DNA of 60,061 nucleotides, taken from assembly GCA_964513285.1 (NCBI GenBank), contig CAZEML010000001.1, forward strand, positions 6,702-66,762. The letters are read 5' to 3'. This document shows, in pieces, positions 1-60,061 of the stretch. The translations under genes were made by a program, and so were the position numbers. Within the stretch, counting starts at the first letter, position 1; every line of letters starts with the position of its first letter. The stretch comes from an uncultured Candidatus Nemicrothrix sp. (GTDB taxonomy: Bacteria > Actinomycetota > Acidimicrobiia > Acidimicrobiales > Aldehydirespiratoraceae). The notes under the pieces are model-generated. The model was given only the letters and a program-made list of their open reading frames with translations. It was not told where the DNA came from and made no database searches.

Positions 1-482
1 TCGTCCTCGTGACCCTCTTCGCCCTCGTGGTCGTGATCTTCCTCGCCCTCGTGACCTTCCTCGTCGCCATGGTCATCGTGACCGTGGTCGTCGTGGCCAC
101 CTTCGCCGAACTCGATCGTCGACACCGCGCTGATCGCCTCGTACACGGCGACACCGTCGGCCTCGGCGCCCTCGATCACATCGAGAAGCCCTTCTTCGAA
201 GCTGCCACCGTTGACGATCAGGACCGCTGCGGACTGCATCTCCGCGACCTGCTGGGCCGAGGCTTGGAAGTCGTGAGGGTCGGCGCCGACCGGCATGATC
301 GTGACGACGTTGACGGCGCCGCCGGTCAGCTCGGTGACGACGTCACCGAGGATGTTGGTGGTGACCACGACGGTCGGCAGATCGCCGCCCTGGCCGGCGC
401 TGGTGTCATCGTCGTCACCGCACGCAGCGGCGAAGGTCGCCAAGGCGACGAACAACAGCAAGAAGCGGGGAATTCGGAACAT
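1..482 (-). CDS. znuA: Metal (probably zinc) ABC transporter substrate-binding lipoprotein, ZnuA/TroA family; N-terminal part only, the gene runs off the window start
   Basis: Absent from the ORF track because there is no stop in the window. Minus-strand ATG at 482 reads MFRIPRFLLLFVALATFAAACGDDDD (signal peptide plus lipobox Cys). It continues with VVVTTNILGDVV and ADPHDFQASAQQV motifs of cluster-9 binding proteins and a His/Asp/Glu-rich loop GGHDDHGHDDHGDEEGHEGEEDHDHEGEEGHED typical of ZnuA. Confidence 0.8.
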   Translation of the reverse strand, partial: MFRIPRFLLLFVALATFAAACGDDDDTSAGQGGDLPTVVVTTNILGDVVTELTGGAVNVVTIMPVGADPHDFQASAQQVAEMQSAAVLIVNGGSFEEGLLDVIEGAEADGVAVYEAISAVSTIEFGEGGHDDHGHDDHGDEEGHEGEEDHDHEGEEGHED

Positions 483-502
483 CTCCAACCCTCCAAAGTG
501 GG

Positions 503-588
503 AATGAGTATCAACCTCGGCCGAGACCCTACCGGCCAACCCAGCAACCGACAATCAAGAATGAGAATCGATTCGCCGAAATGAGAAT
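503..588. promoter_or_regulatory. Candidate Zur/metalloregulator operator sites in the divergent znuA / znuC-zur intergenic region
   Basis: The AT-rich 9-mer AATGAG(A/T)AT occurs three times (503-511, 560-568, 580-588) in a 139-bp intergenic region of a ~70% GC sequence. The middle copy runs into the perfect palindrome GAATCGATTC (565-574). TGAGAATGA resembles the left half of the actinobacterial Zur box TGAAAATGATTTTCA (recalled from memory). Confidence 0.45.
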
Positions 589-621
589 GATCCAGCCAGA
601 CGCCCTCTAGCCTCGACAGGG

Positions 622-1365
622 ATGGGAGCAACGCTCACGATCCGGGGGCTCGAAGTCCGGTACGGAGACTCGGTCGCGCTGACCGACGTCGACCTCGACC
701 TCCCGCCCGGCACCTCGCTCGCCGTGATCGGTCCGAACGGCTCGGGGAAGTCCACGCTCTTGAATGCCGTGGCCGGCATCGTCGACACTTCGGCCGGCAC
801 GATCACGTACGACGGCCTGACCCCCGCCCTGGTGCTGCAGTCGACCGAGGTCGACCGGTCGCTTCCGATCACTGTCGGCGATGCGGTGGGCTTGGCCCGC
901 TACCCGACGCTCGGGCTACTCGGCCGCTTCCGCAGCGAAGACCGCGACGCCATCACCGACGCCATGCGGCGCCTCGGGATCGAGGATCTCGAGAACCGCC
1001 AACTCCACGACCTTTCCGGCGGCCAACGACAGCGGGTGCTCGTCGCTCAAGGGCTCGCCCAGGAGTCCGACCTCCTGCTGCTCGACGAGCCGGTCACCGG
1101 CCTCGATGTCGTGTCACGGGGCCTCATCCTCGACGTCATCCACGACGAGCTCGCCCGCGACCGATCGGTCATCGTCACCACCCACGATCTCGACGACGCG
1201 CGGATCTGCGACCTGGTCCTCCTGGTCGACAAGCACGCGATCGCGGTCGGTACTCCCGATGAGGTCCTCACCGAGGATCACCTCGTCCACGCCTTCGGTG
1301 GCCGGTTCATCCGGGTCGGCGACCGCTTGATTCTCGACGACCCTCACCACCATCATCAGCACTAG
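622..1365 (+). CDS. znuC: Metal ABC transporter ATP-binding protein (ZnuC/TroB type) with C-terminal His-rich tail
   Basis: Walker A GPNGSGKST, signature LSGGQRQR, Walker B LLLLDEP. Divergent from the znuA-like gene and followed by a Fur-family gene. Ends in DDPHHHHQH. Confidence 0.85.
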   Translation: MGATLTIRGLEVRYGDSVALTDVDLDLPPGTSLAVIGPNGSGKSTLLNAVAGIVDTSAGTITYDGLTPALVLQSTEVDRSLPITVGDAVGLARYPTLGLLGRFRSEDRDAITDAMRRLGIEDLENRQLHDLSGGQRQRVLVAQGLAQESDLLLLDEPVTGLDVVSRGLILDVIHDELARDRSVIVTTHDLDDARICDLVLLVDKHAIAVGTPDEVLTEDHLVHAFGGRFIRVGDRLILDDPHHHHQH

Positions 1366-1387
1366 GTATCTGCACCGAGGTTCAGCC

Positions 1388-1825
1388 ATGGCCAGCGACG
1401 AACTCGACGACGAGATCAACGCCCTCCTCCGGCGGGCGGATCAGCGCTACACCAAGGGTCGGCGTGCCCTGGTGGCTGCCCTTCGCGCCATCGGGCAGCC
1501 CATCACCATCCCGCAGATCCTCGAAGCCGGCGACGGTCTCGCCCAGTCGAGCGTGTACCGCAACCTGGTCGTGCTCGAAGAGGCCGGCGTCGTCACCCGC
1601 ATCGTCACCAACGACGAGTTCGCCCGGTACGAACTCGCCGAGAGCCTGACCGAGCACCACCATCATCTGATCTGCTCATCGTGTGGCGACGTCACCGACT
1701 TCTCACTCGGGAGCCGCACCGAGGCCAGCCTCGACAAGGCGCTTCATCAGATCGCCGACGCCGCCGGGTTCACGGTGGAAGGACATCGCCTCGACCTCGT
1801 CGGTGTCTGCAACGACTGCGACTGA
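1388..1825 (+). CDS. zur: Fur-family metalloregulator, probably zinc uptake regulator
   Basis: Winged-helix N-terminus, HHHHLICSSCG motif and C-terminal CNDC pair typical of Fur/Zur. Located 22 nt downstream of the metal ABC ATPase. Confidence 0.8.
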   Translation: MASDELDDEINALLRRADQRYTKGRRALVAALRAIGQPITIPQILEAGDGLAQSSVYRNLVVLEEAGVVTRIVTNDEFARYELAESLTEHHHHLICSSCGDVTDFSLGSRTEASLDKALHQIADAAGFTVEGHRLDLVGVCNDCD

Positions 1826-1846
1826 CAGCCGCTCAACCCGTCGCCG

Positions 1847-3577
1847 CTACGCGGGTTCGATGTCGCGGCGGAAGACCGGGGTGTGATCGGCAGGCAGGGG
1901 GTCGGTGCCGAGGATGATGTCGGCGGCCTTCTCGGCGATCATCATCGTCGGGGCGTAGATGTTGCCGTTCGACACGATCGGCATCACCGACGCATCGACG
2001 ACCCGGAGCCCTTCGGTGCCGTGCACCTTCATGGTGAACGGATCGACCACGGCCAGCGGATCGGCGGCGAGGCCCATCTTGCAGGTGCACGACGGGTGCA
2101 ACGCCGTCTCGGCGTCGCGGGCGACCCAGTCCATGATCTCCTGATCCGTCTCGACCGAGGGGCCCGGTGAGATCTCGCCACCGTTGAAGCGCTCGAACGC
2201 CGGCTGGTTGAGGATCTTGCGAGCAGTACGCACAGCCTCGGGCCACTCGCGCAGATCCTGCTCGGTGGTGAGGTAGTTGAACTGCACCGCCGGCTTCTGG
2301 CGCGGGTCGGTCGAGGTGATCTTCACCGTGCCCTTGGCGTCGGAGTACATCGGTCCGACGTGGACCTGGTAGCCGTGGCCACCCTCGGGCGCCGAGCCGT
2401 CGTAGCGGATGGCGATCGGCAGGAAGTGGAACATCAGGTTCGGGTAGGCCTCGTTCTCGTTCGAACGCACGAACGCACCGGCCTCGAAGTGGTTCGAGGA
2501 GGCGGGGCCCTTGCGGAACAGCCACGCGAGCCCGATGAAGGGACGCTTCCAGAACTTCAGATGGGGTTGGATCGAGACCGGCTCCTTGCAGGCGTACTGG
2601 ATGTAGACCTCGAGATGGTCCTGCATGTTCTCGCCGACGCCGGGCAGATGGGAGACGACGTCGATGCCGAGGCTCTCGAGATGCTCGCGGTCGCCCACGC
2701 CCGACAGCTGGAGCAGCTGGGGCGAGTTGAAGGCACCACCGCAGGAGATGACCTCCTTGGCCTTCACCGTCTTGGTCGAGGCGCCCTTCATGCCGATGCC
2801 GAAGCGGCCCTGGCGGTACTGCACGCCGACGGCCTGGTTGCCCTCGAACAGGATCTTGTCGGCCTGGGCGCGGGTCTTGAGGGTGAGGTTCGGGCGCTGC
2901 TTGAGCACCGGGTGCAGGTAGGCGCGGGCGGCCGACAGGCGACGGGCCCGGTGCACGTTCTTGTCGAACGCGGCGAAGCCCTCCTGCTGGAACCCGTTGA
3001 CGTCGTCGGTGCGGCCGTAGCCCGCCTCTTCGCCGGCCTTCAGCCAGGCGTCGAACAGCGGCGTCTCGGCCGGACCGCGCTCCATCGTGAGCGGGCCGTC
3101 GTTGCCACGCAGCTCCGCGCCCTCGTAGGCGTCGAGGTCCGGGCCGGCGCCGAGGCAGGTCTCCATGCGCTTGAAGTACGGGAGGCAGTGTTCGTAGCTC
3201 CACGTCTCCATGCCGGGGATGCGGCCCCACTTGTCGTAGTCCATCGGGTTGCCCCGCTGGAAGATCATGCCGTTGATGCTCGACGAGCCGCCGAGCACCT
3301 TGCCGCGAGCGTGGTACACCCGGCGTCCGCTCATGCCGGGCTCCGGCTCAGACTCGTACTTCCAGTCGTAGAGCCGGTTGCCGATGGCGAACATCAGGGC
3401 CGCCGGCATGTGGATGTAGACGTCCCACTTGTAGTCGGGACGTCCGGCTTCGAGCAGCAGGACCTCGTTGTTCGGGTCGGCGCTCAATCGGTTGGCGATC
3501 GCGCAGCCGGCGGACCCACCGCCGACGATCACATAGTCATAGGTCTTCTCGTCGCTGCGTTCCGCAGATCCTGCCAT
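1847..3577 (-). CDS. GMC-family FAD oxidoreductase (choline dehydrogenase-like)
   Basis: Internal Met76 of the 651-aa track ORF gives [31 protein letters not shown] (GxGxxG FAD fold at the N-terminus). GMC signatures [11 protein letters not shown] and the C-terminal HPSCTCKMG active-site region are present. The upstream 75 codons are Arg/Pro-rich and overlap the TetR gene region. Confidence 0.85.
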
Positions 3578-3624
3578 CGCGACACTCCTCGTCCGGGCTG
3601 GACCAAAACCGTCCAGCTGGACGG

Positions 3625-4194
3625 TTACTGTACCGGATCGTCGATCAGGCGCGCCACCAGATCGATGACGGCGGCCCGGTCGTCGGCGGACGGGCGAGCC
3701 AGACCGAAGAGGTCGATGAGCCACAGACCGTCGCCGACGATGCGGGCGAGCAACCCGACCGCCGGGTCGATCCCGTCCTCGTGCATGAGCCGCTGCTGCC
3801 ACGCCTCGAACACATCGGCCGCCGGGGCCAGGTCACCATCGCCCGCGGCCGCGGCCGCGAAGATCGCCGTCGCCGAGTCGGCTTGATGGTCGTCGGGGCG
3901 ACGCACGTACTCCAAGTACGCCCGGGCGAACGCCCCTCGGCCGTCCCCGTCGGTCATCTCATCGAGCGAGGTCGACGCGTCGGCGAGGGTCTGCTCGAGC
4001 AACCCGGCGAGCAAATCTTCCTTCGAACCGAAGTGGTGCAGCAGGCCGCCCTTGGAGACGCCGGCTTCCTCCGCGACCCGAGCCAGGGTCATCGACGGCA
4101 CGCCCTCGTTGCGCACCACGACCGCCGCGGCGTCGAGCAGCTTGGCCCGGGTCTTCGCCGCCCGGGCCTGTTGGGGTGCAGGGCGCTCACTCAC
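3625..4194 (-). CDS. TetR-family transcriptional regulator
   Basis: N-terminal [51 protein letters not shown]. Co-directional with and 47 nt upstream of the GMC oxidoreductase. Confidence 0.85.
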
Positions 4195-4246
4195 TGGGGG
4201 ACGACCCTAGCTTCCACACGAAAACGAGAAGGCGTAGCCTCGGCCC

Positions 4247-5230
4247 ATGAGCCCGACCCCTGACGCCAGCACGCTCGTCCCCGCCGTCGACATCTCGAAC
4301 CCGTCGGCCACCGAACTCGCCGCGGTCGACGCCGCCTGTCGAGACCATGGCTTCTTCCTGCTCGTCGGGCACGGCGCTGACCAACTCATCGCGGACATGT
4401 GGCGGGTGACCGATGCGTTCTTCGCTCACGACGAGGCGGTGAAGGGACCGGTCCGCCGCACCGAGGACAACCCCTTCGGCTACTGGGACCGCGAACTCAC
4501 CAAGCGCAAGCGCGACCACAAAGAGGTCTTCGACTACGCCGACCCATCCGGCCCGACCGCCCACATGAACCGCTGGCCCGACGAGCACGCCGAGTTCCGC
4601 GCGACGCTCGAAACCTTCTACGACACGTTCTCCCAACTGGCGACCGACACCCTCGGCGTGATCCAGCGAGCGCTCGGCCTCAGCGATGCGCAGTCGGCGG
4701 CCGAACTCGGCTTCCTCAATGAGCGCACCTCGTCCGCCGTCCGCCTCAACCACTATCCGGTCGGCGATCCGGTGCCCGCCGACCAGCGCGACGGTCTCGC
4801 CGATCTCGGACCGACCGCCCTCGGCTACCACACCGACCCCGGCGTGCTGACCCTGCTGCTCCAGGACGACACCGGCGGCCTCCAGGCCGAGTCGACCACC
4901 CACGGCTGGATCGACGTTCCGCCGATGCCCGGTGCGATCGTCGTCAACCTCGGCGACGCCATGCAGGTGTGGACCAACGACCAGTACAAGGCGGCCGTCC
5001 ATCGGGTCGTTCCCATGACCGAGTCGAACCGGTACTCGATCCCCTACTTCTCCAACCCGCCCCGCGATGCGGTGCTCGAACCGTTGGCGGCGGTGATGGA
5101 GGCCGAGGGCGCGGCCGCTCGCTACCGCTCGTTCGGCTGGAAGGAGTACATCGCCGGTCGGATGGCGGACAACTTCGCCGACTACGGCGTCGAGGACATC
5201 CAGATCAGCGACTTCCTGGTCGACGCCTGA
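4247..5230 (+). CDS. Fe(II)/2-oxoglutarate-dependent oxygenase (isopenicillin N synthase-like family)
   Basis: HTDPGVLTLLLQD (HxD) followed by ...AAVHRVV... (distal His) and a downstream RYSIPYF motif, the classical 2OG-FeII_Oxy pattern. Confidence 0.8.
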   Translation: MSPTPDASTLVPAVDISNPSATELAAVDAACRDHGFFLLVGHGADQLIADMWRVTDAFFAHDEAVKGPVRRTEDNPFGYWDRELTKRKRDHKEVFDYADPSGPTAHMNRWPDEHAEFRATLETFYDTFSQLATDTLGVIQRALGLSDAQSAAELGFLNERTSSAVRLNHYPVGDPVPADQRDGLADLGPTALGYHTDPGVLTLLLQDDTGGLQAESTTHGWIDVPPMPGAIVVNLGDAMQVWTNDQYKAAVHRVVPMTESNRYSIPYFSNPPRDAVLEPLAAVMEAEGAAARYRSFGWKEYIAGRMADNFADYGVEDIQISDFLVDA

Positions 5231-5236
5231 CCCGCG

Positions 5237-6712
5237 ATGCAGCCCGACTCCGTGCAGTTCGCCCCGGCCCGCGGGGGCCGGATCGCGTACCAGCGCTTCG
5301 GGGTCGGGACCGAGATCATCGTGGCGCTGCCGCCGTCCGCCCAGAACATCGAGATGGGATGGGAGTGGCCGGGCATCCGAACGATGCTCGAGCGACTGGG
5401 CTCGTTCTCGGACTTCATCCACTTCGACAAGCGGGGCACGGGTGCCTCCGACATCGCCCAGGAGGTCCCCGGGATCGATGAGCGGGTGGACGATGTCCGC
5501 GCCGTCTTCGACACCGAGGGCGTCGACCATGCCCACCTCTTCGCCCAGTCCGAAGGCGGGCCGCTGGCACTGCTGTTCGCCGCCTCGTACCCCGACCGGG
5601 TGAAGAGCATCACCCTCCATGGCTGCGCCGCGGTGATGATGCCCGAGGAGTACGACCGAGAGGATCAGATCGCGCGACGGGAAGCGTTCGCCGCTGTCTG
5701 GGGCACCGACCAGTCACGCACCCTCGAACTGTTCGCGCCCGAGCATCTCGACGACGAGGCCTACGTCCAGTGGCACCGCCGCTACGAGCGCTTCGCCGCG
5801 TCGTCGCAGGGCCTCCGTGATCTGCTGGTCCAGGTGATGGACTGGGACGTCCGCGACGTCGTCCCGCAGGTCGAGTGCCCGATCCTCGTGCTCCACCGAC
5901 GGGGTGACCCCGCGATGCCGTACGAGTACGGACGACAGATCGCGGAGCTGGCGCCGAACGCGACGTTCGTCGAACTCGAGGGCAACGACCACTACGCCTA
6001 CCTCGGCGATCAAGGTTGGCTCGACGAGATGGAGCGGTTCGTCACCGGGCAGGTCGCCGAGCGATCGGCCCCGCCCTCCCCGCGCCCCGGTGTCGAGATC
6101 GTCACACTGGGCCGGTTCGCCGTGCTCATCGACGGCACCGAAGTCGCCACGAGCGAGTGGGGTTCGAAGCGGGCCCGAACCCTCGTCAAGCGGCTCGCCG
6201 CCGCACGTGGATGGCCGGTTCGGCGCGAAGAACTCGCCGCGATCTTGTGGCCCGACGAACCCGACCCGTCGGTGTGGAGTTCACGGCTCTCCGTCCTGTT
6301 GTCGAACGTCCGGCGGGTGCTGCGCGGCGGCGTACACACCGACCGTCAGACGATCGCCCTCGACCTCGACGCGGTCGCCCTCGACCTCGCCCGGCTCCAC
6401 GACACCACCGACGACGCCGACATCACCGCGCTCCACACCGGTCCGTTCCTCCCCGAAGAGGTCGACGAGGACTGGCGCCGCGGTGCCCACGACGAAGCAC
6501 TGTCCGTCGCCCGCCAGGCCGGTCACCGACTGCTCACGACCGCCCTCGACGCCCCGGACCCTGCCGAGGCGACCCGCCTCGCCCATCTCCTCCTGGCGTG
6601 GGACGAAGGCGACGCGATCGCCCACGACGGGGCGGTCGAAGCCGCCCAACTCGCCGGTGATCCGGTCGCCGAAGCCGCCGCCCGGGAACGCCGGGACGCC
6701 GCCTTCGGGTGA
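5237..6712 (+). CDS. Fusion protein: N-terminal alpha/beta-hydrolase domain plus C-terminal SARP/OmpR-type winged-helix DNA-binding and BTAD-like domain
   Basis: Residues 1-~270 carry a hydrolase triad context (nucleophile elbow AQSEGG, RRGDPAMP, GNDHYAY). Then VEIVTLGRFAVLIDGTEV...WGSKRARTLVKRLAAARGWPVRREELAAILWPD matches SARP/trans_reg_C, followed by a helical BTAD-like tail. It is a single uninterrupted ORF. Confidence 0.65.
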   Translation: MQPDSVQFAPARGGRIAYQRFGVGTEIIVALPPSAQNIEMGWEWPGIRTMLERLGSFSDFIHFDKRGTGASDIAQEVPGIDERVDDVRAVFDTEGVDHAHLFAQSEGGPLALLFAASYPDRVKSITLHGCAAVMMPEEYDREDQIARREAFAAVWGTDQSRTLELFAPEHLDDEAYVQWHRRYERFAASSQGLRDLLVQVMDWDVRDVVPQVECPILVLHRRGDPAMPYEYGRQIAELAPNATFVELEGNDHYAYLGDQGWLDEMERFVTGQVAERSAPPSPRPGVEIVTLGRFAVLIDGTEVATSEWGSKRARTLVKRLAAARGWPVRREELAAILWPDEPDPSVWSSRLSVLLSNVRRVLRGGVHTDRQTIALDLDAVALDLARLHDTTDDADITALHTGPFLPEEVDEDWRRGAHDEALSVARQAGHRLLTTALDAPDPAEATRLAHLLLAWDEGDAIAHDGAVEAAQLAGDPVAEAAARERRDAAFG

Positions 6713-6755
6713 GGTCCTGAAGGTTTTCGAAAGGGTCGAAGGAGACGGTGTCTCC

Positions 6756-7268
6756 ATGACCAACACGACACTTCCCAGCACCGACCAGCCGTTCGTTCTT
6801 CCCTTCGGCGAAGGCGAACACCGCAACTTCCTCAACCACCTGGCGACCACCAAGATCGGCAGCGACGCCGGCGCTTCGATGACCGCCATCGAGTTCACCC
6901 AGCCCAAGGGCTTCGGGCCGCCGCTTCACGTGCACGAGACCGAAGACGAGCTGATGATCATCCTCGAGGGTGAGATCGCGTTCCGCTCCGGCGACGATGA
7001 GTACATCGGCACCGCTGGCGCCACCGCATGGCTGCCCCACGGCGTGCCTCACACCTTCCAGGTGTTGTCCGACGAAGCTCGTTGCATCGTCGTGACCGCC
7101 GCCAACGACGGCCCGCTGCAGTTCGAGAACTTCGTCGGCGAGCTCGGCGAGGAGATGGACGAGCCCGCCATGCCCGAGCCGGGGCCGGTCGATCCCGAGG
7201 CGGTGGCGATGGCCGGCGCCCGCAACGGCCTGCAGCTGCTCGGCCCGCCCCCCGCTCCCCTCGACTGA
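6756..7268 (+). CDS. Cupin domain protein
   Basis: ATG at 6756 preceded by GGAGA (6741-6745). Cupin motifs GFGPPLHVHETEDE and PHGVPHTF. The track ORF 5904-7268 is extended upstream in an Arg/Ser/Pro-rich frame overlapping the previous gene. Confidence 0.75.
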   Translation: MTNTTLPSTDQPFVLPFGEGEHRNFLNHLATTKIGSDAGASMTAIEFTQPKGFGPPLHVHETEDELMIILEGEIAFRSGDDEYIGTAGATAWLPHGVPHTFQVLSDEARCIVVTAANDGPLQFENFVGELGEEMDEPAMPEPGPVDPEAVAMAGARNGLQLLGPPPAPLD

Positions 7269-7298
7269 CCGATCTGGCGGGTGCCGACGTCGGGGGCT

Positions 7299-7323
7299 GG
7301 TGCATCAGAACGTGTGATGCACC
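7299..7323. terminator. Hairpin between convergent genes (possible bidirectional terminator)
   Basis: GGTGCATCA (7299-7307) / 7-nt loop / TGATGCACC (7315-7323), a perfect 9-bp stem. Lies between the stop at 7268 (+) and the stop at 7367 (-). No U-tract. Confidence 0.45.
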
Positions 7324-7366
7324 GCCTCCACGTTGTTCCCGGCGAGATCGCGAGCGACGGGACCGC

Positions 7367-8329
7367 TCAACCCGGCAACGTGACGACGAACATCTCGGCC
7401 GCGTCGACGGTGCCGAAGGCGTGCAGGAGTCCGGCGGGCACCGAGATCGAGTCGCCGGGGGTGAGACGGATCTCGTCGTCCTCGGTCACGAACCGGAGTT
7501 CGCCGACGCGACAGAAGATGAACGCGAACTCGAGATCGTGAACGGCAAGCGTCCAGGGCTCGGTCGGGCCATGGGTGCGAGCGAGCCGGGCCTCGGCCAG
7601 CCCGTCGGTGGCCGCATTGATCCCGAACCGCTGCCACTCCCAGCCATCGCGAGGAGACGAATCCCACGACGCGTCGGTGGTGATGTGGCGGATGAACCGC
7701 TGGCCGCCCCAGGACCGACCCGGATCGCCGACCCCGTTGGGCAACGTCAGGTCGTGCTCGCGGTGGGTGTCGTGCTCGGCCGGACAACCGATCTCGACGA
7801 CTTCGAGGTCGTCGCCGGACGCGAGCACCCGATGGCGGATGCCGGGCGGCTGGATCACACAGTCGCCCGGCCGCATCACGAACGGGTCGCCCTGGTCCTC
7901 GTAGACGACCTCGACCCACCCGGCGTGACAGAAGATCAGCTGGAAGCGGATGTCGTGGTGGTGCACATAGTCCGGCACCGGTCCCACTCCGGGGATCGCG
8001 ATGTGGGAGGCGATGAACCGCCCACCGAGCCGACTGGGGATGAGATCTCGGTACTGCATGCCGGCCCGGCCCGAGCCGTGATCGGCCTCGAGCGCCCGGG
8101 AGACGACGAGTTCGGAGACGAGGTCGGGAATCGCGAGCGAGGCAGGCTCGACGAGGATCGTCCCCGCCGCGGTCGCGGCCCGGTCCAGACGGATCGGCTC
8201 GGGCCCGTCGAGGTCGGCCCACCGCGGGTCGTCGGCGGGCGAGATCGTCGTCAGCCGGAACCCATCGGCCTCGTGTTCGGCGATCGCCGCGGCGAGATCC
8301 TCGACCGGGATCAACCGCCGTTCGACCAT
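7367..8329 (-). CDS. Bicupin-type protein (two cupin barrels)
   Basis: Start chosen at Met100 of the track ORF (MVERRLIPVEDL), 5 nt after the glnS stop. Two cupin-like segments: HHHDIRFQLIFCHAGWVEVVYEDQG...PPGIRHRV and AFIFCRVGELRFVTEDDE...VPAGLLHAF. Confidence 0.6.
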   Translation of the reverse strand: MVERRLIPVEDLAAAIAEHEADGFRLTTISPADDPRWADLDGPEPIRLDRAATAAGTILVEPASLAIPDLVSELVVSRALEADHGSGRAGMQYRDLIPSRLGGRFIASHIAIPGVGPVPDYVHHHDIRFQLIFCHAGWVEVVYEDQGDPFVMRPGDCVIQPPGIRHRVLASGDDLEVVEIGCPAEHDTHREHDLTLPNGVGDPGRSWGGQRFIRHITTDASWDSSPRDGWEWQRFGINAATDGLAEARLARTHGPTEPWTLAVHDLEFAFIFCRVGELRFVTEDDEIRLTPGDSISVPAGLLHAFGTVDAAEMFVVTLPG

Positions 8330-8333
8330 CTCG

Positions 8334-10049
8334 CTACTTGCCCTGGCGCTTCTGGATGTTGGCCCACTCGTCGCGCAGGCCGACCGTGCGGTGGAACATC
8401 GTCGGCGCCGTACCCGGATCATCGTCGAGATCGCGGGCGAAGTACCCGAGCCGCTCGAACTGCACGACCTCACCCGGCGCGATGTCGGCGATGCCGGGCT
8501 CGGCCTTGGCATGACGGATCGTGCGCGACTCCGGGTTGAGCGAAGCGAGGGGATCCTCACCGTCAGCACCGGGATGCGGGTCGGTGAACAACCGCTCGTA
8601 CAGGGCGACGTCGAGATCGACCGCATGGTCGGCGGACACCCAGTGGATCGTGGCCTTCACCTTGCGTCCGTCGGGCGCCTGACCGCCGGCGGTCTCGGGG
8701 TCGTAGGTGCACAGCAGGCGAGTGACCTCGCCGTCGGGGCCGGTCTCGACCTCGTTGCAGGTGATGAAGTAGCCCGCCCGCAGTCGGACCTCACGGCCCG
8801 GCGCGAGCCGGAAGAACTTCTTCGGTGGGTCAACCATGAAGTCGTCGCGCTCGATGAAGAGCCGACCCGAGAACGGAACCTCGCGCGTGCCGGCGGACTC
8901 GTCCTCCGGGTTGTTGATCGCCTCGCGGACATCGGCCTGACCCTCGGGCCAGTTGGTGATGACGACCTCGATCGGGTCGAGCACGACCATGCGCCGCAGC
9001 GCGTTGGCGTTGTGGTGGGTGCGGACGAACGACTCGAGCAGCTCGATCTCGTGGGTGCCGTTGACCTTGGCGATGCCGATGTGACCGGCGAAGTCCCGGA
9101 TCGCCTGCGCGGGGTAGCCCCGACGACGCAGGCCACGAATCGTGGGCATGCGGGCGTCGTCCCAGCCGTCGACATGGCCCTCTTCGACCAGCTGCAGCAG
9201 CTTGCGCTTGCTCAGCACGGTGTGGGGGAGGTTGAGGCGGGCGAACTCGGTCTGACGCGGACGGTCCGAGCCGAGCCCGAGCTGCTCCATGTACCAGTCG
9301 TAGAGCGGCCGGTGACTGTCGAACTCGAGCGTGCACAGCGAGTGGGTCGTGCCCTCGATCGCGTCGGACTGGCCGTGCGCCCAGTCGTAGGTCGGGTACA
9401 CCTTCCAGCGGTCGCCGGTGCGGAAGTGGTGTTCGTCGCGGATCCGGTACATCACGGGATCACGCATCTGCATGTTCTCGTGATTCATGTCGATCTTGGC
9501 CCGCAGCACCCGCGAGCCTTCCTCGAACTCGCCGGCGGTCATCCGGGCGAACAGGTCGAGGTTCTCCTCGACACTGCGGCCGCGCCACGGTGAATCGACC
9601 CCAGGGGTGGTGAAGCCACCGCGGTTGAGCGAGATCGTCTCCGCGTCCTGGTCGTCGACATACGCGAGGCCGGCCTCGATCAACTGCACCGCCCAGGCGT
9701 GGAGCTGCTCGAAGTAGTCCGATGCATAGACGACCGACTCCGGCTCGAAGCCGAGCCAGCGGACATCGTCCTGGATCGCCTCGACGAAGCGTTCGTCTTC
9801 GGTCTCGGGGTTGGTGTCGTCGAACCGCAGCATGGTCGTGCCGCCGAACTCGTCGGCCGCGCCGAAGTTGAGACAGATCGACTTCGCGTGCCCGATGTGC
9901 AGGAACCCGTTGGGCTCGGGCGGGAAGCGGGTTTGCACGCGGCCGCCGTAGGGGCCATCCGACGAATGCTGCTTGAGCATCTCGCGAATGAAGTCGGTGC
10001 CCGAGTTGCTCGTCGGGCCCTCGCGGTCGTCGCCAGGGGTCGCGTTCAC
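8334..10049 (-). CDS. glnS: Glutaminyl-tRNA synthetase
   Basis: FPPEPNGFLHIGHAKSICLNFG (HIGH) and VLSKRKL (KMSKS-like) with collinear similarity to E. coli GlnRS. GTG at 10049 (VNATPGDDREGPTSNSGTDFIREML) gives 571 aa, close to E. coli size. The in-frame ATG at 10133 would overlap the divergent gene start, so the start is uncertain. Confidence 0.85.
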   Translation of the reverse strand: MNATPGDDREGPTSNSGTDFIREMLKQHSSDGPYGGRVQTRFPPEPNGFLHIGHAKSICLNFGAADEFGGTTMLRFDDTNPETEDERFVEAIQDDVRWLGFEPESVVYASDYFEQLHAWAVQLIEAGLAYVDDQDAETISLNRGGFTTPGVDSPWRGRSVEENLDLFARMTAGEFEEGSRVLRAKIDMNHENMQMRDPVMYRIRDEHHFRTGDRWKVYPTYDWAHGQSDAIEGTTHSLCTLEFDSHRPLYDWYMEQLGLGSDRPRQTEFARLNLPHTVLSKRKLLQLVEEGHVDGWDDARMPTIRGLRRRGYPAQAIRDFAGHIGIAKVNGTHEIELLESFVRTHHNANALRRMVVLDPIEVVITNWPEGQADVREAINNPEDESAGTREVPFSGRLFIERDDFMVDPPKKFFRLAPGREVRLRAGYFITCNEVETGPDGEVTRLLCTYDPETAGGQAPDGRKVKATIHWVSADHAVDLDVALYERLFTDPHPGADGEDPLASLNPESRTIRHAKAEPGIADIAPGEVVQFERLGYFARDLDDDPGTAPTMFHRTVGLRDEWANIQKRQGK

Positions 10050-10131
10050 CCCGTCATCCAACCGGGCGGAGGCGTCGACCGCAACGACCACACGAGACAC
10101 GGCCTCAGCCGGTGGCCTACAGTGCCGGACC

Positions 10132-10551
10132 ATGGCTACGGGTACTTCGGAAAAGCAGCTGGTCGACCGCCTCAAGACGGTCCCGACCTTCGCCACCACC
10201 TCGACCAAGCAGCGCAAGCAACTCGCGACGCTCGGCAAGGTCCTCAAGTGGAAGGAAGGCTCGACCCCGATCGCTGAAGGCAGCAAGGGCGCCGCGTTCT
10301 TCTTGATCCTCAGCGGCTCGGCCGAAGTCACCAAGGGCGGCGCCCGCGTGGCGGTCGTCAGCGCCGGTGAGTTCGTCGGCGAACTCGCCCTCCTGAGCAA
10401 CAGCCCGCGCACCGCGACGGTCACCGCGCTGAGCGACTGCGAAGTGTTCGCCCTCGGCCGTCCGGCCCTCGCCGCCGCCTTCAAGGCCGACTCCGGCATG
10501 GCGCTCAACATGCTCGAGGCCATGGCCACCCGGATGGCCGGCACGATGTGA
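10132..10551 (+). CDS. Cyclic nucleotide-binding domain protein (stand-alone cNMP-binding)
   Basis: MATGTSEKQL start. Motif FFLILSGSAEV...GEFVGELALLSNSPRTATVTA matches the cNMP-binding phosphate-binding cassette (FGELALL...R(S/T)A(T/S)V). Confidence 0.75.
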   Translation: MATGTSEKQLVDRLKTVPTFATTSTKQRKQLATLGKVLKWKEGSTPIAEGSKGAAFFLILSGSAEVTKGGARVAVVSAGEFVGELALLSNSPRTATVTALSDCEVFALGRPALAAAFKADSGMALNMLEAMATRMAGTM

Positions 10552-10603
10552 TCCTGCAGTCCGGCACCCGTCCGCTCCGGCGGCCGTGCTGCCAGACTGC
10601 CGT

Positions 10604-11773
10604 ATGACGAATCGTCCGCTCGACGGCATCCGGGTCATCGACTTCTCGCGGGTCCTCGCCGGCCCGCTGATCGGACAGTTGCTGGGTGATCTCGGCGCCG
10701 ACGTGATCAAGGTCGAGCGCCCCGGCCACGGCGACGACACGCGCACGTGGGGTCCGCCGTGGCACCAGCCCGACGACACCGACGAGCCCGACGCCACCTA
10801 CTACCTGTCGTTGAACCGCAACAAGCGGTCGATCGTCCTCGACCTCAAGGACGCGGACGATCTCGCGTTCGCTCAACGGCTCGCCCGCACCGGCGACATC
10901 GTGCTCGACAACTTCAAGCCGGGATTCACCGAGACGCTCGGCATCGACCGCGCCAGCCTCGCGGCCGACAACCCGGCGGTGATCACCGCGACGATCACCG
11001 CGTTCGGCGCTGCATCCGACGCGTCGCATCTGCCCGGGTACGACCTCGTCGCCCAGGGCATGGGTGGTCTCATGCACCTGACCGGCGAGGCCGACGGTCG
11101 TCCGCTTCGGGTCGGGGTCCCGTTGATCGACATGTTCGCCGGGTACAACGCGACCGTCGGCGTCCTCGCCGCGTTGGCGGAGATGCGAACCACGGGCGTG
11201 GGTCGCCACGTCGAGGTCTCGCTCTACGACGCCGCCCTCCACTCACTGCTCAACCACCAGACCGCCGTCTTGATGGCGGGCGCCGAGCCGGGTCGCGGCG
11301 GCAACCGGCATCCGTCGATCGCCCCGTACGAGAGTTACACGTGCGCCGACGGCGACATCATCATCGCGGCCGCCAACGACAAGCTCTTCGCCGGCCTGTG
11401 CCGAGTGATCGACCGGCCCGATCTCATCGACGACCCCCGGTTCGCCCACAACACGATCCGCCGCTCGAACGTGATCGAACTGAACGAGATCATCAACGGC
11501 GCCCTCGCCACCGACACCAGGACGGCCTGGATCGACAAGCTTCGAGGGGAGGACGTTCCGTGCGGCCCGATCAACTCGTTGAACGAGGCGATCGCCTGGG
11601 GCATCGAGATGAACATGGAGACCGTCGTCGAGGGAGCCGACGGCTACCGCTCGGTCCGTAATCCGATCCGCATCGACGGCGAGGTCGCGACGGAGGCCCG
11701 GCGCCCACCGCGCCTCGGCGAACACGACGACGAGATCCGCGCCGAGGTCGAGGGCTGGGACACCGGGGCGTGA
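10604..11773 (+). CDS. Family III CoA-transferase (CaiB/BaiF)
   Basis: MTNRPLDGIRVIDFSRVLAGPLIGQLLGDLGADVIKVERPGHGDDTRTWGPP is the canonical N-terminus of CoA_transf_3. Confidence 0.85.
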   Translation: MTNRPLDGIRVIDFSRVLAGPLIGQLLGDLGADVIKVERPGHGDDTRTWGPPWHQPDDTDEPDATYYLSLNRNKRSIVLDLKDADDLAFAQRLARTGDIVLDNFKPGFTETLGIDRASLAADNPAVITATITAFGAASDASHLPGYDLVAQGMGGLMHLTGEADGRPLRVGVPLIDMFAGYNATVGVLAALAEMRTTGVGRHVEVSLYDAALHSLLNHQTAVLMAGAEPGRGGNRHPSIAPYESYTCADGDIIIAAANDKLFAGLCRVIDRPDLIDDPRFAHNTIRRSNVIELNEIINGALATDTRTAWIDKLRGEDVPCGPINSLNEAIAWGIEMNMETVVEGADGYRSVRNPIRIDGEVATEARRPPRLGEHDDEIRAEVEGWDTGA

Positions 11774-12156
11774 CCCGCCACATCGGACTCTTCAGCATCC
11801 TGGTCCCCGACTACGACGACGCGATCGACCACTTCGTGAACGAGCTCGGGTTCGAGCTGGTCGAAGACATCGATGAAGGGCGAAAGCGCTGGGTCGTCGT
11901 CCGGCCCGGACCTGAGGCCCAGACCGGCGTGGTCTTGGCCAAGGCGTCGACGCCGGACCAGCAGGCACTCGTCGGCACCCAACTCGGCGGTCGGATCGGC
12001 TTCTTCCTCTACACCGACGACTTCGCCCGCGACCATGCCCGCATGACCGCCGCCGGGATCCACTTCCGGGAGGAGCCTCGGGACGAGCCCTACGGCACCG
12101 TTGCGGTGTTCGAGGACAAGTACGGCAACGGCTGGGACCTGCTGCAGCCCCGCTAG
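11770..12156 (+). CDS. VOC/glyoxalase-bleomycin resistance family protein
   Basis: GTG start overlaps the upstream stop by 4 nt. The ~128-aa size and pattern HIGLFSILVPDYDDAIDHFVNELGFEL...DKYGNGWDL fit glyoxalase-fold proteins. Confidence 0.65.
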   Translation: MTRHIGLFSILVPDYDDAIDHFVNELGFELVEDIDEGRKRWVVVRPGPEAQTGVVLAKASTPDQQALVGTQLGGRIGFFLYTDDFARDHARMTAAGIHFREEPRDEPYGTVAVFEDKYGNGWDLLQPR

Positions 12157-13163
12157 CCGGTCACGTTCCGCGTCACCGCGACGATCGACCCGGCGCCGTG
12201 GTCGGTGACGAGCAACCGATCGCCGTCGGCGACGAGGTGCTGGGGTCGATCGAAGACGAGATCGAGTGGTTCGGGCGCGGCGCCGGCGTCGGCCGGGTCG
12301 AGGGACACCGTCACGAGCCGTTGCTCCACCCAGAGGGCGACCACGAGCTGCGTCCGATCCCACGGTGCGACGGCGAGCCCGGTCGGTGTCGCACCGACCC
12401 CGAGGATCGCTTGCGAGTTCGGGACGCCGGCACACGGGTCGACGACACCGGACTCGACCACCGGTCGGTTGTCGTCGACACAACTCGGCCACCCGTGGTT
12501 GCTGCCCTCGGCGACCGCGACGATCTCATCGGCGGCGCGGATGTCGTCGTAGCTGCCGTCGGTCATCTCGGTCGACCACAGCACTCCGGCGTCGTCACGA
12601 ACGTGGGCGTAGGCGTGCTTGAACCCGAACGCGACCTGGGTGACCTGCCCTGACGCGTCGATGGCCCACAGGGCGCCCGAGATGTCGACCGGCGACTCGC
12701 CCGCGCTCGTCGGCGTGCGCCGGGTCGTCCCCGACGTGTCGAAGAGCAGTCGATCGCCGTCGACGGTGAGCGTGCCTTCGGAACGCCCGTTGAACGCGAG
12801 GTTCTCCACGACCACCTCACGGTCAGAACCGTCCAGCGGACCGCGGGTGAGGCGGCGTTCCTCCATCACCCAGAGCTCGCCGGCGAAGACCGCGACCCCG
12901 GTCGGTTTCGTAAGCCCGTCGAGGACGACGACCGGCGCGGCATCGAGATCGCCGGGGTCGAGGCGAAGGACCTGGCCGGTGCCGTCGTCTTCCGCGCCGT
13001 TCAACTGCGCCACGAACCAGGCATCGTCGGTGACCGCGAGTTGGGTGGGGCGATCGAGACCGTCGACGACGACCACCGCCGCGAACGGCTCGACCGGTTC
13101 GTCGCTTCCACAGCCGGCCGCGAGAACGCTCGTGAGCGCGAGGGCGGAGAGCACTCGCCTCAC
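12153..13163 (-). CDS. Secreted lipoprotein, PQQ-dependent sugar (sorbosone/glucose) dehydrogenase-like beta-propeller
   Basis: MRRVLSALALTSVLAAGCGSD (lipobox). GSNHGWPSC motif and overall repeat character resemble the soluble glucose/sorbosone dehydrogenase family. Confidence 0.5.
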   Translation of the reverse strand: MRRVLSALALTSVLAAGCGSDEPVEPFAAVVVVDGLDRPTQLAVTDDAWFVAQLNGAEDDGTGQVLRLDPGDLDAAPVVVLDGLTKPTGVAVFAGELWVMEERRLTRGPLDGSDREVVVENLAFNGRSEGTLTVDGDRLLFDTSGTTRRTPTSAGESPVDISGALWAIDASGQVTQVAFGFKHAYAHVRDDAGVLWSTEMTDGSYDDIRAADEIVAVAEGSNHGWPSCVDDNRPVVESGVVDPCAGVPNSQAILGVGATPTGLAVAPWDRTQLVVALWVEQRLVTVSLDPADAGAAPEPLDLVFDRPQHLVADGDRLLVTDHGAGSIVAVTRNVTG

Positions 13164-14128
13164 GAGGTGAGGGCGTCAGCGGCAGCTCGCCCCGAGAGGA
13201 AGGCGCCCTCGACCTTCGGACCGGCGAACGCCTCGCCCGCGAGGGCGATCAGCGGCGCGCCACCCCACACCACGGTCGGCTCGGGCCAGACCTCGACCGG
13301 ACCCGCATACCGCCAGCGCTGGACCTGCACCGCGTGCGCCCCGTCGAGATCCGCAGCCGGGCCGAGCAGGTCGCGGGCGGCGGCGACCGCTCGCGCCACC
13401 ACCTCGTCGTCGCTCGCGTCCCAGAGTTCGTCGCTCAACGCATTCGAGAGATGAACCGTCACGGCCGGAACCGCCGAGATGCCCTTCGCTCGATTGTCGG
13501 CGACGAACGCCAGCTCGGGGTGATCGAGGTACTGGGCGCCGCCGTGCCGGGCGAGACCGGTCGGATCGGTCGAGGGCGCCAACAACACCGCGATCGTCGG
13601 CTTGTAGTGGATCTCCGCCAACCGAGTCGCCAGGGCGGGGTCGGGCAGCAGACCACAGAACGCGAGGGTGGCGAGTGCTTGGGGAACCGGTGCGGTGTGG
13701 ACGATTGCGTCGACGGGGTCGGCCGCCAACTCATCGCCGAGATCGAGGATGCGCCGACCCAACTCCGGCCGGAGTCCTGCGTCGTCCGCCATCCATTTGC
13801 ACAGCGAGGTCATGCCCTCGCTGCCACGCCAGCGCGGATAGCCGTCCGGCTCCCGGCTGAACCCACGCGTCCATTCGACGACCGAGCCGGCGTCGACCGC
13901 CGCGGCGATCGTCGTCGCGAACGCGTCGCTGCGCGTGGTGAAGAACTGGGCGCCGTGATCGAACCGGGCTGTCCCGTTCGGCGTCTCGAGTCGCCGCGAC
14001 GCCATGCGACCGCCGACGCCTCGGCCCTTGTCGACGATGCGGATGTCGTCGCGGTCGATGCCGAGCTCGAGCAGTCGGCGAGCGGCAGACAGGCCGGCGA
14101 TACCGGCGCCGATGACGAGGACGCGCAT
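13160..14128 (-). CDS. NAD(P)/FAD-dependent oxidoreductase (amine oxidase / renalase-like)
   Basis: MRVLVIGAGIAGLSAARRL dinucleotide-binding motif followed by DKGRGVGGRM. Stop overlaps the downstream gene start (13160-13163). Confidence 0.65.
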   Translation of the reverse strand: MRVLVIGAGIAGLSAARRLLELGIDRDDIRIVDKGRGVGGRMASRRLETPNGTARFDHGAQFFTTRSDAFATTIAAAVDAGSVVEWTRGFSREPDGYPRWRGSEGMTSLCKWMADDAGLRPELGRRILDLGDELAADPVDAIVHTAPVPQALATLAFCGLLPDPALATRLAEIHYKPTIAVLLAPSTDPTGLARHGGAQYLDHPELAFVADNRAKGISAVPAVTVHLSNALSDELWDASDDEVVARAVAAARDLLGPAADLDGAHAVQVQRWRYAGPVEVWPEPTVVWGGAPLIALAGEAFAGPKVEGAFLSGRAAADALTS

Positions 14129-14165
14129 GGGGCGAGTCTGGCAGGCCCGACCTCGCTGTGGCGGG

Positions 14166-15023
14166 TCAGTCCATCAGGGCGTCGGCCCGCACCGGGGCGG
14201 CCGCGGCCGCCCGATGTTCGTCGGTGACCTTGCCGTACAGGCTCCGGATGCGCTGCACGGAGCCGACCGACCCCGCGGCCTCGCTGAACGACATGATCAA
14301 CAGCAACCGGGTCGTGTCACCGAGGTTCGGTGTCACGCGGTGCAGCGAGAAGCGACCGAGGAAGAACTGCAGATCCCCGGGTTGCAGGTCGAGCGTGCGG
14401 ACGCCGTCGCGACCTCCGTCGAGGATGGCGGTGACCCCCGCTTCGTTCTCGTCCGCAGGCGAGCGCAGGTCGGGCACGTACTCGAACTGCCCACCATCGT
14501 CCGCGGCCTGCAACAGCATCGTGATGGTGAATTCGTTGGTGTCGAAGTGCCAGTTGAACTCCTGCCCGGTCCGCTGGACGTTGACGATCATGTTCGAGAC
14601 CGGGTCCTCATAGACGTGGAGCTCGTCCTTGCCGAGACAGTCCTGGAGGAAGTCCTTCAACGGTCCCCAGTCGTAGAGCCGCTTCGACGCGGTGTCGAGA
14701 TCCCATTCGTCGGCGCGCACGAAGCCGTTCGTCCGAGGGAAGAACCGGTTGCGGGGATGGTCGTCGGGTAGGTCGGGGTCGGGGTCGCCCAGATGCACGT
14801 TGGCTTGGTTCTTCGGGTTGTAGAACGCCCTCGGCTCCCGTGCGATCGCCTCCGCCAGGAGGGCCGCGTGACCGGCCTCGCTGAGGAATCCGGGGAGCAC
14901 CGCGCAGCCGTCGTCGGCGAGCGACGCACGGACTTCCGCCACCACGTCACGTCGACGATCACCCGTCGCCGCGATCGGGTAGCGCTCGCTGTCGATGAGG
15001 TCGTGCGGGGCGAGGCCGGACAT
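14166..15023 (-). CDS. Fe(II)/2OG-dependent oxygenase family protein
   Basis: NWHFDTNEF (HxD) and a distal FSLHRV His, ~285 aa. HxD rather than HxG/A argues for a hydroxylase, not a halogenase. Confidence 0.55.
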   Translation of the reverse strand: MSGLAPHDLIDSERYPIAATGDRRRDVVAEVRASLADDGCAVLPGFLSEAGHAALLAEAIAREPRAFYNPKNQANVHLGDPDPDLPDDHPRNRFFPRTNGFVRADEWDLDTASKRLYDWGPLKDFLQDCLGKDELHVYEDPVSNMIVNVQRTGQEFNWHFDTNEFTITMLLQAADDGGQFEYVPDLRSPADENEAGVTAILDGGRDGVRTLDLQPGDLQFFLGRFSLHRVTPNLGDTTRLLLIMSFSEAAGSVGSVQRIRSLYGKVTDEHRAAAAAPVRADALMD

Positions 15024-15070
15024 CGCAAAACTGTACGCGTGTTCAATTTCGAGGGCTAGCGTTCGCCGCC

Positions 15071-15685
15071 ATGGCGGAGATCGATCTGGTGGCGTGGGAC
15101 TTCGGTGACACCCTCGTGCACGAACGCTTCATGCGCATCGCGCCCGACGGCGTCCCCGAGTGGCCGACGGTGTACGACCGGTTCTTCGAAGCCCACCCCG
15201 AGTTCGAGGATCGACTCGATCACGGGCGGGCGTCGATGATCGAGATGATCCCGTGGCTGGCGGAACAGACCGGCATGACGGGATCCGCCGTCGCCCGTCA
15301 CCTCCGTCACGTGTGGACCCAGATCGAATGGTTCGAACCGAGCCGGCGGTGGCTCCTCGGCCTGTCCGGTCGGGTGGCGCAAGCCGTCGTGACCGTGAAT
15401 CCGTTCGAGTTCTCGGGGATGGCGACCGCGTGTGGGCTCGATCCCCACGTCGAACTCATCGTCACGAGCGCCGACATCGGCGACCGCAGCAAGCCCGCGA
15501 TGGCACGGGTCGCCCGCGAGCTGCTCGGCCTCCCGCTGGGCCTCGGCACGACCGTGCTGATCGACAACCGGGCCGACAACGTCGCCGACTTCGTCCGGGA
15601 AGGTGGTCACGCCATCCACTTCCGGCCCGAGGACCCGGGGCGGCTCGACGACGAGCTCGCCCAGTACGTCGGCCCGCCCGGCTGA
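15071..15685 (+). CDS. HAD-superfamily hydrolase
   Basis: Motif I VAWDFGDTLV (DxDxT/L) at the N-terminus, later TSADIG..KP and a VLIDNRADN motif. Confidence 0.65.
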   Translation: MAEIDLVAWDFGDTLVHERFMRIAPDGVPEWPTVYDRFFEAHPEFEDRLDHGRASMIEMIPWLAEQTGMTGSAVARHLRHVWTQIEWFEPSRRWLLGLSGRVAQAVVTVNPFEFSGMATACGLDPHVELIVTSADIGDRSKPAMARVARELLGLPLGLGTTVLIDNRADNVADFVREGGHAIHFRPEDPGRLDDELAQYVGPPG

Positions 15686-15738
15686 GGAAAGGCCCATCAC
15701 CCTCTGATCTGAACTCCGTTCTGACCGATACCGGAGGG

Positions 15739-17739
15739 ATGGGATCCGTCGAGACTCGGTCGCCGAGCTCCGCCACGAGCAGCGCCGCCGATCTCAGGGA
15801 CGACCGCTGGGGCGATCGTCGCTGGGTGAGTTCGGCGATCCGGATCCTCGTCGTCGTCATTCCGATCGCCGCCTCGATCGTGCTCACCCGGTGCTACGTC
15901 GCCGTCGTCGACCGCCCGAGCGGATGGCCCGACCAGCTCCCGTTCTGGGTCGGCGCGTTCGTCGTCGCCATTTCGGCCACGACCGTGGTCGACCGGTTCG
16001 CCCGGCGACTGCTCCCCCTCGCTGCGCTGTTTCGGATGTCGCTCGTGTTCCCCGACGAGGCGCCGAGCCGATTCAAGACCGCCCTGCGGCAGGGCAACCC
16101 GCGGAAGCTCGAGGTCATGCTGCTCACCGGGCAGATCACGAGCTCGGGCGAGGCCGCCCAAGCCCTGCTCGGCCTGATCACCCTCGTCGGTGACCACGAT
16201 CGCCTCACCCGCGGTCACTCCGAACGGGTTCGGGCCTACGCCGAACTCATCGGCGACCAGATGGGGCTCGACGCCGACGAGCTCGAGAAGCTCCGTTGGG
16301 GTGCGTTGATCCACGACGTCGGCAAGCTCACCGTGCCGCCGGAGATCCTGAACAAGCCGGGGCGGCCCGACGACGACGAGTGGCAGATCATCCGCTCCCA
16401 CCCCACCGCGTCCGACGCCTATCTCGAACCGCTGCGGGAGTGGCTCGGCGAGTGGGCCTTGGCCGCGACCGAACACCACGAACGGTTCGACGGCCGCGGC
16501 TACCCGAACGGGCTGGCCGGGGAGCAGATCAGTCGAGCCGGTCGGATCGTGGCCGTCGCCGACGCGTTCGACGTCATGAAGTCGGCTCGCAGCTACAAGA
16601 AGCCACTCAGTCCGGCGATCGCCCGTGAAGAGCTGATCCGCAACGCGGGCTCCCAGTTCGATCCCGACGTGGTGCGAGCGTTCCTCGAGGTGTCGCTCGG
16701 CAAGCTCCGAGTCGTCGTCGGCCCGGTGGCGTGGCTCAACGAGCTCGCCTGGGTGATCCGGGTGCCCGAGACGATCTCGACCGCCGTGGTCGCCGCGGCG
16801 GTGTCCGTCGGCACGGTGGTGGCTCCACTCGACGTCGGTGGGCAGGTCGAGACCGCGCCCGTCGAACGGCTGGTGCCGGAGACGACGATCGCCACGACCA
16901 CCACCACACCACTGACCACGACCACCGTCGCGTCACCGGGTCCCACCACCACGGCGAGTACGCCGCCGGCATCGTCCACGACCAGCAGCAGCTCGACGAC
17001 AGCCGCCCCGACGACGACGGTCACCATCGCCGTCGCCACCACCACCGACGCACCCGCGACGACCAGCCCGGTCACCACCGCGGCCCCCACGACGACGGCC
17101 GCCCCCACGACCACCTCGCCTCCCGCACCGACCACGACGGCCGTCGGGTCGACCACCACGGCACCAGCCACCACCGCCCCGCCGACCACCACCGCGGCGC
17201 CCACGACCACGACGACCACGACCATTCCGACCAGCACGACGACCACCCCGCTGCCCGGACTCGGCCTCACCGGCTTCGGCTTCGAGCCGACCGACCCGGG
17301 CGACCTTCCGTCGTCGCTCGCCGACGGCAACCTCACGTCCAACGATCATGTCTTCATCTGGAAGGAGGCGACCGTGGAGTTGGGCGCCTCGATGAACCTC
17401 CGAGAGCCGGGGGTCGGCGGCTGGGTCAACGGCGATGGCGACACCATCGTGACGATCCCCGCCGGCACCAGGCTCTGCGTCTACCACCTCCACGCTGATC
17501 CGAGTTCGGGGGAGCCGGACATGAATGCCGGCATCGACTTCCTCGATCCGGTCGTCGGCCTGACCCTGCGCGAGACCGATCTCGATGCGACGGACCAGTT
17601 CGAGATCGGCGGCGTCGCGTACCACACCGATGGGCTGTGGACCCTCGATCGCCTCAAGGTCGACGGCTCGTATGTCGAACTCGAATTGGACGGCACCGGG
17701 AGCAGCCGAGATCAGCTCCGCATCTTCACCGAGTGCTGA
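15739..17739 (+). CDS. Membrane HD-GYP phosphodiesterase paralog A (2 TM - HD-GYP - TM - Thr/Pro stalk - conserved C-terminal domain)
   Basis: ATG at 15739 preceded by GGAGGG. LIHDVGK (HD) and HHERFDGRGYP (GYP) motifs are intact. Hydrophobic segments lie at the N-terminus and after the HD-GYP domain. A TTTTPLTTTT...APTTT low-complexity linker follows. C-terminal ~155 aa end in SRDQLRIFTEC. The upstream 193 codons of track ORF 15160-17739 overlap the HAD gene and are Arg/Pro-rich. Confidence 0.85.
   Translation: MGSVETRSPSSATSSAADLRDDRWGDRRWVSSAIRILVVVIPIAASIVLTRCYVAVVDRPSGWPDQLPFWVGAFVVAISATTVVDRFARRLLPLAALFRMSLVFPDEAPSRFKTALRQGNPRKLEVMLLTGQITSSGEAAQALLGLITLVGDHDRLTRGHSERVRAYAELIGDQMGLDADELEKLRWGALIHDVGKLTVPPEILNKPGRPDDDEWQIIRSHPTASDAYLEPLREWLGEWALAATEHHERFDGRGYPNGLAGEQISRAGRIVAVADAFDVMKSARSYKKPLSPAIAREELIRNAGSQFDPDVVRAFLEVSLGKLRVVVGPVAWLNELAWVIRVPETISTAVVAAAVSVGTVVAPLDVGGQVETAPVERLVPETTIATTTTTPLTTTTVASPGPTTTASTPPASSTTSSSSTTAAPTTTVTIAVATTTDAPATTSPVTTAAPTTTAAPTTTSPPAPTTTAVGSTTTAPATTAPPTTTAAPTTTTTTTIPTSTTTTPLPGLGLTGFGFEPTDPGDLPSSLADGNLTSNDHVFIWKEATVELGASMNLREPGVGGWVNGDGDTIVTIPAGTRLCVYHLHADPSSGEPDMNAGIDFLDPVVGLTLRETDLDATDQFEIGGVAYHTDGLWTLDRLKVDGSYVELELDGTGSSRDQLRIFTEC
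16880..17250 (+). repeat. Thr/Pro/Ala-rich low-complexity coding repeat (stalk of paralog A)
   Basis: Runs of ACC/ACG/CCG/GCC codons encoding TTIATTTTTPLTTTTVASPGPTTTAS...APTTTTTTTIPTSTTTTP. Confidence 0.9.
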
Positions 17740-17763
17740 CGCGAACCCCGAGTGGAATTCTGT

Positions 17764-17789
17764 GAGACTCAGGATGAATTCCTGAGTCT
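17764..17789. promoter_or_regulatory. Perfect 10-bp inverted repeat upstream of furA (candidate FurA operator, or terminator of the preceding gene)
   Basis: AGACTCAGGA (17765-17774) - TGAAT - TCCTGAGTCT (17780-17789). Sits in a locally AT-richer stretch flanked by two GAATTC sites, 26 nt after the paralog A stop and ~40 nt before the furA start. Confidence 0.45.
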
Positions 17790-17830
17790 GACTCTTGACC
17801 AAGTCCAGAATCGGTGCTGTACTCCCCGAC

Positions 17831-18256
17831 GTGAGCGACTCGACCGGGCCCGACATCGCGCAGGAACTGCGCGACCACGGACTCCAGGTGACCGCCCAGC
17901 GCATCGCCGTGATGGAGGCCGTCACCGGCCACCCCCACACCACGCCTGATGAGCTGGCCGAAGTCGTCCGCAACAAGATCGGGTCGATCTCCCGCCAGGC
18001 GGTGTACGACACGCTCGGGGTCTTCGTCGAGAAGAACCTCGTCCGTCGGATCCAGCCGAGCGGATGGGTTGCCCGGTACGAGGCGCGGGTGGGAGACAAT
18101 CACCACCATCTCGTGTGCCGAGGGTGCGATCTGATGTATGACATCGACTGTGCCGTGGGCTACACGCCGTGTCTCACCGCTGACGACGACCATGGGTTCG
18201 TGATCGACGAAGCCGAAGTCGTCTACTGGGGCATGTGCCCCGCCTGCCAGGCCTAG
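17831..18256 (+). CDS. furA: Fur-family peroxide-responsive regulator (FurA type)
   Basis: [24 protein letters not shown] winged helix, [10 protein letters not shown] and C-terminal CPAC. Lies immediately upstream of katG as in mycobacteria and streptomycetes. GTG 17831 is preferred over the TTG at 17795 used by the track, so the start is uncertain. Confidence 0.8.
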
Positions 18257-18319
18257 CCCGGCCGGGGCCGCTCCGTGGTCCCCACCCCTCACCGCAGCAA
18301 CAGAAGCAAAAGGAATCAC

Positions 18320-20461
<2,142 letters not shown>

Positions 20462-20471
20462 GGTCCTGAGT

Positions 20472-20490
20472 CTCCGGCCTCGGTCCGGAG
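20472..20490 (+). terminator. Short hairpin just after the katG stop
   Basis: CTCCGG (20472-20477) / loop / CCGGAG (20485-20490), 11 nt after the TGA. Weak, with no U-tract. Confidence 0.3.
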
Positions 20491-20550
20491 CGAGTGATCT
20501 GCAGCTCGACTGCAGCGAGTGATCTGCGGCGCAGCCGCAGCAAGTGACAG
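20490..20550 (+). repeat. 25-nt tandem repeat (about 2.4 copies), each unit with its own small palindrome
   Basis: GCGAGTGATCTGCAGCTCGACTGCA (20490-20514) and GCGAGTGATCTGCGGCGCAGCCGCA (20515-20539), then GCAAGTGACAG. Units contain CTGCAG..CTGCAG and CTGCGG..CCGCAG stems. The third partial unit includes the annotated GTG of paralog B. Confidence 0.8.
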
Positions 20551-22454
20551 ACACCCCGTCGGTTGGCTTCGGTCACCGGCGGGGTGTCGTCGTTTTGGTG
20601 GTCGAACGAGCCTGGATCCGGACGGTGTTCGGCCGATGGGAGACGGTGACCATCACCGATGGGACGGCCGTCGCCACCGCGGCCGACTTCGACGAAGAGC
20701 GCTGGAAGGATCGCCGGCTGACCAGCTGGTCGATCCGCCTCGTCGCGGCGGCGCTGCCGTTGCTCGCCGCCGCGGTCGTCACGGCGCTGCACCTGTCGGT
20801 GTTCGAGCGTCCCGCCGACGCGCTGCCGCTGGCCGCGTTCTGGGCTGGGGTACTCGCCGGCGCGGCCGTCACCGCGGTGTTCCTCAGTCGATGGACGCGC
20901 CGGCTGTTGCCGCTGGCCGGGCTCTTCCGCATGACGCTCGCCTTTCCCGGCGAGGCGCCGAATCGGTTCGCCGTCGCCCTCCGGGAGACGAATGCCGGCC
21001 GGCTCGAAACCCAGCTGATCGCGGGCTCGACCGACCCGCACGCCTCCGCGGCCCGCAACCTCATTTCGCTGGTCGGTCTGCTGCGGCACCACGATCACGC
21101 CACCCGCGGCCACTCCGAACGGGTCGCGACCTATGCGGCCTTGATCGGTGAGCAGATGGGGCTGAGCCCCGACGAGATCGACAAGCTGCGGTGGGCCGCC
21201 CTCATTCACGACATCGGCAAGCTGTCGGTGCCGCCTCGCGTCCTGAACGCGGTGGACCCGCTGAGCGACGAGGACCATCTCCTCATCCGCAACCACCCGG
21301 TCGCCGCGACGGCATACCTCGGGGTGGTGTCCGCCTGGCTCGGCGAGTGGGCCTTGGCGGGTTTGGAGCATCACGAACGCTGGGATGGCTCGGGCTACCC
21401 GGCCGGACTCCGCGGCGACGCGATCGGGCGCGCCGGTCGGATCGTGGCGGTCGCCGACGCCTACGACGTCATGACCGCGGCGGCGAGCTACCGAAGCCCA
21501 CTTCCGGTCGGTCAGGCCCGTGAGGAGTTGGCTCGCTGTGCCGGCACCCAGTTCGACCCGGCGGTGGTGCACGCGCTCCTGCAGATCCCCCACCGGCGCC
21601 TCCGCCTCCTGCTCGGTCCGTCCGGGTGGCTGAACGACCTCGCGTGGATTCCGCGCCTCTCGACGGGAACGAAGATCGCCATCGGCACGGCGATCGCCAC
21701 ACTCGGGGTGGCCGCGGGGACGGCCGTGCTGCTGGACCCGACGCCGACCACCGGACCCGAGCTCGCGGCCGAACGGGTGGTGGAGGACGGCACGACCACG
21801 ACCACCACGACGACGACCAGCCAACCGGCGACGAACGTCCTGGGTGAGACCGCCGTGGAAGAACCGGCGGCGGATCGTCCGAGCGCACCACCGCTCGACC
21901 TGCCCGAGACGACGATTCCGCACCGAACGCCGACGACCACCACGACACCGCCACTGGTCGCGTTGGCGACGGTGTCCGAGCCCACCGGGGTCGGTTTCGT
22001 CCTCATCGACCCGTCCGACCTGCCACGGCACCTCGGCGACGGGGAGCTCACCTCGAACGACCACGCCTTCGTGTGGTTCGAGCCGTCGACGACGCTCGAC
22101 ACCGACGTCCAGGTGAACTCGATCGGCGACGGTGGCGTGTTCGCCGGCGACTCCACCACGACGACCGTGCTTTCCGGCGGCGTGACCGTGTGTCCTGCGT
22201 TCGTCCATGTCGACCCTGCCGACTCGCTCGAAGCGGTCGTCGTCGAACTCGACTTCGGGGTCGCGCCGCTCGGGATCGTGCTCCGAGGCGAAGACCTCGA
22301 CGCCACCCGAAGCTTCGGGGTCGAGGGCGTCGACCACCGCAGCGACGGGATGAGCGCTGACGACGTCGGCTCGATCGACGGGACGACGATCCGCCTGCTG
22401 CTGACCCACAGCGTCGCGGGCCGCGACCAGCTCCGGCTCTTCTTCCCCTGCTGA
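20544..22454 (+). CDS. Membrane HD-GYP phosphodiesterase paralog B
   Basis: Same architecture as A: RWKDRRLTSW, TM segments, RRLLPLAGLFRMTLAFPGEAPNRF, LIHDIGK, HHERWDGSGYP, TTTTTTTTTS / TPTTTTTPP linker, C-terminal domain ending GRDQLRLFFPC. Start uncertain: in-frame GTGs at 20625 and 20646 would match the N-terminal length of the paralogs better. Confidence 0.8.
   Translation: MTDTPSVGFGHRRGVVVLVVERAWIRTVFGRWETVTITDGTAVATAADFDEERWKDRRLTSWSIRLVAAALPLLAAAVVTALHLSVFERPADALPLAAFWAGVLAGAAVTAVFLSRWTRRLLPLAGLFRMTLAFPGEAPNRFAVALRETNAGRLETQLIAGSTDPHASAARNLISLVGLLRHHDHATRGHSERVATYAALIGEQMGLSPDEIDKLRWAALIHDIGKLSVPPRVLNAVDPLSDEDHLLIRNHPVAATAYLGVVSAWLGEWALAGLEHHERWDGSGYPAGLRGDAIGRAGRIVAVADAYDVMTAAASYRSPLPVGQAREELARCAGTQFDPAVVHALLQIPHRRLRLLLGPSGWLNDLAWIPRLSTGTKIAIGTAIATLGVAAGTAVLLDPTPTTGPELAAERVVEDGTTTTTTTTTSQPATNVLGETAVEEPAADRPSAPPLDLPETTIPHRTPTTTTTPPLVALATVSEPTGVGFVLIDPSDLPRHLGDGELTSNDHAFVWFEPSTTLDTDVQVNSIGDGGVFAGDSTTTTVLSGGVTVCPAFVHVDPADSLEAVVVELDFGVAPLGIVLRGEDLDATRSFGVEGVDHRSDGMSADDVGSIDGTTIRLLLTHSVAGRDQLRLFFPC
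21740..21960 (+). repeat. Thr/Pro-rich low-complexity coding repeat (stalk of paralog B)
   Basis: ACG/ACC runs encoding DGTTTTTTTTTSQP ... HRTPTTTTTPP. This is the shortest stalk of the four. Confidence 0.85.
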
Positions 22455-22528
22455 CCGGGTTCGGCACGCGACGACGGGTAGGTCATGCGCCCCATTGAGC
22501 GCGGGGGTGCCCGTGCCGATGGAGTTCC

Positions 22529-24502
22529 GTGCGCACAACAGGAAGCGCGGCGACCACCAGCGCCGCCGATCTCACCGAGCACCGGTGGGCGGCCCGGAGA
22601 GTCCTGAGCTGGACGCTGCGCGCCGTCGTCATCGTCATCCCGGTGGCGGCAGCCCTCGCCGCCACCCGGCTCTACCTCGGCGTCTTCAGCCGACCCGACG
22701 CGCTCCTCCCCCAGGTCGCCTTCTGGCTCGGTGCGCTCGTGCTGTCCGTCGCCGCGTCGATCGCAGTGGAGCGATGGTCGCGGCGACTCCTGCCGCTCGC
22801 CGTGCTGTTTCGGATGTCGTTGGTCTTCCCCGATGAAGCACCGAGTCGCTTCCGGGTCGCACTTCGTGAGGGCAACTCCAAGAAGCTCGACCTCAGCGCC
22901 GAAGGCAGCGCCGCGCAGAATCTGGTGACGCTCGTCGGGGTGCTCAGCCGTCACGATCGCCTGACCCGCGGCCACTCCGAACGCGTTCGCGCCTACGCCG
23001 AGTTGATCGGCACGGAGATGGGGCTCGAGCCCGAGGAGCTCGAGAAGCTCCGGTGGGGCGCGCTGATCCACGACATCGGCAAGCTGACCGTGCCCCCGGA
23101 GCTGCTCAACAAAGCCGGCAAGCCCACCGACGAGGAGTGGCAGATCATCCGAGCCCACCCAGCGGCGTCGGAGGCGTACCTCGGCGCGATCTCCCCATGG
23201 CTCGGCGAGTGGGCCAAGGCCGCCGAGGAACATCACGAGCGCTGGGACGGTGGCGGATACCCGGCCGGGTTGGCGGGTGAAGAGATCAGCCGAGCTGGAC
23301 GCATCGTCGCCGTCGCCGACGCCTACGACGTGATGACGTCAGCCCGCAGCTACAAGCAGGCGCTGAGTCCCTCACTCGCGCGCGAGGAGCTCGCTCGTAA
23401 CGCCGGCAGCCAGTTCGACCCCGAGGTCGTGCGGGCGATGCTGCGCGTCTCGCTCGGCAAGCTCCGCCTGGTCCTCGGACCGCTCGGTTGGCTGAACGAG
23501 TTGGCGTGGGTCTCTCAGGTGCCGCAAGCCGCAACGACGGCTGCGGTCACCGCCTCGACGGCCGCCATGGTCAGTGTCGGCGCCGTCATCGCCGTCGAGC
23601 CACCGGCCGAACCGGCCGAAGCGGCCGCGGTCGAACGCGTCGTCGAGATCGACGAAGACGCTCCATCCACGACCACCCTCGTGGCCCAACCGACCACCAC
23701 GCTGACCGCCATCGGCGTGGAGCCGTCAGCAGCACCGAGCACCACGACAACGACGACCTCGCCCGCTTCCACCACGACGACCACCGGGGCACCGACCACC
23801 ACGCTCGCCGCCGTTGCGGCCGGACCGGCGGTCACCACCACCACGACGTCGCCCGCACCGGCGCCGACGATCCCGACCACGGCACCTACGCCGACCACGA
23901 CCACCGTGCCGCCCACCACGACCGCGCCGACGACCACCGCTGCGCCAGCCACGACGACGACCGGGGCACCGACCACGACCACCGTGCCGCCCACCACGAC
24001 GCCGCCCACAACCGTGCCCGTCGCGCCGGACCCGACCGGATCCGGCTTCGTCATGGTCGACGTCGCCAGTCTCCCGGCGCACCTCGGCAACGGCCAGCTC
24101 ACCTCGAGCGACCACATGTTCGTCTGGTCAGAGGGCGCCAAGATCGTGGCCGCACCGGTGACGCTGCGATCCTTCACCGACGGTGAAGGTTTTGACGGGT
24201 CGAGCAACGCGACGGTGACCGTTCCGAGCGGCACCTGGGTGTGCACGTACTTCGTGCACTACGACCCCGACTGGATCGTCGATGATCGAAGCATCGAACT
24301 GGACTTCGGCACCGTCCCCCTCGGCTTCGCGATGCAAAACAGTGACCTCGACGCCACCCATGGCTACGGCGCGCCGATCGATCACCGAACCGACGGCCTC
24401 GGCGTCGCGGACACCGGCGAGGTCCAGGGCACGTCCATCACCTTTACGTTCGACTACAGCTTCTTCGGGCGAGACCAGGTCCGGATCTTCCTCCCCTGCT
24501 GA
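22529..24502 (+). CDS. Membrane HD-GYP phosphodiesterase paralog C
   Basis: GTG start 74 nt after the B stop. Has HRWAARRVLSW, TMs, RRLLPLAVLFRMSLVFPDEAPSRF, LIHDIGK, HHERWDGGGYP, a long STTTTTTSPASTTTTTGAPTTT... stalk, and a C-terminal domain ending GRDQVRIFLPC. Confidence 0.85.
   Translation: MRTTGSAATTSAADLTEHRWAARRVLSWTLRAVVIVIPVAAALAATRLYLGVFSRPDALLPQVAFWLGALVLSVAASIAVERWSRRLLPLAVLFRMSLVFPDEAPSRFRVALREGNSKKLDLSAEGSAAQNLVTLVGVLSRHDRLTRGHSERVRAYAELIGTEMGLEPEELEKLRWGALIHDIGKLTVPPELLNKAGKPTDEEWQIIRAHPAASEAYLGAISPWLGEWAKAAEEHHERWDGGGYPAGLAGEEISRAGRIVAVADAYDVMTSARSYKQALSPSLAREELARNAGSQFDPEVVRAMLRVSLGKLRLVLGPLGWLNELAWVSQVPQAATTAAVTASTAAMVSVGAVIAVEPPAEPAEAAAVERVVEIDEDAPSTTTLVAQPTTTLTAIGVEPSAAPSTTTTTTSPASTTTTTGAPTTTLAAVAAGPAVTTTTTSPAPAPTIPTTAPTPTTTTVPPTTTAPTTTAAPATTTTGAPTTTTVPPTTTPPTTVPVAPDPTGSGFVMVDVASLPAHLGNGQLTSSDHMFVWSEGAKIVAAPVTLRSFTDGEGFDGSSNATVTVPSGTWVCTYFVHYDPDWIVDDRSIELDFGTVPLGFAMQNSDLDATHGYGAPIDHRTDGLGVADTGEVQGTSITFTFDYSFFGRDQVRIFLPC
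23665..24030 (+). repeat. Thr/Pro/Ala-rich low-complexity coding repeat (stalk of paralog C)
   Basis: Repeated PTTT / APTTTT units, e.g. GAPTTTTVPPTTT occurs twice. Confidence 0.9.
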
Positions 24503-24552
24503 GCTGACGCACCACAACCCGACACGGCGCTGAGCCAGTAGCTTGGGCGGCC

Positions 24553-26406
24553 GTGGCACGAGGGACTTCCACGGGGCAGCGCTGGCGCGACCGTCGTTTC
24601 GTCAGCTGGGGGCTGCGGCTCGTCGTCTTCGCCGCGCCGATCGCCGCTGGCGTCCTCGCGGTGTGGGTGTACACGAGGTTCGTCGATCGGCCGGCCGCGT
24701 TCTTCGCCCAGCTCCTGTTCTGGCTCGTCGCGATCGCGATCGCCGTGGTCGCGGGGCTCGCCGTCGACCGCGTCACCCGGCGGCTCTTGCCGGTCGCCAT
24801 GCTGTTCCGAATGTCGCTGGCCTTCCCCGGCGAGGCCCCCAATCGGCTCGCCCTCGCATTCGGGAAGGGCCCGGTCTCGGCGTCGGCACTGGAGTCGACC
24901 ACCAAGCTGAGCAGCGACGACACCGCCGCGCGACATCTCCTCGCCCTCGTCTCGATCCTCGCCCGCCACGACCCGCGAACGGGTGGCCACTCCGAACGAG
25001 TCCGGGCCTACGCCGACATGATCGCGACCGAGATGGGACTGTCGCCCGCCGCGCTCGACCGCGTGCGCTGGGGCGCCCTGATCCACGACATCGGCAAGCT
25101 GTCGGTCCCGCCCGAGATCCTCGGTGGCGGCGACCGTCCATCGCCGGAGGAGTGGGCGATGATCCGCGACCACGCGATCGGGTCCGAACCGTTCCTGTTC
25201 GCCGTCACCGACTGGCTGGGCGACGGCGCCCTCGCGGCGGTGCAGCATCACGAACGCTGGGACGGTGCCGGCTACCCGGACGGCCTCGCCGGCGACGAGA
25301 TCAGCCTCGTGGCTCGCATCGTCTCCGTCGCCGACACCTACGACGCGATGACCTCGACCCGCAGCTACCGGGAGCCGTTGCGTCCGAGCATGGCTCGCGA
25401 ACAGGTCGCCCGACAGGCCGGCGCCCAGTTCGACCCGAAGGTGGTCGCCGCGTTCCTCGACGTACCGGTGTGGCGACTCCGTCTCGTCCTCGGACCCCTC
25501 GGCTGGCTGAACGAGTTCTTGTGGTTCACCCGACTGCCGCACGCCGCGACCGGCGCTGCCGTCACCGCCGCGGTGGTCGGCGTCTTCGGCCTCGGGGGCG
25601 CGATCGTGTTCTCGTCCCCCGCCGACTCCTCCGATGGCGACGAGGACGACGTCGTCGCGCCGGTCGAGACGAGCACGACGACCACCAGCTCCACCACGAC
25701 GACCAGCACGTCCACCACCACGACCCAGCCGCCGGCGACGACCACCCCGACGACGACCTCGATCGTGCTGACCACCACCTCGACCTCGACGACGACCACG
25801 AGCACCACCACGACGACCACGACGGTGGCGCCGACCACGACCGCGGCTCCTCCACCGACGACCACTGCTGCACCGCCGACCACCACCACGACGACGACCA
25901 CCACCACGACCCTCGCCCCGACCCCGCCCGAGCCGACCGGGACCGGGTTCACGATCGTCGACCCGGCGACCCTTCCGGCCGACCTCGGCGACGGCGAGCT
26001 CACCTCGGACACCGACGTGTTCGTGTGGGCGGAGGGCATCGCCACCACCGCGGCCGACATCGAGCTCCGCTCGTTCACCGACGGCGTCCCCGTGCCGGGC
26101 GACAGCGCGACGACCGCCACGCTCGCGTCCGGCACGCAGGTCTGCACCTACCTCGTGCACGCCGACCCGATCGGTGCGGCGACCCCGTTCACCACCGAGC
26201 TCGACTTCGGCGTCGTGCCCCTCGGCTTCGCGTTGACGACACTCGATCTCCAAGACACCGACGAATTCGAGATCGACGGCGTCGACCATCAGCTCGATGG
26301 GTTCGAGAGCACCGACGTCGTGACCGTCGACGGCACCATGATCACGATCGACCTGGTCTCGACCGCGGGCAGCCGCGATCAGGTCCGGATCTTCATTCCC
26401 TGCTGA
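24553..26406 (+). CDS. Membrane HD-GYP phosphodiesterase paralog D
   Basis: GTG start 50 nt after the C stop. Has QRWRDRRFVSW, TMs, RRLLPVAMLFRMSLAFPGEAPNRL, LIHDIGK, HHERWDGAGYP, a TSTTTTSSTTTTSTSTTTTQPPATTTPTTT... stalk, and a C-terminal domain ending SRDQVRIFIPC. Confidence 0.85.
   Translation: MARGTSTGQRWRDRRFVSWGLRLVVFAAPIAAGVLAVWVYTRFVDRPAAFFAQLLFWLVAIAIAVVAGLAVDRVTRRLLPVAMLFRMSLAFPGEAPNRLALAFGKGPVSASALESTTKLSSDDTAARHLLALVSILARHDPRTGGHSERVRAYADMIATEMGLSPAALDRVRWGALIHDIGKLSVPPEILGGGDRPSPEEWAMIRDHAIGSEPFLFAVTDWLGDGALAAVQHHERWDGAGYPDGLAGDEISLVARIVSVADTYDAMTSTRSYREPLRPSMAREQVARQAGAQFDPKVVAAFLDVPVWRLRLVLGPLGWLNEFLWFTRLPHAATGAAVTAAVVGVFGLGGAIVFSSPADSSDGDEDDVVAPVETSTTTTSSTTTTSTSTTTTQPPATTTPTTTSIVLTTTSTSTTTTSTTTTTTTVAPTTTAAPPPTTTAAPPTTTTTTTTTTTLAPTPPEPTGTGFTIVDPATLPADLGDGELTSDTDVFVWAEGIATTAADIELRSFTDGVPVPGDSATTATLASGTQVCTYLVHADPIGAATPFTTELDFGVVPLGFALTTLDLQDTDEFEIDGVDHQLDGFESTDVVTVDGTMITIDLVSTAGSRDQVRIFIPC
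25670..25935 (+). repeat. Thr/Ser/Pro-rich low-complexity coding repeat (stalk of paralog D)
   Basis: Almost pure ACC/ACG/AGC/CCG codon runs encoding (S/T)TTTT units. Confidence 0.9.
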
Positions 26407-26436
26407 GGCTTCATCCCTGCTGACGCAGGCCGGCCA

Positions 26437-27726
26437 CTACTCGGGCCAGGGCACCCCGTAGTCCTCGAACCACCAGCGCGCCTCACGGATCGCGTTGGGG
26501 TCGGTGCGGAGGTCGGGATCCTGGTTGAGCTGCTCGGGCGTGGGGCCGATCTCGGCCGCGATGTCGGTCAGCGCCGCCTCGTCGAGGTCGTAGCACTTGA
26601 CCGCGTTGAGGCCGAGCAGCAGCCGGGTCTCCTCGATCGGGATCTGCTGGAAGTCGGTCTCGAGCCGCACTTTGGTGTTGGGCCACGAGCCCTCCGGGTG
26701 CGGGTAGTCGGTCCCCCACATGAGGGCATCGATGCCGTTGACGTAGCGGCGACGGAGTTCGACCTTGCTCATCGTCGAGGCCCCGATGAAGACGTTCTCG
26801 CCGACGTACTCCGACGGGAGGCGCTGGATGAGCCCGTGGGTGCGGGAGCTCATCTTCTTCACCTTCCAGTTGGTGCCACCGAACATCACGTCCGTCTTCC
26901 AGAGCAGATCGCCCAGCCACCACGAGCCACACTCGACCGGCGCGTATTTGAAGTTCGGGTACTTGTCGAACTTGCCGGACAGCAGGAACTGCCACAGCGG
27001 ACGGTGGGTCCAGAAGGCCACCTCGAGCATGTACTGGGCCATGTTCTCGTTGTACGCCTCGGCGTCGGCCTCACCGGAGTGGGTGTGCACGACGAGCCCG
27101 GTCTCGTGGCAGGCCTGCCAGATCGGGTCGTACATCTCGTGGCCGTAAGACGGGGCGTCGTGCCACATCGTCGGGATCATGATGCCCTTGATGCCGGGCT
27201 TGTCGGCGAGCGCGTAGATCTCCTTCACCGACTCCTCGACACCGTGGGTGATCGGCACGAGGGCGACACCGGCCCGCCGCGGCGGGTTGGTGGCGCAGAA
27301 CTCCTCGAGCCAACGGTTGTGAGCCCGTGCGCCCGCCCACGCCAGCTTCGGATCGGTGATCGCACCAGCGTGCAGGCCGGCGCCGAACGGCGGCGCTTCC
27401 ATCCCGGTGACCGCGTCGCCGTCGGCGAAGATCACCTCGCCGGCGATGCCGTCGGCGTCGAGCGCCTTGTCGCGGATCTCGGGGTCGTAGGCGCCCTTGA
27501 GGCCCCACTCGTTCTCACGTTCCCACTGTTCGACGTACTCGCCGTTCATCTCCTCGACCATCGCCCGGTGTTCGTGGCGGGTCTGGAGCCATTCGTCGAA
27601 CTCCGCGTGCACGGAGCTCTCCAAGTACTCGCGGTAGTCCTCGACGTAGAGGCCAGCGTGGGTGTCGGAGCTGACGATGATGTACGGGTCGTTGGACTGA
27701 TCGACGCCTTCGAGTGGATTCGGCAT
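26437..27726 (-). CDS. Metal-dependent amidohydrolase (amidohydrolase-2 / ACMSD-like TIM barrel)
   Basis: Start at Met30 of the track ORF (MPNPLEGVD). IIVSSDTHAG near the N-terminus, HTHSGE, and WGTDYPHPEG near the C-terminus fit the PF04909-type metal ligand pattern. Confidence 0.6.
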   Translation of the reverse strand: MPNPLEGVDQSNDPYIIVSSDTHAGLYVEDYREYLESSVHAEFDEWLQTRHEHRAMVEEMNGEYVEQWERENEWGLKGAYDPEIRDKALDADGIAGEVIFADGDAVTGMEAPPFGAGLHAGAITDPKLAWAGARAHNRWLEEFCATNPPRRAGVALVPITHGVEESVKEIYALADKPGIKGIMIPTMWHDAPSYGHEMYDPIWQACHETGLVVHTHSGEADAEAYNENMAQYMLEVAFWTHRPLWQFLLSGKFDKYPNFKYAPVECGSWWLGDLLWKTDVMFGGTNWKVKKMSSRTHGLIQRLPSEYVGENVFIGASTMSKVELRRRYVNGIDALMWGTDYPHPEGSWPNTKVRLETDFQQIPIEETRLLLGLNAVKCYDLDEAALTDIAAEIGPTPEQLNQDPDLRTDPNAIREARWWFEDYGVPWPE

Positions 27727-27760
27727 GCCGACAAGGGTCTCAGGCGGCACGGTCGCGACG

Positions 27761-27786
27761 CAAACCTGACGGTCCGTCAGGGTTTG
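27761..27786. promoter_or_regulatory. Near-perfect 12/13-bp inverted repeat in a divergent promoter region
   Basis: CAAACC-TGACGG T CCGTCA-GGGTTTG (one extra base in the right arm). Nested inside a weaker outer repeat GGTCTCAGG (27736-27744) ... CCTGAGGTCC (27789-27798). Lies between the divergent starts at 27726 (-) and 27861 (+). Confidence 0.45.
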
Positions 27787-27860
27787 GCCCTGAGGTCCCG
27801 GGCGCCATGTCACAGCGGTGACCTACGGTTGCGTCACGAGCGGATGAGAGGACCGGCGGA

Positions 27861-29171
27861 ATGGCCCTGTTCAAGAAAGCCGTTGCGGCGGCCAGTGGAA
27901 AGATGTCGCCGCCTGGTGCCATCGGTGGAGCCGGCCGATCTGGCGGTGCCGTTGGCGTTGACCATCACTTCGCGTTCGTGGACGTCGAGACGAATGGGTT
28001 GAAGCCGGGCAAAGACCGGATTCTCGAGATCGCGATCCTGATCACTGACGGCCTCGGTCGCGAACTCGGCCAATGGTCCACCCTTGTGAACCCGGGCGAT
28101 GGGAATGCCGGCCGGACCGATATCCACCTCATTGAGGCCGACTGGCTGGTCGCTGCGCCCACGTTCGCCGACGTCGCGGGCGACGTTGCCGCATGGCTCA
28201 CCGGGCGCGTTCTCGTCTGCCACAACTCCGACTTCGACAGCGGTTTCATCGATGCAGAGTTTGAGCGCGCCGGGCACCCGATCGCTCACCTGGCGATGCC
28301 CGTGGTCGACACCATGAGCCTCGCGAACACGGTCGGCCTTCCCCGAGCGCTCAAGAAGGCTTGCGCAGAGCTGGGCTATCGGTACGACTCACACAACGCG
28401 CTCGACGATGCCCGTGCGTGCGCAGAGCTCTTCCACCGGCTGTTGCCGCTCGTCGACAAGGCGACATTCAAAGGGGTGACTGCGGTGCCGGTCACCGTGT
28501 CTACGCCTCCGAGCGGCAAGACGGTAGCTCGCGGCGAAGCTTCCGTTGCCGTTCGGCCCCGATCTGTGCTCTCGGACTTCACCACGAACCTCTGGGCCCA
28601 CAACCCTTACGCCAATCATGACCAAGCTGGCCTGACCCGCTACCGCGAGACTGTTCTCGCGGCTCTCGAGGACGGGTACATCGACCGCACCGAGCAACAC
28701 GCCATGGCGACCATTGCCCATGAACTACAACTCTCCGTTGAAGACGTCGAGCAACTCCACCATGAGGTGATTCTCGAACTCCTCGATGCTGCCCTAGAAG
28801 ATCGGCGGATCTCGAAAACGGAGCGCAACGAGATCGAGACCGCTGCCGTGTGGCTCGGCGTCGATCTCTCCAACTGGGACGATCTCGTCAAGGCGGGCCG
28901 AGCGCGGGTCAAGCACGCACGACAGGAATTCGCAGCATCGATCGCTGGCCGGACCGTGCACTTCACTGGGAAGGGCGTCCACCCCGCCAACATTCGTGAG
29001 GCGCTCGCCTCAAAGAACGGGCTCAACGTGGCGAAATCGCTCACGAAGTCCGTTGACCTGCTCGTGGTCGGCCGTGAGGACCTCGAAAGCACGACCGTCA
29101 CCAAGGCCCGGGAGGCAGGTGTGGAGATCCTGGCCGAGGCCACGCTGTGGGCCCGGCTCGGAGAGTCATAG
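27861..29171 (+). CDS. DEDDh 3'-5' exonuclease (DnaQ/epsilon-like) with helical middle region and C-terminal BRCT domain
   Basis: Exo I FVDVETNGL, Exo II VCHNSDFDSGF, Exo III YDSHNALDDARACAELF. Middle repeats of the type YIDRTEQHAMATIAHEL / RISKTERNEIETAAVWL are TerB/DjlA-N-like. The C-terminus GRTVHFTGKGVH...LLVVGRED...KAREAGVEILAEATLW is BRCT-like. Local GC was ~63% in two 100-nt samples I counted, against ~70% in katG. Confidence 0.75.
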   Translation: MALFKKAVAAASGKMSPPGAIGGAGRSGGAVGVDHHFAFVDVETNGLKPGKDRILEIAILITDGLGRELGQWSTLVNPGDGNAGRTDIHLIEADWLVAAPTFADVAGDVAAWLTGRVLVCHNSDFDSGFIDAEFERAGHPIAHLAMPVVDTMSLANTVGLPRALKKACAELGYRYDSHNALDDARACAELFHRLLPLVDKATFKGVTAVPVTVSTPPSGKTVARGEASVAVRPRSVLSDFTTNLWAHNPYANHDQAGLTRYRETVLAALEDGYIDRTEQHAMATIAHELQLSVEDVEQLHHEVILELLDAALEDRRISKTERNEIETAAVWLGVDLSNWDDLVKAGRARVKHARQEFAASIAGRTVHFTGKGVHPANIREALASKNGLNVAKSLTKSVDLLVVGREDLESTTVTKAREAGVEILAEATLWARLGES

Positions 29172-29249
29172 ATCAGGTCGGGCCGCCAGTTCGGCCCGAC
29201 CACGTCCTCGCTTTTGGGCGGGCGAGCCGGCGTGCGCGACCCTGGATCC

Positions 29250-30011
29250 ATGGCTGAAGCACCGCAGGCTCGGCGCGGCGAGATCGCCGGCTGGCCCAAA
29301 CTCGTGATCACGTACCCGACCGAGAGCGGACGGATCGCTGAACTCCTACCGCCCGGCCTCGAACCGACCGGCGATGACACGGTCCAGATCGGGATCTATT
29401 GCGTGCCGATCAACAACGAGCCCGAGTACGGCGTGTCGATCAAGGTGCCGGCCAGCTGGCAGGGCGTCGAGGGGCAGTACAACCTCGGCATGGGCATCGA
29501 TCAGGAAGCGGCGGTGCACATCAGCGCCGAACGCAACGGCCAGCCCAAGTTCTTGTGCGACATCGACTACTTCCGTCTCGGCACCCTCGTCGGCGCCCGG
29601 GCGACCCATCAGGGCTACACGTTCGTCGAGTTCGAGGGTCACATCACCGGCGAAGGTGACCCGGCCGCGGAGTACACCGAGCACGAGTGGTGGACGAAGT
29701 ACGCCCGCGAGATCGGCGGCGGCGAGGGCTTCGACTTCGGCCCGGTGGTCGTCGACGTCGCCACGACGATGGAGCCGATCCACGTCGAGACGATCGACGG
29801 CGAACTCACGTTGAAGGACTCACCGTGGGATCCGGTCGCCCACTACCTCCCGATGACCGGCGACGCCACGGCGGTGCTCGTGACCCACCAGATGAAGGCC
29901 CGTCAGATCACCAACGCGGGCCCCCTCGATGCGGATAGCTTCTGGCCTTATGCCGACGTGATCGGTGGAAGTCGGTGGCCCGGCACCAACGGCGGGCCGA
30001 AGCAGCGCTGA
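29250..30011 (+). CDS. Acetoacetate decarboxylase (ADC)-family protein
   Basis: ~253 aa starting at MAEAPQARRGEIAGWPK. The pattern PKLVITYPTESGRIAELLPPGLEP...IGIYCV...EYGVSIKV resembles the ADC beta-cone family. Recognised from memory only. Confidence 0.5.
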   Translation: MAEAPQARRGEIAGWPKLVITYPTESGRIAELLPPGLEPTGDDTVQIGIYCVPINNEPEYGVSIKVPASWQGVEGQYNLGMGIDQEAAVHISAERNGQPKFLCDIDYFRLGTLVGARATHQGYTFVEFEGHITGEGDPAAEYTEHEWWTKYAREIGGGEGFDFGPVVVDVATTMEPIHVETIDGELTLKDSPWDPVAHYLPMTGDATAVLVTHQMKARQITNAGPLDADSFWPYADVIGGSRWPGTNGGPKQR

Positions 30012-30051
30012 CCGTCCTTCGGTCAGCTCCGAGACGGGGAGTCTGACCCAC

Positions 30052-31650
30052 GTGAGCACGCTCGACTGGTGGCGCACCGGCGCCATCTACCAGGTGTACA
30101 TCCGTTCCTTCGCCGATGCCGATGGCGACGGCACCGGCGACGTCGATGGTCTGCGCTCCAAGCTGCCGTACCTGGCCGACCTTGGCATCGACGCGATCTG
30201 GATCAACCCCTGGTACCCGTCGCCCCTGCTCGACGGCGGCTACGACGTCGCCGACTACCGCAACATCAACCCGGCCTACGGCACGCTCGAGTCCGCCGAA
30301 GCGATGATCGCCGAAGCGCACGCGTTGGGGATCCGGATCCTCGTCGACCTCGTCCCCAACCACTGCTCATGGGACCACGAGTGGTTCAAGGCCGCGCTGG
30401 CGGCCGGACCCGGCTCGCCCGAACGGGCCCGCTTCCACTTCAAGGACAGCCCCGACGGTCCCCCCAACAACTGGCAGTCGGTGTTCGGCGGTTCGGCATG
30501 GACTCAGGTCGACGACGGCCAGTGGTACCTCCACCTCTTCGATCCGAGCCAGCCCGACCTCGACTGGACCCACCCCGAAGTGCGGGCCGAGTTCGTCTCG
30601 ATCCTCCGCTTCTGGCTCGACCGGGGCGCCGACGGCTTCCGCGTCGACGTGGCCCACGGTCTCGCCAAGGACATGACGTTCCCCGATCTCGACGATCACG
30701 TCCAGATCCTCAGCAGCGCCAAGCAGGCCAACCATCCTCACTGGGACCGCGACGAGGTCCACGAGATCATCCGCGAATGGCGTGCGGTGCTCGACGAGTA
30801 CGACGAGCGGATGATGGTCGCCGAAGCGTGGGTCTCTGAGGAATCCCTTCCGAAGTATCTCCGCCCCGACGAGTACCACCAGTCGTTCAGCTTCGACCTG
30901 CTGATGGCGGGCTGGGACGCCGACGAGTACCGCACGACGATCAGCGGCGTGTACGAGCCGGCCGCCGAACTCGGAGCGGCCAGCACCTGGGTGCTCTCGA
31001 ACCACGACGTCATGCGCCACACCACCCGGTTCGGGCTGCCGGCCGATGCGTCGTGGCGGACCTGGCCGGTCACCGGTCCGGCCGACGCGCTCGACACCGA
31101 ACTCGGTGAGCGGCGGGCCCGCGCCGCAGCCCTCATCACCCTCGGCCTGCCGGGCTCGTCCTACATCTACCAGGGCGAAGAGCTCGGCCTGCCCGAGGTC
31201 TGGGAGCTTCCCTGGGAGGTGCTCGACGATCCGGTCGCCCGGCGAAGCGAAGGCACGCAGAAGGGTCGCGACGGTTGTCGCGTGCCCATCCCCTGGACCG
31301 CCGAGGGTTCCTCGTACGGGTTCGGCAGCAACGGTTCCTGGATGCCGCAGCCCGAGCGGTTCGCCACCTATGCGGCCGATCAGCAGATCGACGTGGCGGG
31401 GTCGTTCCACTCGCTCTACCGCGACGCCCTGCGGCTCCGAAAGGAGCACTTCGTCGCCGACGCCGCGATGACCTGGGTCGACGCGGGCGACGGGGTCCTC
31501 GCCTACGAGCGCGGGAGCGGCGTGCGGTGCATGGCCAACATGGGCGCCTCGCCGGTGGCGATGCCCGAGGGCCAGATCCTGCTGACCTCCGAGCCCGGAC
31601 TCACCGACGAGTTGCCCACGGACACGGCGGTCTGGTTCATCCCGGCCTGA
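30052..31650 (+). CDS. GH13 alpha-glucosidase / oligo-1,6-glucosidase-like
   Basis: GTG start VSTLDWWRTGAIYQVYIRSFADADGDGTGDVDGL. GH13 regions DLVPNH, GFRVDVAHG, MVAEAW and SNHDV are present. Confidence 0.85.
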   Translation: MSTLDWWRTGAIYQVYIRSFADADGDGTGDVDGLRSKLPYLADLGIDAIWINPWYPSPLLDGGYDVADYRNINPAYGTLESAEAMIAEAHALGIRILVDLVPNHCSWDHEWFKAALAAGPGSPERARFHFKDSPDGPPNNWQSVFGGSAWTQVDDGQWYLHLFDPSQPDLDWTHPEVRAEFVSILRFWLDRGADGFRVDVAHGLAKDMTFPDLDDHVQILSSAKQANHPHWDRDEVHEIIREWRAVLDEYDERMMVAEAWVSEESLPKYLRPDEYHQSFSFDLLMAGWDADEYRTTISGVYEPAAELGAASTWVLSNHDVMRHTTRFGLPADASWRTWPVTGPADALDTELGERRARAAALITLGLPGSSYIYQGEELGLPEVWELPWEVLDDPVARRSEGTQKGRDGCRVPIPWTAEGSSYGFGSNGSWMPQPERFATYAADQQIDVAGSFHSLYRDALRLRKEHFVADAAMTWVDAGDGVLAYERGSGVRCMANMGASPVAMPEGQILLTSEPGLTDELPTDTAVWFIPA

Positions 31651-31668
31651 CGCCGTAGCGTCGCCTCC

Positions 31669-32739
31669 ATGGCGACCTCGTTTCAGATCAACCGCACCTC
31701 GATCCGAGAGCATCAGTTCGTCGATCACGGCCATCGTGACCTCGCGCCTGGCGAGGTCCGGCTCGACGTCGACTTCGTGGCGTTGACGTCCAACAACGTC
31801 ACCTACGCCGTCGCGGGCGACATGCTCGACTACTGGGGCTTCTTCCCGGCCGACCTTCCGTGGGGACACGTCCCGGCGATGGGCTACGGGACGGTCGTCG
31901 AGTCCACGAGCGACGGGATCGCCGAAGGCAGCCGCCACTTCGGGTTCTTCCCGATGGCGGACCAACACATCGTCCTGGCGAAGGCGACCGAGGCCGGCTT
32001 CTTCGACGTCGGCGACCACCGGGCCAACCACGCGCCCGCCTACCGACAGTTCGCCGACACCGCCAAGGACCCGGCGCACGATCCCGACCGCGAAGCCCAC
32101 GTCGCGCTCCTGCGGGGCCTGTTCCTCACCGGCTGGCTCGCCGAGGACCTCCTGTTCGACAACGACAACTTCGGTGCCGAGGCCACGATCATCACCAGCG
32201 CGTCATCGAAGACGAGCATCGCCATGGGGTGGACGGTCAGCGAGCGCGGCGGGCACGCGATCGGGCTCACCTCCGAACGCAACCGGGCGTTCGTCGAGGC
32301 ACTCGGGTGCTACGCCGAGGTCGTCACCTACGACGAGATCGGGTCGATCGACGCCGACCGCCGGTCGGTCGTGGTCGACATGGCCGGCAACGGCCAGGTG
32401 CTCGCCGACGTCCACAACCATTTCGGCGGAACCCTCGCCCACTCGATGGCGATCGGCGGCAGCCACTGGGAGTCGTTCGGCGACCGACCGGAGATGGCCG
32501 GCCCCGCGCCCGAGTTCTTCTTCGCCCCAGCCCAGATCGAGAAGCGCAACAGCGACTGGGGTTCGGGCGAGCCGATGCGACGGGTGATGGAAGCGTTCGC
32601 GAAGTACGTGGCCTTCACCGACGAGTGGCTCACGATCGAGCACGACACCGGCGCCGACGCCTTGGCGGGCGCGTGGGATTCGCTGGTCGGTGGTCAGGTC
32701 GGGCCCGAGGTGGGCCTGACCCGTTCGCTCAACGGCTGA
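31669..32739 (+). CDS. DUF2855-like (MDR/alcohol dehydrogenase-like fold) protein
   Basis: The pattern FVALTSNNVTYAVAGDMLDYWGFFPA...GHVPAMGYGTVVES matches my recollection of DUF2855. No catalytic assignment. Confidence 0.45.
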   Translation: MATSFQINRTSIREHQFVDHGHRDLAPGEVRLDVDFVALTSNNVTYAVAGDMLDYWGFFPADLPWGHVPAMGYGTVVESTSDGIAEGSRHFGFFPMADQHIVLAKATEAGFFDVGDHRANHAPAYRQFADTAKDPAHDPDREAHVALLRGLFLTGWLAEDLLFDNDNFGAEATIITSASSKTSIAMGWTVSERGGHAIGLTSERNRAFVEALGCYAEVVTYDEIGSIDADRRSVVVDMAGNGQVLADVHNHFGGTLAHSMAIGGSHWESFGDRPEMAGPAPEFFFAPAQIEKRNSDWGSGEPMRRVMEAFAKYVAFTDEWLTIEHDTGADALAGAWDSLVGGQVGPEVGLTRSLNG

Positions 32740-33409
32740 CCGGCACGATCGGCGACGCGGAGAAGTCGGGCGGGGCGGCGCCGAGCGCCCGCAGCACCGC
32801 CGGCGGCACGGCGATGTCGGCGACGAAGAGCTCGCCGACCTGAGGTGCTGCTGCGAGACCGACCTTCGGGGCGGCCAGGGTGAGGGTCGCGTCGGCGCGC
32901 ACGACCGCGCCGGGCGCATCCCCCGACGTGACGTCGAGGCCCGAGGGAGTGTCGAGCGACAGGGCGGGCGCCTCGGTCGCGTTGATGGCATCGATCAACT
33001 CGAGGCTTCGACCGGTCGGGGCCCCTCGCAACGAGTAGCCGATCACCGCGTCGATCACCAGATCGACCTCGCCCCACATGTCGGCGACGCCCACGGCCAT
33101 CGCCTCGAGGATCCGCCGCTGATGGGCGGGCACGCCGCGGAGCTCTTCGGCCGGCCGGGTCGAGGCGACGACCACGTCGACCCCGCGGTTCGCGAGATGT
33201 CGCGCCGCGACCATGCCGCCCCCACCGTTGCCACCCGACCCGACGGCGACCGCCACCCGACTCGGTCCGAAGCGGTCGATCGCGAGTTGGGCGAGGTTGC
33301 GGCCGGCGTTCTCCATCATCTGGATCAGCTCGATGCCGAGGTCCTCGATCATCACGCGATCGACCTCGATCATCTGTGCCTCGGTGAGCCAACCCTCGCC
33401 CGAAGGCAT
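32729..33409 (-). CDS. NAD(P)H-hydrate epimerase (YjeF N-terminal domain)
   Basis: LIQMMENAGRNLA ... VAVAVGSGGNGGGGMVAARHLANRG ... VIDAVIGYSLRG are YjeF_N hallmarks. Confidence 0.75.
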   Translation of the reverse strand: MPSGEGWLTEAQMIEVDRVMIEDLGIELIQMMENAGRNLAQLAIDRFGPSRVAVAVGSGGNGGGGMVAARHLANRGVDVVVASTRPAEELRGVPAHQRRILEAMAVGVADMWGEVDLVIDAVIGYSLRGAPTGRSLELIDAINATEAPALSLDTPSGLDVTSGDAPGAVVRADATLTLAAPKVGLAAAPQVGELFVADIAVPPAVLRALGAAPPDFSASPIVPVSR

Positions 33410-33415
33410 CGGCGA

Positions 33416-34501
33416 TCAGCCCTTCAGCGTGCCGACGTTGTTGAGCTCGGCGAACGACTGCTCGAGGCGTTCGGAGAACGAGACCTCGCCGGCCCGCAGC
33501 CAGACCCGAGGGTCGTAGTGCTTCTTGTTGGGCGAGTCCGGACCGCTCGGGTTGCCGAGCTGGCCTTGGAGGTAGTCGTGGGTCTCGGCCTCGTAGCGGC
33601 GGATGCCATCCCAGAACGCCCACTGGAGGTCGGTGTCGATGTTCATCTTCACGACGCCGTAGCTGATCGCCTCCGCGATCTCCTCCGCACTCGAGCCCGA
33701 CCCGCCGTGGAACACGAAGTTGACCGGGTTCGGGTCGCTCGTGGCGAAGCGTTCGTGGATGTGGGCCTGGGCATCGCGCAGGATCGTCGGGGTGAGTTCG
33801 ACGTTGCCCGACTTGTAGACGCCGTGCACGTTGCCGAACGCCGCCGCGATGGTGAAGTCGGGCGACACCTCCATCAGCCGCTCGTAGGCGTAGGCCACCT
33901 CCTCGGGCTTGGAGTAGAGGTCGGCCGGGTTGGCGTCGGAGTTGTCGACGCCGTCCTCCTCGCCACCGGTGATGCCGAGCTCGATCTCCAATGTCATCCC
34001 CATCGGCGCCATACGGCGCAGGTACTCGACGCAGATGTCGAGGTTCTCCTCGATCGGTTCTTCGGACAGGTCGAGCATGTGGGAGCTGAAGAGCGGCTCG
34101 CCGGTCTGTTCGAAGTGGCGTTCGCTCTCGTCGAGCAGGCCGCTGATCCATCCGAGCTTGTTCTTCGGGCAGTGATCGGTGTGCAGCACGACCCGGGCTC
34201 CGTACGCCTCGGCCATCGTGCGGACGTGACGGGCGCCGGCCACCGAGCCGAGGATCGACGCCTGGTCACCGTCGACGGGGACCGCCTTGCCACCGACGAA
34301 GGCCGAGCCGCTCGTCGAGAACTGCACGATCACCGGGCTCTCGATCCGTCCTGCGGTCTCGAGGACCGCGTTGATCGAGTTGCTGCCGACACAGTTGACG
34401 GCGGGGAGGGCGAAGCCTTCGGCCTTGGCGAGCGCGAACAGCTCACCGACGGCGGAACCGGTGAGCACGCCGGGAGCGAAACTGGAGGGAGACGGGGTCA
34501 T
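33416..34501 (-). CDS. fba: Class II fructose-1,6-bisphosphate aldolase
   Basis: GFALPAVNCVGSNSINAVLETA, LHTDHCPK, FVFHGGSGS and the long (~360 aa) class IIa form. Confidence 0.9.
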   Translation of the reverse strand: MTPSPSSFAPGVLTGSAVGELFALAKAEGFALPAVNCVGSNSINAVLETAGRIESPVIVQFSTSGSAFVGGKAVPVDGDQASILGSVAGARHVRTMAEAYGARVVLHTDHCPKNKLGWISGLLDESERHFEQTGEPLFSSHMLDLSEEPIEENLDICVEYLRRMAPMGMTLEIELGITGGEEDGVDNSDANPADLYSKPEEVAYAYERLMEVSPDFTIAAAFGNVHGVYKSGNVELTPTILRDAQAHIHERFATSDPNPVNFVFHGGSGSSAEEIAEAISYGVVKMNIDTDLQWAFWDGIRRYEAETHDYLQGQLGNPSGPDSPNKKHYDPRVWLRAGEVSFSERLEQSFAELNNVGTLKG

Positions 34502-34556
34502 ACCCCGACCCTACGCCGGTCGTGAGCGACGCGAGAGCGCAACCTAAACTCCCCTC

Positions 34557-35129
34557 ATGGAGACTCCACCCGTCCTCGAAGCGTTCGTCACCGCATGTGA
34601 AGACGTGGTCGCGTCCGGCACCGACGTACCGCAGTCGATCGCCGGGCTTCTGCGTGAGCTGGTGAGCGACCACGCGGGGTTGGCGGCAGCGGTCCCGGCG
34701 TTCAGCGACGACGAGGTCGAAACGTCGGCGCAGGGCCATCGACTGGGCGGAGAGGCCGTGCTTCACCGAGCGTCGGATCTCACCGTCATGGTGCTCGACA
34801 CGTTGCCGGGGGTGATCCAACCGGCGCACGACCACGCGATGAACGCCTTCATCGGCGTGTTCGAGGGGTGCGAGGAGCAACGCTTCTGGACGCGCACGAG
34901 CGACGGGGTCGAGGCGACGACGGGGCGCATGCTCGAGGCGGGTGAGATCGTGGCGTTGGGTGAACGGGCGATCCATGCGATCAGCTCGCCCGAGGGTCAG
35001 GCGGCGAGGGCCGTACACGTCTATCTGGGCGACATCTATGACGTGGAGCGGTCGGTGTTCGAGCCCGAGACGATGGCTGAGCACCCGATGACGAGTGACC
35101 GCTACGACGAGTTCTGCCGCCCCGCCTAG
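34557..35129 (+). CDS. Cupin-superfamily protein (cysteine dioxygenase type I-like / COG5553-like)
   Basis: VIQPAHDHAMNAFIGVFEG ... AIHAISSPEG ... AVHVY pattern of a metal-binding double-stranded beta helix. Weak assignment. Confidence 0.4.
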   Translation: METPPVLEAFVTACEDVVASGTDVPQSIAGLLRELVSDHAGLAAAVPAFSDDEVETSAQGHRLGGEAVLHRASDLTVMVLDTLPGVIQPAHDHAMNAFIGVFEGCEEQRFWTRTSDGVEATTGRMLEAGEIVALGERAIHAISSPEGQAARAVHVYLGDIYDVERSVFEPETMAEHPMTSDRYDEFCRPA

Positions 35130-35164
35130 GGCGGACGGGGAATCTGCCGCCCGGCCTAGGGCGG
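35113..35164 (+). repeat. 22-nt direct repeat (21/22 identical) spanning the stop codon of the preceding gene
   Basis: TCTGCCGCCCCGCCTAGGGCGG (35113-35134) and TCTGCCGCCCGGCCTAGGGCGG (35143-35164). Each can fold as CCGCC...GGCGG. Confidence 0.8.
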
Positions 35165-35309
35165 CCCGTCCGAGGGACACCGAACCCGCCGCCCGGCCGA
35201 TGCGGCGGGACTCATGACGGAGCGGCGGCGACCGAGGCTGTAGGGCGAGTTCGACGGATCGCGCTCATCCTCCAGGCCAGGGACGGCGTGGACCCCCAAG
35301 GAATCCTGG

Positions 35310-38300
35310 GTGCCTCGCACGTCTCGTGTTCGCCAGCGTTCGTTCGCCTCATTCATCGTGGTGGCGATGACGGCGGCGTTGCTCGCCGGCCCGAGTCAGT
35401 TCGCCGTCGCGGCCGCGCCGTGGGATCAGCTGGGTGTCGATCTCGACGGCGACGCCAGCAACGACCGCGCCGGTACGTCGGTTGCGTTGTCGGCTGACGG
35501 CACCCGGATGGCGGTCGGCGCGACGCGCGGTGGCGTCTCCGGTGGCGGCACCGGCTACGTACGGGTCTTCGAATGGTCGGGAACCGGGTGGGTTCAGCTC
35601 GGTGCGGACCTCGAAGGCGAGGGGGCCGAAACCGGCTTCTCGGTCGCGCTGTCCGGGAACGGCAACCGGGTGGCGTTCGGTGCCCGTCTGAACAGCGGCA
35701 ACGGGACCTTCGCGGGTCACGCGCGGGTCTATGACTGGAACGGAACCGCCTGGACGCAGGTGGGTGCCGATGTCGACGGGCAGGCCCAGTTCGAACAGAT
35801 CGGGTATTCGATCGCACTCTCTGAAGACGGCCAGGATCTCGTCGTCGGCGGCGTGGGCGCCGCGTCGAACGCCGGCGTGGCGCGGGTCTACAACTGGAAC
35901 GGAACCGCCTGGACCCAGACCGGCGCCGACATCACCGGCGACGCCAGCGGCGACATCTCCGGCTCGTCGGTGGCGATGTCGGCGAACGGCAACCGGGTCG
36001 CCGTCGGTGCCCCTGGCAATGACGGCACCGGCGCGAACGCCGGCAACGTCCGGGTCTTCGACCTCTCCGGCTCGACGTGGGTGCAGGTCGGAAGCGACAT
36101 CGACGGCGAAGCCGAAGCCGACTTCTCCGGTCGATCGGTGTCGCTCTCCGCCGATGGTGCTCGCCTCGCGGTGGGCGCCCCGAAGAACGGCGGAGGCGGA
36201 ACCGAAGCGGGCCACGTCCGGGTCTACCAGTGGTCGGGCGCGGCATGGGTCCAGCTCGGTGCCGACCTCGACGGACAAGCCGGTGGCGATCAAGCAGGCG
36301 CTTCGGTCGCGTTGTCCGAAGACGGCACGCGGGTCGCGATCGGTGCGACCGGAGCCGGTGCGGGAACGGTGCGGGTCTTCCAGTGGTCAGGCTCTGCATG
36401 GGTGCAGGTGGGCGGGAACGTGGATGGTGAGGCCGAGGGTGATTTCTTCGGTTTCTCGCTCGACCTCTCCGCCGACGGCACGGCGTTCGCCGCCGGGGCG
36501 ACCAGCAATGCCGCGAACGGCGCCAGCTCGGGTCACGCCCGTGTGCACGGTGCCGTGACCGCGACGCCGGTCCCCGGCGCACCCACCAACGTGTTGGCCA
36601 TCGCCGCCGACGCCGAGGTCGCCGTGTCGTGGACGGCGCCATCCGAAGTGGGTGGCTCACCGATCACCGGCTACACCGCGACCGCATCCCCCGGTGGTAC
36701 AAGTTGCACGACGACCGGCGCGTTGAACTGCACCGTCGGCGGGCTCACCAACGGCACCGCCTATTCCTTCACCGTCACCGCCACGAACTCCGACGGCACC
36801 GGATCCCCGTCCGACGGCTCGGTGTGGGTCACACCCGCCGCTGCGCCCGACGCACCGAGCAGTGTGTTCGGCACTCCGGGCGACAGTGAGGCGACGGTCA
36901 CCTGGCTCGCGCCCGAGACCAATGGCGGCGCGGCGATCACCACCTACACCGTCACCGCATCACCGGGTGGCGCGACCTGCTCGACCAGCGGCTCGCTCAC
37001 GTGCATCGTGCCGACGCTGACCAACAGCACGCCGTACACGTTCACGGTGACGGCGACCAACAGTGTCGGAACCAGTCCGGCGTCGAACGCTTCGGATCCG
37101 GTGACACCGTTGCCCGTGCCCGGTGCACCCACGACGGTCAACGCCACGCCGGGAAGCGGGCAGGCGACCGTGAGCTGGGCCGCCCCCGCCGACGCGGGCG
37201 GGTCGGCGATCATCGCCTACACCGTCACCGCATCGCCGGGCGGGTCGCGGTGCTCCACCAGTGGAGCGACGAGCTGCACCGTCATCGACTTGACCAACGG
37301 CACCGCCCACACGTTCACCGTCACCGCGACGAATGCGATCGGCACCGGCCCGGCATCGGTCGCGTCGTCGCCCGTCACGCCCGTCGGCGTGCCCGACGCA
37401 CCGACCAACGTCACCGCCATCGCAGGTGACACGACCGCCGACGTGAGCTGGAACGTACCCGTGTCCGACGGCGGCAGCGACCTCACCGGCTACACCGCCA
37501 CCGCCGCACCAGGAGGCGCGTCGTGCACCACGACCGGGACGGTGAGTTGCACGATCAGCGGCCTCACCAACGACGTCATCCACACCGTCACCGTCACTGC
37601 GAGCAACGCACTCGGCACCGGCCCCGGATCGACGCCCTCGGATGCCTTCACGCCGACCGGCCCCGACGAGGATCCGGTCGATCCCGACCCGCCCGCCGAG
37701 CCGCCTGCGGTCGACCCCGACGGGATCTCGATCGACCCGGCCGACGACGAGGCGACCGTCTCATGGGAAGCGCCGGCCGACCCGGGCGGCGACATCGACG
37801 GCTACACCGTCACCGCGTCGCCTGGTGGCGCCGCCTGCACCACCAACGGGGAACTGACCTGCACCGTCACCGGGCTGGTGAACGGGACCACGTATGAGTT
37901 CACCGTGGTCGTCGTGGTCGACGGCCAGCAGAGCGCGCCGTCCACCGCGACCGGCCCCCTCCCGCCCGCCGAAGATCCGCCGGCCGACGACCCGCCCGCG
38001 GAGGATCCACCTGCCGAAGACGGGGGTGGCACCGCGGCGGTGGGAGACGACGGCGGCGCGACCCAAGGCGACGCCGTCAGCCCGATCGGGCCCTGCCCCA
38101 CGCCGTTGCTGCCCTTCACCGACGTCGGCAACGTCATCTCGACGGCCGACGTCGCCTGTATCTACGGGCTCGGCATCACCGCCGGCACCTCGCCCACCAC
38201 CTACTCCCCCGACAACCCGGTCGACCGCGACCAGATGGCGTCATTCCTCGCCCGCCTCTGGCGAGCCGCCGACCTCGACTGTCCTGCGGTGACCGCCTCG

Positions 38301-38657
38301 GCCTTCACCGATCTGGCGACGACGATCTCGCCGGCGGACGTGTCGTGCATCTGGGGTCTCGGGATCACCGCCGGCACCTCCCCGACGACCTACTCCCCGG
38401 ACAACCTCGTCGACCGCGACCAGATGGCGTCGTTCCTCGCCCGCCTCTGGCGAGCGACCGGGCGGCCGTGCCCGACACCGCTGCTGCCCTTCACCGACAT
38501 CGGCAACGTCATCTCGACCGCAGACGTCGCGTGCATCTACGGCCTCGGGATCACCGCCGGCACCTCCCCGACGACCTACTCCCCCGACAACCTCGTCGAC
38601 CGCGACCAGATGGCGTCATTCCTCGCCCGCCTCTGGCGAGCACTCGGCGAGAGCTGA
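35310..38657 (+). CDS. Large cell-surface protein: signal peptide, 7-blade FG-GAP-like beta-propeller, 5 fibronectin type III domains, acidic Pro linker, 3 SLH domains
   Basis: N-terminus MPRTSRVRQRSFASFIVVAMTAALLAGPSQFAVAAAP (signal). Seven repeats of ...G.(V/A)RV(F/Y).W.G..W.Q.G.D.DGE... Five units with VSWTAP / VTWLAP / VSWAAP / VSWNVP / VSWEAP plus GYT(A/V)TASPGG..C...G...C...GLTNG..Y.F.V.A.N. EDPPADDPPAEDPPAED linker. Three units FTD.GN.IS.ADV.CI(Y/W)GLGITAGTSPTTYSPDN.VDRDQMASFLARLWRA (SLH-like). Confidence 0.8.
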   Translation: MPRTSRVRQRSFASFIVVAMTAALLAGPSQFAVAAAPWDQLGVDLDGDASNDRAGTSVALSADGTRMAVGATRGGVSGGGTGYVRVFEWSGTGWVQLGADLEGEGAETGFSVALSGNGNRVAFGARLNSGNGTFAGHARVYDWNGTAWTQVGADVDGQAQFEQIGYSIALSEDGQDLVVGGVGAASNAGVARVYNWNGTAWTQTGADITGDASGDISGSSVAMSANGNRVAVGAPGNDGTGANAGNVRVFDLSGSTWVQVGSDIDGEAEADFSGRSVSLSADGARLAVGAPKNGGGGTEAGHVRVYQWSGAAWVQLGADLDGQAGGDQAGASVALSEDGTRVAIGATGAGAGTVRVFQWSGSAWVQVGGNVDGEAEGDFFGFSLDLSADGTAFAAGATSNAANGASSGHARVHGAVTATPVPGAPTNVLAIAADAEVAVSWTAPSEVGGSPITGYTATASPGGTSCTTTGALNCTVGGLTNGTAYSFTVTATNSDGTGSPSDGSVWVTPAAAPDAPSSVFGTPGDSEATVTWLAPETNGGAAITTYTVTASPGGATCSTSGSLTCIVPTLTNSTPYTFTVTATNSVGTSPASNASDPVTPLPVPGAPTTVNATPGSGQATVSWAAPADAGGSAIIAYTVTASPGGSRCSTSGATSCTVIDLTNGTAHTFTVTATNAIGTGPASVASSPVTPVGVPDAPTNVTAIAGDTTADVSWNVPVSDGGSDLTGYTATAAPGGASCTTTGTVSCTISGLTNDVIHTVTVTASNALGTGPGSTPSDAFTPTGPDEDPVDPDPPAEPPAVDPDGISIDPADDEATVSWEAPADPGGDIDGYTVTASPGGAACTTNGELTCTVTGLVNGTTYEFTVVVVVDGQQSAPSTATGPLPPAEDPPADDPPAEDPPAEDGGGTAAVGDDGGATQGDAVSPIGPCPTPLLPFTDVGNVISTADVACIYGLGITAGTSPTTYSPDNPVDRDQMASFLARLWRAADLDCPAVTASAFTDLATTISPADVSCIWGLGITAGTSPTTYSPDNLVDRDQMASFLARLWRATGRPCPTPLLPFTDIGNVISTADVACIYGLGITAGTSPTTYSPDNLVDRDQMASFLARLWRALGES
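35421..36550 (+). repeat. Seven ~55-aa beta-propeller (FG-GAP-like) coding repeats
   Basis: Periodic VRVFEWSGTGWVQLGADLEGE / ARVYDWNGTAWTQVGADVDGQ / ... motifs. The last blade is truncated, consistent with velcro closure by the N-terminal PWDQLGVDLDGD strand. Confidence 0.7.
36570..37940 (+). repeat. Five tandem FN3-domain coding repeats
   Basis: See the CDS evidence. Each repeat carries a conserved Cys pair (C.T.G.L.C). Confidence 0.75.
38100..38645 (+). repeat. Three SLH-like coding repeats with a near-identical 47-nt core
   Basis: GTCGACCGCGACCAGATGGCGTC(A/G)TTCCTCGCCCGCCTCTGGCGAGC at 38220-38266, 38409-38455 and 38595-38641. The surrounding repeat sequence differs mostly at synonymous positions. 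Confidence 0.8.
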
Positions 38658-38658
38658 C

Positions 38659-39414
38659 TCAGCCGGGGATCTCGAGGTACTCGTCGACGACCGCTTGACC
38701 CGACAGGGCCGCGATCTCCGCCATCACCTCGTCGGTCAACACCTGCTTCGTCGCCGCGTTACGGGGGCGACCGAGGTAGCGGCCGAGGCCGATCGGCGAG
38801 CCGACCCGGATGATGATCCGGCCCTTGTGAACAGGAAGCTTGTTGCCGACCGGCATGGCGGCCGCGCTCCCGATGATGCCGACCGGGATGATCGGGGCAC
38901 CGGTGCGGAGGGCGAGGTGAGCAGCGCCGACATGCCCTCGGTGGAGATACCCGCTTCGCGAGCGCGAACCCTCGGGGAAGATGCCGACGAGCTCGCCGGC
39001 TTCCAGGCGCTCCTGCGCGACCCTCAAGCTCCAGGCCACGCTGCGTCCCGTCCGGTCGACCGGGATCATGCCCACGCGAGGGAACACGGTGCGCGTCACT
39101 CGGTCACGGAGATACTCGGCCTTGCCGAGGAAGGTCACGGGGCGGCCCAGCTCGGTCATCAGCAGCGGCGAGTCGATGAACGAGAGATGGTTCGCTGCGA
39201 TGATCGCGGGGCCGTCGGTCGGCACGTTCACTCGTCCGACGACGTCGATGTCGAGCCAACGGTTGCGGATCGGGGCGGTCGCCACCCGCAGGCCGCGGGC
39301 CCACGAGCCGATCACGGCCGGGTCGATCCGGGTCGGGTCGGTCGTATTGGTGGCCCCCACCTCGGTGGCGTCGATCGTGGGGGGATTCGCTGCGGCATCG
39401 ATGGTGGGGGCCAT
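38659..39414 (-). CDS. 1-acyl-sn-glycerol-3-phosphate acyltransferase (PlsC family)
   Basis: IIAANHLSFIDSPLL (HX4D) and IFPEGSRS motifs. Confidence 0.8.
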   Translation of the reverse strand: MAPTIDAAANPPTIDATEVGATNTTDPTRIDPAVIGSWARGLRVATAPIRNRWLDIDVVGRVNVPTDGPAIIAANHLSFIDSPLLMTELGRPVTFLGKAEYLRDRVTRTVFPRVGMIPVDRTGRSVAWSLRVAQERLEAGELVGIFPEGSRSRSGYLHRGHVGAAHLALRTGAPIIPVGIIGSAAAMPVGNKLPVHKGRIIIRVGSPIGLGRYLGRPRNAATKQVLTDEVMAEIAALSGQAVVDEYLEIPG

Positions 39415-39503
39415 GACGGAGACGGTACGAAACGGTCGCGAACGCCTCGTGTGGCGACTGTGAACCCCGCGTTACGTGCCTGTGGATAACCGTCACGTCG
39501 CGG

Positions 39504-39971
39504 TCAGGTACCCCCGGGCGCCGGCCCTTCTCGTCCGAGGATCTTCCCGATGTCCCGTGCCAGCTCGATCGTCTCCTGCGCGTCCCCGAGGGGCGGGGTC
39601 CCCAACGGGTCGAGCATCACCGTCTTCCCATCGGCCAACCGGAGCGCGGGAATGGAGCGGCCGCGTGCGGTCCGCTGCGCGACGCCGATGTGGGCGATGT
39701 CTGCCGACGCAATCCGGTCGACTCGCAAGAGCGACCGTCGGATCTCGACACCATCAGCATCGACTCGGACGCTGGGCACGAGGTACAAGGTGGACGCGGC
39801 GATGCCGAGCACCCACACGGCGATGGTTGCCAGCGGCGAGGTCGAGTCGTCCGACAACCAGACGACGCTCGCTCCACTGATGATGATGGCGACGCCGCCG
39901 AACGCGATCACTGGGCCGATCCGCCCATGCCTGACCCCTTCGAGCAACGGGCGCTCCCGCCGAGCGAGCAT
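39504..39971 (-). CDS. Small membrane protein with bacterial PH-like domain
   Basis: Start at Met86 of the track ORF. Its ATG overlaps the upstream gene stop (ATGA at 39971). Two hydrophobic helices (IGPVIAFGGVAIIISGASVVW, LATIAVWVLGIAASTLYLV) are followed by VRVDADGVEIRRSLLRVDRIASADIAHI, reminiscent of bPH domains. Confidence 0.4.
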   Translation of the reverse strand: MLARRERPLLEGVRHGRIGPVIAFGGVAIIISGASVVWLSDDSTSPLATIAVWVLGIAASTLYLVPSVRVDADGVEIRRSLLRVDRIASADIAHIGVAQRTARGRSIPALRLADGKTVMLDPLGTPPLGDAQETIELARDIGKILGREGPAPGGT

Positions 39972-40681
39972 CAGGCCTCCCGTGCGCGGAGACGAACGAT
40001 CGCCTCGTGTTCCACCGCGCAGACGACACGATCGTCGACCGTCATCCGCATGTCGACGACTGCTCGCTCCCCCGACCGGGTGTCGAAGCGATCGATCTCC
40101 CAGGACTCGACCACCACGGTCGCACCCGGCGCGACGGCACCGAGGTGACGGATCCGGCTCCGGGTGTGCACCCACGCACCGTCGATCAGTTGGGTGGCGA
40201 AGACCCGGTTGGCGAGCGAGGGCCACACCGACGGGTGCACGAGATCGTCCTCGGGATACAGCGACAGATCCTCACCAGCGCGGGCCGCGTAGCCCACCCA
40301 GCGGTCGCTGAGCTCGACGACGAGCGGCTCGAGTCGGTCCCCCGACGGCTCGCCCGGCTCGACCACGGTTCGCTCCGGCACGAGGCGGGCGCACAGACGG
40401 TCGCCGACCGTGGCCGTCACCTCGTCGGGCCCGCCCGAGACGACGACGGGTTCGTCGGCCAGGACCGGCCCGCGGAACCAGACCTCGTGGCCGCCGTTGG
40501 TGACCCAGTCACGACCCCACGCCGCCGCGACAGGGCGGGTCAGATAGGCGAAGACGGTCGTGCCGGCCACGACCGCACCCGCATAGCCGGCCGCCAGGCC
40601 ACCCTCGACGGTGTGGACCGGATTGTCGGCATGTTCGGGCAGGTTGACCGCTGCGATCGACCAGCTCGGGAAGGACTCCAT
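39971..40681 (-). CDS. Hotdog-fold (MaoC dehydratase-like) protein
   Basis: Start MESFPSW at 40681. The C-terminal half, ...WVHTRSRIRHLGAVAPGATVVVESWEIDRFDTRSGERAVVDMRMTV.., resembles MaoC/hotdog dehydratases. The upstream part of track ORF 39971-41254 is antisense to azlC. Confidence 0.45.
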   Translation of the reverse strand: MESFPSWSIAAVNLPEHADNPVHTVEGGLAAGYAGAVVAGTTVFAYLTRPVAAAWGRDWVTNGGHEVWFRGPVLADEPVVVSGGPDEVTATVGDRLCARLVPERTVVEPGEPSGDRLEPLVVELSDRWVGYAARAGEDLSLYPEDDLVHPSVWPSLANRVFATQLIDGAWVHTRSRIRHLGAVAPGATVVVESWEIDRFDTRSGERAVVDMRMTVDDRVVCAVEHEAIVRLRAREA

Positions 40682-40756
40682 CCCGTCATGGTGGCCGACG
40701 CAGCCGACGCGCGGAAACCGCTGTGATCGTCGGGGACCAGCCGTAGCCTCCGAGCG

Positions 40757-41458
40757 GTGACCGACTTCTCGTTCGATCGGCGAGCGTTCTGGACGGGGTT
40801 CCGCGACGTGATGCCGATCGCGGTGCCCGGCATCCCGTTCGGCTTCGTGCTGGGTGTGGTCATCGCCGACTCCGGGCTCGATCAGCTCGCCGCGTGGGCG
40901 TCCTCGCCGATCATTGCAGCCGGCGCCGCCCAGCTGGCCGCCATCGAACTCCTCGCCGAGTCCGCCAGCGCCGCCGTCGTGCTGGTGACGGTGGCCTTCA
41001 TCAACTCGCGCCACCTGATGTACTCCGCCGCCCTTCGGCCGAAGTTCGCCGGGTTCCCTGGCTGGTTCCGGGTGGTCGGTCCGTACATCCTTCTCGACCA
41101 GTCGTTCGCCCTCGCCATCGCGCAGCCCGACGACCTCGACGACCGCACCCGCATGTGGCACTTCCTCGGGTCGGGCACGTTCCTGTGGGTGATGTGGATG
41201 TGCGCGACCTTGACCGGCGTTCTCGTCGGTGACGTCACCGAACCGGAGTGGCAACTCGGGTTCGCGGTGCCGATCCTCTTCGGCGGCTTGATGATCTTGT
41301 CGATCACCAACCGGGCCGGGGTCGTCGCCGCGGCGGTCGGCGCGATCGTCTCGGTGCTCGGCGCCGACCTGCCGCAGGGGTCGGGCGTGCTGCTCGCCAT
41401 CGTGTTGGGCGTGGCGGCCGGTGGCTTCATCGAGTCGCGATCGGAGGTCGCGGCATGA
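40757..41458 (+). CDS. azlC: Branched-chain amino acid exporter subunit AzlC
   Basis: FWTGFRDVMPIAVPGIPFGFVLGVV ... GAAQLAAIELL ... FINSRHLMYSAAL are AzlC family patterns. Followed by an overlapping azlD. Confidence 0.75.
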   Translation: MTDFSFDRRAFWTGFRDVMPIAVPGIPFGFVLGVVIADSGLDQLAAWASSPIIAAGAAQLAAIELLAESASAAVVLVTVAFINSRHLMYSAALRPKFAGFPGWFRVVGPYILLDQSFALAIAQPDDLDDRTRMWHFLGSGTFLWVMWMCATLTGVLVGDVTEPEWQLGFAVPILFGGLMILSITNRAGVVAAAVGAIVSVLGADLPQGSGVLLAIVLGVAAGGFIESRSEVAA

Positions 41459-41769
41459 ACCTGTGGCTCACGATCATCGCGGCCGGCGTCATCACCTACC
41501 TCACCCGTGCGTCGTTCATCGCCGCAGGTGACCGCGTCACCCTGCCGCCGCGGGTCGAACAGGCCCTCAAGTACGTGGGGCCCGCGTCGTTTGCCGCCAT
41601 CGCCGCCCCGGCGGTGCTCGGCGGCGATCAGTTCGCCGAGTTCGGCGACGACGTTCCCCGCCTGATCGCGGTGCTCGTCGCGGGGACGGTGATCTGGCGG
41701 ACTCGTAATGTGCCCGCGAGCCTCGTGGTGGGTATGAGCACGCTGTGGTTGATCCTCTGGGTCAGCTGA
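41455..41769 (+). CDS. azlD: Branched-chain amino acid exporter subunit AzlD
   Basis: ATG at 41455 overlaps the azlC stop (ATGA). MNLWLTIIAAGVITYLTRASFIAAG is the typical AzlD N-terminus, ~104 aa, hydrophobic. Confidence 0.75.
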   Translation: MNLWLTIIAAGVITYLTRASFIAAGDRVTLPPRVEQALKYVGPASFAAIAAPAVLGGDQFAEFGDDVPRLIAVLVAGTVIWRTRNVPASLVVGMSTLWLILWVS

Positions 41770-42247
41770 ACTCGCCCATCTTGAGGTGCACGCCCTCGAT
41801 CGAGGCCTGCGGATGCATCTCCTCGAAGGTGCGGGTGTAGCCGGTGTGGGACAGCTTCCATCCCTCGTCGGTCTTCACGTACCGGTCTTCGTAGAACGCG
41901 GCGCCGCGGAGGTTGACGCCGAAGTCGGTGATGATCACCTGATCCTCGAGCTTCCAGATGCCGGTGGCCGTGCCGTCGTCGTAGACGTCGATCTCGGGGT
42001 GGTGACACGCATGGCTCGACAAGAACTGGTCGCGGCCCATGTTCTCGTGCAGGAAGGCGACGATGCCGGCGAGGTCGTCGAAGCTGTAGTCACCGTCGGA
42101 GTACGCCGCCGTGCAGTCGTTGGTCATCACCGTGTGGAGATCGTCGAAGCGGTGTTGGTCGACGAGGCGCAGGTAGGCGTACTTGCAGCGCTTGATCAGC
42201 TCGAGTTCGACGAGCAGGTCGGGCGTGACGGGCAGCTTCTCGGCCAT
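41762..42247 (-). CDS. NTF2/SnoaL-like fold protein
   Basis: Start MAEKLPV at 42247. ELIKRCKYAYLRLVDQHRFDDL ... GWKLSHTGY is typical of SnoaL_4/NTF2-like proteins. Lies 13 nt downstream of the P450 stop. Confidence 0.6.
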   Translation of the reverse strand: MAEKLPVTPDLLVELELIKRCKYAYLRLVDQHRFDDLHTVMTNDCTAAYSDGDYSFDDLAGIVAFLHENMGRDQFLSSHACHHPEIDVYDDGTATGIWKLEDQVIITDFGVNLRGAAFYEDRYVKTDEGWKLSHTGYTRTFEEMHPQASIEGVHLKMGEFS

Positions 42248-42260
42248 GCCCCATGCTGGC

Positions 42261-43445
42261 TCACGCCGTGAACGGAAGCGATTCGTAGCGCCGGACGAAC
42301 CCGCCCGGCGCGAACCGCCCGGCGGCCGCATCGACCTCGAAGTCGGGGAAGCGCTCGAGCATCCGGGCGAGGGCGACCCGTCCTTGGAGCCGGGCCGCCG
42401 CCGCGCCGAGACAGTGATGGGCGCCGTATCCCAGGCTCAGCATCTTGTCGATGTCGCGGCGAACGTCGAGCTGCGCCGCGTCGTCGCCGAACTCCCGCTC
42501 GTCGCGGTTCGCCGAGCCGTAGAGGAGCAACACCTTCTCGCCGGCCGGAACCACGACGTCGCCGATCTCGACATCGCTGGTGGTGGTTCGGGCGAGGTTC
42601 TGCACCGGCGAGGTCAGCCGGAGGAGCTCTTCGACCGCTGCCGCCATGCGCGACGGTTCGTCGAGCAGGACCTGCCGCTGATCTCGGTGGGCGGTGAGCA
42701 ACTCCGCCGACCCACCGAGCAGCCCGGTCATGGTGTCGTTGCCGCCGGTGACCATCGTGAAGACGAACCCGACGACCCACCCGGCCGAGACGACGTCCTC
42801 CCCCACCTCGACCAGATCGGTGATGAGGTCCTCGCCGGGCTCGGTCTTCTTGAGCTCCATCAGTTCGGCGGCGAACCCCAGCAGCGCCATCGTTGCGTCC
42901 ATCGCCGACTCGAACGACCCTTCGGCGTTGGCGGCGACGATCGCGTTGGTCCACTCGTCGAAGCTCGACCGGGTCTCGACCGGGACCCCGAGATAGTGGG
43001 CGACGACGAACGACGGCAACGGCTTGAACAGCAGCTCGACGATGTCGACAGCCCCGCCGGAGTCCTCGACCCGATCGAGGCGCTCGTCGACGAACGCTCG
43101 CACGGCGTCCTCGATCAGATGCACGCGCCGGGGAGTCATCTGTTTGCCGACCAGGCGCCGCATCGCGGTGTGGTCGGGCGGGTCCATCATCACGATCGGC
43201 TGTTGGCCGTCCTCGAACATCGCCATCGCGTCGGCGTTCGGTGTGAGCCCCTGGGCCGACGAGAACGTGTCGGTGTCGCGGACGGCCGCGAACACGTCGG
43301 CGAACCGCGACAGCACGTAGAAGTCGGTGTTGTCGCCGGCGGCCGGCACGAAGTGCACCGGTGACTCGTCACGCAGACGCCGATAGTCCCCCCATGGCGA
43401 TCGCCACGCCTCGCCACCCCGGAGCTCGAACGCGATGTCGTTCAT
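42261..43445 (-). CDS. Cytochrome P450
   Basis: Heme loop SLGYGAHHCLGAAAARLQ (FxxGxHxCxG variant), I-helix TMVTGGNDT and EELLRL (ExxR). Start at Met13 (MNDIAFEL). Confidence 0.9.
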   Translation of the reverse strand: MNDIAFELRGGEAWRSPWGDYRRLRDESPVHFVPAAGDNTDFYVLSRFADVFAAVRDTDTFSSAQGLTPNADAMAMFEDGQQPIVMMDPPDHTAMRRLVGKQMTPRRVHLIEDAVRAFVDERLDRVEDSGGAVDIVELLFKPLPSFVVAHYLGVPVETRSSFDEWTNAIVAANAEGSFESAMDATMALLGFAAELMELKKTEPGEDLITDLVEVGEDVVSAGWVVGFVFTMVTGGNDTMTGLLGGSAELLTAHRDQRQVLLDEPSRMAAAVEELLRLTSPVQNLARTTTSDVEIGDVVVPAGEKVLLLYGSANRDEREFGDDAAQLDVRRDIDKMLSLGYGAHHCLGAAAARLQGRVALARMLERFPDFEVDAAAGRFAPGGFVRRYESLPFTA

Positions 43446-43545
43446 GGCCCGAGTTGACCGGCTCCGCCGCCGCTCGGTCAATTCGATCCCGAGCGCGGCA
43501 CGGGCCGGGATCGCTCCCGGCCCGCGACACTCGTCTTCGAGAGAC

Positions 43546-44022
43546 TCAGCCCAGCAGGTCGCCGAGCTGCTCCGCGATTTCTTCGGGCGTGATCATCGGG
43601 TTGAACCGGGCCACGACCTCACCGCTCGAGTTCACGAGGAACTTCTCGAAGTTCCAGGTGATGTCGTTGGTCTCGCCGTCACCGGGCTGCTCGCTGCGGA
43701 GCCACTGGTAGAGCTCGGCCGCCTCGTCGCCGTTGACGTCGATCTTGGCGAACATCGGGAAGTCGATGTTGTAGTTGTCGGTGACGAAGGCCCGGATCTC
43801 TTCAGCGGAGCCGGGTTCCTGGCCGCCGAACTGGTTGCACGGGAAGCCCAGGACGCGGACCCCGTTGTCGTCGTGATGAAGCGTACGCAGACCTGCGTAC
43901 TGAGGCGTGAGGCCTCAAGCGGAAGCGACGTTGACGACGAGACAGGCCTGGTCGGCGAAGTCCGAGAAGGACACCTGCTCACCCTCAAGCGACGCCATGG
44001 TGAAGTCATGGAATCGGCTCAT
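43546..44022 (-). CDS. Glutathione peroxidase with in-frame TGA at the catalytic position (codon 36, 43915-43917): probable selenocysteine enzyme
   Basis: My own minus-strand translation from ATG 44022: MSRFHDFTMASLEGEQVSFSDFADQACLVVNVASA-TGA-GLTPQYAGLRTLHHDDNGVRVLGFPCNQFGGQEPG...FPMFAKIDVNGDE...WNFEKFLV. The TGA replaces the peroxidatic Cys of the NVAS.CG(L/F)T motif. The frame is continuous with the 69-aa track ORF 43546-43755. A SECIS-like hairpin follows. Confidence 0.75.
43883..43900 (-). other. Candidate bacterial SECIS hairpin
   Basis: mRNA GUACGCAGGUCUGCGUAC begins 14 nt after the UGA, with a 7-8 bp perfect stem. The apical GCAGGUCUGC is identical to the apical part of the E. coli fdhF SECIS minihelix (GGUUGCAGGUCUGCACC, from memory). 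The GGUC loop is 3 nt further from the UGA than in fdhF. Confidence 0.65.
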
Positions 44023-44043
44023 GGCCGAGGATGGTAGCGCGGG

Positions 44044-45078
44044 CTACGCCTTGGTCCGGCGGGCGGACCAATGGGCGGTGGCACCGGCGGCCTGGAAGCG
44101 CTCCGGACGGTCTTCGGGGCCGAGGATCTCGGTCGCCAGCCACAACCGCTTCAACCACCGGACCCGGCCTGAGTCGGTGTCGTCGACGTAGGGCTTGCGG
44201 CCGTGCAGCACGTGGTAGTTGTTCACGAACTGCATGTCGCCGGCGTCGAAGGTCATCTCGACCCAGTGATCGGGATCGTCGACGAGGGCGGAGTAGGCCT
44301 TCATCGCCGCCCGCTGGGTCTCGGTGAGTCGAGGGGCCTCTTCGTGGCGCTGCGACGCGAGGATGAACTGCGGGATGTAGCGCACGAAGAGGCGACCGTC
44401 CTGCCGGCTGAACGCGGGCACGTGGTAGTACGGCTTGCCGTCCTTGGCCTGCTCGCCGCGGAAGTCGTACGGGAGTCCCTCATAGAGCGCGCCGGCGAGT
44501 TCGGGATCGGACTCGACGAGCAGGTTGTGGCAGAGCAAGGCGTTGGAGATCAGGCTCTCGCCACCGGACACACCCGGATCGAGGCACAGCAGCCCGACCA
44601 GATCCGAGCCGTCGGAGTGGAAGCCGAGTCCGGCGCCACCGATCTCGTTGCCGCGGGCGGTCGGGTCGTCGATCGACTTGCCCTGATCCTTCACGTCGCC
44701 GAGGAGATGCCCCTTGGCGTTCTGGGGCCACGGCACGCCGAGGTGCAGCCCGACGCCCCAGTAGATCCAGGACGAGTCCTCGGGGCCGAGCCGGTCGACG
44801 GGCAGGCCCGAGATCCGTTGAAAGCCGCGGCCGTTGATCAGTTCCTGCGCGATGCCGTCGAGGACCGGCACGAGCGTGTCGAGCGGGAAGTGTTCCTTGT
44901 CGACGTCGAGCACCTCGTCGGTGTGGGCGCGGGCGACGGCGAGCGCCGCCTCGAGCTCGGCGATCTCGGCGTCGGTCAGACGATGGGTCCAGACCTCGGG
45001 GTCGACGACGTCGGCCGCTCGCCATTCGGCGTGGCGTTCGAGCGGGTTGACCTCGGCGGCGCTGAGGGCGGTGGCCAT
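44044..45078 (-). CDS. TauD/TfdA-family Fe(II)/2OG dioxygenase
   Basis: Start MATALSAAE at 45078. GFHSDGSD (HxD) and NNYHVLHGR (distal His/Arg). Confidence 0.75.
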   Translation of the reverse strand: MATALSAAEVNPLERHAEWRAADVVDPEVWTHRLTDAEIAELEAALAVARAHTDEVLDVDKEHFPLDTLVPVLDGIAQELINGRGFQRISGLPVDRLGPEDSSWIYWGVGLHLGVPWPQNAKGHLLGDVKDQGKSIDDPTARGNEIGGAGLGFHSDGSDLVGLLCLDPGVSGGESLISNALLCHNLLVESDPELAGALYEGLPYDFRGEQAKDGKPYYHVPAFSRQDGRLFVRYIPQFILASQRHEEAPRLTETQRAAMKAYSALVDDPDHWVEMTFDAGDMQFVNNYHVLHGRKPYVDDTDSGRVRWLKRLWLATEILGPEDRPERFQAAGATAHWSARRTKA

Positions 45079-45080
45079 GT

Positions 45081-46814
45081 TCAGGCTCCCTTCGCTGCGG
45101 TCGGCGCGGGCTGGGCGCCGCGGACGAGACCGCCGGGCAGCTCGCCGGTGGCGACCCCTTCGGCGTAGGTCTCGGTGCCGGCGACGAAGGTGTGGGCGTA
45201 GCCGTCGGCCCGCTGGACCACTCGGCGACCGCCGGCCGGCAGGTCGTACAGCAGCTCGGGCTGATGCACTCGGAGCCGGTCGAAGTCGATGATGTTGATG
45301 TCGGCCCGGTAGCCGGGGGCGAGCACACCGCGATCCTCGAGGCCGACGAGGCGCGCGGTGTCGCGGCACTGGCGTTGGATCAGGAACTCGACGTCGATGC
45401 GCTCGCCGTCGCGGTCACGACCCCAGTGCTGCAGCAGCGTGGTCGGGAACGAGCCGTCACAGATCGTGCCGACATGGGCGCCACCGTCGGACAAGGCCGG
45501 GACCGTGTACGGATGGGTGAGCAGCTCACGGGTGCCGTCGAGGTTGCCCTGCCCGTAGTTGGAGAACGGCACCCACAGCATCGCGGTGCCGTCGTTCTCG
45601 AGCATCGCGTCGAGCGCGACCTCGGCCGGCGCTCGTCCCTCGCGGGCGGCGATCGCGGCCATCGTGTTGGCCATGTCGGGCTCGTAGTTCGGGCTCTCGC
45701 CGAGGGCGAACATGATGTCGAACTTCTCGATGAGTCGGCCGCCGACCGCCTGCATGTCCTTGCCGCCGGCCGCCTCGAGCAGACGGGCCCGGAACGCGGG
45801 ATCCCGCAGGGCGGCGGTGCGGTCGTCCTTGGGCAGGTCGGCGATCTCGCGGAACACCGGGTTGACCAGGAAGGGGTTGAGCGTGCACTCGAACCCGAGC
45901 AGCACCCCGATCGGCCGCACCGCGGTCTGGCCGGTGACGGTGAGGCCGTCGGAGCGAGCGGACTCGATGTGGCCGAGGATCGCGCGGTGGTAGTCGTAGC
46001 CACGAGGCGACTCGACGAGGGTGAAGCTGATCGGGCGGCCCGACGACTCCGTCATCGCCCGCACGATCGCGAACTCACCATCGATGTCGGTGAAGTCGCT
46101 GACCAGCTGCAACACGCCCTTGCCGGTCGTGCCGATCGCTTCGGCGATCCCCACCAGCTCCTCGCGAGCGGCGGTGAGGGTCGGGGTCGGTTCGCCGAGC
46201 GAGGTCTTGTGGTTCTGGGTCCGACTGGTCGTGAACCCGAGAAAGCCGGCATCGACCCCTTCGGCCGCGAGCCGGCCCATCTCGGCGATGTCGCTCGGGG
46301 TCGCGTCCTCGCCCTTGGCGCCCCGCTCCCCCATCACGTGCAACCGCAGCGCCGCGTGGGGCACCTGGGCGGCGATGTCCATGTCCTTGGGTCCGCCGAG
46401 TGCGTCGAGGTACTCGGGCAGCGAGTTCCAGTTCCAGGCGAGCCCTTCGTGGAGTGCGGTGCCGGGGATGTCCTCCACCCCCTCCATCAACTGCACGAGC
46501 CGGTCGTGGTCGGTGTCGTGCACCGGGGCGAACCCGACGCCGCAGTTGCCGAACACGACCGTGGTGACCCCATGCCACGACGACGGCTGCATCGTCGCCT
46601 CCCACGTGGCCTGGCCGTCGTAGTGGGTGTGCACGTCGACGAACCCGGGCGCGACCACGGCGCCATCGGCGTCGACCTCACGGTGGGCGGACCCCTCGAC
46701 CCGCCCGACCTCGGTGATGACACCGTCACGGACGGCCACATCGGCGGTGCGACGGGCCGAGCCGGTGCCGTCGATCACCGTTCCGCCGCGGATGATCAGA
46801 TCATGTTCAGCCAT
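45081..46814 (-). CDS. N-acyl-D-amino-acid deacylase (D-aminoacylase) family amidohydrolase
   Basis: DLIIRGGTVIDGTG...VAVRDGVITEVG...APGFVDVHTHYDGQ, plus length ~577 aa. Confidence 0.8.
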   Translation of the reverse strand: MAEHDLIIRGGTVIDGTGSARRTADVAVRDGVITEVGRVEGSAHREVDADGAVVAPGFVDVHTHYDGQATWEATMQPSSWHGVTTVVFGNCGVGFAPVHDTDHDRLVQLMEGVEDIPGTALHEGLAWNWNSLPEYLDALGGPKDMDIAAQVPHAALRLHVMGERGAKGEDATPSDIAEMGRLAAEGVDAGFLGFTTSRTQNHKTSLGEPTPTLTAAREELVGIAEAIGTTGKGVLQLVSDFTDIDGEFAIVRAMTESSGRPISFTLVESPRGYDYHRAILGHIESARSDGLTVTGQTAVRPIGVLLGFECTLNPFLVNPVFREIADLPKDDRTAALRDPAFRARLLEAAGGKDMQAVGGRLIEKFDIMFALGESPNYEPDMANTMAAIAAREGRAPAEVALDAMLENDGTAMLWVPFSNYGQGNLDGTRELLTHPYTVPALSDGGAHVGTICDGSFPTTLLQHWGRDRDGERIDVEFLIQRQCRDTARLVGLEDRGVLAPGYRADINIIDFDRLRVHQPELLYDLPAGGRRVVQRADGYAHTFVAGTETYAEGVATGELPGGLVRGAQPAPTAAKGA

Positions 46815-46870
46815 GCCTCCATTGTCGCGAAGGGTGTGTCTGGAGTCACTTTCGTGGCACGCTGGGTGGG

Positions 46871-47641
46871 ATGTCTCGGCCCTCCGTCTTCCGCCTCGCC
46901 TCTGAGATGACCGCCGTTGGCGAATACGGCTCGTTCCAGGTGAGTGCGCCGCTCCTGCGTCGCTGCCTCCCCCACGGCAACCGGCCGGTTTTCGTCTTGC
47001 CCGGGTTCTTGGCCGGCGATGGCAGCACGGCCCCCTTGCGCAAGAACCTCGAGGAGCTCGGCCACACCGTCTACGGCTGGGAACTCGGCCGGAACCTCGG
47101 TCCGACGCCGGAGATCCTCGACGGCATGGTCGAGCGGCTCGACGAGCTCAACCAGAAGCACGGCCGCATCGATGTCGTCGGCTGGAGCCTCGGCGGCATC
47201 TTCGCCCGCGAGCTCGCTCGGCTGGCGCCCCACACGATCCGCCAGGTGATCACCCTGGGCAGCCCGTTCCAGATCGAGACGCCGACCGATTCCAACGCGT
47301 CGCCGATCTACCGCAGCCTCAGCCATCTGCACGCACCCCACCTCGAGATGCGGGTGCCCGCCTATGTGCGCGAGGAGCTGCCCGTGCCGGCGACCTCGAT
47401 CTACACCCGGGCCGATGGCGTCGTGCGCTGGCACCACTGCCTCAACCACGACACCCCGTTCACCGAGAACGTCGAGGTCTACGGCAGCCACTGTGGTCTC
47501 GGGTTCAACCTGGCGGCGCTGCTCGTGGTCGCCGATCGGCTCGCTCAGCCCGAGGGTGAGTGGACCCCGTTCCGCGTGCGCCGCAAGCTGCGGGCCTTCT
47601 TCCCGAACGCGCCGGTCTTCCGAGTTCCGACCGACGCCTGA
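46871..47641 (+). CDS. Alpha/beta-hydrolase (lipase/esterase-like)
   Basis: Nucleophile elbow VVGWSLGG, and VFVLPGF near the N-terminus. Confidence 0.6.
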   Translation: MSRPSVFRLASEMTAVGEYGSFQVSAPLLRRCLPHGNRPVFVLPGFLAGDGSTAPLRKNLEELGHTVYGWELGRNLGPTPEILDGMVERLDELNQKHGRIDVVGWSLGGIFARELARLAPHTIRQVITLGSPFQIETPTDSNASPIYRSLSHLHAPHLEMRVPAYVREELPVPATSIYTRADGVVRWHHCLNHDTPFTENVEVYGSHCGLGFNLAALLVVADRLAQPEGEWTPFRVRRKLRAFFPNAPVFRVPTDA

Positions 47642-47665
47642 TCACCCCGCAGGCCGACGTCCGGG

Positions 47666-49639
47666 TCACTCGTCGAGGTAGACGGTGGTGGCCAACCACG
47701 ACGCGACATCGAGCGCCGGCGCGGTGATCATCGGCTGGAACGGCGAATCGCCGGTGAAGTTGCGGCCGTACAAGAACCCGAAGTCGTCGAAGGCGGCGGC
47801 GTCATCGCCTGAGGGCGGCTGAATCACGCCATCGACGAGCCACCGGCTCGGCTCGACCTCGACGGCGAGCTCAGGATGCGCGGTGAGCGCGGCGTTGGCG
47901 AAGATCACCTCGGCATCGGTCGGCAGCGGGGGGCCGACATGGGTGGGCGTCGCGACGAAGAGATCGTGGAGCACCGACCGACTCGTGGGATACCGGCTGA
48001 CGTCGTCGGGGAGCAGGCGGTCGCCGGCCTCGCTGATCACCTGACCGACGACGAAGCCGAGTCCGACCGTCGACCAGGTCGGCGGACCGCCGAGGAATGG
48101 GAGGAGCTGCTTGGCCCCGAAGCCGGCGCCCGTGCGGAAGGCGCTCCGCAACAGGCTGCGATCCGTCGAGTCCGGCTGGAGTTCGCTCAGCGCGTGGTGG
48201 AGGTGCCCGAACCCGCGGTGGGCGCCGACGCCCGCCTCCGCGATCGCCTCCGGCGACCCGTCCACGAAGGCACCTGCGTAGAGCACTTCCAGATAGGCCC
48301 CGAACCCGGCCATGACCTCGAGCCGGGCGGTCTCGTCGGTGAAGATCTCCACGAGGACGGCGCCGCCGACGTCGTCGGTCGGCCGGATGCCGTTGTCGAG
48401 GGAGGCGACGTTGTGCCACTGCAGGTTCCACACGTCCGCGAGCACCTGGCGGAGTTCGGCGCTCCGAGGCAGGCCGAGCTCGGCAATGTCGTGGAAGAGG
48501 CCCGGGACGTGCACCTCGTATCCCTGAGCATCGATGGTCGAGCCACCGCCGAGGAAGTCATAGATCTGCTCGCTGCGGTGCGGATCGATCAGCGCCGCCT
48601 CGAACAGCGCCGCCAACCCGTCACCGAGCCGGGAGCCGCCGCTCATCCGGCTGATGCCGTAGGCCCGCTCGAGATCGGTGCCGCCGAAGGGCCCGTAGTC
48701 GTCGAACTCCATGAGTCGACGGAACGCCCCCTCCTCGAGGACCAGTCGCCGCGCCAGGTCCGGCTGACGGCCGATCGCCTCCAGCAGGACCGTGTGCGGA
48801 TCGATCAGCCGCGGGAAGAGGAACTCCGACTCGACGATCTCCATCGCGCCGGCGAGCCGCCCGTACCCACCCCAGAAGTCCGACGGGGTCGTGAAGATCC
48901 GTTCGTAGAGGTCGTACAGGAAGGCGTCGTCCCAGTCGCCGTGCAGCAAGGCGACGGGCAGGAAGTTCGTGTCGGTGTCGGGCTGCTCGAGGTGGAACAC
49001 GGCCTCGAGCACCTCGCGCCCCTCGTCGTGGTGGCTGAAGCTGGCGAGCAGCGCGCCGTAGAGCTGGAAGGTCTCGTCGAATGCAGCGGCTTCCGCCTCG
49101 GCGCTCTCGACCCAGCCCTCCTCTCGCGAGTAGCCGTGGAGATCCCACGACAGGGTGACCTCGATCATCTGATCGTGGAGGCGGTCGCGGAGCGCCTCGA
49201 TCCCGTCGGCTCCGAGTTCGCGAGCGATCGCTCGAGAGGCATCGCGGTCGGTGATCGCCCGGATGGTCAGCTCGGCCATCGCCGCGTCGTGCTCGTCGCC
49301 GTGCAACATCGCGACGAGGTCGGCCACACGCTGTCGTCGGAGATGGTCGGTGCGACGCGGGATCGCGGTGAGCACCCCGTCGGCGGCGAGGGTCTCCACA
49401 TAGTCGATCCGCCAGGCGAGGTCGTCGTGGTCGGCACTGAGCTGATCGGCGAGCGCCTGGAGGTAGCCCACCGCGCGAGCCCCCGAATCGCCGTCGGCCA
49501 GGTAGGGCAGGAACGGCCGAGCGCTGTCGAGCGCTCGCCCGAATCCCTCGATGTCGGTGACGACCGCGTCGATCGCCCGCTGGTAGAGCCGCTCGAGAAT
49601 CTGGGCCGGGTAGACGTGGAGGACGATGGTGTCGCTCAT
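47666..49639 (-). CDS. Hypothetical 657-aa cytoplasmic-looking protein, no domain recognised
   Basis: Start MSDTIVLHVYPAQ at 49639 overlaps the stop of the upstream small gene (TGATG). Coding-like composition (acidic, Leu/Ala-rich, no Arg/Pro bias) continues to the stop at 47666. The upstream 162 codons of track ORF 47666-50125 are Arg/Pro/Gly-rich and lie out of frame over the small gene. Confidence 0.6.
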   Translation of the reverse strand: MSDTIVLHVYPAQILERLYQRAIDAVVTDIEGFGRALDSARPFLPYLADGDSGARAVGYLQALADQLSADHDDLAWRIDYVETLAADGVLTAIPRRTDHLRRQRVADLVAMLHGDEHDAAMAELTIRAITDRDASRAIARELGADGIEALRDRLHDQMIEVTLSWDLHGYSREEGWVESAEAEAAAFDETFQLYGALLASFSHHDEGREVLEAVFHLEQPDTDTNFLPVALLHGDWDDAFLYDLYERIFTTPSDFWGGYGRLAGAMEIVESEFLFPRLIDPHTVLLEAIGRQPDLARRLVLEEGAFRRLMEFDDYGPFGGTDLERAYGISRMSGGSRLGDGLAALFEAALIDPHRSEQIYDFLGGGSTIDAQGYEVHVPGLFHDIAELGLPRSAELRQVLADVWNLQWHNVASLDNGIRPTDDVGGAVLVEIFTDETARLEVMAGFGAYLEVLYAGAFVDGSPEAIAEAGVGAHRGFGHLHHALSELQPDSTDRSLLRSAFRTGAGFGAKQLLPFLGGPPTWSTVGLGFVVGQVISEAGDRLLPDDVSRYPTSRSVLHDLFVATPTHVGPPLPTDAEVIFANAALTAHPELAVEVEPSRWLVDGVIQPPSGDDAAAFDDFGFLYGRNFTGDSPFQPMITAPALDVASWLATTVYLDE

Positions 49640-50076
49640 CAGCGCACGCCGTGGGGCACCGGGGCACGCGAGGACTGCACGGGGTCGAACACCACCGGAG
49701 GCGGTGTCACTCCCGCCAGCGCAGCGGCCGACGCCGCTTCGGCCGCGAGGGCATCGAGATGGTTCGCCTCGCGGCGATAGTCCGACGCCGTGAGCTCGAG
49801 CACCTCGGCTCGGCGGCGGACCTGACCGACGACCTCGGTGATCGCCAGCCGAGCCCGGGCCAAGTTGCGAGCACCGGAGAATCGGAGGCGCATGCGGCTG
49901 GCGGTCGCGGCCCGGGAATCCCACACCTCGGTGGTGTGGCGGTTCAGGACGGGTGTCAGCCGATGTTCGAGTGCCTGGTTGTGCCGCTCGAGGGTGACCG
50001 CGACCTCGCGGGCCGCGACGGCGTCGCGCTCGGCCCGATCGGCGGCGACGCGAAGAGCGGCAGCATCGGTTGGCAT
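49639..50076 (-). CDS. Hypothetical 145-aa all-helical protein (helix-turn-helix hairpin with W-x-S turn, WXG100-like only by topology)
   Basis: ATG at 50076 with GAGGAG 7 nt upstream. MPTDAAALRVAADRAERDAVAAREVAVTLERHNQALE...TTEVWDSRAATASRMRL...LELTASDYRREANHLDALAAEA, then a Pro-rich tail. Translationally coupled to the 657-aa gene. Confidence 0.55.
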   Translation of the reverse strand: MPTDAAALRVAADRAERDAVAAREVAVTLERHNQALEHRLTPVLNRHTTEVWDSRAATASRMRLRFSGARNLARARLAITEVVGQVRRRAEVLELTASDYRREANHLDALAAEAASAAALAGVTPPPVVFDPVQSSRAPVPHGVR

Positions 50077-50130
50077 CGACTGACTCCTCTGACCGGCCCC
50101 GAGACACGACACGGGGCGACAACAAGTCAG

Positions 50131-50159
50131 AAGGTATGGAAAAGCACGAAAGTTGTCAA
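50131..50159 (-). promoter_or_regulatory. Sigma-70-type promoter for the 145-aa / 657-aa gene pair
   Basis: Minus strand reads TTGACA (50159-50154), a 17-nt spacer, then TACCTT (50136-50131, fits the actinobacterial TANNNT). Lies in a local AT-rich patch about 55 nt upstream of the ATG. Confidence 0.55.
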
Positions 50160-50181
50160 GAGGCCTTGAAGACTGCGTCGG

Positions 50182-52098
50182 TCACGCGAGTTCGGGGCGA
50201 TCGCGGAAGTGCTCGAGCGCCTCGGGGTTCGCGAGCGCCTCGACGTTCGCGATCGGTCGACCGACGATCACGTCGCGGACGGCGAGCTCGGTGATCTTCC
50301 CCGAGCGGGTGCGAGGGATGTCCGCCACCGACGCGATCACCGCGGGGACGTGGCGGGGGGTGACCTCCTCGCGGATCTTGGTGCGAATGCGGGTCCGGAG
50401 CTCGTCGTCGAGGTCGTGGCCTGGCGCCATCTTCACGAACAGGACGATCCGGGTGTCGCCGTCCCACGGCTGCCCGACCACGACGCTCTCCTCCACCTCC
50501 GCCATCGTGTCGACCCGCCGGTAGATCTCGGCCGTGCCGATCCGCACGCCACCGGGATTGAGGGTCGCGTCGGACCGACCCGAGATCACGAACCCGCCAT
50601 CGGCGGTGCGGGAGACGAAGTCGCCGTGGTGCCACAAGCCCGGGAACCGGTCGAAGTAGGCGGCGTCGTACCGCGTGTCGCCCGGATCGTCCCAGAAGCG
50701 CAGCGGCATCGACGGGAACGGCGTACGGCACACGAGCTCGCCTTCCACGCCGATCTCGACCGAACCACCATCGGGGCCCGCCACGTCGGTGTCGAGCCCC
50801 AGGGCGGGCACCTGGATCTCTCCGGCCCGCACGGGCAGCATCGGATTCCCGAGGACGAGGCAGCCGCAGAGGTCGGTGCCGCCCGAGATCGACGCCAGGT
50901 GGACATCGGTGGCCAACGCGTCGTACACGAACGCGAATCCCTCCGGGGACAGGGTCGAGCCGGTCGACGCGACCGAGCGCACCGTCGCCAGATCGTGGGT
51001 GTCGATCGGCCGGATCCCGGCGTTGGCGCAGGCATCGAGGAACTTCGCCGACGTCCCGAGGAACGTCACGCCGACCTCGTCGGCCAGATCGAACAGTCGG
51101 TTCGCGTCGGGGAAGGTCGGGGCGCCGTCGTAGAGCACGACCGTCGCGCCGGTGCCGAGGGCCGACGCCAGCCAGTTCCACATCATCCAGCCCGCGGTCG
51201 TGAAGTAGAAGACACGATCGCCGGGCGAGATGTCGCAGTGGAAGACCTGCTCGACCAAGTGCTTGAGCAGCACGCCACCGGTCCGGTGCACGATGCACTT
51301 CGGCTTGCCGGTGGTCCCCGAGGAGAAGAGCACGTACCACGGGTGATCGAACGGCAAGGCCTCGAAGGTCAGGTCGCCCGCCTCGACCTCGTCGAGCCAA
51401 CCGGGCTCGACGACCACGGAGCGTTCGAGGCTCGGGAGGGCGGCGACGATCTCGTCCAGCCGGCCGGCGCAGTCGTGCCGTTTGCCGTTGTAGGCGTAGT
51501 CGGGAACCGAGAACAGCACCGTGGGCTCGATCTGTCCGAATCGATCGATGACCCCGTCGGTCCCGAAGTCGGGTGAGGTGCTGGCGAACACCGCACCGAG
51601 GCCGGCGGCGGCGAGCATCACCGCGATCGTCTCGGGCCGATTTGGCAACCAGGCGACCACCCGATCGCCGACACCGACGCCCGAGTCGCGCAGGATCGTC
51701 TGGATCCGGGCCACCATGTCGTGGAGTTCGGCCCGGGTCACATCGACCGCCTCACCGTCCTCACCGCGGAAGAGGATCGCGGCCTCGTCGGACGGCTGGC
51801 CCAGCAACTGCTCGGCCACGTTCAGTGTCGCGTCGGGGAGGAACCGGTGCTCACGAAGCCGAGCGCCCGGCTCGGACAGCCGTTCGCCCCGATCGCCGAC
51901 GATCCCGAGTTCGTCCCAGGCCAGCGCCCAGAACGCGCCGGGATCCGCGATCGACCAATCGTGGAGCACGGCGTAGTCGGCGACCGGATCGCCGGAGTAC
52001 TGCAGGCCGTGATCCGCCGCGGTGCGCGCGAACAGGCGGTGCAGGTTGGCCCCGGCGACCCGTTCGGCGCTCGGCGACCACAAAGGAGCATTCGTCAT
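50182..52098 (-). CDS. Acetoacetyl-CoA synthetase (acetoacetate-CoA ligase)
   Basis: Start [19 protein letters not shown] at 52098. The N-terminus is typical of AACS. AMP-binding motif [14 protein letters not shown]. ~638 aa. Confidence 0.8.
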
Positions 52099-52121
52099 GG
52101 TGCTCACACTACGGTCTCTCC

Positions 52122-53156
52122 GTGGCCAGTCTCCCGAGACCACTGATTCGACGACCACTCACGATCACCGTCGCCACGCTGCTCGCGGTCGTTCTCGCCG
52201 CGGCGAGCGTCATCGCGGTGCCCGTGCTGTACCTCGCCGACCTGGTCACCGGCTCGCCCCAGGGACGCCGCACCCGCGCCTGGCTGCTGATCGCCGCCAC
52301 GCTCTGGACCGAGGTGATCGGTGTCGTCGGCGCCAGCGCCCTCGCCGTCTGGTACGTCAACGGCCGGCGCAACCCCGACGGCTGGCTGTCGACCAACTAC
52401 CGGCTCGAGCACTGGTGGTGCCGCCGTCACATGAAGAACCTCGGCCGGTTCGCCGGCGTGAGCGTCACCCTCGCCGACGGCACGGCACTCGAGGGCGGGC
52501 CCAGCATCATGGTGGCTCGCCACTCGAGCCACATCGACGCCATCGTCCCGCTGCTCGTCCTCGCCGACAACGACCGGTTCGCCCGGTACACCCTCAAAGA
52601 AGACCTCAAGTGGGCGCCCGCGATGGATCTCGTCGGCGACCGCACCCCCAACGTGTGGATCAACCGGAGCACGCCGGGATCCGAGATGTTCCAGCAGGTC
52701 GAACAACTCGCCGCCCACATGCCCGACGACGGCACGTGTGTGATCTTCCCCGAAGGCACGTTCCGCACCCAGGAGCGCCACGAGCGGGCGATCGAACGGC
52801 TGCGCAGCAGCCGCGAAGACCTCGCCGACAAGGCGAACGGGCTCCGCTACGTGCTCCCGCCTCGCCCCGCCGGCACGCTGGCGCTCATGCGCGGTGCCCC
52901 CGACGCGGACATCATCGTGCTCGCCAACGTGGGTGTCGAGGGTCGCAGTTCGGTGCGCGAGATCATCGCCACGATCACCGAACAACGACCGATCGAAGTC
53001 CTCGCGACCCGACACCCGCGCGAGACCGTGCCGACCGACGAAGACCTGATCAACTCGTGGCTCATCGAGCGATGGATCGAGATGGACGACTGGATCCACC
53101 ATCGCGTGCTCGAACGCGAGAGTGAAGCCGGCGACACCGGAGCGGGCACCGGGTGA
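52122..53156 (+). CDS. Membrane-anchored lysophospholipid acyltransferase (PlsC-like)
   Basis: GTG at 52122 (VASLPRPLIRRPLTITVATLLAVVLAA TM). Has ARHSSHIDAIV (HX4D) and VIFPEGTF. The earlier part of track ORF 51573-53156 is antisense to the AACS gene. Confidence 0.6.
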   Translation: MASLPRPLIRRPLTITVATLLAVVLAAASVIAVPVLYLADLVTGSPQGRRTRAWLLIAATLWTEVIGVVGASALAVWYVNGRRNPDGWLSTNYRLEHWWCRRHMKNLGRFAGVSVTLADGTALEGGPSIMVARHSSHIDAIVPLLVLADNDRFARYTLKEDLKWAPAMDLVGDRTPNVWINRSTPGSEMFQQVEQLAAHMPDDGTCVIFPEGTFRTQERHERAIERLRSSREDLADKANGLRYVLPPRPAGTLALMRGAPDADIIVLANVGVEGRSSVREIIATITEQRPIEVLATRHPRETVPTDEDLINSWLIERWIEMDDWIHHRVLERESEAGDTGAGTG

Positions 53157-53944
53157 GTTCTCACGTCGACGTGCTCGGCAGCGCGGCGACGGCCGTCGTG
53201 GTGCTGATGGTGGTCACCTGGCTGATCAGCCTCATCCGGCGCGACGCGAGCATCGCCGACATCGTCTGGGGCCTCGGGTTCGTGGTGATCGTGTGGGTCG
53301 CCTCCGGGGTCGGCGACGGTCTGAGCGATCGCCGAGGCCTGTTGGTCGCCATGGTCACGATCTGGGGTCTTCGGCTCGCGATCCACCTCACCTGGCGAAG
53401 CCGCGGCGAGCCCGAGGACTTCCGCTACCAGTCGATGCGACGACGCGCCGGCGACCGCTTCCCCCTCACGTCACTCTTCACCGTCTTCTTGCTCCAGGGC
53501 GCGCTGATGTTCGTCGTCAGCCTCCCGGTCCAACTCGCGATGACCCCCGCCGAACCCGCGATCGGTGTCGTCGCCGTGATCGGTGTCGTCGTCTGGGGGG
53601 TCGGCCTGTTCTTCGAGACGGTCGCCGACGCCCAGCTCGCTCGCTTCCGGCGCGACCCCGACAACCAGGGCGCGGTGCTCGATTGGGGTCTCTGGCGCTA
53701 CAGCCGCCACCCCAACTACTTCGGTGACATCTGTGTGTGGTGGGGGTTGTTCCTCGTCGCCGCGGAGACCACCGATGCCCGTTGGGCGATCGTCGGCCCG
53801 ATCCTCATGACCCTCCTGCTCGTGCAGGTCACCGGCGTCGCCATGCTCGAGCGCGGCCTGCACACCCGACGTGACGGCTACGCCGACTATGTCGAGCGAA
53901 CCTCGCCACTGCTTCCCCGTCCCCCGAAAGGCGCCTCCTCATGA
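53153..53944 (+). CDS. DUF1295 / steroid 5-alpha-reductase-like membrane protein
   Basis: Multi-TM protein with the WRYSRHPNYFGDICVWWG signature. Start overlaps the upstream stop. Confidence 0.65.
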   Translation: MSSHVDVLGSAATAVVVLMVVTWLISLIRRDASIADIVWGLGFVVIVWVASGVGDGLSDRRGLLVAMVTIWGLRLAIHLTWRSRGEPEDFRYQSMRRRAGDRFPLTSLFTVFLLQGALMFVVSLPVQLAMTPAEPAIGVVAVIGVVVWGVGLFFETVADAQLARFRRDPDNQGAVLDWGLWRYSRHPNYFGDICVWWGLFLVAAETTDARWAIVGPILMTLLLVQVTGVAMLERGLHTRRDGYADYVERTSPLLPRPPKGASS

Positions 53945-54717
53945 CCACCCCCGCTGCGGATCCCGCCGATCTCGCCTTCGCGATCGAGCTCGCTGTCGAA
54001 GCAGGTGCGTCGACGCTCGAGTGGTTCCAGAACGCTGCGCTCGCCGTCGAACACAAGAGCGACGGTTCTGAGGTCACCGCCGCCGACTTGGCGGCCGAGA
54101 CCCTGGTGCGAGCCCGGCTCGCCGAACGCTTCCCCGCGGACGGCGTGGTCGGCGAGGAACACGACGACACCGAGGGCACGAGTGGACGGCGATGGGTCGT
54201 CGACCCGATCGACGGCACCAAGGCGTTCACCAAGGGGGTGCCGCTCTACTCGACGCTGATCGCGCTCATCGACGAGCACGGCCCCGCCGTCGGCGTCATC
54301 CACCTCCCCGGACTCGACGAGACCGTCGCCGCCGGCCGCGGCCTCGGTGCGACCTTCAACGGCGTGCCCTGCCGCGTGTCGGACCACGCCACCCTCGACG
54401 GGGCCTACGCGACCACGAGTGCCATGGGGTACTGGCCGCCTGCGGACCTCCAGCGCCTGCTCGACAGCGGTGTCGAGTTCCGGACGTGGGGCGATGCGTA
54501 CGGCTACGCGCTCGTCGCGTCAGGGCGAGCCGAAGCGATGATCGACCCGCTCGCCAACCCGTGGGACGTGGCGCCCATGGCGGTGATCATCCCCGAGGCC
54601 GGCGGCCGGTTCTCGAACTACGACGGCGTCGAACAAGCCGACTCCTGGGAGCGCCACAGCGGCGTCGCGACGAACGGTCTCGTCCACGACGACCTGCTCG
54701 CGCTGTTCGACACCTGA
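53941..54717 (+). CDS. Inositol monophosphatase family protein (possibly histidinol-phosphatase HisN type)
   Basis: VTAADLAAE...GEE...WVVDPIDGTKAF ... WDVAP motifs. ATGA overlap with the upstream gene. Confidence 0.8.
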   Translation: MTTPAADPADLAFAIELAVEAGASTLEWFQNAALAVEHKSDGSEVTAADLAAETLVRARLAERFPADGVVGEEHDDTEGTSGRRWVVDPIDGTKAFTKGVPLYSTLIALIDEHGPAVGVIHLPGLDETVAAGRGLGATFNGVPCRVSDHATLDGAYATTSAMGYWPPADLQRLLDSGVEFRTWGDAYGYALVASGRAEAMIDPLANPWDVAPMAVIIPEAGGRFSNYDGVEQADSWERHSGVATNGLVHDDLLALFDT

Positions 54718-54723
54718 CCGAGA

Positions 54724-55383
54724 TCAGTTGTCCATGAAGAACTGCTCGGCCTCGTCGTAGTTGCGATCGGGGTCGAACGGCGGCGCACCGACCGCACCCT
54801 CACAGGACGCGCCCGCCTCGGGAGCCGTCTCCGACACGCGTCCGAGGTAGGTGTCCATGAATTCGGCGAAGACGGTCTCGCCGATGCGCTCCAGCGCCAG
54901 CTGCCGATCCCAGGCACTGACGACGATCGGGTTCTGCAGGCCCGGATACGGCGAGGCGATGAAGTGGCCGTCGAGGCCGACGACCGCCGCGATCTCATCG
55001 ACCAGCACGGGGTCGAGATCGGGGTCGTAGGCGATCCAGATGGCACCGTGCTCGAGCGAGTGCACTGCCGTCTCGTCGCGGATCGGCTCGGTGTAGAACC
55101 CACAGTTCTGCCAGGTCGGGAAGTGCGACCCGCTGGTCGGGGGGCTGGTGGCGTACTCGACCGGGCACAGCACGTGGGTGGCGCCCTGGTTGTCGAGCTC
55201 GGTGATCACGTTCAGCTCGAGTTCGGTCGGCGCCGGACGGGTCACGTCGGGGCAGTCGCCGTCGCTTCCGGCGAGCTCCTCATCGGCAGGGGTCAATCCA
55301 CACGCGGACGCGAGGAGCGCGAACACCGCGACGAGTATGACAACGGGGGAAAACAGGGAGTGGCGGCCCATATGGACCGCCAC
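54724..55383 (-). CDS. DUF3105 lipoprotein
   Basis: Signal and lipobox LLASACG. PPTSGSHFPTWQNCGFY...VHSLEHGAIWIAYDP matches DUF3105 as I recall it. The start could instead be the Met 4 codons downstream. Confidence 0.6.
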   Translation of the reverse strand: MAVHMGRHSLFSPVVILVAVFALLASACGLTPADEELAGSDGDCPDVTRPAPTELELNVITELDNQGATHVLCPVEYATSPPTSGSHFPTWQNCGFYTEPIRDETAVHSLEHGAIWIAYDPDLDPVLVDEIAAVVGLDGHFIASPYPGLQNPIVVSAWDRQLALERIGETVFAEFMDTYLGRVSETAPEAGASCEGAVGAPPFDPDRNYDEAEQFFMDN

Positions 55384-55452
55384 TCTACCCTCGGGGGGTG
55401 GGGAGAAATCCCTGCCCGCCCGGCACAGCTGCGCCGGACGGGCCGTATCTGG

Positions 55453-56406
55453 TCAGAACATCTGGCGGCCAGCGACGGCCGGGGCGTCTGACTCGATCAG
55501 GTTGATCAGCTGCATGCGATCGGCGAACTCCGACGCTTCCGCGATGCCCTTGGCGTAGGTCGCCTTGCGACGGGCGACACGACCGCTGACTTCGCTCGGG
55601 TCGGGCTGGTCGGCCAGGTACTGGGCCTCGATGCCCTCCTGCAGCATGAGCAGCGACTCGCTGCGGAGCTGGCTGATCCGGCTCTCGGTGACGCCGAGGA
55701 AGTCGGCGAGATCCTGCGAGGTGCGACCCTCGAGGAAGTAGCCGACCACGACGAGGCGGTGGCGCTCGGGCAACAGCGAGATCGCGTCACGCAGATAGCC
55801 GTGGAGCTCACGGGTCTCGAGCTCAGCGGACGGTTCGACCGACTGCTCGTCGACCAGGACATCGACCAGGGTGAGGTCCTTTTCGACCTCGTCGGCGGTC
55901 TCGTGCTCGAGGGCGAGGACGACGCTGCGGAACATGCGGTCCTGCAGACGGTTGAGCTCGCTCTGGCTCATGCCGAGGGCGTCGGCCATCTCTTCCTTGT
56001 TCGGCACCCGGCCGAGTTCGGTGGCGAGGCGCTGCTCGGCGTTCTCGAGCTTGCGGGCGAGGTTGCGGACCGAGCGAGGCGCCCAGTCAGCGGCACGGAC
56101 GGCGTCGAGAATGGCGCCCCGGATGCGCTGGGCGGCGAACCGCTCGAAGGGCACGCCGCGGGCCTCGTCGTAGCGACGGGCGGCCTCGACGAGGCCGAGT
56201 GCGCCGGCACGGGCCAGTTCGTCACGATCGACGTGGCGGGGGAAGTGGACCGCCACCTGGAACACGATGTGCTTCACCAGCGGGAGGTTGTCCTCGATCA
56301 TCTCCGCCAGTTCGGGCTCCATCGAGCCCGCACCCTGGGTGGGTCGCACCCGACGCCGACTGGCTCGTGTGCTTCGCATCCGCTGTTCCTGTTCGCCCTG
56401 GTTCAT
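55453..56406 (-). CDS. Group 3 sigma factor, FliA/WhiG family, with ~60-aa C-terminal extension
   Basis: Region 2 DNLPLVKHIVFQVAVHFPRHVDRDELARAGALGLVEAARRYD, region 3 KLENAEQRLATELGRVPNKEEMADALG, region 4.2 SQDLADFLGVTESRISQLRSESLLMLQ. Start at Met39 of the track ORF; Met67 is also possible. Confidence 0.8.
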   Translation of the reverse strand: MNQGEQEQRMRSTRASRRRVRPTQGAGSMEPELAEMIEDNLPLVKHIVFQVAVHFPRHVDRDELARAGALGLVEAARRYDEARGVPFERFAAQRIRGAILDAVRAADWAPRSVRNLARKLENAEQRLATELGRVPNKEEMADALGMSQSELNRLQDRMFRSVVLALEHETADEVEKDLTLVDVLVDEQSVEPSAELETRELHGYLRDAISLLPERHRLVVVGYFLEGRTSQDLADFLGVTESRISQLRSESLLMLQEGIEAQYLADQPDPSEVSGRVARRKATYAKGIAEASEFADRMQLINLIESDAPAVAGRQMF

Positions 56407-56497
56407 CGCCCCGGTATCTCCCTCGGTCGCCGCTGGAGGGACGTCCCCCAACGTTCCAGCAAGAGGGTTCTCGGCGCGTTCCGCGACGAGCTTTAGC

Positions 56498-56518
56498 GAT
56501 TTTCGGAAAATCTTTTCC
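56498..56518. promoter_or_regulatory. Overlapping AT-rich palindromes upstream of the sigma factor gene (candidate operator)
   Basis: GATTTTC-G-GAAAATC (56498-56512, perfect 7-1-7) overlapping GGAAAA-TC-TTTTCC (56505-56518). Lies ~95 nt upstream of the sigma start in a 223-bp intergenic region. Confidence 0.4.
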
Positions 56519-56629
56519 ACTGATCCCGCATCGTCTGGATCTCGCTGAAACTTCGGCGGAGAAGCCGGCGACCTTTACGGCCAATTCGGCTCATCTTCCA
56601 CCACATCGAACGGCCCAGTCGGGGCTGGG

Positions 56630-57622
56630 TCAGACGAAGGTGGAGACGCCCTCGAACCGGACGGGCTTCACGCCGCGGCTGGCGAGCGTGCGCAGTACGC
56701 CGACCGTGTCGGAGACCGCCGCGAGCCCATCGGCACCGGGACCGAGATCGCCGGCCAAGGCATGCAGCGTCGCGGTCGCGGCCATCGCCCCGGCCGCCAC
56801 CGCCGGGCGCTCGATCGCGCCGTAGACCGAGACCCGCCGCTCGATGCCGACTCGACCGCGCAGCTCGACTCGGATCGCCCCGATCCCGCCCTCGGGATGC
56901 GGGCGACGAAGCATCGGCAACGGCGCCGTGAGCCGGTCGTTGCGAGTCGCCGCCTGCCGGGCCGTGACCCGCTGCACCCGGTCGAAGTGCGGGACGATCA
57001 GAAGCGCATCGGGAAGCGCGGCCCGATAGCAATCGCGACCACCGACCGGATCGGGGAACCACGCCAGCTCGCGACCGGATCCACCCGCACGCCGAGTCCA
57101 GCGCCCGTCCCGCCAATCGATGCCGGTCGAGCTCAGCGCACGGTGATGCTGACGAGCGCACGCCGGACCACCGGTGCCCACCTTGGCGACGTGGATCTCC
57201 TCGATCTCGTCGTACTCGCGAGCGCCGTGGCGGGCGAGCAGACAGGTCAGACCCGGCATGAACCCGGCACCGACGACCACGGGCACCTCGCGGTAGCGAG
57301 CCTCGTCGTCGAGGGTCAGGAGTCGGCGGACCTCAGAGGTCTGATTGGAAGTGGTGACGACCGGGACACCTTCGTGCACGGCTCGTCGGGCGAGCCCGAC
57401 CTGGGTGCCCGGTGGACTGGCGATCACGACCGCATCGGGCGACCCGGTGATGCGCCGACCCAGCCCCGGCTGCGCACCGTCGCCGAGTGAATCGAGCAGG
57501 CGTCGCAGCCGCTCGGCATTGGGATCGCGGATCTCGAGCTCCTCGACCTCGCCGCTGGAGCGCAGCTGACGGGCGATCCGGGCACCGGTCGCGCCGGCAC
57601 CGAAGAGCAGGACCCGGCTCAT
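56630..57622 (-). CDS. Saccharopine dehydrogenase-like NAD(P)-binding protein
   Basis: Start MSRVLLFGAGATGARIARQL (Rossmann GxGxxG) at 57622. ~330 aa. Domain call is tentative. Confidence 0.5.
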   Translation of the reverse strand: MSRVLLFGAGATGARIARQLRSSGEVEELEIRDPNAERLRRLLDSLGDGAQPGLGRRITGSPDAVVIASPPGTQVGLARRAVHEGVPVVTTSNQTSEVRRLLTLDDEARYREVPVVVGAGFMPGLTCLLARHGAREYDEIEEIHVAKVGTGGPACARQHHRALSSTGIDWRDGRWTRRAGGSGRELAWFPDPVGGRDCYRAALPDALLIVPHFDRVQRVTARQAATRNDRLTAPLPMLRRPHPEGGIGAIRVELRGRVGIERRVSVYGAIERPAVAAGAMAATATLHALAGDLGPGADGLAAVSDTVGVLRTLASRGVKPVRFEGVSTFV

Positions 57623-57827
57623 CAGCGGAGATCGTCGCCGCGCAGCTCTCGCCAACCACCGGTCTGGGGTGGGATGCCGCCGCTGCCGCGGACCCGGATC
57701 GCCGCAGCGACCGCGACCCCGGCGCCGATGGCGACGAGGGTCCGTCTCGCCAGAGTGATGAGTCCTCCGCCCACGGGCGCCTCCCAACTCGGCACGGGCA
57801 CGCTCCGGTGATCCGGAGGGTGCAGCG

Positions 57828-57901
<74 letters not shown>

Positions 57902-57916
57902 GTGCGGCGGACAACG

Positions 57917-58738
57917 CTACCGGTCGTCGTCGCCGTTGGCCACCTCGTCGATCGGCTGGTCGTCGGATTCGACCAACTCGCTCAACCGGGGCTCAGCGGC
58001 GTGCGCTGCGCTCTCGGCGGTCGCCAGGATCGGAATGTCGTCGCCGACGACATTGGTCTCCGACGCCGGCTCGGGGGGCATCGCGTCGGGGAGCGGTGGC
58101 GGGCCCGTCGGCTGCGGACCGGCGCCGACCGGAGGTTGACCGGTCGGTCGCATCCCCCGGCGAGGGCGAAGGCGCTTGGGCCGAGGGCGAGCGGTTTCCT
58201 CTTCGACGACGGTGAACCGCACGCCACCGGTGATGTCGGAGATGAGGTTGAACAGCACCGCCATCAACACCGTGAAGCCGGCGCCGGCGACGACGAGCAC
58301 AAGACCACCGATCGCGGACGCCCGGAAGATCTGGTCGGCGTTGAACGTGAAGCTCTCGAGCGCGAAGAGTTCGGTGATGAAGGTCTCGATGTTGTCGACC
58401 GTGCCGGAGCTGACGGCGAGGCTCCAGAGCATCACGCCGGCGATCAGCAAGATGACCCACAGGCAGAAGTAGAAGATCAGCGCGACCTTGAGCACCGACC
58501 AGGGCTCGACGTGGCGAACCAGGCGGCGGACCTTGCGGGCCCGCAGGCGGCCGGCGGTGCGCCGATCGCGCAGTGACGGCCGGGCCACGGGACGAGGGCC
58601 GACGGGGGCAAGCACGGGACCGGTCGCGGCGGGAGCGGCGGCAGGAAGGGGCGCATCCGGCGAATCGCCGGGCAGCACGAGTTCCTCGCCGGTGGCGAGC
58701 CGGAAGGCGTCGTCGTCGAGTTCGGGGAGATCGCTCAT
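57917..58738 (-). CDS. DUF3566 transmembrane protein
   Basis: Start MSDLPELDD at 58738. Core KVRRLVRHVEPWSVLKVALIFYFCLWVILLIAGVMLW...FNLISDITGGVRFTV matches the conserved actinobacterial membrane protein found after gyrA (Rv0007-like). Followed by tRNA-Ile. Confidence 0.65.
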   Translation of the reverse strand: MSDLPELDDDAFRLATGEELVLPGDSPDAPLPAAAPAATGPVLAPVGPRPVARPSLRDRRTAGRLRARKVRRLVRHVEPWSVLKVALIFYFCLWVILLIAGVMLWSLAVSSGTVDNIETFITELFALESFTFNADQIFRASAIGGLVLVVAGAGFTVLMAVLFNLISDITGGVRFTVVEEETARPRPKRLRPRRGMRPTGQPPVGAGPQPTGPPPLPDAMPPEPASETNVVGDDIPILATAESAAHAAEPRLSELVESDDQPIDEVANGDDDR

Positions 58739-58779
58739 GAGCAGAGAGCAGTGTACGGGACGCGAGTCGGCGCCCCGCT

Positions 58780-59622
58780 TCACCCCACCTCGCCGGCCTC
58801 CACACGGGCCGCGAGCTCGTGGCGCCACCCTTCGAGATTCTTGTAGGTGGCCACGTCGTCGGGCAGGGATCGCAACTCGGCGGCGAGGGTCGTGTCGATC
58901 GTGGAGAGGACCTCGCCGAGCGGCCAGCGATGCACGCGCACGGTGAACACGATGTGGTCGTCGTGGCGCTCCAGGCGCCGAACGGTCTGGCGCTCGGACC
59001 GCAGCCAGAGGCTCCGGGCGGGGTCGTCGGGGAGCCGAGCGGGCGCCTGCCGATCCTCGACCGGCAAGCGGAGGTCGGGCTGGCCGACGAGCGACCAATT
59101 CGGACGCCAGACGATCGATCCTGGGCGCAGGCGATCGAAGAGACGATCGACGGCCGGCGCGATCGTGTCGTACCGCGGGACTGGACCGTGGATCTGCGCC
59201 ATCGACCGGCCGATCTTGGTGGCCGGCGACCATCGGGTCGGGAAGCAGACGACCCCGGCCGTCATCACCCACCCCTCAGGGCGGCGGTGGAGGACGATCA
59301 GATCCTCGTGAACCGCCCGCGCGGCTCGCTCGAGCGGATGCCGGTCGTCGGTGGGCAACGGCGGACGCTCCGCAGCCTGCAGCGCGTCGTCGACCAGCGA
59401 GGCGACCTCAGCCGACGCCGGCTCGGAACCCGACACGGTGACGAAGGCATCGTCGCGGTGGTGCTCGAGGATGTGCGCCTTCTCGGCGAGCTCGGCGTCG
59501 ATGACCGACAGGTCGAACTGCAACCAGTCGGTCGCGTCGGTGCGGCGGGTGGCCGTCCGCCACCGAAACGGCCCGTCATGGAACAGCGCAACGGGAATGA
59601 CCGACGTCAGCGGGAGGCTCAC
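58780..59622 (-). CDS. DUF3445 (heme-dependent oxidative N-demethylase alpha-like) protein
   Basis: GTG start at 59622. VCFPTRWSPATKIGRSMAQIHGPVP is the family signature as I recall it. Confidence 0.55.
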   Translation of the reverse strand: MSLPLTSVIPVALFHDGPFRWRTATRRTDATDWLQFDLSVIDAELAEKAHILEHHRDDAFVTVSGSEPASAEVASLVDDALQAAERPPLPTDDRHPLERAARAVHEDLIVLHRRPEGWVMTAGVVCFPTRWSPATKIGRSMAQIHGPVPRYDTIAPAVDRLFDRLRPGSIVWRPNWSLVGQPDLRLPVEDRQAPARLPDDPARSLWLRSERQTVRRLERHDDHIVFTVRVHRWPLGEVLSTIDTTLAAELRSLPDDVATYKNLEGWRHELAARVEAGEVG

Positions 59623-59626
59623 CCAC

Positions 59627-59950
59627 TCAGTCTGGCCCGCCGAACGGTTGCCACGACGCGGAGGCCGACGCCTCGGCTCGGGCCCGCACCTCGCCGACCC
59701 GCACGACGACCTCGACACCGTCGGCGGTCCGAAGAAAGCGCTCGAGTTCACCACCATTGGCCTCGGCGAGCTCCCGAGCGGCGCGCTCACCGTCTGCCGC
59801 GCCCGCCAGCGCTGCCGCGTCGGCCGCGGTCCGTGCCCGCGCCGAATCGTCGACCACCGGACCGAGGCGTGCCGCGAACGCCACAAGCGCCATCGCCGTC
59901 ATCATCACCAACAAGAGCCAGGGCATCGCCTGACCACGATCGCCACCCAT
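59627..59950 (-). CDS. TadE-like pilus/secretion protein, Rv3654c family
   Basis: MGGDRGQAMPWLLLVMMTAMALVAFAARLG (TM), then ARARTAADAAALAGA...AARELAEANGGEL...VVVRV, the pattern of helicase/secretion-neighbourhood TadE-like proteins. Confidence 0.55.
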   Translation of the reverse strand: MGGDRGQAMPWLLLVMMTAMALVAFAARLGPVVDDSARARTAADAAALAGAADGERAARELAEANGGELERFLRTADGVEVVVRVGEVRARAEASASASWQPFGGPD

Positions 59951-60061
59951 GGCGAATCTCCTTCCCCATCGCCGCACGACGCGGCGGGTTCTCGACGGGG
60001 AAGTCGTTCGCTTTCTGGGACGGACCCGCAGACGCGGGCCGAATCAGGACTCGTCGGTGTC

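Follow-up and report, generated by a model that had tools for sequence, protein, structure and literature searches.

Tandem predicted membrane HD-GYP phosphodiesterases with stalked C-terminal domains in an uncultured Candidatus Nemicrothrix sp.

Results

Gene array and local context

Four open reading frames (ORFs), designated A to D, lie on the plus strand of the window, by which we mean the whole 60,061-nucleotide stretch of DNA analysed here from an uncultured Candidatus Nemicrothrix sp. All four are present where originally predicted, with only the start of B being revised. On the basis of their sequences, they are tandem paralogs. The family to which they belong is large, actinobacterial and unnamed, and consists of predicted HD-GYP cyclic-dinucleotide phosphodiesterases anchored in the membrane. 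Gene A (15739..17739, 666 aa) was assigned from its ORF and translation, a match to the Pfam family HD_5 (E = 2.7e-34) and hydropathy. It encodes TM1 (15826-15882), TM2 (15934-15990), an HD-GYP domain (16180-16671), a third hydrophobic segment (16774-16830) followed by a Thr/Pro stalk, and a C-terminal domain (CTD; 17263-17736). Its start at 15739 is supported: the ortholog P0002 begins at the equivalent site, and a longer ORF from 15160 displays the GC-by-codon-position pattern of non-coding DNA.

Genes B, C and D are separated by gaps of only 74 nt (B-C) and 50 nt (C-D), as first reported. Gene B (20625..22454) encodes 609 aa from a GTG at 20625, or possibly 602 aa from a GTG at 20646, and includes HD-GYP (21078-21566), the third hydrophobic segment (21675-21731) and the CTD (21978-22451). 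Gene C (22529..24502, 657 aa) and gene D (24553..26406, 617 aa) were each assigned from ORF, HD_5 match and hydropathy. The parts of C are TM1 (22601-22657), TM2 (22712-22768), HD-GYP (22940-23428), the third hydrophobic segment (23540-23596), the stalk (23609-24025) and the CTD (24026-24499); those of D are TM1 (24613-24669), TM2 (24709-24765), HD-GYP (24946-25443), the third hydrophobic segment (25555-25611) and the CTD (25930-26403). The original start of B, at 20544, is probably too far 5', although the gene itself stands. We moved it because a start at 20544 would overlap a terminator-like hairpin 3' of katG (20552-20595), the database gene call P0008 starts at 20625 (609 aa), and the ortholog P0004 starts at the equivalent of 20646.

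Between A and B, also on the plus strand, are furA (17795-18256; FUR match, E = 1.3e-15) and katG (18275 or 18320 to 20461; peroxidase match, E = 3.7e-67). These two genes are treated here as context of the array. The order A-furA-katG-B was seen only in the source species and a close relative, L001; the tandem array itself is likewise confined to the source species and a close relative, in agreement with the lineage-specific expansion that had been suggested. On the plus strand of the katG-B intergenic region, a 25-nt direct repeat in 2.5 copies (20485-20547) is followed on its 3' side by the hairpin at 20552-20595, which is GC-rich, carries a T-run and is likely to be the katG terminator. 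It is possible that these intergenic elements include a putative operator upstream of B-C-D.

Shared architecture and paralog divergence

A single domain order is common to the four proteins, as had been proposed, and the motifs quoted for it were all found in the alignment. A basic N-terminus (RW.DRR..SW) is followed by a two-helix membrane hairpin, an invariant juxtamembrane motif (RRLLP(L/V)A.LFRM(S/T)L.FP.EAP.R(F/L)), an HD-GYP domain with intact motifs (LIHD(I/V)GK, HHER(F/W)DG.GYP), a third and weakly hydrophobic segment, a Thr/Pro stalk and a CTD of ~158 aa. Hydropathy analysis resolved three hydrophobic segments in each protein. B, C and D align with A from end to end at 44-55% identity. 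The catalytic cores (55-77% identical) are indeed more alike than the CTDs (37-51%), but the long identical runs noted earlier in the cores hold for A versus C and for no other pair. The Thr/Pro linkers that form the stalks span 76-139 residues, of which 29-52% are Thr and 12-17% Pro.

The catalytic domain

All four cores match Pfam HD_5 (PF13487; E about 2e-31 to 8.5e-38), and their scores of 109-130 bits exceed the curated Pfam cutoff of 27.2. By sequence, the core matches V-cGAP3 (5z7c, 4e-35), PmGH (4mcw, 4e-32) and PA4781 (4r8z). The residues of the pattern H..HD..K..H..HHE..DG.GYP..D are invariant or nearly so across 100 aligned family members, and the same metal- and substrate-binding motifs of A-D align with those of 4MCW and 5Z7C. 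The AF2 model of the core has the HD-GYP fold: it superposes on PmGH as well as on PA4781 (4R8Z) and DvhD (9RBZ), the latter two giving target-normalised TM-scores of 0.75-0.79 at E about 1e-9. A-D are probably enzymes that degrade c-di-GMP. A c-di-GMP circuit is assumed for the host organism; of the window ORFs that were scanned, none proved to be a GGDEF or PilZ gene.

A C-terminal domain outside the characterised families

The AF2 model of the C CTD is a confident all-beta fold (pLDDT 96.6, pTM 0.92). The CTD has no match in Pfam at E <= 10, and those of the window have none in NCBIfam at E <= 0.1. A profile search of the PDB gave a best E of 0.9, which is not significant, and Foldseek returned at best E = 0.5 (TM <= 0.30) against the PDB and E = 0.014 (TM 0.15) against BFVD. 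The domain therefore lacks a characterised family in every one of these searches, as the original proposal required. A CTD profile search recovered at least 412 representative clusters at 50% identity. These relatives include surface proteins composed of a signal peptide, a CTD and a PEP-CTERM segment, as well as fusions to TSP1, EGF and HYR domains, to a GH44 glycosidase, and to N_methyl pilin and TadE domains.

Two cysteines, Cys73 and Cys158, were scored in 129 CTDs: both are present in 72 and both absent in 50, with 7 discordant copies. This concordance (122 of 129) suggests that the pair forms a disulfide staple of the CTD; a redox role would be pure speculation. Among the relatives examined, HD-GYP was the only signalling output seen with a CTD. 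For this reason the CTD, judged as a 'promiscuous sensor domain', is closer in character to a module for binding or adhesion, and to call it a 'sensor' is a plausible assumption.

Distribution and modular outer domains

The architecture is not rare: of the 120 closest relatives in the database, which come from metagenome-assembled genomes of Acidimicrobiia, Gaiellaceae and Frankiales/Mycobacteriales, 116 share it, and they show at least four classes of outer module. That it might prove both common and already described was a stated concern; only the first part holds, as no published description of the layout was found in the literature searched. Four main classes cover the tails of 117 relatives. 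In the family at large, the outer position is occupied by the CTD, by a Big_9/cadherin-like, PA14 or pentapeptide module, or by a further class without assignment; tails of the PA14, Big_9 and cadherin-like types are found at the equivalent position in other lineages.

Membrane topology

The positive-inside logic invoked earlier is borne out by the charge bias: Lys and Arg residues together average 3.6 ahead of TM1 and 3.4 behind TM2, against 0.5 beyond the third segment, whose following flank is acidic (mean D+E 2.2). This pattern fits a cytoplasmic N-terminus and HD-GYP domain with the C-terminus outside. Between TM1 and TM2, where the canonical sensor layout has a folded extracytoplasmic domain, there is instead a loop (median 12 residues; 7-18 for A-D). 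The presumed third hydrophobic helix fares less evenly, in that each protein has the segment and its charge bias fits membrane spanning, but the segment is weakly hydrophobic and modelled as coil.

That weakness raises the alternative that A-D are anchored by two TM helices only, with the third segment outside the membrane and the linker and CTD in the cytoplasm. In the AF2 model of C aa 1-377 (pLDDT 81), TM1 and TM2 are confident helices, whereas residues 339-357, the third segment, form a low-confidence coil (pLDDT <50) with no helix. The segment is rich in Ala, Gly, Thr and Val and only marginally hydrophobic, and its score on a Hessa-type scale is positive (median about +2.9 kcal/mol). TM1, however, is hardly more hydrophobic (+1.8) and yet a confident helix in AF2, while the best soluble-core window scores about +10. 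Of the 120 closest relatives, 116 have a hydrophobic segment 90-100 residues beyond GYP, and the Lys/Arg-poor, acidic flank that follows the segment is also at odds with a cytoplasmic tail. So are the company and chemistry of the outer modules: CTD relatives stand behind signal peptides and before PEP-CTERM anchors, the CTD cysteines co-occur like a disulfide, and the equivalent position in sister proteins is taken by Big_9, cadherin-like or PA14 domains. We consider the two-helix arrangement very unlikely, and the stalk and CTD are very probably extracytoplasmic, as originally proposed, with the C-out topology resting on indirect evidence because of the AF2 coil and the marginal hydrophobicity of the third segment.

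Discussion

Proposed mechanism

The explanation that we favour as a whole, with some reserve, is a membrane HD-GYP family in which an outside binding module tunes hydrolysis. With the N-terminus inside, the HD-GYP domain would be cytoplasmic and the stalk and disulfide-stapled CTD would project outward. The CTD would bind a polymer or surface outside the cell, the likeliest candidates being glycans, matrix and components of the cell envelope. Engagement of the ligand would most likely cause clustering or dimerisation, or place tension on the third membrane segment, mechanisms proposed because the stalk is long and flexible. The conserved juxtamembrane segments, which clamp the catalytic domain, would change in geometry, and this could then tune the hydrolysis of c-di-GMP (or 3'3'-cGAMP). 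Since the outer domains have diverged more than the cores, the paralogs A-D may report different outside ligands. Coupling is the speculative step, since a disordered stalk of ~100 residues cannot pass a classical conformational signal; classical allosteric coupling through a Thr/Pro linker of 76-139 residues is unlikely.

The outer module could instead serve mainly as an anchor or adhesin rather than as an input, tying a constitutively active HD-GYP enzyme to an envelope or matrix site, or simply being displayed at the surface. Catalysis would then proceed without regulation and c-di-GMP would be depleted locally at the site; the sole difference from a sensor is whether activity changes on binding. 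The other contexts of the CTD are indeed surface-, adhesion- or glycan-related (PEP-CTERM, pilin-like, GH44, TSP1, EGF, HYR), its sister modules are Big_9, cadherin-like or PA14, and a long flexible stalk suits an anchor. What makes this reading rather unlikely in our view is that the catalytic domain is flanked, in 100 of 100 aligned members, by a juxtamembrane motif that is invariant and a pre-TM3 helix that is conserved, which suggests a conserved coupling element. Display alone, moreover, needs no intact cytoplasmic enzyme in every copy. By analogy, ectodomain binding might also trigger cleavage in or near the third segment, freeing one attachment of the HD-GYP domain or shedding the ectodomain. 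RsgI-type anti-sigma factors of the same topology are cleaved in the transmembrane helix, according to PMC12203970, and an Ala/Gly-rich, helix-weak segment resembles the substrates of intramembrane proteases. With no protease gene linked to the array, no cleavage motif identified, and a catalytic domain that would remain membrane-bound through TM1 and TM2, regulated proteolysis seems highly improbable.

Relation to known systems

PmGH (4MCW), PA4781 (4R8Z), DvhD (9RBZ), V-cGAP3 (5Z7C) and the RpfG family share the catalytic domain of A-D, including the HD_5 match, all motif residues and the fold. Characterised HD-GYP proteins, however, are soluble or carry N-terminal regulatory domains (REC, GAF, PAS), whereas A-D place the domain internally, between membrane segments, and follow it with a C-terminal ectodomain. 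To our knowledge, every c-di-GMP enzyme so far characterised by experiment has its input domains on the N-terminal side of the catalytic domain. The HD-GYP census of Galperin and Chou (bioRxiv 10.1101/2021.11.05.467447) likewise places input domains N-terminal to the catalytic domain, mentions no such layout, cadherin or PA14 partner, or Actinobacteria, and states that an HD-GYP protein with an extracytoplasmic sensor has never been experimentally characterised. Similar in presumed purpose are the one-component dCache-, PBPb- and CHASE2-HD-GYP proteins of that census, which are also membrane-bound and presumed to couple an outside cue directly to cyclic-dinucleotide hydrolysis. Their sensor sits between two N-terminal helices with the HD-GYP domain C-terminal, while A-D have a ~12-residue loop at that place and a C-terminal outside module. 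The CSS-domain phosphodiesterase PdeC (PMC5897775) resembles A-D as a membrane enzyme with two conserved cysteines in an outside domain, but the CSS domain is N-terminal, between TM1 and TM2, is coupled to EAL, and is unrelated in sequence and predicted fold.

In overall logic, A-D resemble two other groups from Gram-positive bacteria, the PASTA Ser/Thr kinases (PknB) and the RsgI anti-sigma factors, with an effector inside, a membrane helix and a C-terminal binding module outside. PknB is laid out in this order, and RsgI proteins carry PA14/CBM modules. For RsgI the topology is the one given in PMC12203970. Those proteins have an anti-sigma domain or kinase and one membrane segment, in contrast to the second-messenger hydrolase and three segments of A-D, and there is no sequence relationship. 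Distant CTD homologs composed of signal peptide, CTD and PEP-CTERM recall PepA, a flocculation-associated PEP-CTERM protein (NCBIfam NF033554; PMC9850573), with sub-threshold matches to its model (E about 1e-7, about 30 bits versus a cutoff of 80). The CTDs of the window differ from PepA in having no PEP-CTERM signal, a conserved terminal Cys and fusion to an enzyme. Assignment of A-D themselves as PEP-CTERM/PepA proteins (NF033554, TIGR02595) was rejected, as neither model matches and the proteins end in ...RIFxPC; PEP-CTERM is carried by distant relatives only.

Significance

Acidimicrobiia and other Actinomycetota of soil and water are rich in this HD-GYP family. Its catalytic domain lies between membrane segments, with swappable stalked binding modules outside, as is otherwise known from PASTA kinases and from the anti-sigma factors of the RsgI type. 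The family offers a candidate route from surface or matrix contact to second-messenger levels in actinobacteria that have been little studied and are for the most part uncultured. Until activity and topology have been demonstrated, the practical impact stays modest. The CTD represents a new domain family of 412 or more clusters at 50% identity, and its predicted fold is confident and lacks a PDB counterpart. More tentatively, A-D may exemplify an undescribed class of outside-in second-messenger receptors, with a phosphodiesterase clamped between helices and interchangeable stalked modules, one of them a new disulfide-stapled beta fold, which would engage the cell's own matrix, wall glycans or foreign surfaces and signal by clustering or tension. 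If so, they would let monoderm Actinomycetota feed the sensing of contact or matrix into c-di-GMP control, and the four-gene array would be a receptor panel with differing ligand specificities. The four paralogs form a natural series for the mapping of ligand specificity.

Gene array and catalytic module

All four HD-GYP genes lie on the forward strand, with A (15739-17739, 666 aa), C (22529-24502, 657 aa) and D (24553-26406, 617 aa) present as open reading frames (ORFs) at the coordinates first assigned to them. The Pfam model HD_5 matches A, B, C and D far over threshold (E 2e-31 to 8.5e-38), B, C and D each align with A over their full length at 44-55% identity, and every sequence motif quoted for the four proteins was found in the alignment. 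The start of A at 15739 is backed by the pattern of GC content by codon position and by its ortholog P0002, in a window whose GC content is ~68-70% from end to end. Gene B is equally real but its proposed start (ORF 20544-22454) is probably too far upstream and is revised: the database gene call begins at 20625 (P0008, 609 aa) and the ortholog P0004 at the equivalent of 20646, while the original ORF runs into a set of intergenic elements (20485-20595). These comprise, between the katG stop codon and B, 2.5 direct copies of a 25-nt repeat (20485-20547; consensus CCGCAGCGAGTGATCTGCAGCGCAA, with internal palindromes), followed by a GC-rich hairpin with a T-run (20552-20595); the repeats may constitute an operator and the hairpin a terminator for katG. 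The gaps between B and C (74 nt) and between C and D (50 nt) contain no terminator-like site on the forward strand. The public collection carries no precomputed Pfam match for gene D, although hmmscan finds HD_5 in it at 4.9e-35.

The catalytic module of A-D is a bona fide HD-GYP domain. The sequence of C matches the solved enzymes V-cGAP3 (5Z7C, 4e-35), PmGH (4MCW, 4e-32) and PA4781 (4R8Z, 1e-25), and an AlphaFold2 model of its residues 1-377, built from an alignment of 100 family sequences (pLDDT 81, pTM 0.71), has a core that overlays PA4781 and DvhD at TM-scores, normalised to the target, of 0.75-0.79; PmGH was also matched. Among the 100 aligned members the HD, K, H and HHE..DG.GYP residues and the downstream D/R are invariant or nearly so, and A-D are predicted to be active enzymes rather than degenerate receptors, with c-di-GMP or cGAMP as substrate. 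Three family-specific juxtamembrane prolines (P89, P101 and P105) are likewise invariant in 100/100 aligned members and residues 101-105 count among the parts modelled with least confidence, for which reasons this segment is a candidate coupling or interaction element.

Divergence among the paralogs is concentrated in their outer parts: the HD-GYP domains share 55-77% identity, the regions about the third hydrophobic segment 37-57% and the ~158-aa C-terminal domains (CTDs) 37-51%, in keeping with the conserved core and divergent exterior noted from the sequence. The long identical runs that were ascribed to the cores at large are confined to A and C. The core of C is closest to that of A (77%), whereas its CTD is closest to that of D (51%, versus 37% with A). 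Gene C, which is absent from the related metagenome-assembled genome (MAG) locus L001, could be a recombinant between paralogs, with an A-like core and a D-like CTD; faster evolution of the CTD of A could have produced the same pattern.

Membrane topology

The anatomy originally proposed, in which membrane segments lie on both sides of an intact HD-GYP domain, is largely borne out. Each protein has three hydrophobic segments, the first two of which (TM1, 24-52; TM2, 59-95) are long helices of high confidence in the model of C (pLDDT 87-98). In 60 family members, Lys and Arg average 3.6 ahead of TM1, 3.4 past TM2 and only 0.5 past the third segment, where Asp and Glu average 2.2, and TM1 and TM2 are joined by a loop with a median length of 12 residues; these charge counts and the short loop are consistent with an inner N-terminus, an inner HD-GYP domain and an outer C-terminus. 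The rival placement, a cytoplasmic CTD, turns on the third segment. This stretch, rich in Ala, Gly, Val and Thr, is weakly hydrophobic, with a median Hessa-type sum of +2.9 kcal/mol (TM1 +1.8, TM2 +0.8; best soluble-core window ~+10), and the AlphaFold2 model of residues 1-377 renders it as low-confidence coil and does not reproduce the membrane helix that had been proposed. Its hydropathy and the flanking charge nevertheless fit such a helix, and a hydrophobic segment lies 90-100 residues past the GYP motif in 116/120 closest relatives. We infer that the third segment spans the membrane and that the CTD is exposed on the outside, a location to which a pair of cysteines also points: of 129 CTDs, 72 have both Cys73 and the terminal Cys158, 50 have neither and only 7 have one without the other, the pattern expected of a disulfide, which would staple the domain in an oxidising environment.

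The C-terminal domain

No search placed the CTD in a characterised family. The window copies (last ~158 residues) gave no match in Pfam at E <= 10 or in NCBIfam at E <= 0.1, a sequence-profile search of the PDB gave nothing significant, and Foldseek comparison of the CTD model was empty at significance against both the PDB (best E 0.5, TM <= 0.30) and BFVD. Weak Foldseek matches, among them the PA14-like Epa adhesins (TM 0.28, probability <= 0.11), were dismissed as noise. The fold itself is predicted with high confidence (36 sequences, pLDDT 96.6, pTM 0.92) as 13 beta-strands and one short helix. Across 129 aligned copies E36 and R153 are invariant, D150 is conserved in 127/129, and D129, G69, G100, D80 and H78 are nearly invariant.

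A profile of the four window copies, run exhaustively over 1.84 billion representative proteins, matched 412 clusters at a cutoff of E <= 1e-3, of which 63 pass E <= 1e-10; the CTD is a real, fairly large domain family. Outside HD-GYP proteins it occurs in ~200-aa proteins consisting of a signal peptide, the CTD and a PEP-CTERM anchor, in two or three tandem copies in some proteins, in the bitopic membrane protein P0136, and in fusions with TSP1, EGF and HYR domains, a GH44 glycoside hydrolase, and N-methyl pilin-like or TadE-like leaders. All of these contexts are extracytoplasmic, and most are related to adhesion or glycans. The PEP-CTERM relatives score below threshold (~30 bits, cutoff 80) against the model for the flocculation protein PepA. 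Many database entries that appear as CTD 'proteins' are 3' fragments of CTD-bearing HD-GYP genes; one of them, P0121 (129 aa), is the C-terminal end of D entered as a separate product of the window.

The CTD probably binds an extracellular polymer or surface; the sensor role first proposed for it is putative, and the route from outer binding to the enzyme is speculative. The stalks of A-D, encoded by imperfect ACC/ACG/CCG repeats, are 76-139 residues long and contain 29-52% Thr and 12-17% Pro; a flexible linker is therefore expected, which makes rigid allostery unlikely. More likely, ligand binding would cluster or dimerise the proteins, or put tension on the third segment, and would in this way affect the conserved segments on either side of the catalytic domain. 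Among the rival explanations, signalling could instead proceed by regulated proteolysis, or the outer module could serve purely for anchoring or display.

Distribution and comparison with known systems

The implied rarity of the inside-out architecture proved to be wrong. Searching with C returned 'HD-GYP domain-containing proteins' of ~600-700 aa from Actinomycetota and Acidimicrobiia MAGs, and 116 of the best 120 relatives have the same layout, in which the GYP motif is followed by a hydrophobic segment and a 150-700-aa tail composed of 30-50% Thr, Pro and Ser. (A profile of the N-terminal hairpin recovered 76 short fragments only and is unfit as a count of family size.) Clustering of the tails of 117 members gave four main classes plus singletons: Big_9/cadherin-like (47), the CTD of A-D (36), an unannotated class (22) and pentapeptide repeats (6). 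The ectodomain carried on the Thr/Pro stalk is modular and of a binding type. The unannotated tails, ~200-370 aa behind the HD-GYP core, belong to P0017, P0018, P0019, P0025 and 18 others.

PASTA kinases follow the same logic as A-D, a cytoplasmic effector being linked through a helix to an external C-terminal binding module. RsgI anti-sigma factors are built in a like manner (PMC12203970), and these two groups are the closest functional analogies. In a census of HD-GYP proteins the catalytic domain is typically C-terminal to N-terminal sensor domains, with dCache, PBPb and CHASE2 as extracytoplasmic partners, whereas the ectodomain of A-D is C-terminal; nowhere does the census text refer to a C-terminal ectodomain, to cadherin or PA14 as partners, or to Actinobacteria (bioRxiv 10.1101/2021.11.05.467447). 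Full-text literature on HD-GYP proteins together with Acidimicrobiia, or with a C-terminal extracellular, periplasmic or sensor domain, yielded nothing relevant. The architecture is a widespread but apparently undescribed HD-GYP layout with an unmodelled ectodomain family.

Genomic context

Between A and B lie furA (FUR, E 1.3e-15) and, after it, katG, both on the forward strand (17795-20461). Several metagenome contigs from the species of the window repeat the order A-furA-katG-B-C-D, and L001 (GCA_039193795.1) has orthologs of A, B and D around its own furA-katG pair (7213-9864). Loci in MAGs of Acidimicrobiia, Gaiellaceae, Frankiales and Mycobacteriales encode single copies with a complete core, one per 20-kb locus, with tails that include Big_9/cadherin-like and PA14 domains and without linkage to katG. 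The array expansion is thus local, as the suggestion of a lineage-specific expansion had it, and the adjacency to katG is probably incidental. HD-GYP enzymes use iron centres, so that a redox link with furA-katG is conceivable; a functional link was rejected, since the adjacency is confined to this species plus one close relative and occurs in none of 22 other family loci. L001 encodes, between its amine oxidase and HalD genes (2684-4174), an additional 496-aa soluble-type HD_5 protein, matched in the catalytic core only and not in the membrane hairpin, which is absent from the window.

No sigma-70-like site was found in a promoter scan, which is uninformative for an actinobacterium of 70% GC; terminator-like sites did not exceed the shuffled expectation, the plausible katG hairpin excepted, and a search for riboswitches or other RNA control elements gave no Rfam match in positions 14000-28000. 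Ordinary metabolic enzymes are what the scanned ORFs of the window encode, and no GGDEF, PilZ or other c-di-GMP gene was found among them. An 819-aa ORF on the reverse strand (47666-50125) has a coding-like GC3 of 0.83 and no Pfam match. A 204-aa ORF on the forward strand (15071-15685), which ends 53 nt upstream of A, has no Pfam match and no DNA or translated match in L001, where the gap between HalD and A is only ~110 nt; its coding signature is strong (GC3 0.88), and it begins MAEIDLVAWDFGDTLV, a start that looks HAD-hydrolase-like.

Follow-up and report, generated by a model that had tools for sequence, protein, structure and literature searches.

The Cache/dCache and CHASE sensors of c-di-GMP enzymes are placed between two transmembrane (TM) helices on the N-terminal side of the catalytic domain, to which continuous helices couple them. 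A second point of reference is CBM2 (PF00553), the carbohydrate-binding module of actinobacterial glycoside hydrolases, whose stabilizing disulfide is formed with a Cys right at the module's end. A third is the PEP-CTERM proteins, which as a class are linked to bacteria that produce exopolysaccharide.

Within the window (the whole stretch of DNA analyzed here, 60,061 nucleotides), four genes encode membrane proteins with a C-terminal domain (CTD) that resembles each of these systems in part. Like Cache/dCache and CHASE, the CTD is a presumed outside input domain on a membrane-bound enzyme. Unlike them, it lies C-terminal, beyond the catalytic domain and on a flexible stalk of 84-146 aa, and it has no sequence match to them. 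With CBM2 it shares the form of a small, all-beta, predicted extracellular module that follows a Pro/Thr-rich linker and is often the last domain, as well as a probable disulfide with a Cys at the module end; one CTD relative is also C-terminal on a GH44 enzyme. However, the CTD has no Pfam match to CBM_2 or any other CBM, is longer (~156 residues versus ~100 in CBM2), and has its partner Cys in mid-domain rather than at the N-terminus. Its carrier is a membrane-bound signaling enzyme, and binding by the CTD is only putative. Small PEP-CTERM proteins, composed of a signal peptide, a CTD and a PEP-CTERM tail, belong to the CTD family as distant members (a CTD profile matches them at E 1e-7 to 1e-13) with the common ending ...DQ(I/V)R(V/I)(I/L)T. 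They lack the Cys pair, whereas the window proteins have the pair and lack the tail.

Four tandem genes encode HD-GYP proteins with related C-termini

The four CTD-bearing paralogs lie in tandem, all on the + strand, and have a common layout (Table 1): TM1-TM2, an HD-GYP domain, a predicted TM3, a Thr/Pro stalk, the CTD, and a Cys codon followed by TGA. HD_5 (PF13487) matched all four at E 2e-31 to 8.5e-38 (109-130 bits against a cut-off of 27.2) and HD (PF01966) at E 1e-14 to 2e-18. The catalytic HD dyad and the signature were present in every translation, as ALIHD(V/I)GKL and (E/Q)HHER(W/F)DGxGYP. Judged by these matches, the carriers are probably membrane enzymes of the HD-GYP type that break down c-di-GMP.

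Gene starts differ between calls. The mechanical ORF of paralog 1 opens at 15160, with a probable ATG start at 15739, and the public gene call for paralog 2 (609 aa) would start at GTG 20625. A database protein, P0162, is 100% identical to paralog 3 across 62% of the latter. The genes fur and katG sit between paralogs 1 and 2, an arrangement kept in two related MAGs.

Table 1. Coordinates of the four paralogs and their parts within the window.
Feature	Position	Strand	Details
Paralog 1 gene (membrane HD-GYP, stalk, CTD)	15739-17739	+	HD_5 E 2.7e-34; GC3 0.89
HD-GYP catalytic domain, paralog 1	16180-16671	+	PF13487 HD_5 match; HD and HHER(W/F)DGxGYP motifs in translation
TM3 (third hydrophobic segment, predicted), paralog 1	16774-16830	+	Kyte-Doolittle 19-aa mean 1.97
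Thr/Pro-rich stalk, paralog 1	16831-17268	+	146 aa, 56% T+P
CTD copy 1 (156 aa, all-beta)	17269-17736	+	Internal Cys codon 17476-17478, terminal Cys codon 17734-17736
Paralog 2 gene	20544-22454	+	HD_5 E 2e-31; database protein P0167
HD-GYP catalytic domain, paralog 2	21078-21566	+	HD_5 match
Predicted TM3, paralog 2	21675-21731	+	Kyte-Doolittle 19-aa mean 1.95
Thr/Pro-rich stalk, paralog 2	21732-21983	+	84 aa, 44% T+P
CTD copy 2	21984-22451	+	Cys codons 22191-22193, 22449-22451
Paralog 3 gene	22529-24502	+	HD_5 E 8.5e-38
HD-GYP catalytic domain, paralog 3	22940-23428	+	HD_5 match
Predicted TM3, paralog 3	23540-23596	+	Kyte-Doolittle 19-aa mean 1.93
Thr/Pro-rich stalk, paralog 3	23597-24031	+	145 aa, 55% T+P
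CTD copy 3	24032-24499	+	Cys codons 24242-24244, 24497-24499
Paralog 4 gene	24553-26406	+	HD_5 E 4.9e-35
HD-GYP catalytic domain, paralog 4	24946-25443	+	HD_5 match
Predicted TM3, paralog 4	25555-25611	+	Kyte-Doolittle 19-aa mean 2.19
Thr/Pro-rich stalk, paralog 4	25612-25935	+	108 aa, 63% T+P
CTD copy 4	25936-26403	+	Cys codons 26143-26145, 26401-26403

The sequence-only reading had claimed four related C-termini that align without large gaps, and both points were borne out. Each copy is in frame at the C-terminus of one + strand ORF, and the four-copy alignment spans 162 columns, 38 of them invariant, with small gaps only. Identity was 36-41% to copy 1 and 36-50% pairwise. The copies matched each other by tblastn at E 1e-27 to 1e-43, and an HMM built from them gave exactly four matches in the six-frame translation of the window. 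The similarity of the four CTDs is far beyond chance. The motifs quoted earlier were essentially right, except that copy 1 has GIDFL in place of ELDFG and copy 4 has DLQDT in place of DLDAT. Cys is indeed the last residue of all four, each ORF ending TGC-TGA, but the positions assigned to it (17737 and its counterparts) belong to the stop codons. Small corrections also applied to the intervals. The starts proposed for copies 2 and 3 (21965 and 24031) become 21966 and 24032 when placed in frame, and the fold of copy 1 begins at ~17269, the six residues before it in the proposed interval being stalk. The CTD is real and has defined boundaries.

Predicted location outside the cell

Each paralog contains three hydrophobic segments, with the HD-GYP domain between TM2 and TM3. 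With a cytoplasmic catalytic domain, this order would place the C-terminal part outside, and we infer that the stalk and CTD lie outside the cell. The predicted TM3 is rich in Ala, Val, Gly and Thr and, by the Kyte-Doolittle scale, only moderately hydrophobic (1.9-2.2). Such a composition would fit a third segment that is not a membrane helix, in which case the stalk and CTD would form a cytoplasmic regulatory or interaction domain. We regard this as highly improbable, given that the Thr/Pro stalks and conserved Cys pair point outside, that the relatives of the CTD are pilins, secreted glycosidases and PEP-CTERM proteins, and that sister proteins carry Big_9/cadherin-like domains in the same place.

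Library and fold searches

The earlier statement that the CTD is no named domain held up. Pfam-A and NCBIfam gave no family for the four copies even at E<=10, the sole library match being KaiC at a chance-level E of 0.14. With 55 diverse CTD members searched against the same libraries at E<=1, no family was common to more than two of them. The corresponding 55-sequence profile had no significant sequence match in the PDB, where the best was rusticyanin at E 1.1-1.4 over 28 residues. A cupredoxin (rusticyanin-like) identity was rejected on this score, and no cupredoxin was among the Foldseek matches listed.

The AlphaFold model of CTD copy 1 (pLDDT 94.5, pTM 0.90) has 13 strands and one short helix. 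Foldseek comparison of two CTD models with the PDB gave a best E of 0.17 and TM <= 0.30, with nothing at E<=0.001 and no neighbor among solved Ig-like or cadherin-like structures. The better model likewise had no neighbor at E<=0.001 in BFVD; the absence of neighbors holds for these two libraries. A full-text literature search on HD-GYP proteins with Acidimicrobiia or extracellular C-terminal domains found nothing relevant.

We consider it rather probable that the CTD folds independently as an extracytoplasmic all-beta module of ~156 aa and belongs to a widespread but undescribed family, a reading that includes the disulfide and binding head discussed below. A bolder proposal would make it a structurally new fold that founds a new family of extracytoplasmic contact or ligand sensors, with c-di-GMP and ECF sigma output through the stalk and TM3. 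This is unlikely. If it were true, binding or pulling at the surface would lead to c-di-GMP hydrolysis via TM3 of the HD-GYP protein and, in relatives, to ECF sigma-factor release. The stalks would be wall-spanning and probably glycosylated in monoderm Acidimicrobiia, and the whole would be a modular 'head-on-a-stalk' input with CTD, Big_9/cadherin-like and pentapeptide heads.

Family distribution and head swapping

An exhaustive HMM search at E<=1e-3 identified 503 cluster representatives (50% identity) of the CTD family. This and the full-length protein search were the informative ones; a word-indexed protein search with CTD profiles returned only 1 and 6 proteins and was too insensitive for this domain, while a narrow CTD alignment found related loci on two MAG contigs only. 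A family of at least 503 representatives with no Pfam-A or NCBIfam entry and no detectable relative of solved structure constitutes a gap in the domain libraries, and defining it would annotate many 'hypothetical' surface proteins.

Close relatives of the CTD, in which both Cys are kept, include Acidimicrobiia-type HD-GYP proteins, a putative anti-sigma factor, pilin-like proteins (with the CTD after TadE and N_methyl pilin leaders), a GH44 glycosidase that carries it at the C-terminus, and a protein in which it follows a ricin-B lectin domain. Distant relatives are mostly PEP-CTERM surface proteins with neither Cys, where the CTD precedes the PEP-CTERM sorting tail (PF07589/TIGR02595). The PEP-CTERM neighbors in NCBIfam (floc_PepA NF033554, NF038129, EDSAP-1 NF041538, THxN and FxDxF) were all sub-threshold, at 22-35 bits against cut-offs of 50-100, with much of the match being PEP-CTERM tag.

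The putative anti-sigma factor, P0017, has a single TM after a short N-terminal region, followed by a P/T/S/E-rich linker and then the CTD. Its gene is directly downstream of, and overlaps, an ECF sigma-factor gene, which is the position of an anti-sigma factor; the putative assignment comes from this gene position only, and P0017 had no anti-sigma match in Pfam. The likeness of our system to single-pass ECF anti-sigma factors rests on this relative, the window proteins being HD-GYP enzymes instead.

A preceding Thr/Pro stalk, raised earlier as a possible constant feature, was found in 22 of the 26 Cys-type homologues that could be assessed. The best 120 full-length relatives include 36 with the CTD, about 40 with Big_9 (PF17963), alone or with cadherin-like domains (PF17892, PF17803), and 6 with pentapeptide repeats. 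A Thr/Pro-rich stretch was present in 82 of the 84 that lack the CTD. The Big_9, cadherin-like and pentapeptide heads of these Acidimicrobiia sisters occupy the same C-terminal position on the same chassis (TM1-TM2, HD-GYP, TM3, stalk), but they are unrelated sequence families and the CTD matches none of them. The CTD is one of several interchangeable outside heads on the HD-GYP chassis, swapped among sister proteins. Swappable outside heads that follow the catalytic domain on long Thr/Pro stalks would be an unusual input for a c-di-GMP enzyme.

The cysteine pair

The invariant terminal Cys and conserved internal Cys had been taken to suggest either a disulfide or a modification or attachment site. 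Their co-occurrence supports the first. Across 148 domain instances, 66 had both Cys, 71 had neither and 11 had one only (Fisher p 1e-28, uncorrected for kinship; the Cys-bearing sequences may largely be one clade). The two are kept together and lost together, as in a disulfide-stabilized extracytoplasmic class. Exactly two Cys, 85-97 residues apart, were present in 35 of 36 HD-GYP-linked CTDs, and in paralogs 3 and 4 they are the only Cys of the whole protein.

The idea that homologues always end in Cys held nearly to the letter for all 36 HD-GYP-linked proteins among the best 120, whose Cys is last or 1-3 residues short of the end, but not for the family at large. Relatives show 1-10 residues beyond the end Cys, or a PEP-CTERM tail, or upwards of 200 residues (P0045, P0066, P0119, P0072). 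As for loss of the terminal Cys among homologues, about half of the wider family lacks both. The second Cys thus marks the domain end even where more sequence follows, and it is terminal in the window proteins because the CTD is their last domain. Covariation of the two Cys, together with a second Cys at the domain end rather than the protein end, favors an intradomain disulfide over an attachment site. From these patterns, the terminal Cys most likely pairs with the internal Cys within the domain. The last residue would bond to the Cys in the central strand, C-x-(Y/F)-x-V-H-x-D-P, and staple the final beta-strand onto the domain body, which would suit a domain exposed outside the cell. In the AlphaFold model, the final predicted strand extends to the penultimate residue; the internal and terminal Cys of copy 1 are residues 76 and 162 of the translation of 17251-17736. 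This disulfide reading of a terminal Cys is conventional, and no established idea is overturned.

In an attachment role, the Cys would instead be lipidated at the C-terminus, be joined to the envelope by a thioether or thioester, or dimerize the heads through an intermolecular disulfide. This role would account for a Cys that is the very last residue in the four paralogs and most HD-GYP-linked homologues, and in eight domain instances the end Cys is present but the internal one is not; we nevertheless find it quite unlikely in view of the covariation (66 both versus 11 single). The relatives with a non-terminal Cys (the four named above) imply that a free C-terminal carboxylate beside the thiol is not required. 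The four paralogs show neither a sorting tail, hydrophobic or basic, nor a lipobox-like context. LPXTG-like tripartite signals are absent, as is any hydrophobic segment after the CTD, and the window proteins end ...RIFxxC-stop without a PEP-CTERM/exosortase tail. The Gln of DQxR is conserved with or without Cys, which speaks against a Cys-Gln thioester. A Cys-Gln thioester adhesin domain was likewise rejected, with no Pfam match and the DQ of this motif conserved in members without either Cys. Also rejected was selenoprotein Cys-Sec read-through, as the four paralogs have unrelated sequences in frame beyond the TGA. This codon is the commonest stop locally, ending 5 of 9 neighboring genes.

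Alternatively, the two Cys and the His and Asp of C-x-Y-x-V-H-x-D-P could form a metal site (cupredoxin-like, Zn or Fe) in a redox or metal sensor. The best PDB sequence match, rusticyanin, covers the IPAGTxVC strand, and the adjacent fur-katG pair, with its conservation in the two MAGs, would also suit such a sensor. However, that match is non-significant (E about 1, chance level), and the Foldseek matches listed include neither a cupredoxin nor any other metalloprotein. H81 (80%) and D83 (89%) are conserved family-wide in members with neither Cys, so that they do not form a single unit with the Cys. C76 and H81 are five residues apart in one beta-strand, or ~17 A by an estimate from standard strand geometry. 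A metal site is therefore very improbable, and we retain the disulfide as the preferred reading.

Proposed function and coupling

In our model, the host is an Acidimicrobiia-like actinobacterium, and the CTD would sit at the tip of a long Thr/Pro-rich stalk emerging from TM3 of a three-TM HD-GYP protein of the c-di-GMP phosphodiesterase type. There it most likely acts as a head that binds an extracellular or cell-surface ligand, the leading guess being a glycan or matrix polymer. Judging from sequence and architecture, the CTD most likely serves as an input module that binds a ligand or surface; we infer its binding or sensor role, the ligand class and the mode of coupling. Recurrence of the CTD on two unrelated signal-transduction scaffolds, the HD-GYP proteins and the putative anti-sigma factor, is consistent with this. 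As the stalk is long and flexible, a rigid conformational relay would be a less likely mode of coupling than tethering, clustering or dimerization, or a pull on TM3. What is known here of the Acidimicrobiia comes almost wholly from metagenome assemblies. Should a surface or matrix polymer be what the head senses, the CTD would offer a handle on the decision between attached and free-living states.

A tentative possibility is that the CTD is a new carbohydrate-binding module that anchors the HD-GYP enzyme to wall or matrix polysaccharide or reports its presence. The layout of a Pro/Thr linker followed by a C-terminal all-beta module is classical for such modules, the CTD occurs at the C-terminus of a GH44 glycosidase and adjoins a ricin-B lectin domain, and its distant relatives are PEP-CTERM proteins. 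Yet no CBM family is matched by profile or by fold; searching the Pfam CBM families with the 55 diverse members gave one CBM_15 match at chance level (E 0.14). Glycan-related architectures number only two among ~26 assessable Cys-type proteins. The conserved polar residues of the CTD (E39, D83, D133, D154 and R157) could equally form a structural salt bridge or metal site.

The CTD could also be a passive spacer, anchor or adhesin without a signaling role, with HD-GYP activity regulated elsewhere. A long low-complexity stalk cannot relay a defined conformational change, and the CTD is also found on non-signaling pilins, GH44 and PEP-CTERM surface proteins. We find this reading doubtful, since the CTD is carried by HD-GYP proteins and by a putative anti-sigma factor whose gene adjoins an ECF sigma gene, and since head types are systematically swapped on a conserved HD-GYP chassis. 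Moreover, TM2 and TM3 clamp the catalytic domain from either side, so that movement or clustering of TM3 could matter. Returning to the CTD as a binding input module, the CTDs were less similar (36-50% identity) than the membrane and catalytic cores (49-67%) in six of six paralog pairs. Divergence beyond that of the cores fits heads with diversifying specificity, for which it is the expected pattern.

The HD-GYP paralogs and their shared C-terminal domain

The four plus-strand paralogs are members of the HD-GYP family by profile and motifs, with activity predicted: Pfam HD_5 matches each of them (E 2e-31 to 8.5e-38), and the HD and HHER(W/F)DGxGYP motifs are intact. At the N-terminus of each are two hydrophobic segments (TM1 and TM2) with a very short loop between them. 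The HD-GYP domain follows, then a third such segment (TM3; Kyte-Doolittle 1.9-2.2 across 19 residues), and finally a C-terminal domain (CTD) carried on a stalk 84-146 residues long with 44-63% Thr+Pro. As the catalytic domain is taken to be cytoplasmic, these hydropathy segments place the stalk and CTD, by prediction, outside the cell. A segment directly after TM2 and before HD-GYP, (R)RLLPLAxLFRMSLxFPxEAPxRF, is strongly conserved in the paralogs and their relatives and is a possible juxtamembrane coupling element.

GC3 values of 0.86-0.91 identify the four genes as real coding frames; paralog 1 probably begins at ATG 15739. The DNA is GC-rich (65-71%), and the long antisense or off-frame ORFs overlying the stalk regions are by-products of ACC/ACG/CCG-rich repeats in such DNA, not genes.

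Positions of features in the window
Feature	Position	Strand	Remark
Paralog 1	15160/15739-17739	+	ORF
Paralog 2	20544-22454	+	ORF
Paralog 3	22529-24502	+	ORF
Paralog 4	24553-26406	+	ORF
Internal Cys codons	17476-17478, 22191-22193, 24242-24244, 26143-26145	+	Copies 1-4 in order
Terminal Cys codons	17734-17736, 22449-22451, 24497-24499, 26401-26403	+	Copies 1-4 in order
Conserved segment after TM2	15900-16000, 20850-20950, 22750-22850, 24760-24860		Paralogs 1-4; approximate
ORFs over stalk regions	16593-17342, 21512-23236, 23515-24246, 25365-26147	-	Off-frame/antisense
Flavin amine-oxidase-like protein	13160-14128	-	Upstream of paralog 1
HalD-like (PF23169) protein	14166-15023	-	Upstream of paralog 1
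Inverted repeat	17765-17789		Just upstream of fur
fur-family regulator and katG catalase-peroxidase	17795-20461		Between paralog 1 and paralogs 2-4
Large cell-surface protein	35310-38657	+	1115-aa ORF

The sequence-only reading had described four alignable C-termini with Cys as the final residue, and this was borne out. The ~156 C-terminal residues align with small gaps only (38 of 162 columns invariant), copies 2-4 are 36-41% identical to copy 1, tblastn of copy against copy gave E values of 1e-27 to 1e-43, and an HMM built from the copies matched exactly four sites in the six-frame translation. Every ORF ends in TGC-TGA, and the earlier coordinates proved correct within one base or one codon.

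The CTD is an undescribed domain family

Nor had the domain been recognised as a named one, which held in Pfam-A and NCBIfam: the four copies gave no match even at E<=10, and 55 diverse family members scanned singly at E<=1 had no family in common. A search of PDB sequences with the 55-sequence profile found none; the best match was rusticyanin (E about 1, 28 residues). AlphaFold2 modeled the CTD with a pLDDT of 87.0 from 5 sequences and, from 55 sequences, as an all-beta domain of 13 strands and one short helix (pLDDT 94.5, pTM 0.90). Foldseek returned no neighbour for these confident predictions in PDB (best E 0.17-0.22, TM <= 0.30) or, for the model compared with BFVD, in that database (best E 0.04, TM <= 0.26). 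Relative to PDB and BFVD, the modeled CTD is thus possibly a new fold.

A word-indexed search found a single relative (P0001), from a MAG of the same synteny. Exhaustive HMM searching recovered 503 cluster representatives at E<=1e-3, 71 of these at E<=1e-10, so the CTD is not an orphan. Family-wide, 80-100% conservation is seen at P20, E39, G72, H81, D83, F97, G103, L111, Y124, D133, D154, and R157 (copy-1 translation numbered from 17251). The closest relatives end in ...(R)DQ(I/V/L/M)R(I/V)(F/I)TxC, with the Cys final or trailed by 1-3 residues. Distant relatives, annotated at source as 'hypothetical protein', carry the domain singly or in tandem without the Cys, often ending ...DQ(I/V)R(V/I)(I/L)T immediately before a PEP-CTERM tail; they score far under the cut-offs of the NCBIfam PEP-CTERM families (floc_PepA, NF038129, EDSAP-1, and others). 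The CTD thus represents a genuine domain family, undescribed and predicted to be extracytoplasmic.

Among the 26 close relatives with enough upstream sequence, 16 are HD-GYP proteins of the same layout. It had been asked whether the CTD always follows a Thr/Pro stalk; it does so in 22 of the 26 (>=35% Thr+Pro in the preceding 60 residues). Other carriers include a TadE-like and an N_methyl pilin-like protein (P0060, P0065), a GH44 glycosidase (P0135), a ricin-B lectin protein (P0057), and a 307-aa single-pass protein (P0017) whose outside part is a Cys-terminated CTD. An ECF sigma-factor gene lies directly upstream of the last, overlapping its start by 8 bases (locus L007, 1652-3032), and this position makes P0017 a putative anti-sigma factor with the CTD as sensor.

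The two cysteines

In 148 domain instances with both positions readable, 66 had both Cys, 71 neither, 3 the internal one only, and 8 the end one only (Fisher p about 1e-28, uncorrected for phylogeny). A full-length search with paralog 3 retrieved 2571 relatives (E<=1e-20), and those with a named source derive from MAGs of Acidimicrobiia or Actinomycetota. Among the best 120 of the 2571, the 36 that bear the CTD all terminate in Cys or have 1-3 more residues after it, and 35 of the 36 CTDs contain exactly two Cys, 85-97 residues apart. Paralogs 3 and 4 contain no further Cys in the whole protein.

Elsewhere the end Cys is followed by 382 residues (P0045), a PEP-CTERM tail (P0119), or 10 residues (P0072). 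Since it stays at the domain boundary when sequence follows, it belongs to the end of the domain rather than to a free C-terminus. As to the question whether homologues always end in Cys, the 36 HD-GYP-linked CTDs do so to within 1-3 residues, but these three proteins and the distant relatives do not.

The model has the internal Cys in strand 74-82 and ends its final strand (154-161) one residue short of the terminal Cys; antiparallel pairing of these strands would make the two Cys adjacent. Actinobacteria use disulfides in exported proteins. The simplest reading is that the terminal Cys forms half of an intradomain structural disulfide stapling the last strand. Of the two roles first suggested, a disulfide or a modification/attachment site, the 66/71/11 pattern favours the former; a C-terminal sorting or attachment signal was set aside because the CTD has no tail. 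Selenocysteine read-through of TGA was discarded as well, since a conserved extension is absent and TGA stops are locally the most common. Conservation of the Gln without the Cys speaks against a Cys-Gln thioester, and conservation of H81 and D83 independent of Cys makes a Cys/His metal site unlikely.

Interchangeable heads and a possible sensory role

C-terminal heads in the best 120 of the 2571 relatives comprised the CTD (36), Big_9 (PF17963; about 40, with or without cadherin-like domains PF17892 and PF17803), and pentapeptide repeats (6). In about 38, neither the CTD nor any other recognised domain stands at the C-terminus; part of these are truncated, and others may conceal additional undescribed heads. 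The sister HD-GYP proteins in which Big_9, cadherin-like, or pentapeptide heads replace the CTD (P0172-P0272) are from Acidimicrobiia. Because a Thr/Pro-rich stretch also occurs in 82 of the 84 non-CTD relatives, the stalk is part of the chassis and the head interchangeable. Across all six paralog pairs, CTDs are more diverged (36-50% identity) than cores (49-67%). Swappable stalked heads behind HD-GYP are an unusual architecture, yet one that fits familiar principles.

The putative anti-sigma context, head swapping, and adhesin-like alternative heads suggest that the CTD probably serves outside the cytoplasm as a head for binding or input. As to its ligand, a glycan or matrix polymer is our leading, though tentative, guess, given the contexts with GH44 and ricin lectin and the layout of a linker plus a terminal module. 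The HD-GYP domain would be held between TM2 and TM3, and a flexible stalk of this length cannot relay a defined conformational change; coupling would thus most likely proceed by tethering, ligand-driven clustering or dimerisation, or tension on TM3. Purely passive anchoring is a serious rival to such a binding or input role, albeit an unlikely one. That the CTD is a new fold founding a class of head-on-a-stalk surface-contact sensors seems quite improbable.

The closest working likeness is a CBM2-type terminal module, which is all-beta, follows a Pro/Thr linker, and has an end-stapling disulfide, as proposed for the CTD. By the sequence and fold tests applied, the CTD did not qualify as a CBM, a PEP-CTERM family member, a cupredoxin, or a thioester domain. 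What sets it apart from the classical periplasmic sensors found on c-di-GMP enzymes is its place C-terminal of the catalytic domain, at the tip of a flexible stalk.

Gene neighbourhood

A fur-katG pair separates paralog 1 from paralog 2, an insertion order repeated in MAG contigs L001 and L005. In two related Actinomycetota MAGs the genes likewise run HalD-like, HD-GYP-CTD, Fur, KatG, HD-GYP-CTD; one has two post-katG CTD copies, versus three in the window. This shows a conserved array with a variable number of copies. Both the HalD-like and the flavin amine-oxidase-like proteins are conserved beside the cluster in L005.

Upstream of fur is a perfect 10-bp inverted repeat, AGACTCAGGA-TGAAT-TCCTGAGTCT, followed by TCTTGAC(C/T)(A/G)AGTCCAGAAT (region 17765-17811), an imperfect 19-bp palindrome. 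The latter motif, a candidate operator of the FurA/PerR type, is also conserved ahead of fur in two related MAG loci. As the TTG at which the fur ORF mechanically begins (17795) falls within this palindrome and Fur has 141-142 aa in the MAGs versus 153 in the window, fur probably starts at a point downstream of this TTG.

Elsewhere in the window, the 1115-aa ORF product is a large cell-surface protein with FG-GAP repeats, five fibronectin type III domains, and SLH (S-layer homology) domains, the last suggesting a wall polymer to which they bind.

Follow-up and report, generated by a model that had tools for sequence, protein, structure and literature searches.

Conservation of an in-frame UGA and of an RNA hairpin just behind it argues strongly that the minus-strand gene at 43546..44022 of the window (the whole stretch of DNA analysed, 60,061 nucleotides long) encodes a functional selenocysteine-containing glutathione peroxidase (Sec-GPx), in which the UGA would be decoded via the hairpin acting as a SECIS element. 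We put the probability of this reading at about 0.9. What the sequence comparisons bring out is the evolutionary signature of recoding, which is carried by the following elements:

43546..44022, minus strand: complete coding sequence of the predicted Sec-GPx, from ATG 44022 to the terminal TGA at 43548..43546; 158 codons/residues, with Sec at residue 36.
43915..43917, minus strand: in-frame UGA, the putative Sec codon 36, at the peroxidatic position; motif U-G-L-T, a case of UxxT.
43883..43900, minus strand: putative SECIS hairpin GUACGCA-GGUC-UGCGUAC, with a 7-bp stem and a 4-nt loop at 43893..43890; encodes (Q)Y-A-G-L-R-T.

Translation of the minus strand over 44022..43546 gives 158 codons with a sole internal stop, the TGA at codon 36, which is set in the context VVNVASA-*-GLTPQY. 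The start is supported by the N-terminus MSRFHDF, which is kept in five homologous loci (L001-L005). The mechanical ORF list for the locus holds just a 69-aa fragment (43546..43755), compared to gene calls of 102-121 aa in the GPx relatives, and this gene and many relatives appear in databases as 'glutathione peroxidase' fragments of 69, 102 or 121 residues, if they were called at all. A preliminary description of this DNA had already read the gene as a full-length GPx running from ATG 44022, with only a 69-aa fragment in the ORF track, and had expected automated annotation to break up such a gene; all of this is borne out, both here and, as far as truncated calls are concerned, in the relatives. 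Elsewhere TGA acts as the usual terminator, closing 32 of the 43 complete ORFs in the window (the end of the GPx gene included), and therefore the genetic code is not reassigned.

The TGA at the peroxidatic codon recurs in many other genes. Across 77 aligned genome loci codon 36 is TGA in 9 and TGC or TGT in 68; the nine closest genome homologues (L001-L008 and L010, from Acidimicrobiales, Actinomycetota, Myxococcota and Gammaproteobacteria MAGs) all have TGA at this codon, and the farther ones TGC or TGT. A pattern scan found TGA here in at least about 117 independent bacterial-type metagenome loci, and TGA together with the hairpin likewise in at least about 117 such loci. Among the matches listed, 107 distinct full-length Sec-type homologues, 52-91% identical to the window protein at the amino acid level, each contain exactly one internal stop. 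The preliminary description had placed the TGA precisely where GPx enzymes carry their peroxidatic Cys or Sec, and had judged that a random nonsense mutation would not be expected to fall there with a hairpin behind it. Both points hold up well, since the TGA aligns with TGC/TGT in the 68 homologues and is shared by 9/9 of the closest ones, and since TGA and hairpin go together in the metagenome loci while the hairpin is missing from the 68 Cys types. Its remark that Sec-GPx is rare in bacteria stands for cultured genomes but not for marine metagenomes, where the pattern scan gave at least 120 matches.

With Cys written for the stop, the product matches Pfam PF00255 (GSHPx) at 128.8 bits (cut-off 27, E 8e-38) over profile positions 1-108 of 108. 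The catalytic tetrad U36, Q68, W123 and N124 is complete and shows little or no variation among 175 aligned homologues. Apart from the UGA, the key codons are:

43819..43821, minus strand: catalytic Gln68 (FGGQEP); Q in 106/107 Sec-type and 68/68 Cys-type sequences.
43651..43656, minus strand: catalytic Trp123-Asn124 (WNFEKF); invariant except in one gapped sequence.
43783..43785, minus strand: codon 80 (Val), which in the homologue alignment is the site of the resolving Cys of 2-Cys GPx.

The tetrad aligns with that of S. mansoni GPx (2v1m), the best match among solved structures, with Gln68 opposite its Gln, and we take Gln68 to be the equivalent of the catalytic Gln81 of GPX4. Position 80 is Cys in 68/68 Cys-type sequences and Ala, Val or Ile in 107/107 Sec-type ones (0/107 Cys). 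The product probably works as a GPX4-like one-selenol peroxidase and not as a thioredoxin-dependent 2-Cys GPx; the gene points to a GPX4-like peroxidase without resolving Cys in bacteria. GPX4-type Sec-GPx (human GPX4 and the S. mansoni enzyme) are the best structure matches; 2v1m has an E of 5.5e-40, and the GPX4 entries lie at about 1e-36 to 1e-37. Like the window protein, these enzymes have Sec at the peroxidatic position, the full tetrad, no resolving Cys in the alpha-2 region and a monomer-sized chain of 158-170 residues, but the eukaryotic SECIS is found in the 3' UTR and has another structure. The 2-Cys thioredoxin-dependent CysGPx, which include yeast Hyr1/Gpx3 (3cmi), poplar GPx5 (2p5q) and most bacterial GPx homologues, have the same fold and tetrad, are 47-57% identical to the window protein and also contain the cysteine of FPCNQF; they differ in having Cys for Sec and a resolving Cys at position 80 of the window protein, and in lacking the hairpin.

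The SECIS hairpin begins 14 nt past the UGA, with 21 nt separating the UGA from its loop. Its MFE by itself is -8.5 kcal/mol, and since the fold of a 66-nt segment differs from shuffles by a z-score of only -1.6, which is not significant, it is the comparative data, rather than thermodynamics, that carry the case for the structure. The bacterial SECIS consensus describes an apical loop of 3-9 nt, an upper stem of 4-16 bp, a G within the first two loop positions, a UGA-loop gap of 16-37 nt and an MFE of -7.5 kcal/mol or lower (PMC13188914), and the hairpin falls within it, with a loop of 4 nt that opens with GG, a stem of 7 bp, the 21-nt spacing and the MFE given above. Rfam searches gave no SECIS match either at the gathering score over the whole window or at E <= 10 over 43780-44000, which says little because Rfam is without a general bacterial SECIS model.

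Across 99 distinct sequences the hairpin is paired in 96.4% of cells, with double changes at three pairs, and its covariation score was reached by 0/500 shuffles. In L136, L151, L176 and L193 a C-G pair has become U-A through TAC>TAT and CGT>CAT, at the cost of an Arg to His exchange; in L117 and L127 a G-C pair has become A-U through Ala>Thr and Arg>Cys; and U-A alternates with U-G in a ratio of 58/41. At codons 42-46 normalised synonymous entropy falls to 0.06-0.27, compared to 0.5-0.9 elsewhere. The codons TAC-GCA-GGT-CTG-CGT are near-invariant among Sec-type sequences and are retained in 28-29 of the 34 clusters (below 70% amino acid identity), while GCA and GGT are minority codons at the other Ala and Gly positions of the alignment; for CGT no comparable Arg position was tabulated. 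The 68 Cys-type homologues lack the hairpin, forming on average 2.4 of the seven pairs and at most five, with an MFE of -1.0 compared to -8.5 kcal/mol; a 65% identical Cys-type sequence, P0004, retains YAGLR. The coding-region hairpin is also missing from the eukaryote-like, intron-containing Sec-GPx loci of the metagenome scan. Judged from these alignments, selection acts on the hairpin as an RNA structure. The hairpin proposed earlier, 14 nt after the UGA at 43900..43883 with a 7-bp stem and GGUC loop, is thus there, and among homologues it is both conserved and covarying.

How close is it to the E. coli fdhF SECIS, with whose apical part the preliminary description had equated it? The 42-nt fdhF element, which is 100% identical in fdhF of 5419 E. 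coli genomes, contains GCAGGTCTGC, and the apical decamer GCAGGUCUGC (3 bp plus the GGUC tetraloop) is identical in the two hairpins and read in the same frame (Ala-Gly-Leu); both also lie in the coding sequence straight after the UGA. The likeness of the apical 10 nt is therefore confirmed, but it does not extend further. The bulged U in the upper stem, which E. coli SelB needs, is missing from the perfect 7-bp stem here, and the lower stem is GUAC/GUAC instead of GGU(U)/ACC. The fdhF minimal hairpin lies 11 nt from its UGA, whereas here the hairpin starts at 14 nt, and the loop follows the UGA after 21 nt instead of 18, i.e. 3 nt later. Finally, the fdhF UGA sits at the base of one long hairpin, while here it appears to belong to a separate small one. 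With the bulge missing and the spacing longer, the hairpin is similar to the fdhF element without being identical to it, and recognition by the SelB of the host is assumed. Outside GPx, apical decamers occur 32 times in 1.16 Mb, in 0 cases behind an in-frame TGA. The near-invariant hairpin sharing its apical 10 nt with fdhF would represent a compact natural SECIS.

Taking the E. coli fdhF paradigm, from which we infer the mechanism, the UGA at codon 36 would be decoded during translation instead of acting as a stop, with the 18-nt hairpin 14 nt downstream serving as bacterial SECIS. SelB carrying Sec-tRNA(Sec) would bind to its GGUC loop and to the G-C-rich upper part of its stem. With the UGA in the A site, the hairpin would lie at the ribosome's mRNA entrance, and Sec would be inserted. 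In catalysis the selenolate would be oxidised to selenenic acid and then reduced by an external thiol.

The alternative that survives best, although its probability is low, is that the UGA is decoded via SECIS and SelB as Cys, or facultatively as Sec or Cys depending on selenium supply. For some Actinobacteria a tRNA(Cys) that resembles tRNA-Sec and has the anticodon UCA has been described, and such decoding would use the same UGA and hairpin and fits all the comparative data, while nothing speaks for it directly. The close syntenic orthologue L203 has TGT at the Sec codon with the hairpin intact, and so Cys is tolerated at codon 36; this is also the opposite of TGC without a hairpin in close relatives, the pattern that the preliminary description had named as contrary to its proposal. 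However, plain TGC would be a cheaper way to encode Cys, yet UGA and hairpin are maintained in more than 100 lineages, and the uniform absence of the resolving Cys from Sec-type sequences fits a selenol mechanism. Moreover, ARAGORN detected no UCA-anticodon tRNA in either the window or the related loci.

Another possibility is that the UGA mainly terminates, giving a 35-aa peptide with the rest of the gene untranslated or independently initiated, and that the hairpin would serve as a signal for stability or attenuation. RF2 competes with recoding at bacterial UGA codons, and hence a certain amount of termination at codon 36 is to be expected. Access to the UGA could in addition be modulated by a second structure:

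43901..43917, minus strand: candidate small hairpin UGAGGC-CUCAC-GCCUCA, which includes the UGA and abuts the SECIS hairpin; tentative.

This small hairpin appears in the predicted MFE fold and has -8.2 kcal/mol by itself, and 4 of its 6 pairs are dictated by the protein sequence. Its A3-U15 pair is favoured by the use of CCT at Pro40 in 58% of sequences, compared to 3-10% at two other Pro codons, but the enrichment drops to 12/34 once sequences are clustered at 70% identity, and pair 6-12 is no better than chance (44 observed, 39.8 expected). For these reasons the assignment is only tentative; by sequestering the UGA the small hairpin may form a second part of the recoding element. As the main fate of the UGA, termination is even less probable than decoding as Cys: there is no conserved start after the UGA (the first in the window comes 54 codons downstream), both halves of the protein make up one fold and are co-conserved in a single frame, and the hairpin is found only with TGA or its one-step derivatives, never in Cys-type genes.

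That the gene is a pseudogene, its catalytic codon hit by chance by a nonsense mutation and its hairpin a coincidence, we consider very improbable. The gene callers do give just the 69-aa fragment and the Sec machinery is not found within the window, but all 107 distinct genes, the most distant at 52% identity, share this TGA and contain no other internal stop, and the sequence on either side of it is under purifying selection: in Sec-type sequences pN is below pS upstream (0.30 and 0.55) as well as downstream (0.23 and 0.49), with dN/dS of 0-0.23 for close pairs. The hairpin, in turn, is conserved at synonymous sites and covaries. True decay looks different, as in the degraded copy L140, where the hairpin is deleted and extra stops are present. 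In the gene itself, degenerative changes of the kind named as a possible refutation were looked for and none were seen, since it has one internal stop, an intact tetrad and the pN below pS noted above. Least probable of all is a sequencing or assembly error for TGC or TGT, a further refutation raised earlier and now excluded: single-contig codon variants do exist, namely TGT in L203 and CGA (Arg) in L204, where the CGA itself may be an error, but four separately assembled samples hold the window's gene with TGA at 99.2-100% nucleotide identity, the identical truncated gene call is seen on 18 contigs and at least about 117 further loci have TGA.

Decoding of the UGA as Sec presupposes a Sec machinery. 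In the 60-kb window ARAGORN found only tRNA-Ile and no tRNA-Sec, Pfam scans of its 44 ORFs gave no SelA-, SelB- or SelD-type domains, and tblastn with E. coli SelA, SelB and SelD together with ARAGORN gave no matches in the window and 200 related loci (1.16 Mb). With selA, selB, selC and selD not found in the window or in the flanks of these loci, we infer the Sec capacity of the host, the Sec-GPx gene marking it as a probable selenocysteine user. In Actinomarinales, another order of the same class, selA, selB, selC and selD have been reported (preprint 10.64898/2026.04.03.716425).

Bacterial GPx-like selenoproteins with a UxxT motif are a recognised family, described since 2005; they came to light in a small number of genomes and in the Sargasso Sea and GOS metagenomes, and a 2026 review lists them as 'predicted with high confidence' (PMC1088965, PMC2398784, PMC13188914). 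The window copy shares the family's PF00255 domain, peroxidatic Sec in UxxT (here U-G-L-T), marine habitat and coding-region stem-loop with an apical-loop G just downstream. The source genome is marine, high in GC (68.7%) and Acidimicrobiales-like, and the copy that it contributes shows no difference in kind from the family. The known picture of bacterial Sec decoding is unchanged. Our literature search found no paper naming Sec-GPx in Acidimicrobiales, and in the accessible portions of the Sec-GPx literature we found no mention of either the loss of the resolving Cys or the near-invariance of the hairpin in Sec types. Because the genes are called as fragments or missed, this antioxidant selenoenzyme group is under-counted in the abundant marine Acidimicrobiia, and through the same fragment annotation their selenium dependence would be missed too. 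A more far-reaching idea, which we offer as speculative and rather unlikely, is that bacterial Sec-GPx form one horizontally spread group (Acidimicrobiales, Myxococcota and Gammaproteobacteria MAGs) with an obligatory loss of the resolving Cys, amounting to an independent GPX4-like one-selenol mechanism, a two-hairpin element in which a 6-bp UGA-sequestering hairpin abuts the SelB hairpin, and an apical decamer that matches the fdhF one exactly and has hardly changed between phyla. We found no description of these three linked features.

A search of the window for further selenoprotein genes, as TGA with coding-like GC3 on both sides, gave, besides the GPx TGA itself, three tightly spaced adjacent gene pairs; of the other hits one probably marks the genuine end of a Fur-family gene, and the rest were judged by eye to be non-coding or antisense. 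A scan of 43300-45600 for promoters and terminators found none. The GPx gene is flanked by:

44044..45078 (start approximate), minus strand: TauD-family dioxygenase (Pfam TauD, 98 bits), the upstream neighbour.
42261..43481, minus strand: cytochrome P450 (Pfam), the downstream neighbour, followed by SnoaL-like and AzlC/D genes.

The stop of the TauD-family gene precedes the GPx ATG by 21 nt, and the TauD-GPx order is also found in L204 and L206. The order GPx-P450-SnoaL-AzlD-AzlC is shared with L203, and this P450/SnoaL/Azl neighbourhood is conserved synteny that lies outside the recoding device.

Translated from the ATG at 44022, the minus strand encodes a full-length glutathione peroxidase (GPx) interrupted just once, by TGA at codon 36 (43917..43915 (-), context VVNVASA-*-GLTPQY), just as the preliminary description had claimed; with Cys placed at the stop, the protein covers the whole Pfam GSHPx profile (PF00255), scoring 128.8 bits where the cut-off is 27. 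Of this gene, the mechanical ORF list contains just the 69-aa tail (43546..43755), as had also been noticed. We consider that the gene very probably (roughly 0.9) encodes a selenocysteine (Sec) GPx with SECIS-dependent recoding of the UGA. This interpretation, put forward initially from the sequence, is supported by the conserved TGA, by purifying selection and by a hairpin selected as RNA. The elements concerned are:

44022..43546, minus strand: Sec-GPx ORF, ATG 44022 to terminal TGA 43548..43546, 158 codons (translation)
43900..43883, minus strand: SECIS hairpin GUACGCA-GGUC-UGCGUAC, starting 14 nt after the UGA (fold prediction)
43917..43901, minus strand: candidate small hairpin UGAGGC/GCCUCA, abutting the SECIS hairpin (MFE fold)

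TGA is the terminator of 32 of the 43 complete ORFs in the window and of the GPx gene itself, therefore the genetic code is not reassigned. A sequencing error or a decay mutation is ruled out by recurrence of the TGA in four samples, by 107 genes with one stop each and by pN below pS. The exact 69-aa fragment is called on 18 contigs; in four of these, from different samples, the gene is complete, 99.2-100% identical in nucleotides, and has both TGA and hairpin. TGA stands at codon 36 (Sec-type) in the nine closest (L001-L008 and L010; 54-91% aa identity; Acidimicrobiales, Actinomycetota, Myxococcota and Gammaproteobacteria MAGs) of the best 80 relatives from a species-level genome collection, and 68 more distant ones carry TGC or TGT (Cys-type), which settles the comparison of homologous codons that had been proposed as a check. 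A metagenome scan with a DNA pattern fixing only N-V-A-x-x-TGA-G-x-T-P-Q-Y, the hairpin left free, gave at least 120 matches; from all loci, among the matches listed, 107 distinct full-length Sec-type genes were rebuilt, 52-91% identical to the window protein and each with exactly one in-frame stop. In Sec-type genes pN is lower than pS both upstream (0.30 and 0.55) and downstream (0.23 and 0.49) of the TGA, therefore both halves are translated in one frame, and dN/dS is 0-0.23 for the closest pairs. One locus (L140:58-125) is a degraded Sec-GPx copy in which the hairpin's apical part is deleted between two GTACGC repeats and more stops follow; it represents either real decay or a mis-assembly.

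The SECIS hairpin is predicted as a perfect 7-bp stem with a 4-nt loop, at -8.5 kcal/mol when folded alone. It lies within the bSECIS consensus as described in PMC13188914: loop of 3-9 nt (here 4), stem of 4-16 bp (7), G in the first two loop positions (GG), 16-37 nt from the UGA (21) and MFE <= -7.5 kcal/mol. The 66-nt region gains no significant stability over shuffles (z = -1.6), so thermodynamics alone is no proof. The pattern of variation, however, shows that the hairpin is selected as RNA. Among the 116 bacterial-type loci in the matches listed, all seven stem pairs are formed in 102; the variants are GTACGCAGGTCTGCGTAC in 50, GTACGCAGGTCTGCGTGC in 47 (U-A to U-G) and GCC-GGGT-TGC in 10, one of which begins ATAC rather than GTAC. 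Across 99 distinct 54-nt sequences pairing is kept in 96.4% of helix cells, both sides have changed at three of the seven pairs, and none of 500 shuffles scores as high for covariation; when the 3' partner is slid, pairing over the two hairpins taken together falls from 90% to 19-59%. Compensatory double changes even alter the protein, with TAC>TAT plus CGT>CAT (Arg to His) in L136, L151, L176 and L193, and GCA>ACA/ACC plus CGT>TGT (Ala to Thr and Arg to Cys) in L117 and L127. Covariation, the other check suggested initially, is thus present in a conserved hairpin. Normalised codon entropy at codons 42-46 (Y-A-G-L-R) is 0.18, 0.20, 0.27, 0.17 and 0.06, against 0.5-0.9 at neighbouring conserved codons. 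Elsewhere in the Sec-type alignment, Ala and Gly positions use GCA and GGT as minority codons (tabulated for these two residues), and GCA, GGT, CTG and CGT are kept in 28-29 of 34 clusters (below 70% aa identity between clusters). The Cys-type control (68-69 homologues) encodes Y-E/A/K-G-L-E/Q at this site and forms a mean of 2.4 of the 7 pairs (maximum 5; MFE -1.0 kcal/mol).

Is this hairpin fdhF-like, as the preliminary description suggested? The 42-nt E. coli fdhF SECIS used for comparison matches at 100% in fdhF of 5419 E. coli genomes. The likeness holds for the apical decamer GCAGGTCTGC, which is common to both in the same reading frame (Ala-Gly-Leu), but does not extend further. A bulged U is a feature of the E. 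coli SECIS; the window hairpin lacks it, lies one codon farther from the UGA and has another lower part. By analogy, it would work like the fdhF SECIS yet is not the same element, and Rfam holds no model matching it. A bacterial-looking Sec-type GPx (L082:112-205 (-)), with QEPG kept and no intron, is without the usual hairpin; some 32 nt past its UGA, GAACUUU-UCGA-GAAGUUC can form instead, inside a wider fold of -32 kcal/mol, perhaps an alternative SECIS solution within this family.

The small hairpin at the UGA is a tentative candidate for sequestering that codon. Of its six pairs, four follow from the amino-acid sequence and were fixed by the metagenome search pattern, and therefore carry no information. 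The pair joining the A of UGA to the third codon base of Pro40 has some support: 58% of Sec-type genes use CCT there, whereas two other invariant Pro codons are CCT in 3% and 10%, and Pro40 itself is CCT in 7% of Cys-type genes, where TGC pairs with CCG. This excess is weaker after clustering at 70% identity (12/34 against 1/34 and 6/34), and the remaining free pair is at chance level.

Close relatives with TGC and no hairpin had been named as the pattern that would speak against Sec; the opposite is seen. The syntenic orthologue L203 (GPx-P450-SnoaL-AzlD-AzlC as in the window; 80% nt identical) has TGT (Cys) at codon 36 (L203:3082-3140), and L204 (TauD-GPx, 91% nt identical) has CGA (Arg; L204:1589-1645). 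Each is one nucleotide from TGA, and in both the hairpin is fully intact. L203 looks like a recent Sec-to-Cys switch, and L204 like an assembly error or an inactivating variant. About 11 metagenome loci among the matches listed lack the hairpin (2-5 of 7 pairs), and nine of them share GSTPQY-x-x-[LM]-NALQ and what looks like an intron behind CNQFG. Loci L091, L104, L129, L157, L161, L180, L183 and L188 (also L125 and L178) combine TGA at the Sec codon with this motif and such an intron, and lack a coding-region hairpin. The intron-bearing loci are presumably eukaryotic (algal) genes, and a SECIS in their 3' UTR would fit the missing coding-region hairpin.

The catalytic tetrad (U36, Q68, W123, N124) is present and essentially invariant in 175 aligned homologues, and among solved structures the protein is best matched by Schistosoma mansoni GPx (2v1m, E 5.5e-40), yeast Hyr1/Gpx3 and human GPX4. 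At residue 80, the resolving-Cys position of 2-Cys GPx, all 68 Cys-type sequences have Cys and all 107 Sec-type ones have Ala, Val or Ile; the resolving Cys is likewise missing from the close Cys variants P0002 and P0004. From the absence of the resolving Cys in Sec-type sequences we infer a one-selenol, GPX4-like cycle, which would be reduced by an external thiol, rather than a thioredoxin-dependent 2-Cys one. Nine residues ahead of Sec, Cys27 (43942-43944 (-)) is found in 64 of 107 Sec-type sequences; all 68 Cys-type homologues have Leu, Val or Ile there instead.

No tRNA-Sec was found in the window, nor SelA, SelB or SelD-type domains among its 44 ORFs; tblastn with E. coli SelA, SelB and SelD was negative both for the window and for 1.16 Mb of related loci, and no further TGA-interrupted coding regions are evident within the window. 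selA, selB, selC and selD are reported in all genomes of Actinomarinales, another order of the same class (2026 preprint, 10.64898/2026.04.03.716425), which makes the trait plausible for the class and is not evidence for the window organism itself. Bacterial Sec-GPx as a kind has been known for two decades: the Sargasso Sea selenoproteome describes five sequences with a UxxT motif and coding-region SECIS (PMC1088965), GOS data gave 40 Sec against 3,287 Cys homologues (PMC2398784), and the family is among the high-confidence predicted prokaryotic selenoproteins (PMC13188914). To this family the window gene adds a new member, from a marine, Acidimicrobiales-like genome of high GC. The missing resolving Cys in Sec-type proteins, the near-frozen hairpin across phyla and the candidate UGA-sequestering hairpin may go slightly beyond what these sources describe.

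The Sec-GPx finding is correct, and it helps annotation because many truncated versions of the gene (69, 102 and 121 aa) are present in public databases. About half of the best 120 database homologues are N-terminally truncated 'glutathione peroxidase' entries of 101-124 residues (including P0003, P0006, P0017, P0024, P0034, P0035 and P0068), starting at TTG, GTG or ATG just past the Sec codon; they are a systematic mis-annotation of this selenoprotein. In the window, the 69-aa call leaves an 'intergenic' gap of about 290 nt.

The neighbours of the GPx gene are:

44044-45078: TauD-family dioxygenase
42261-43481: cytochrome P450
41765-42436, 40727-41455: SnoaL-like and AzlC/AzlD

The order TauD-family dioxygenase, GPx, P450, SnoaL-like, AzlC/AzlD is conserved in L203, L204, L205 and L206, and GPx may be co-transcribed with oxygenases able to release peroxide. 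A G+C-rich hairpin, GGGCCGGGA-GCGA-TCCCGGCCC (43502-43523 (-); 9 bp, GCGA tetraloop), lies 22 nt past the terminal TGA and was missed by the terminator scan because it has no T-run. It formally satisfies the loose bSECIS consensus as well; since GPx homologues stop at the same LLG*, a role in termination or mRNA stability is probable.

Elsewhere in the window, no Pfam match (E <= 0.001) was obtained for the 829-codon ORF 47669-50155 (-), with coding-like GC3 of 0.83, or for ORFs 14999-15682, 16596-17345, 34548-35126 and 56549-57487. Three tandem paralogues of about 630-670 codons each (20523-26406 (+)) share an HD_5/HD (HD-GYP-like) domain, located at residues ~150-350, and extensive stretches of each are without Pfam match. 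A second peroxide-defence locus is found at 17792-20461 (+), where a Fur-family regulator sits directly 5' of, and in frame with, a catalase-peroxidase (734-codon ORF; Pfam 'peroxidase'), resembling the mycobacterial furA-katG arrangement.
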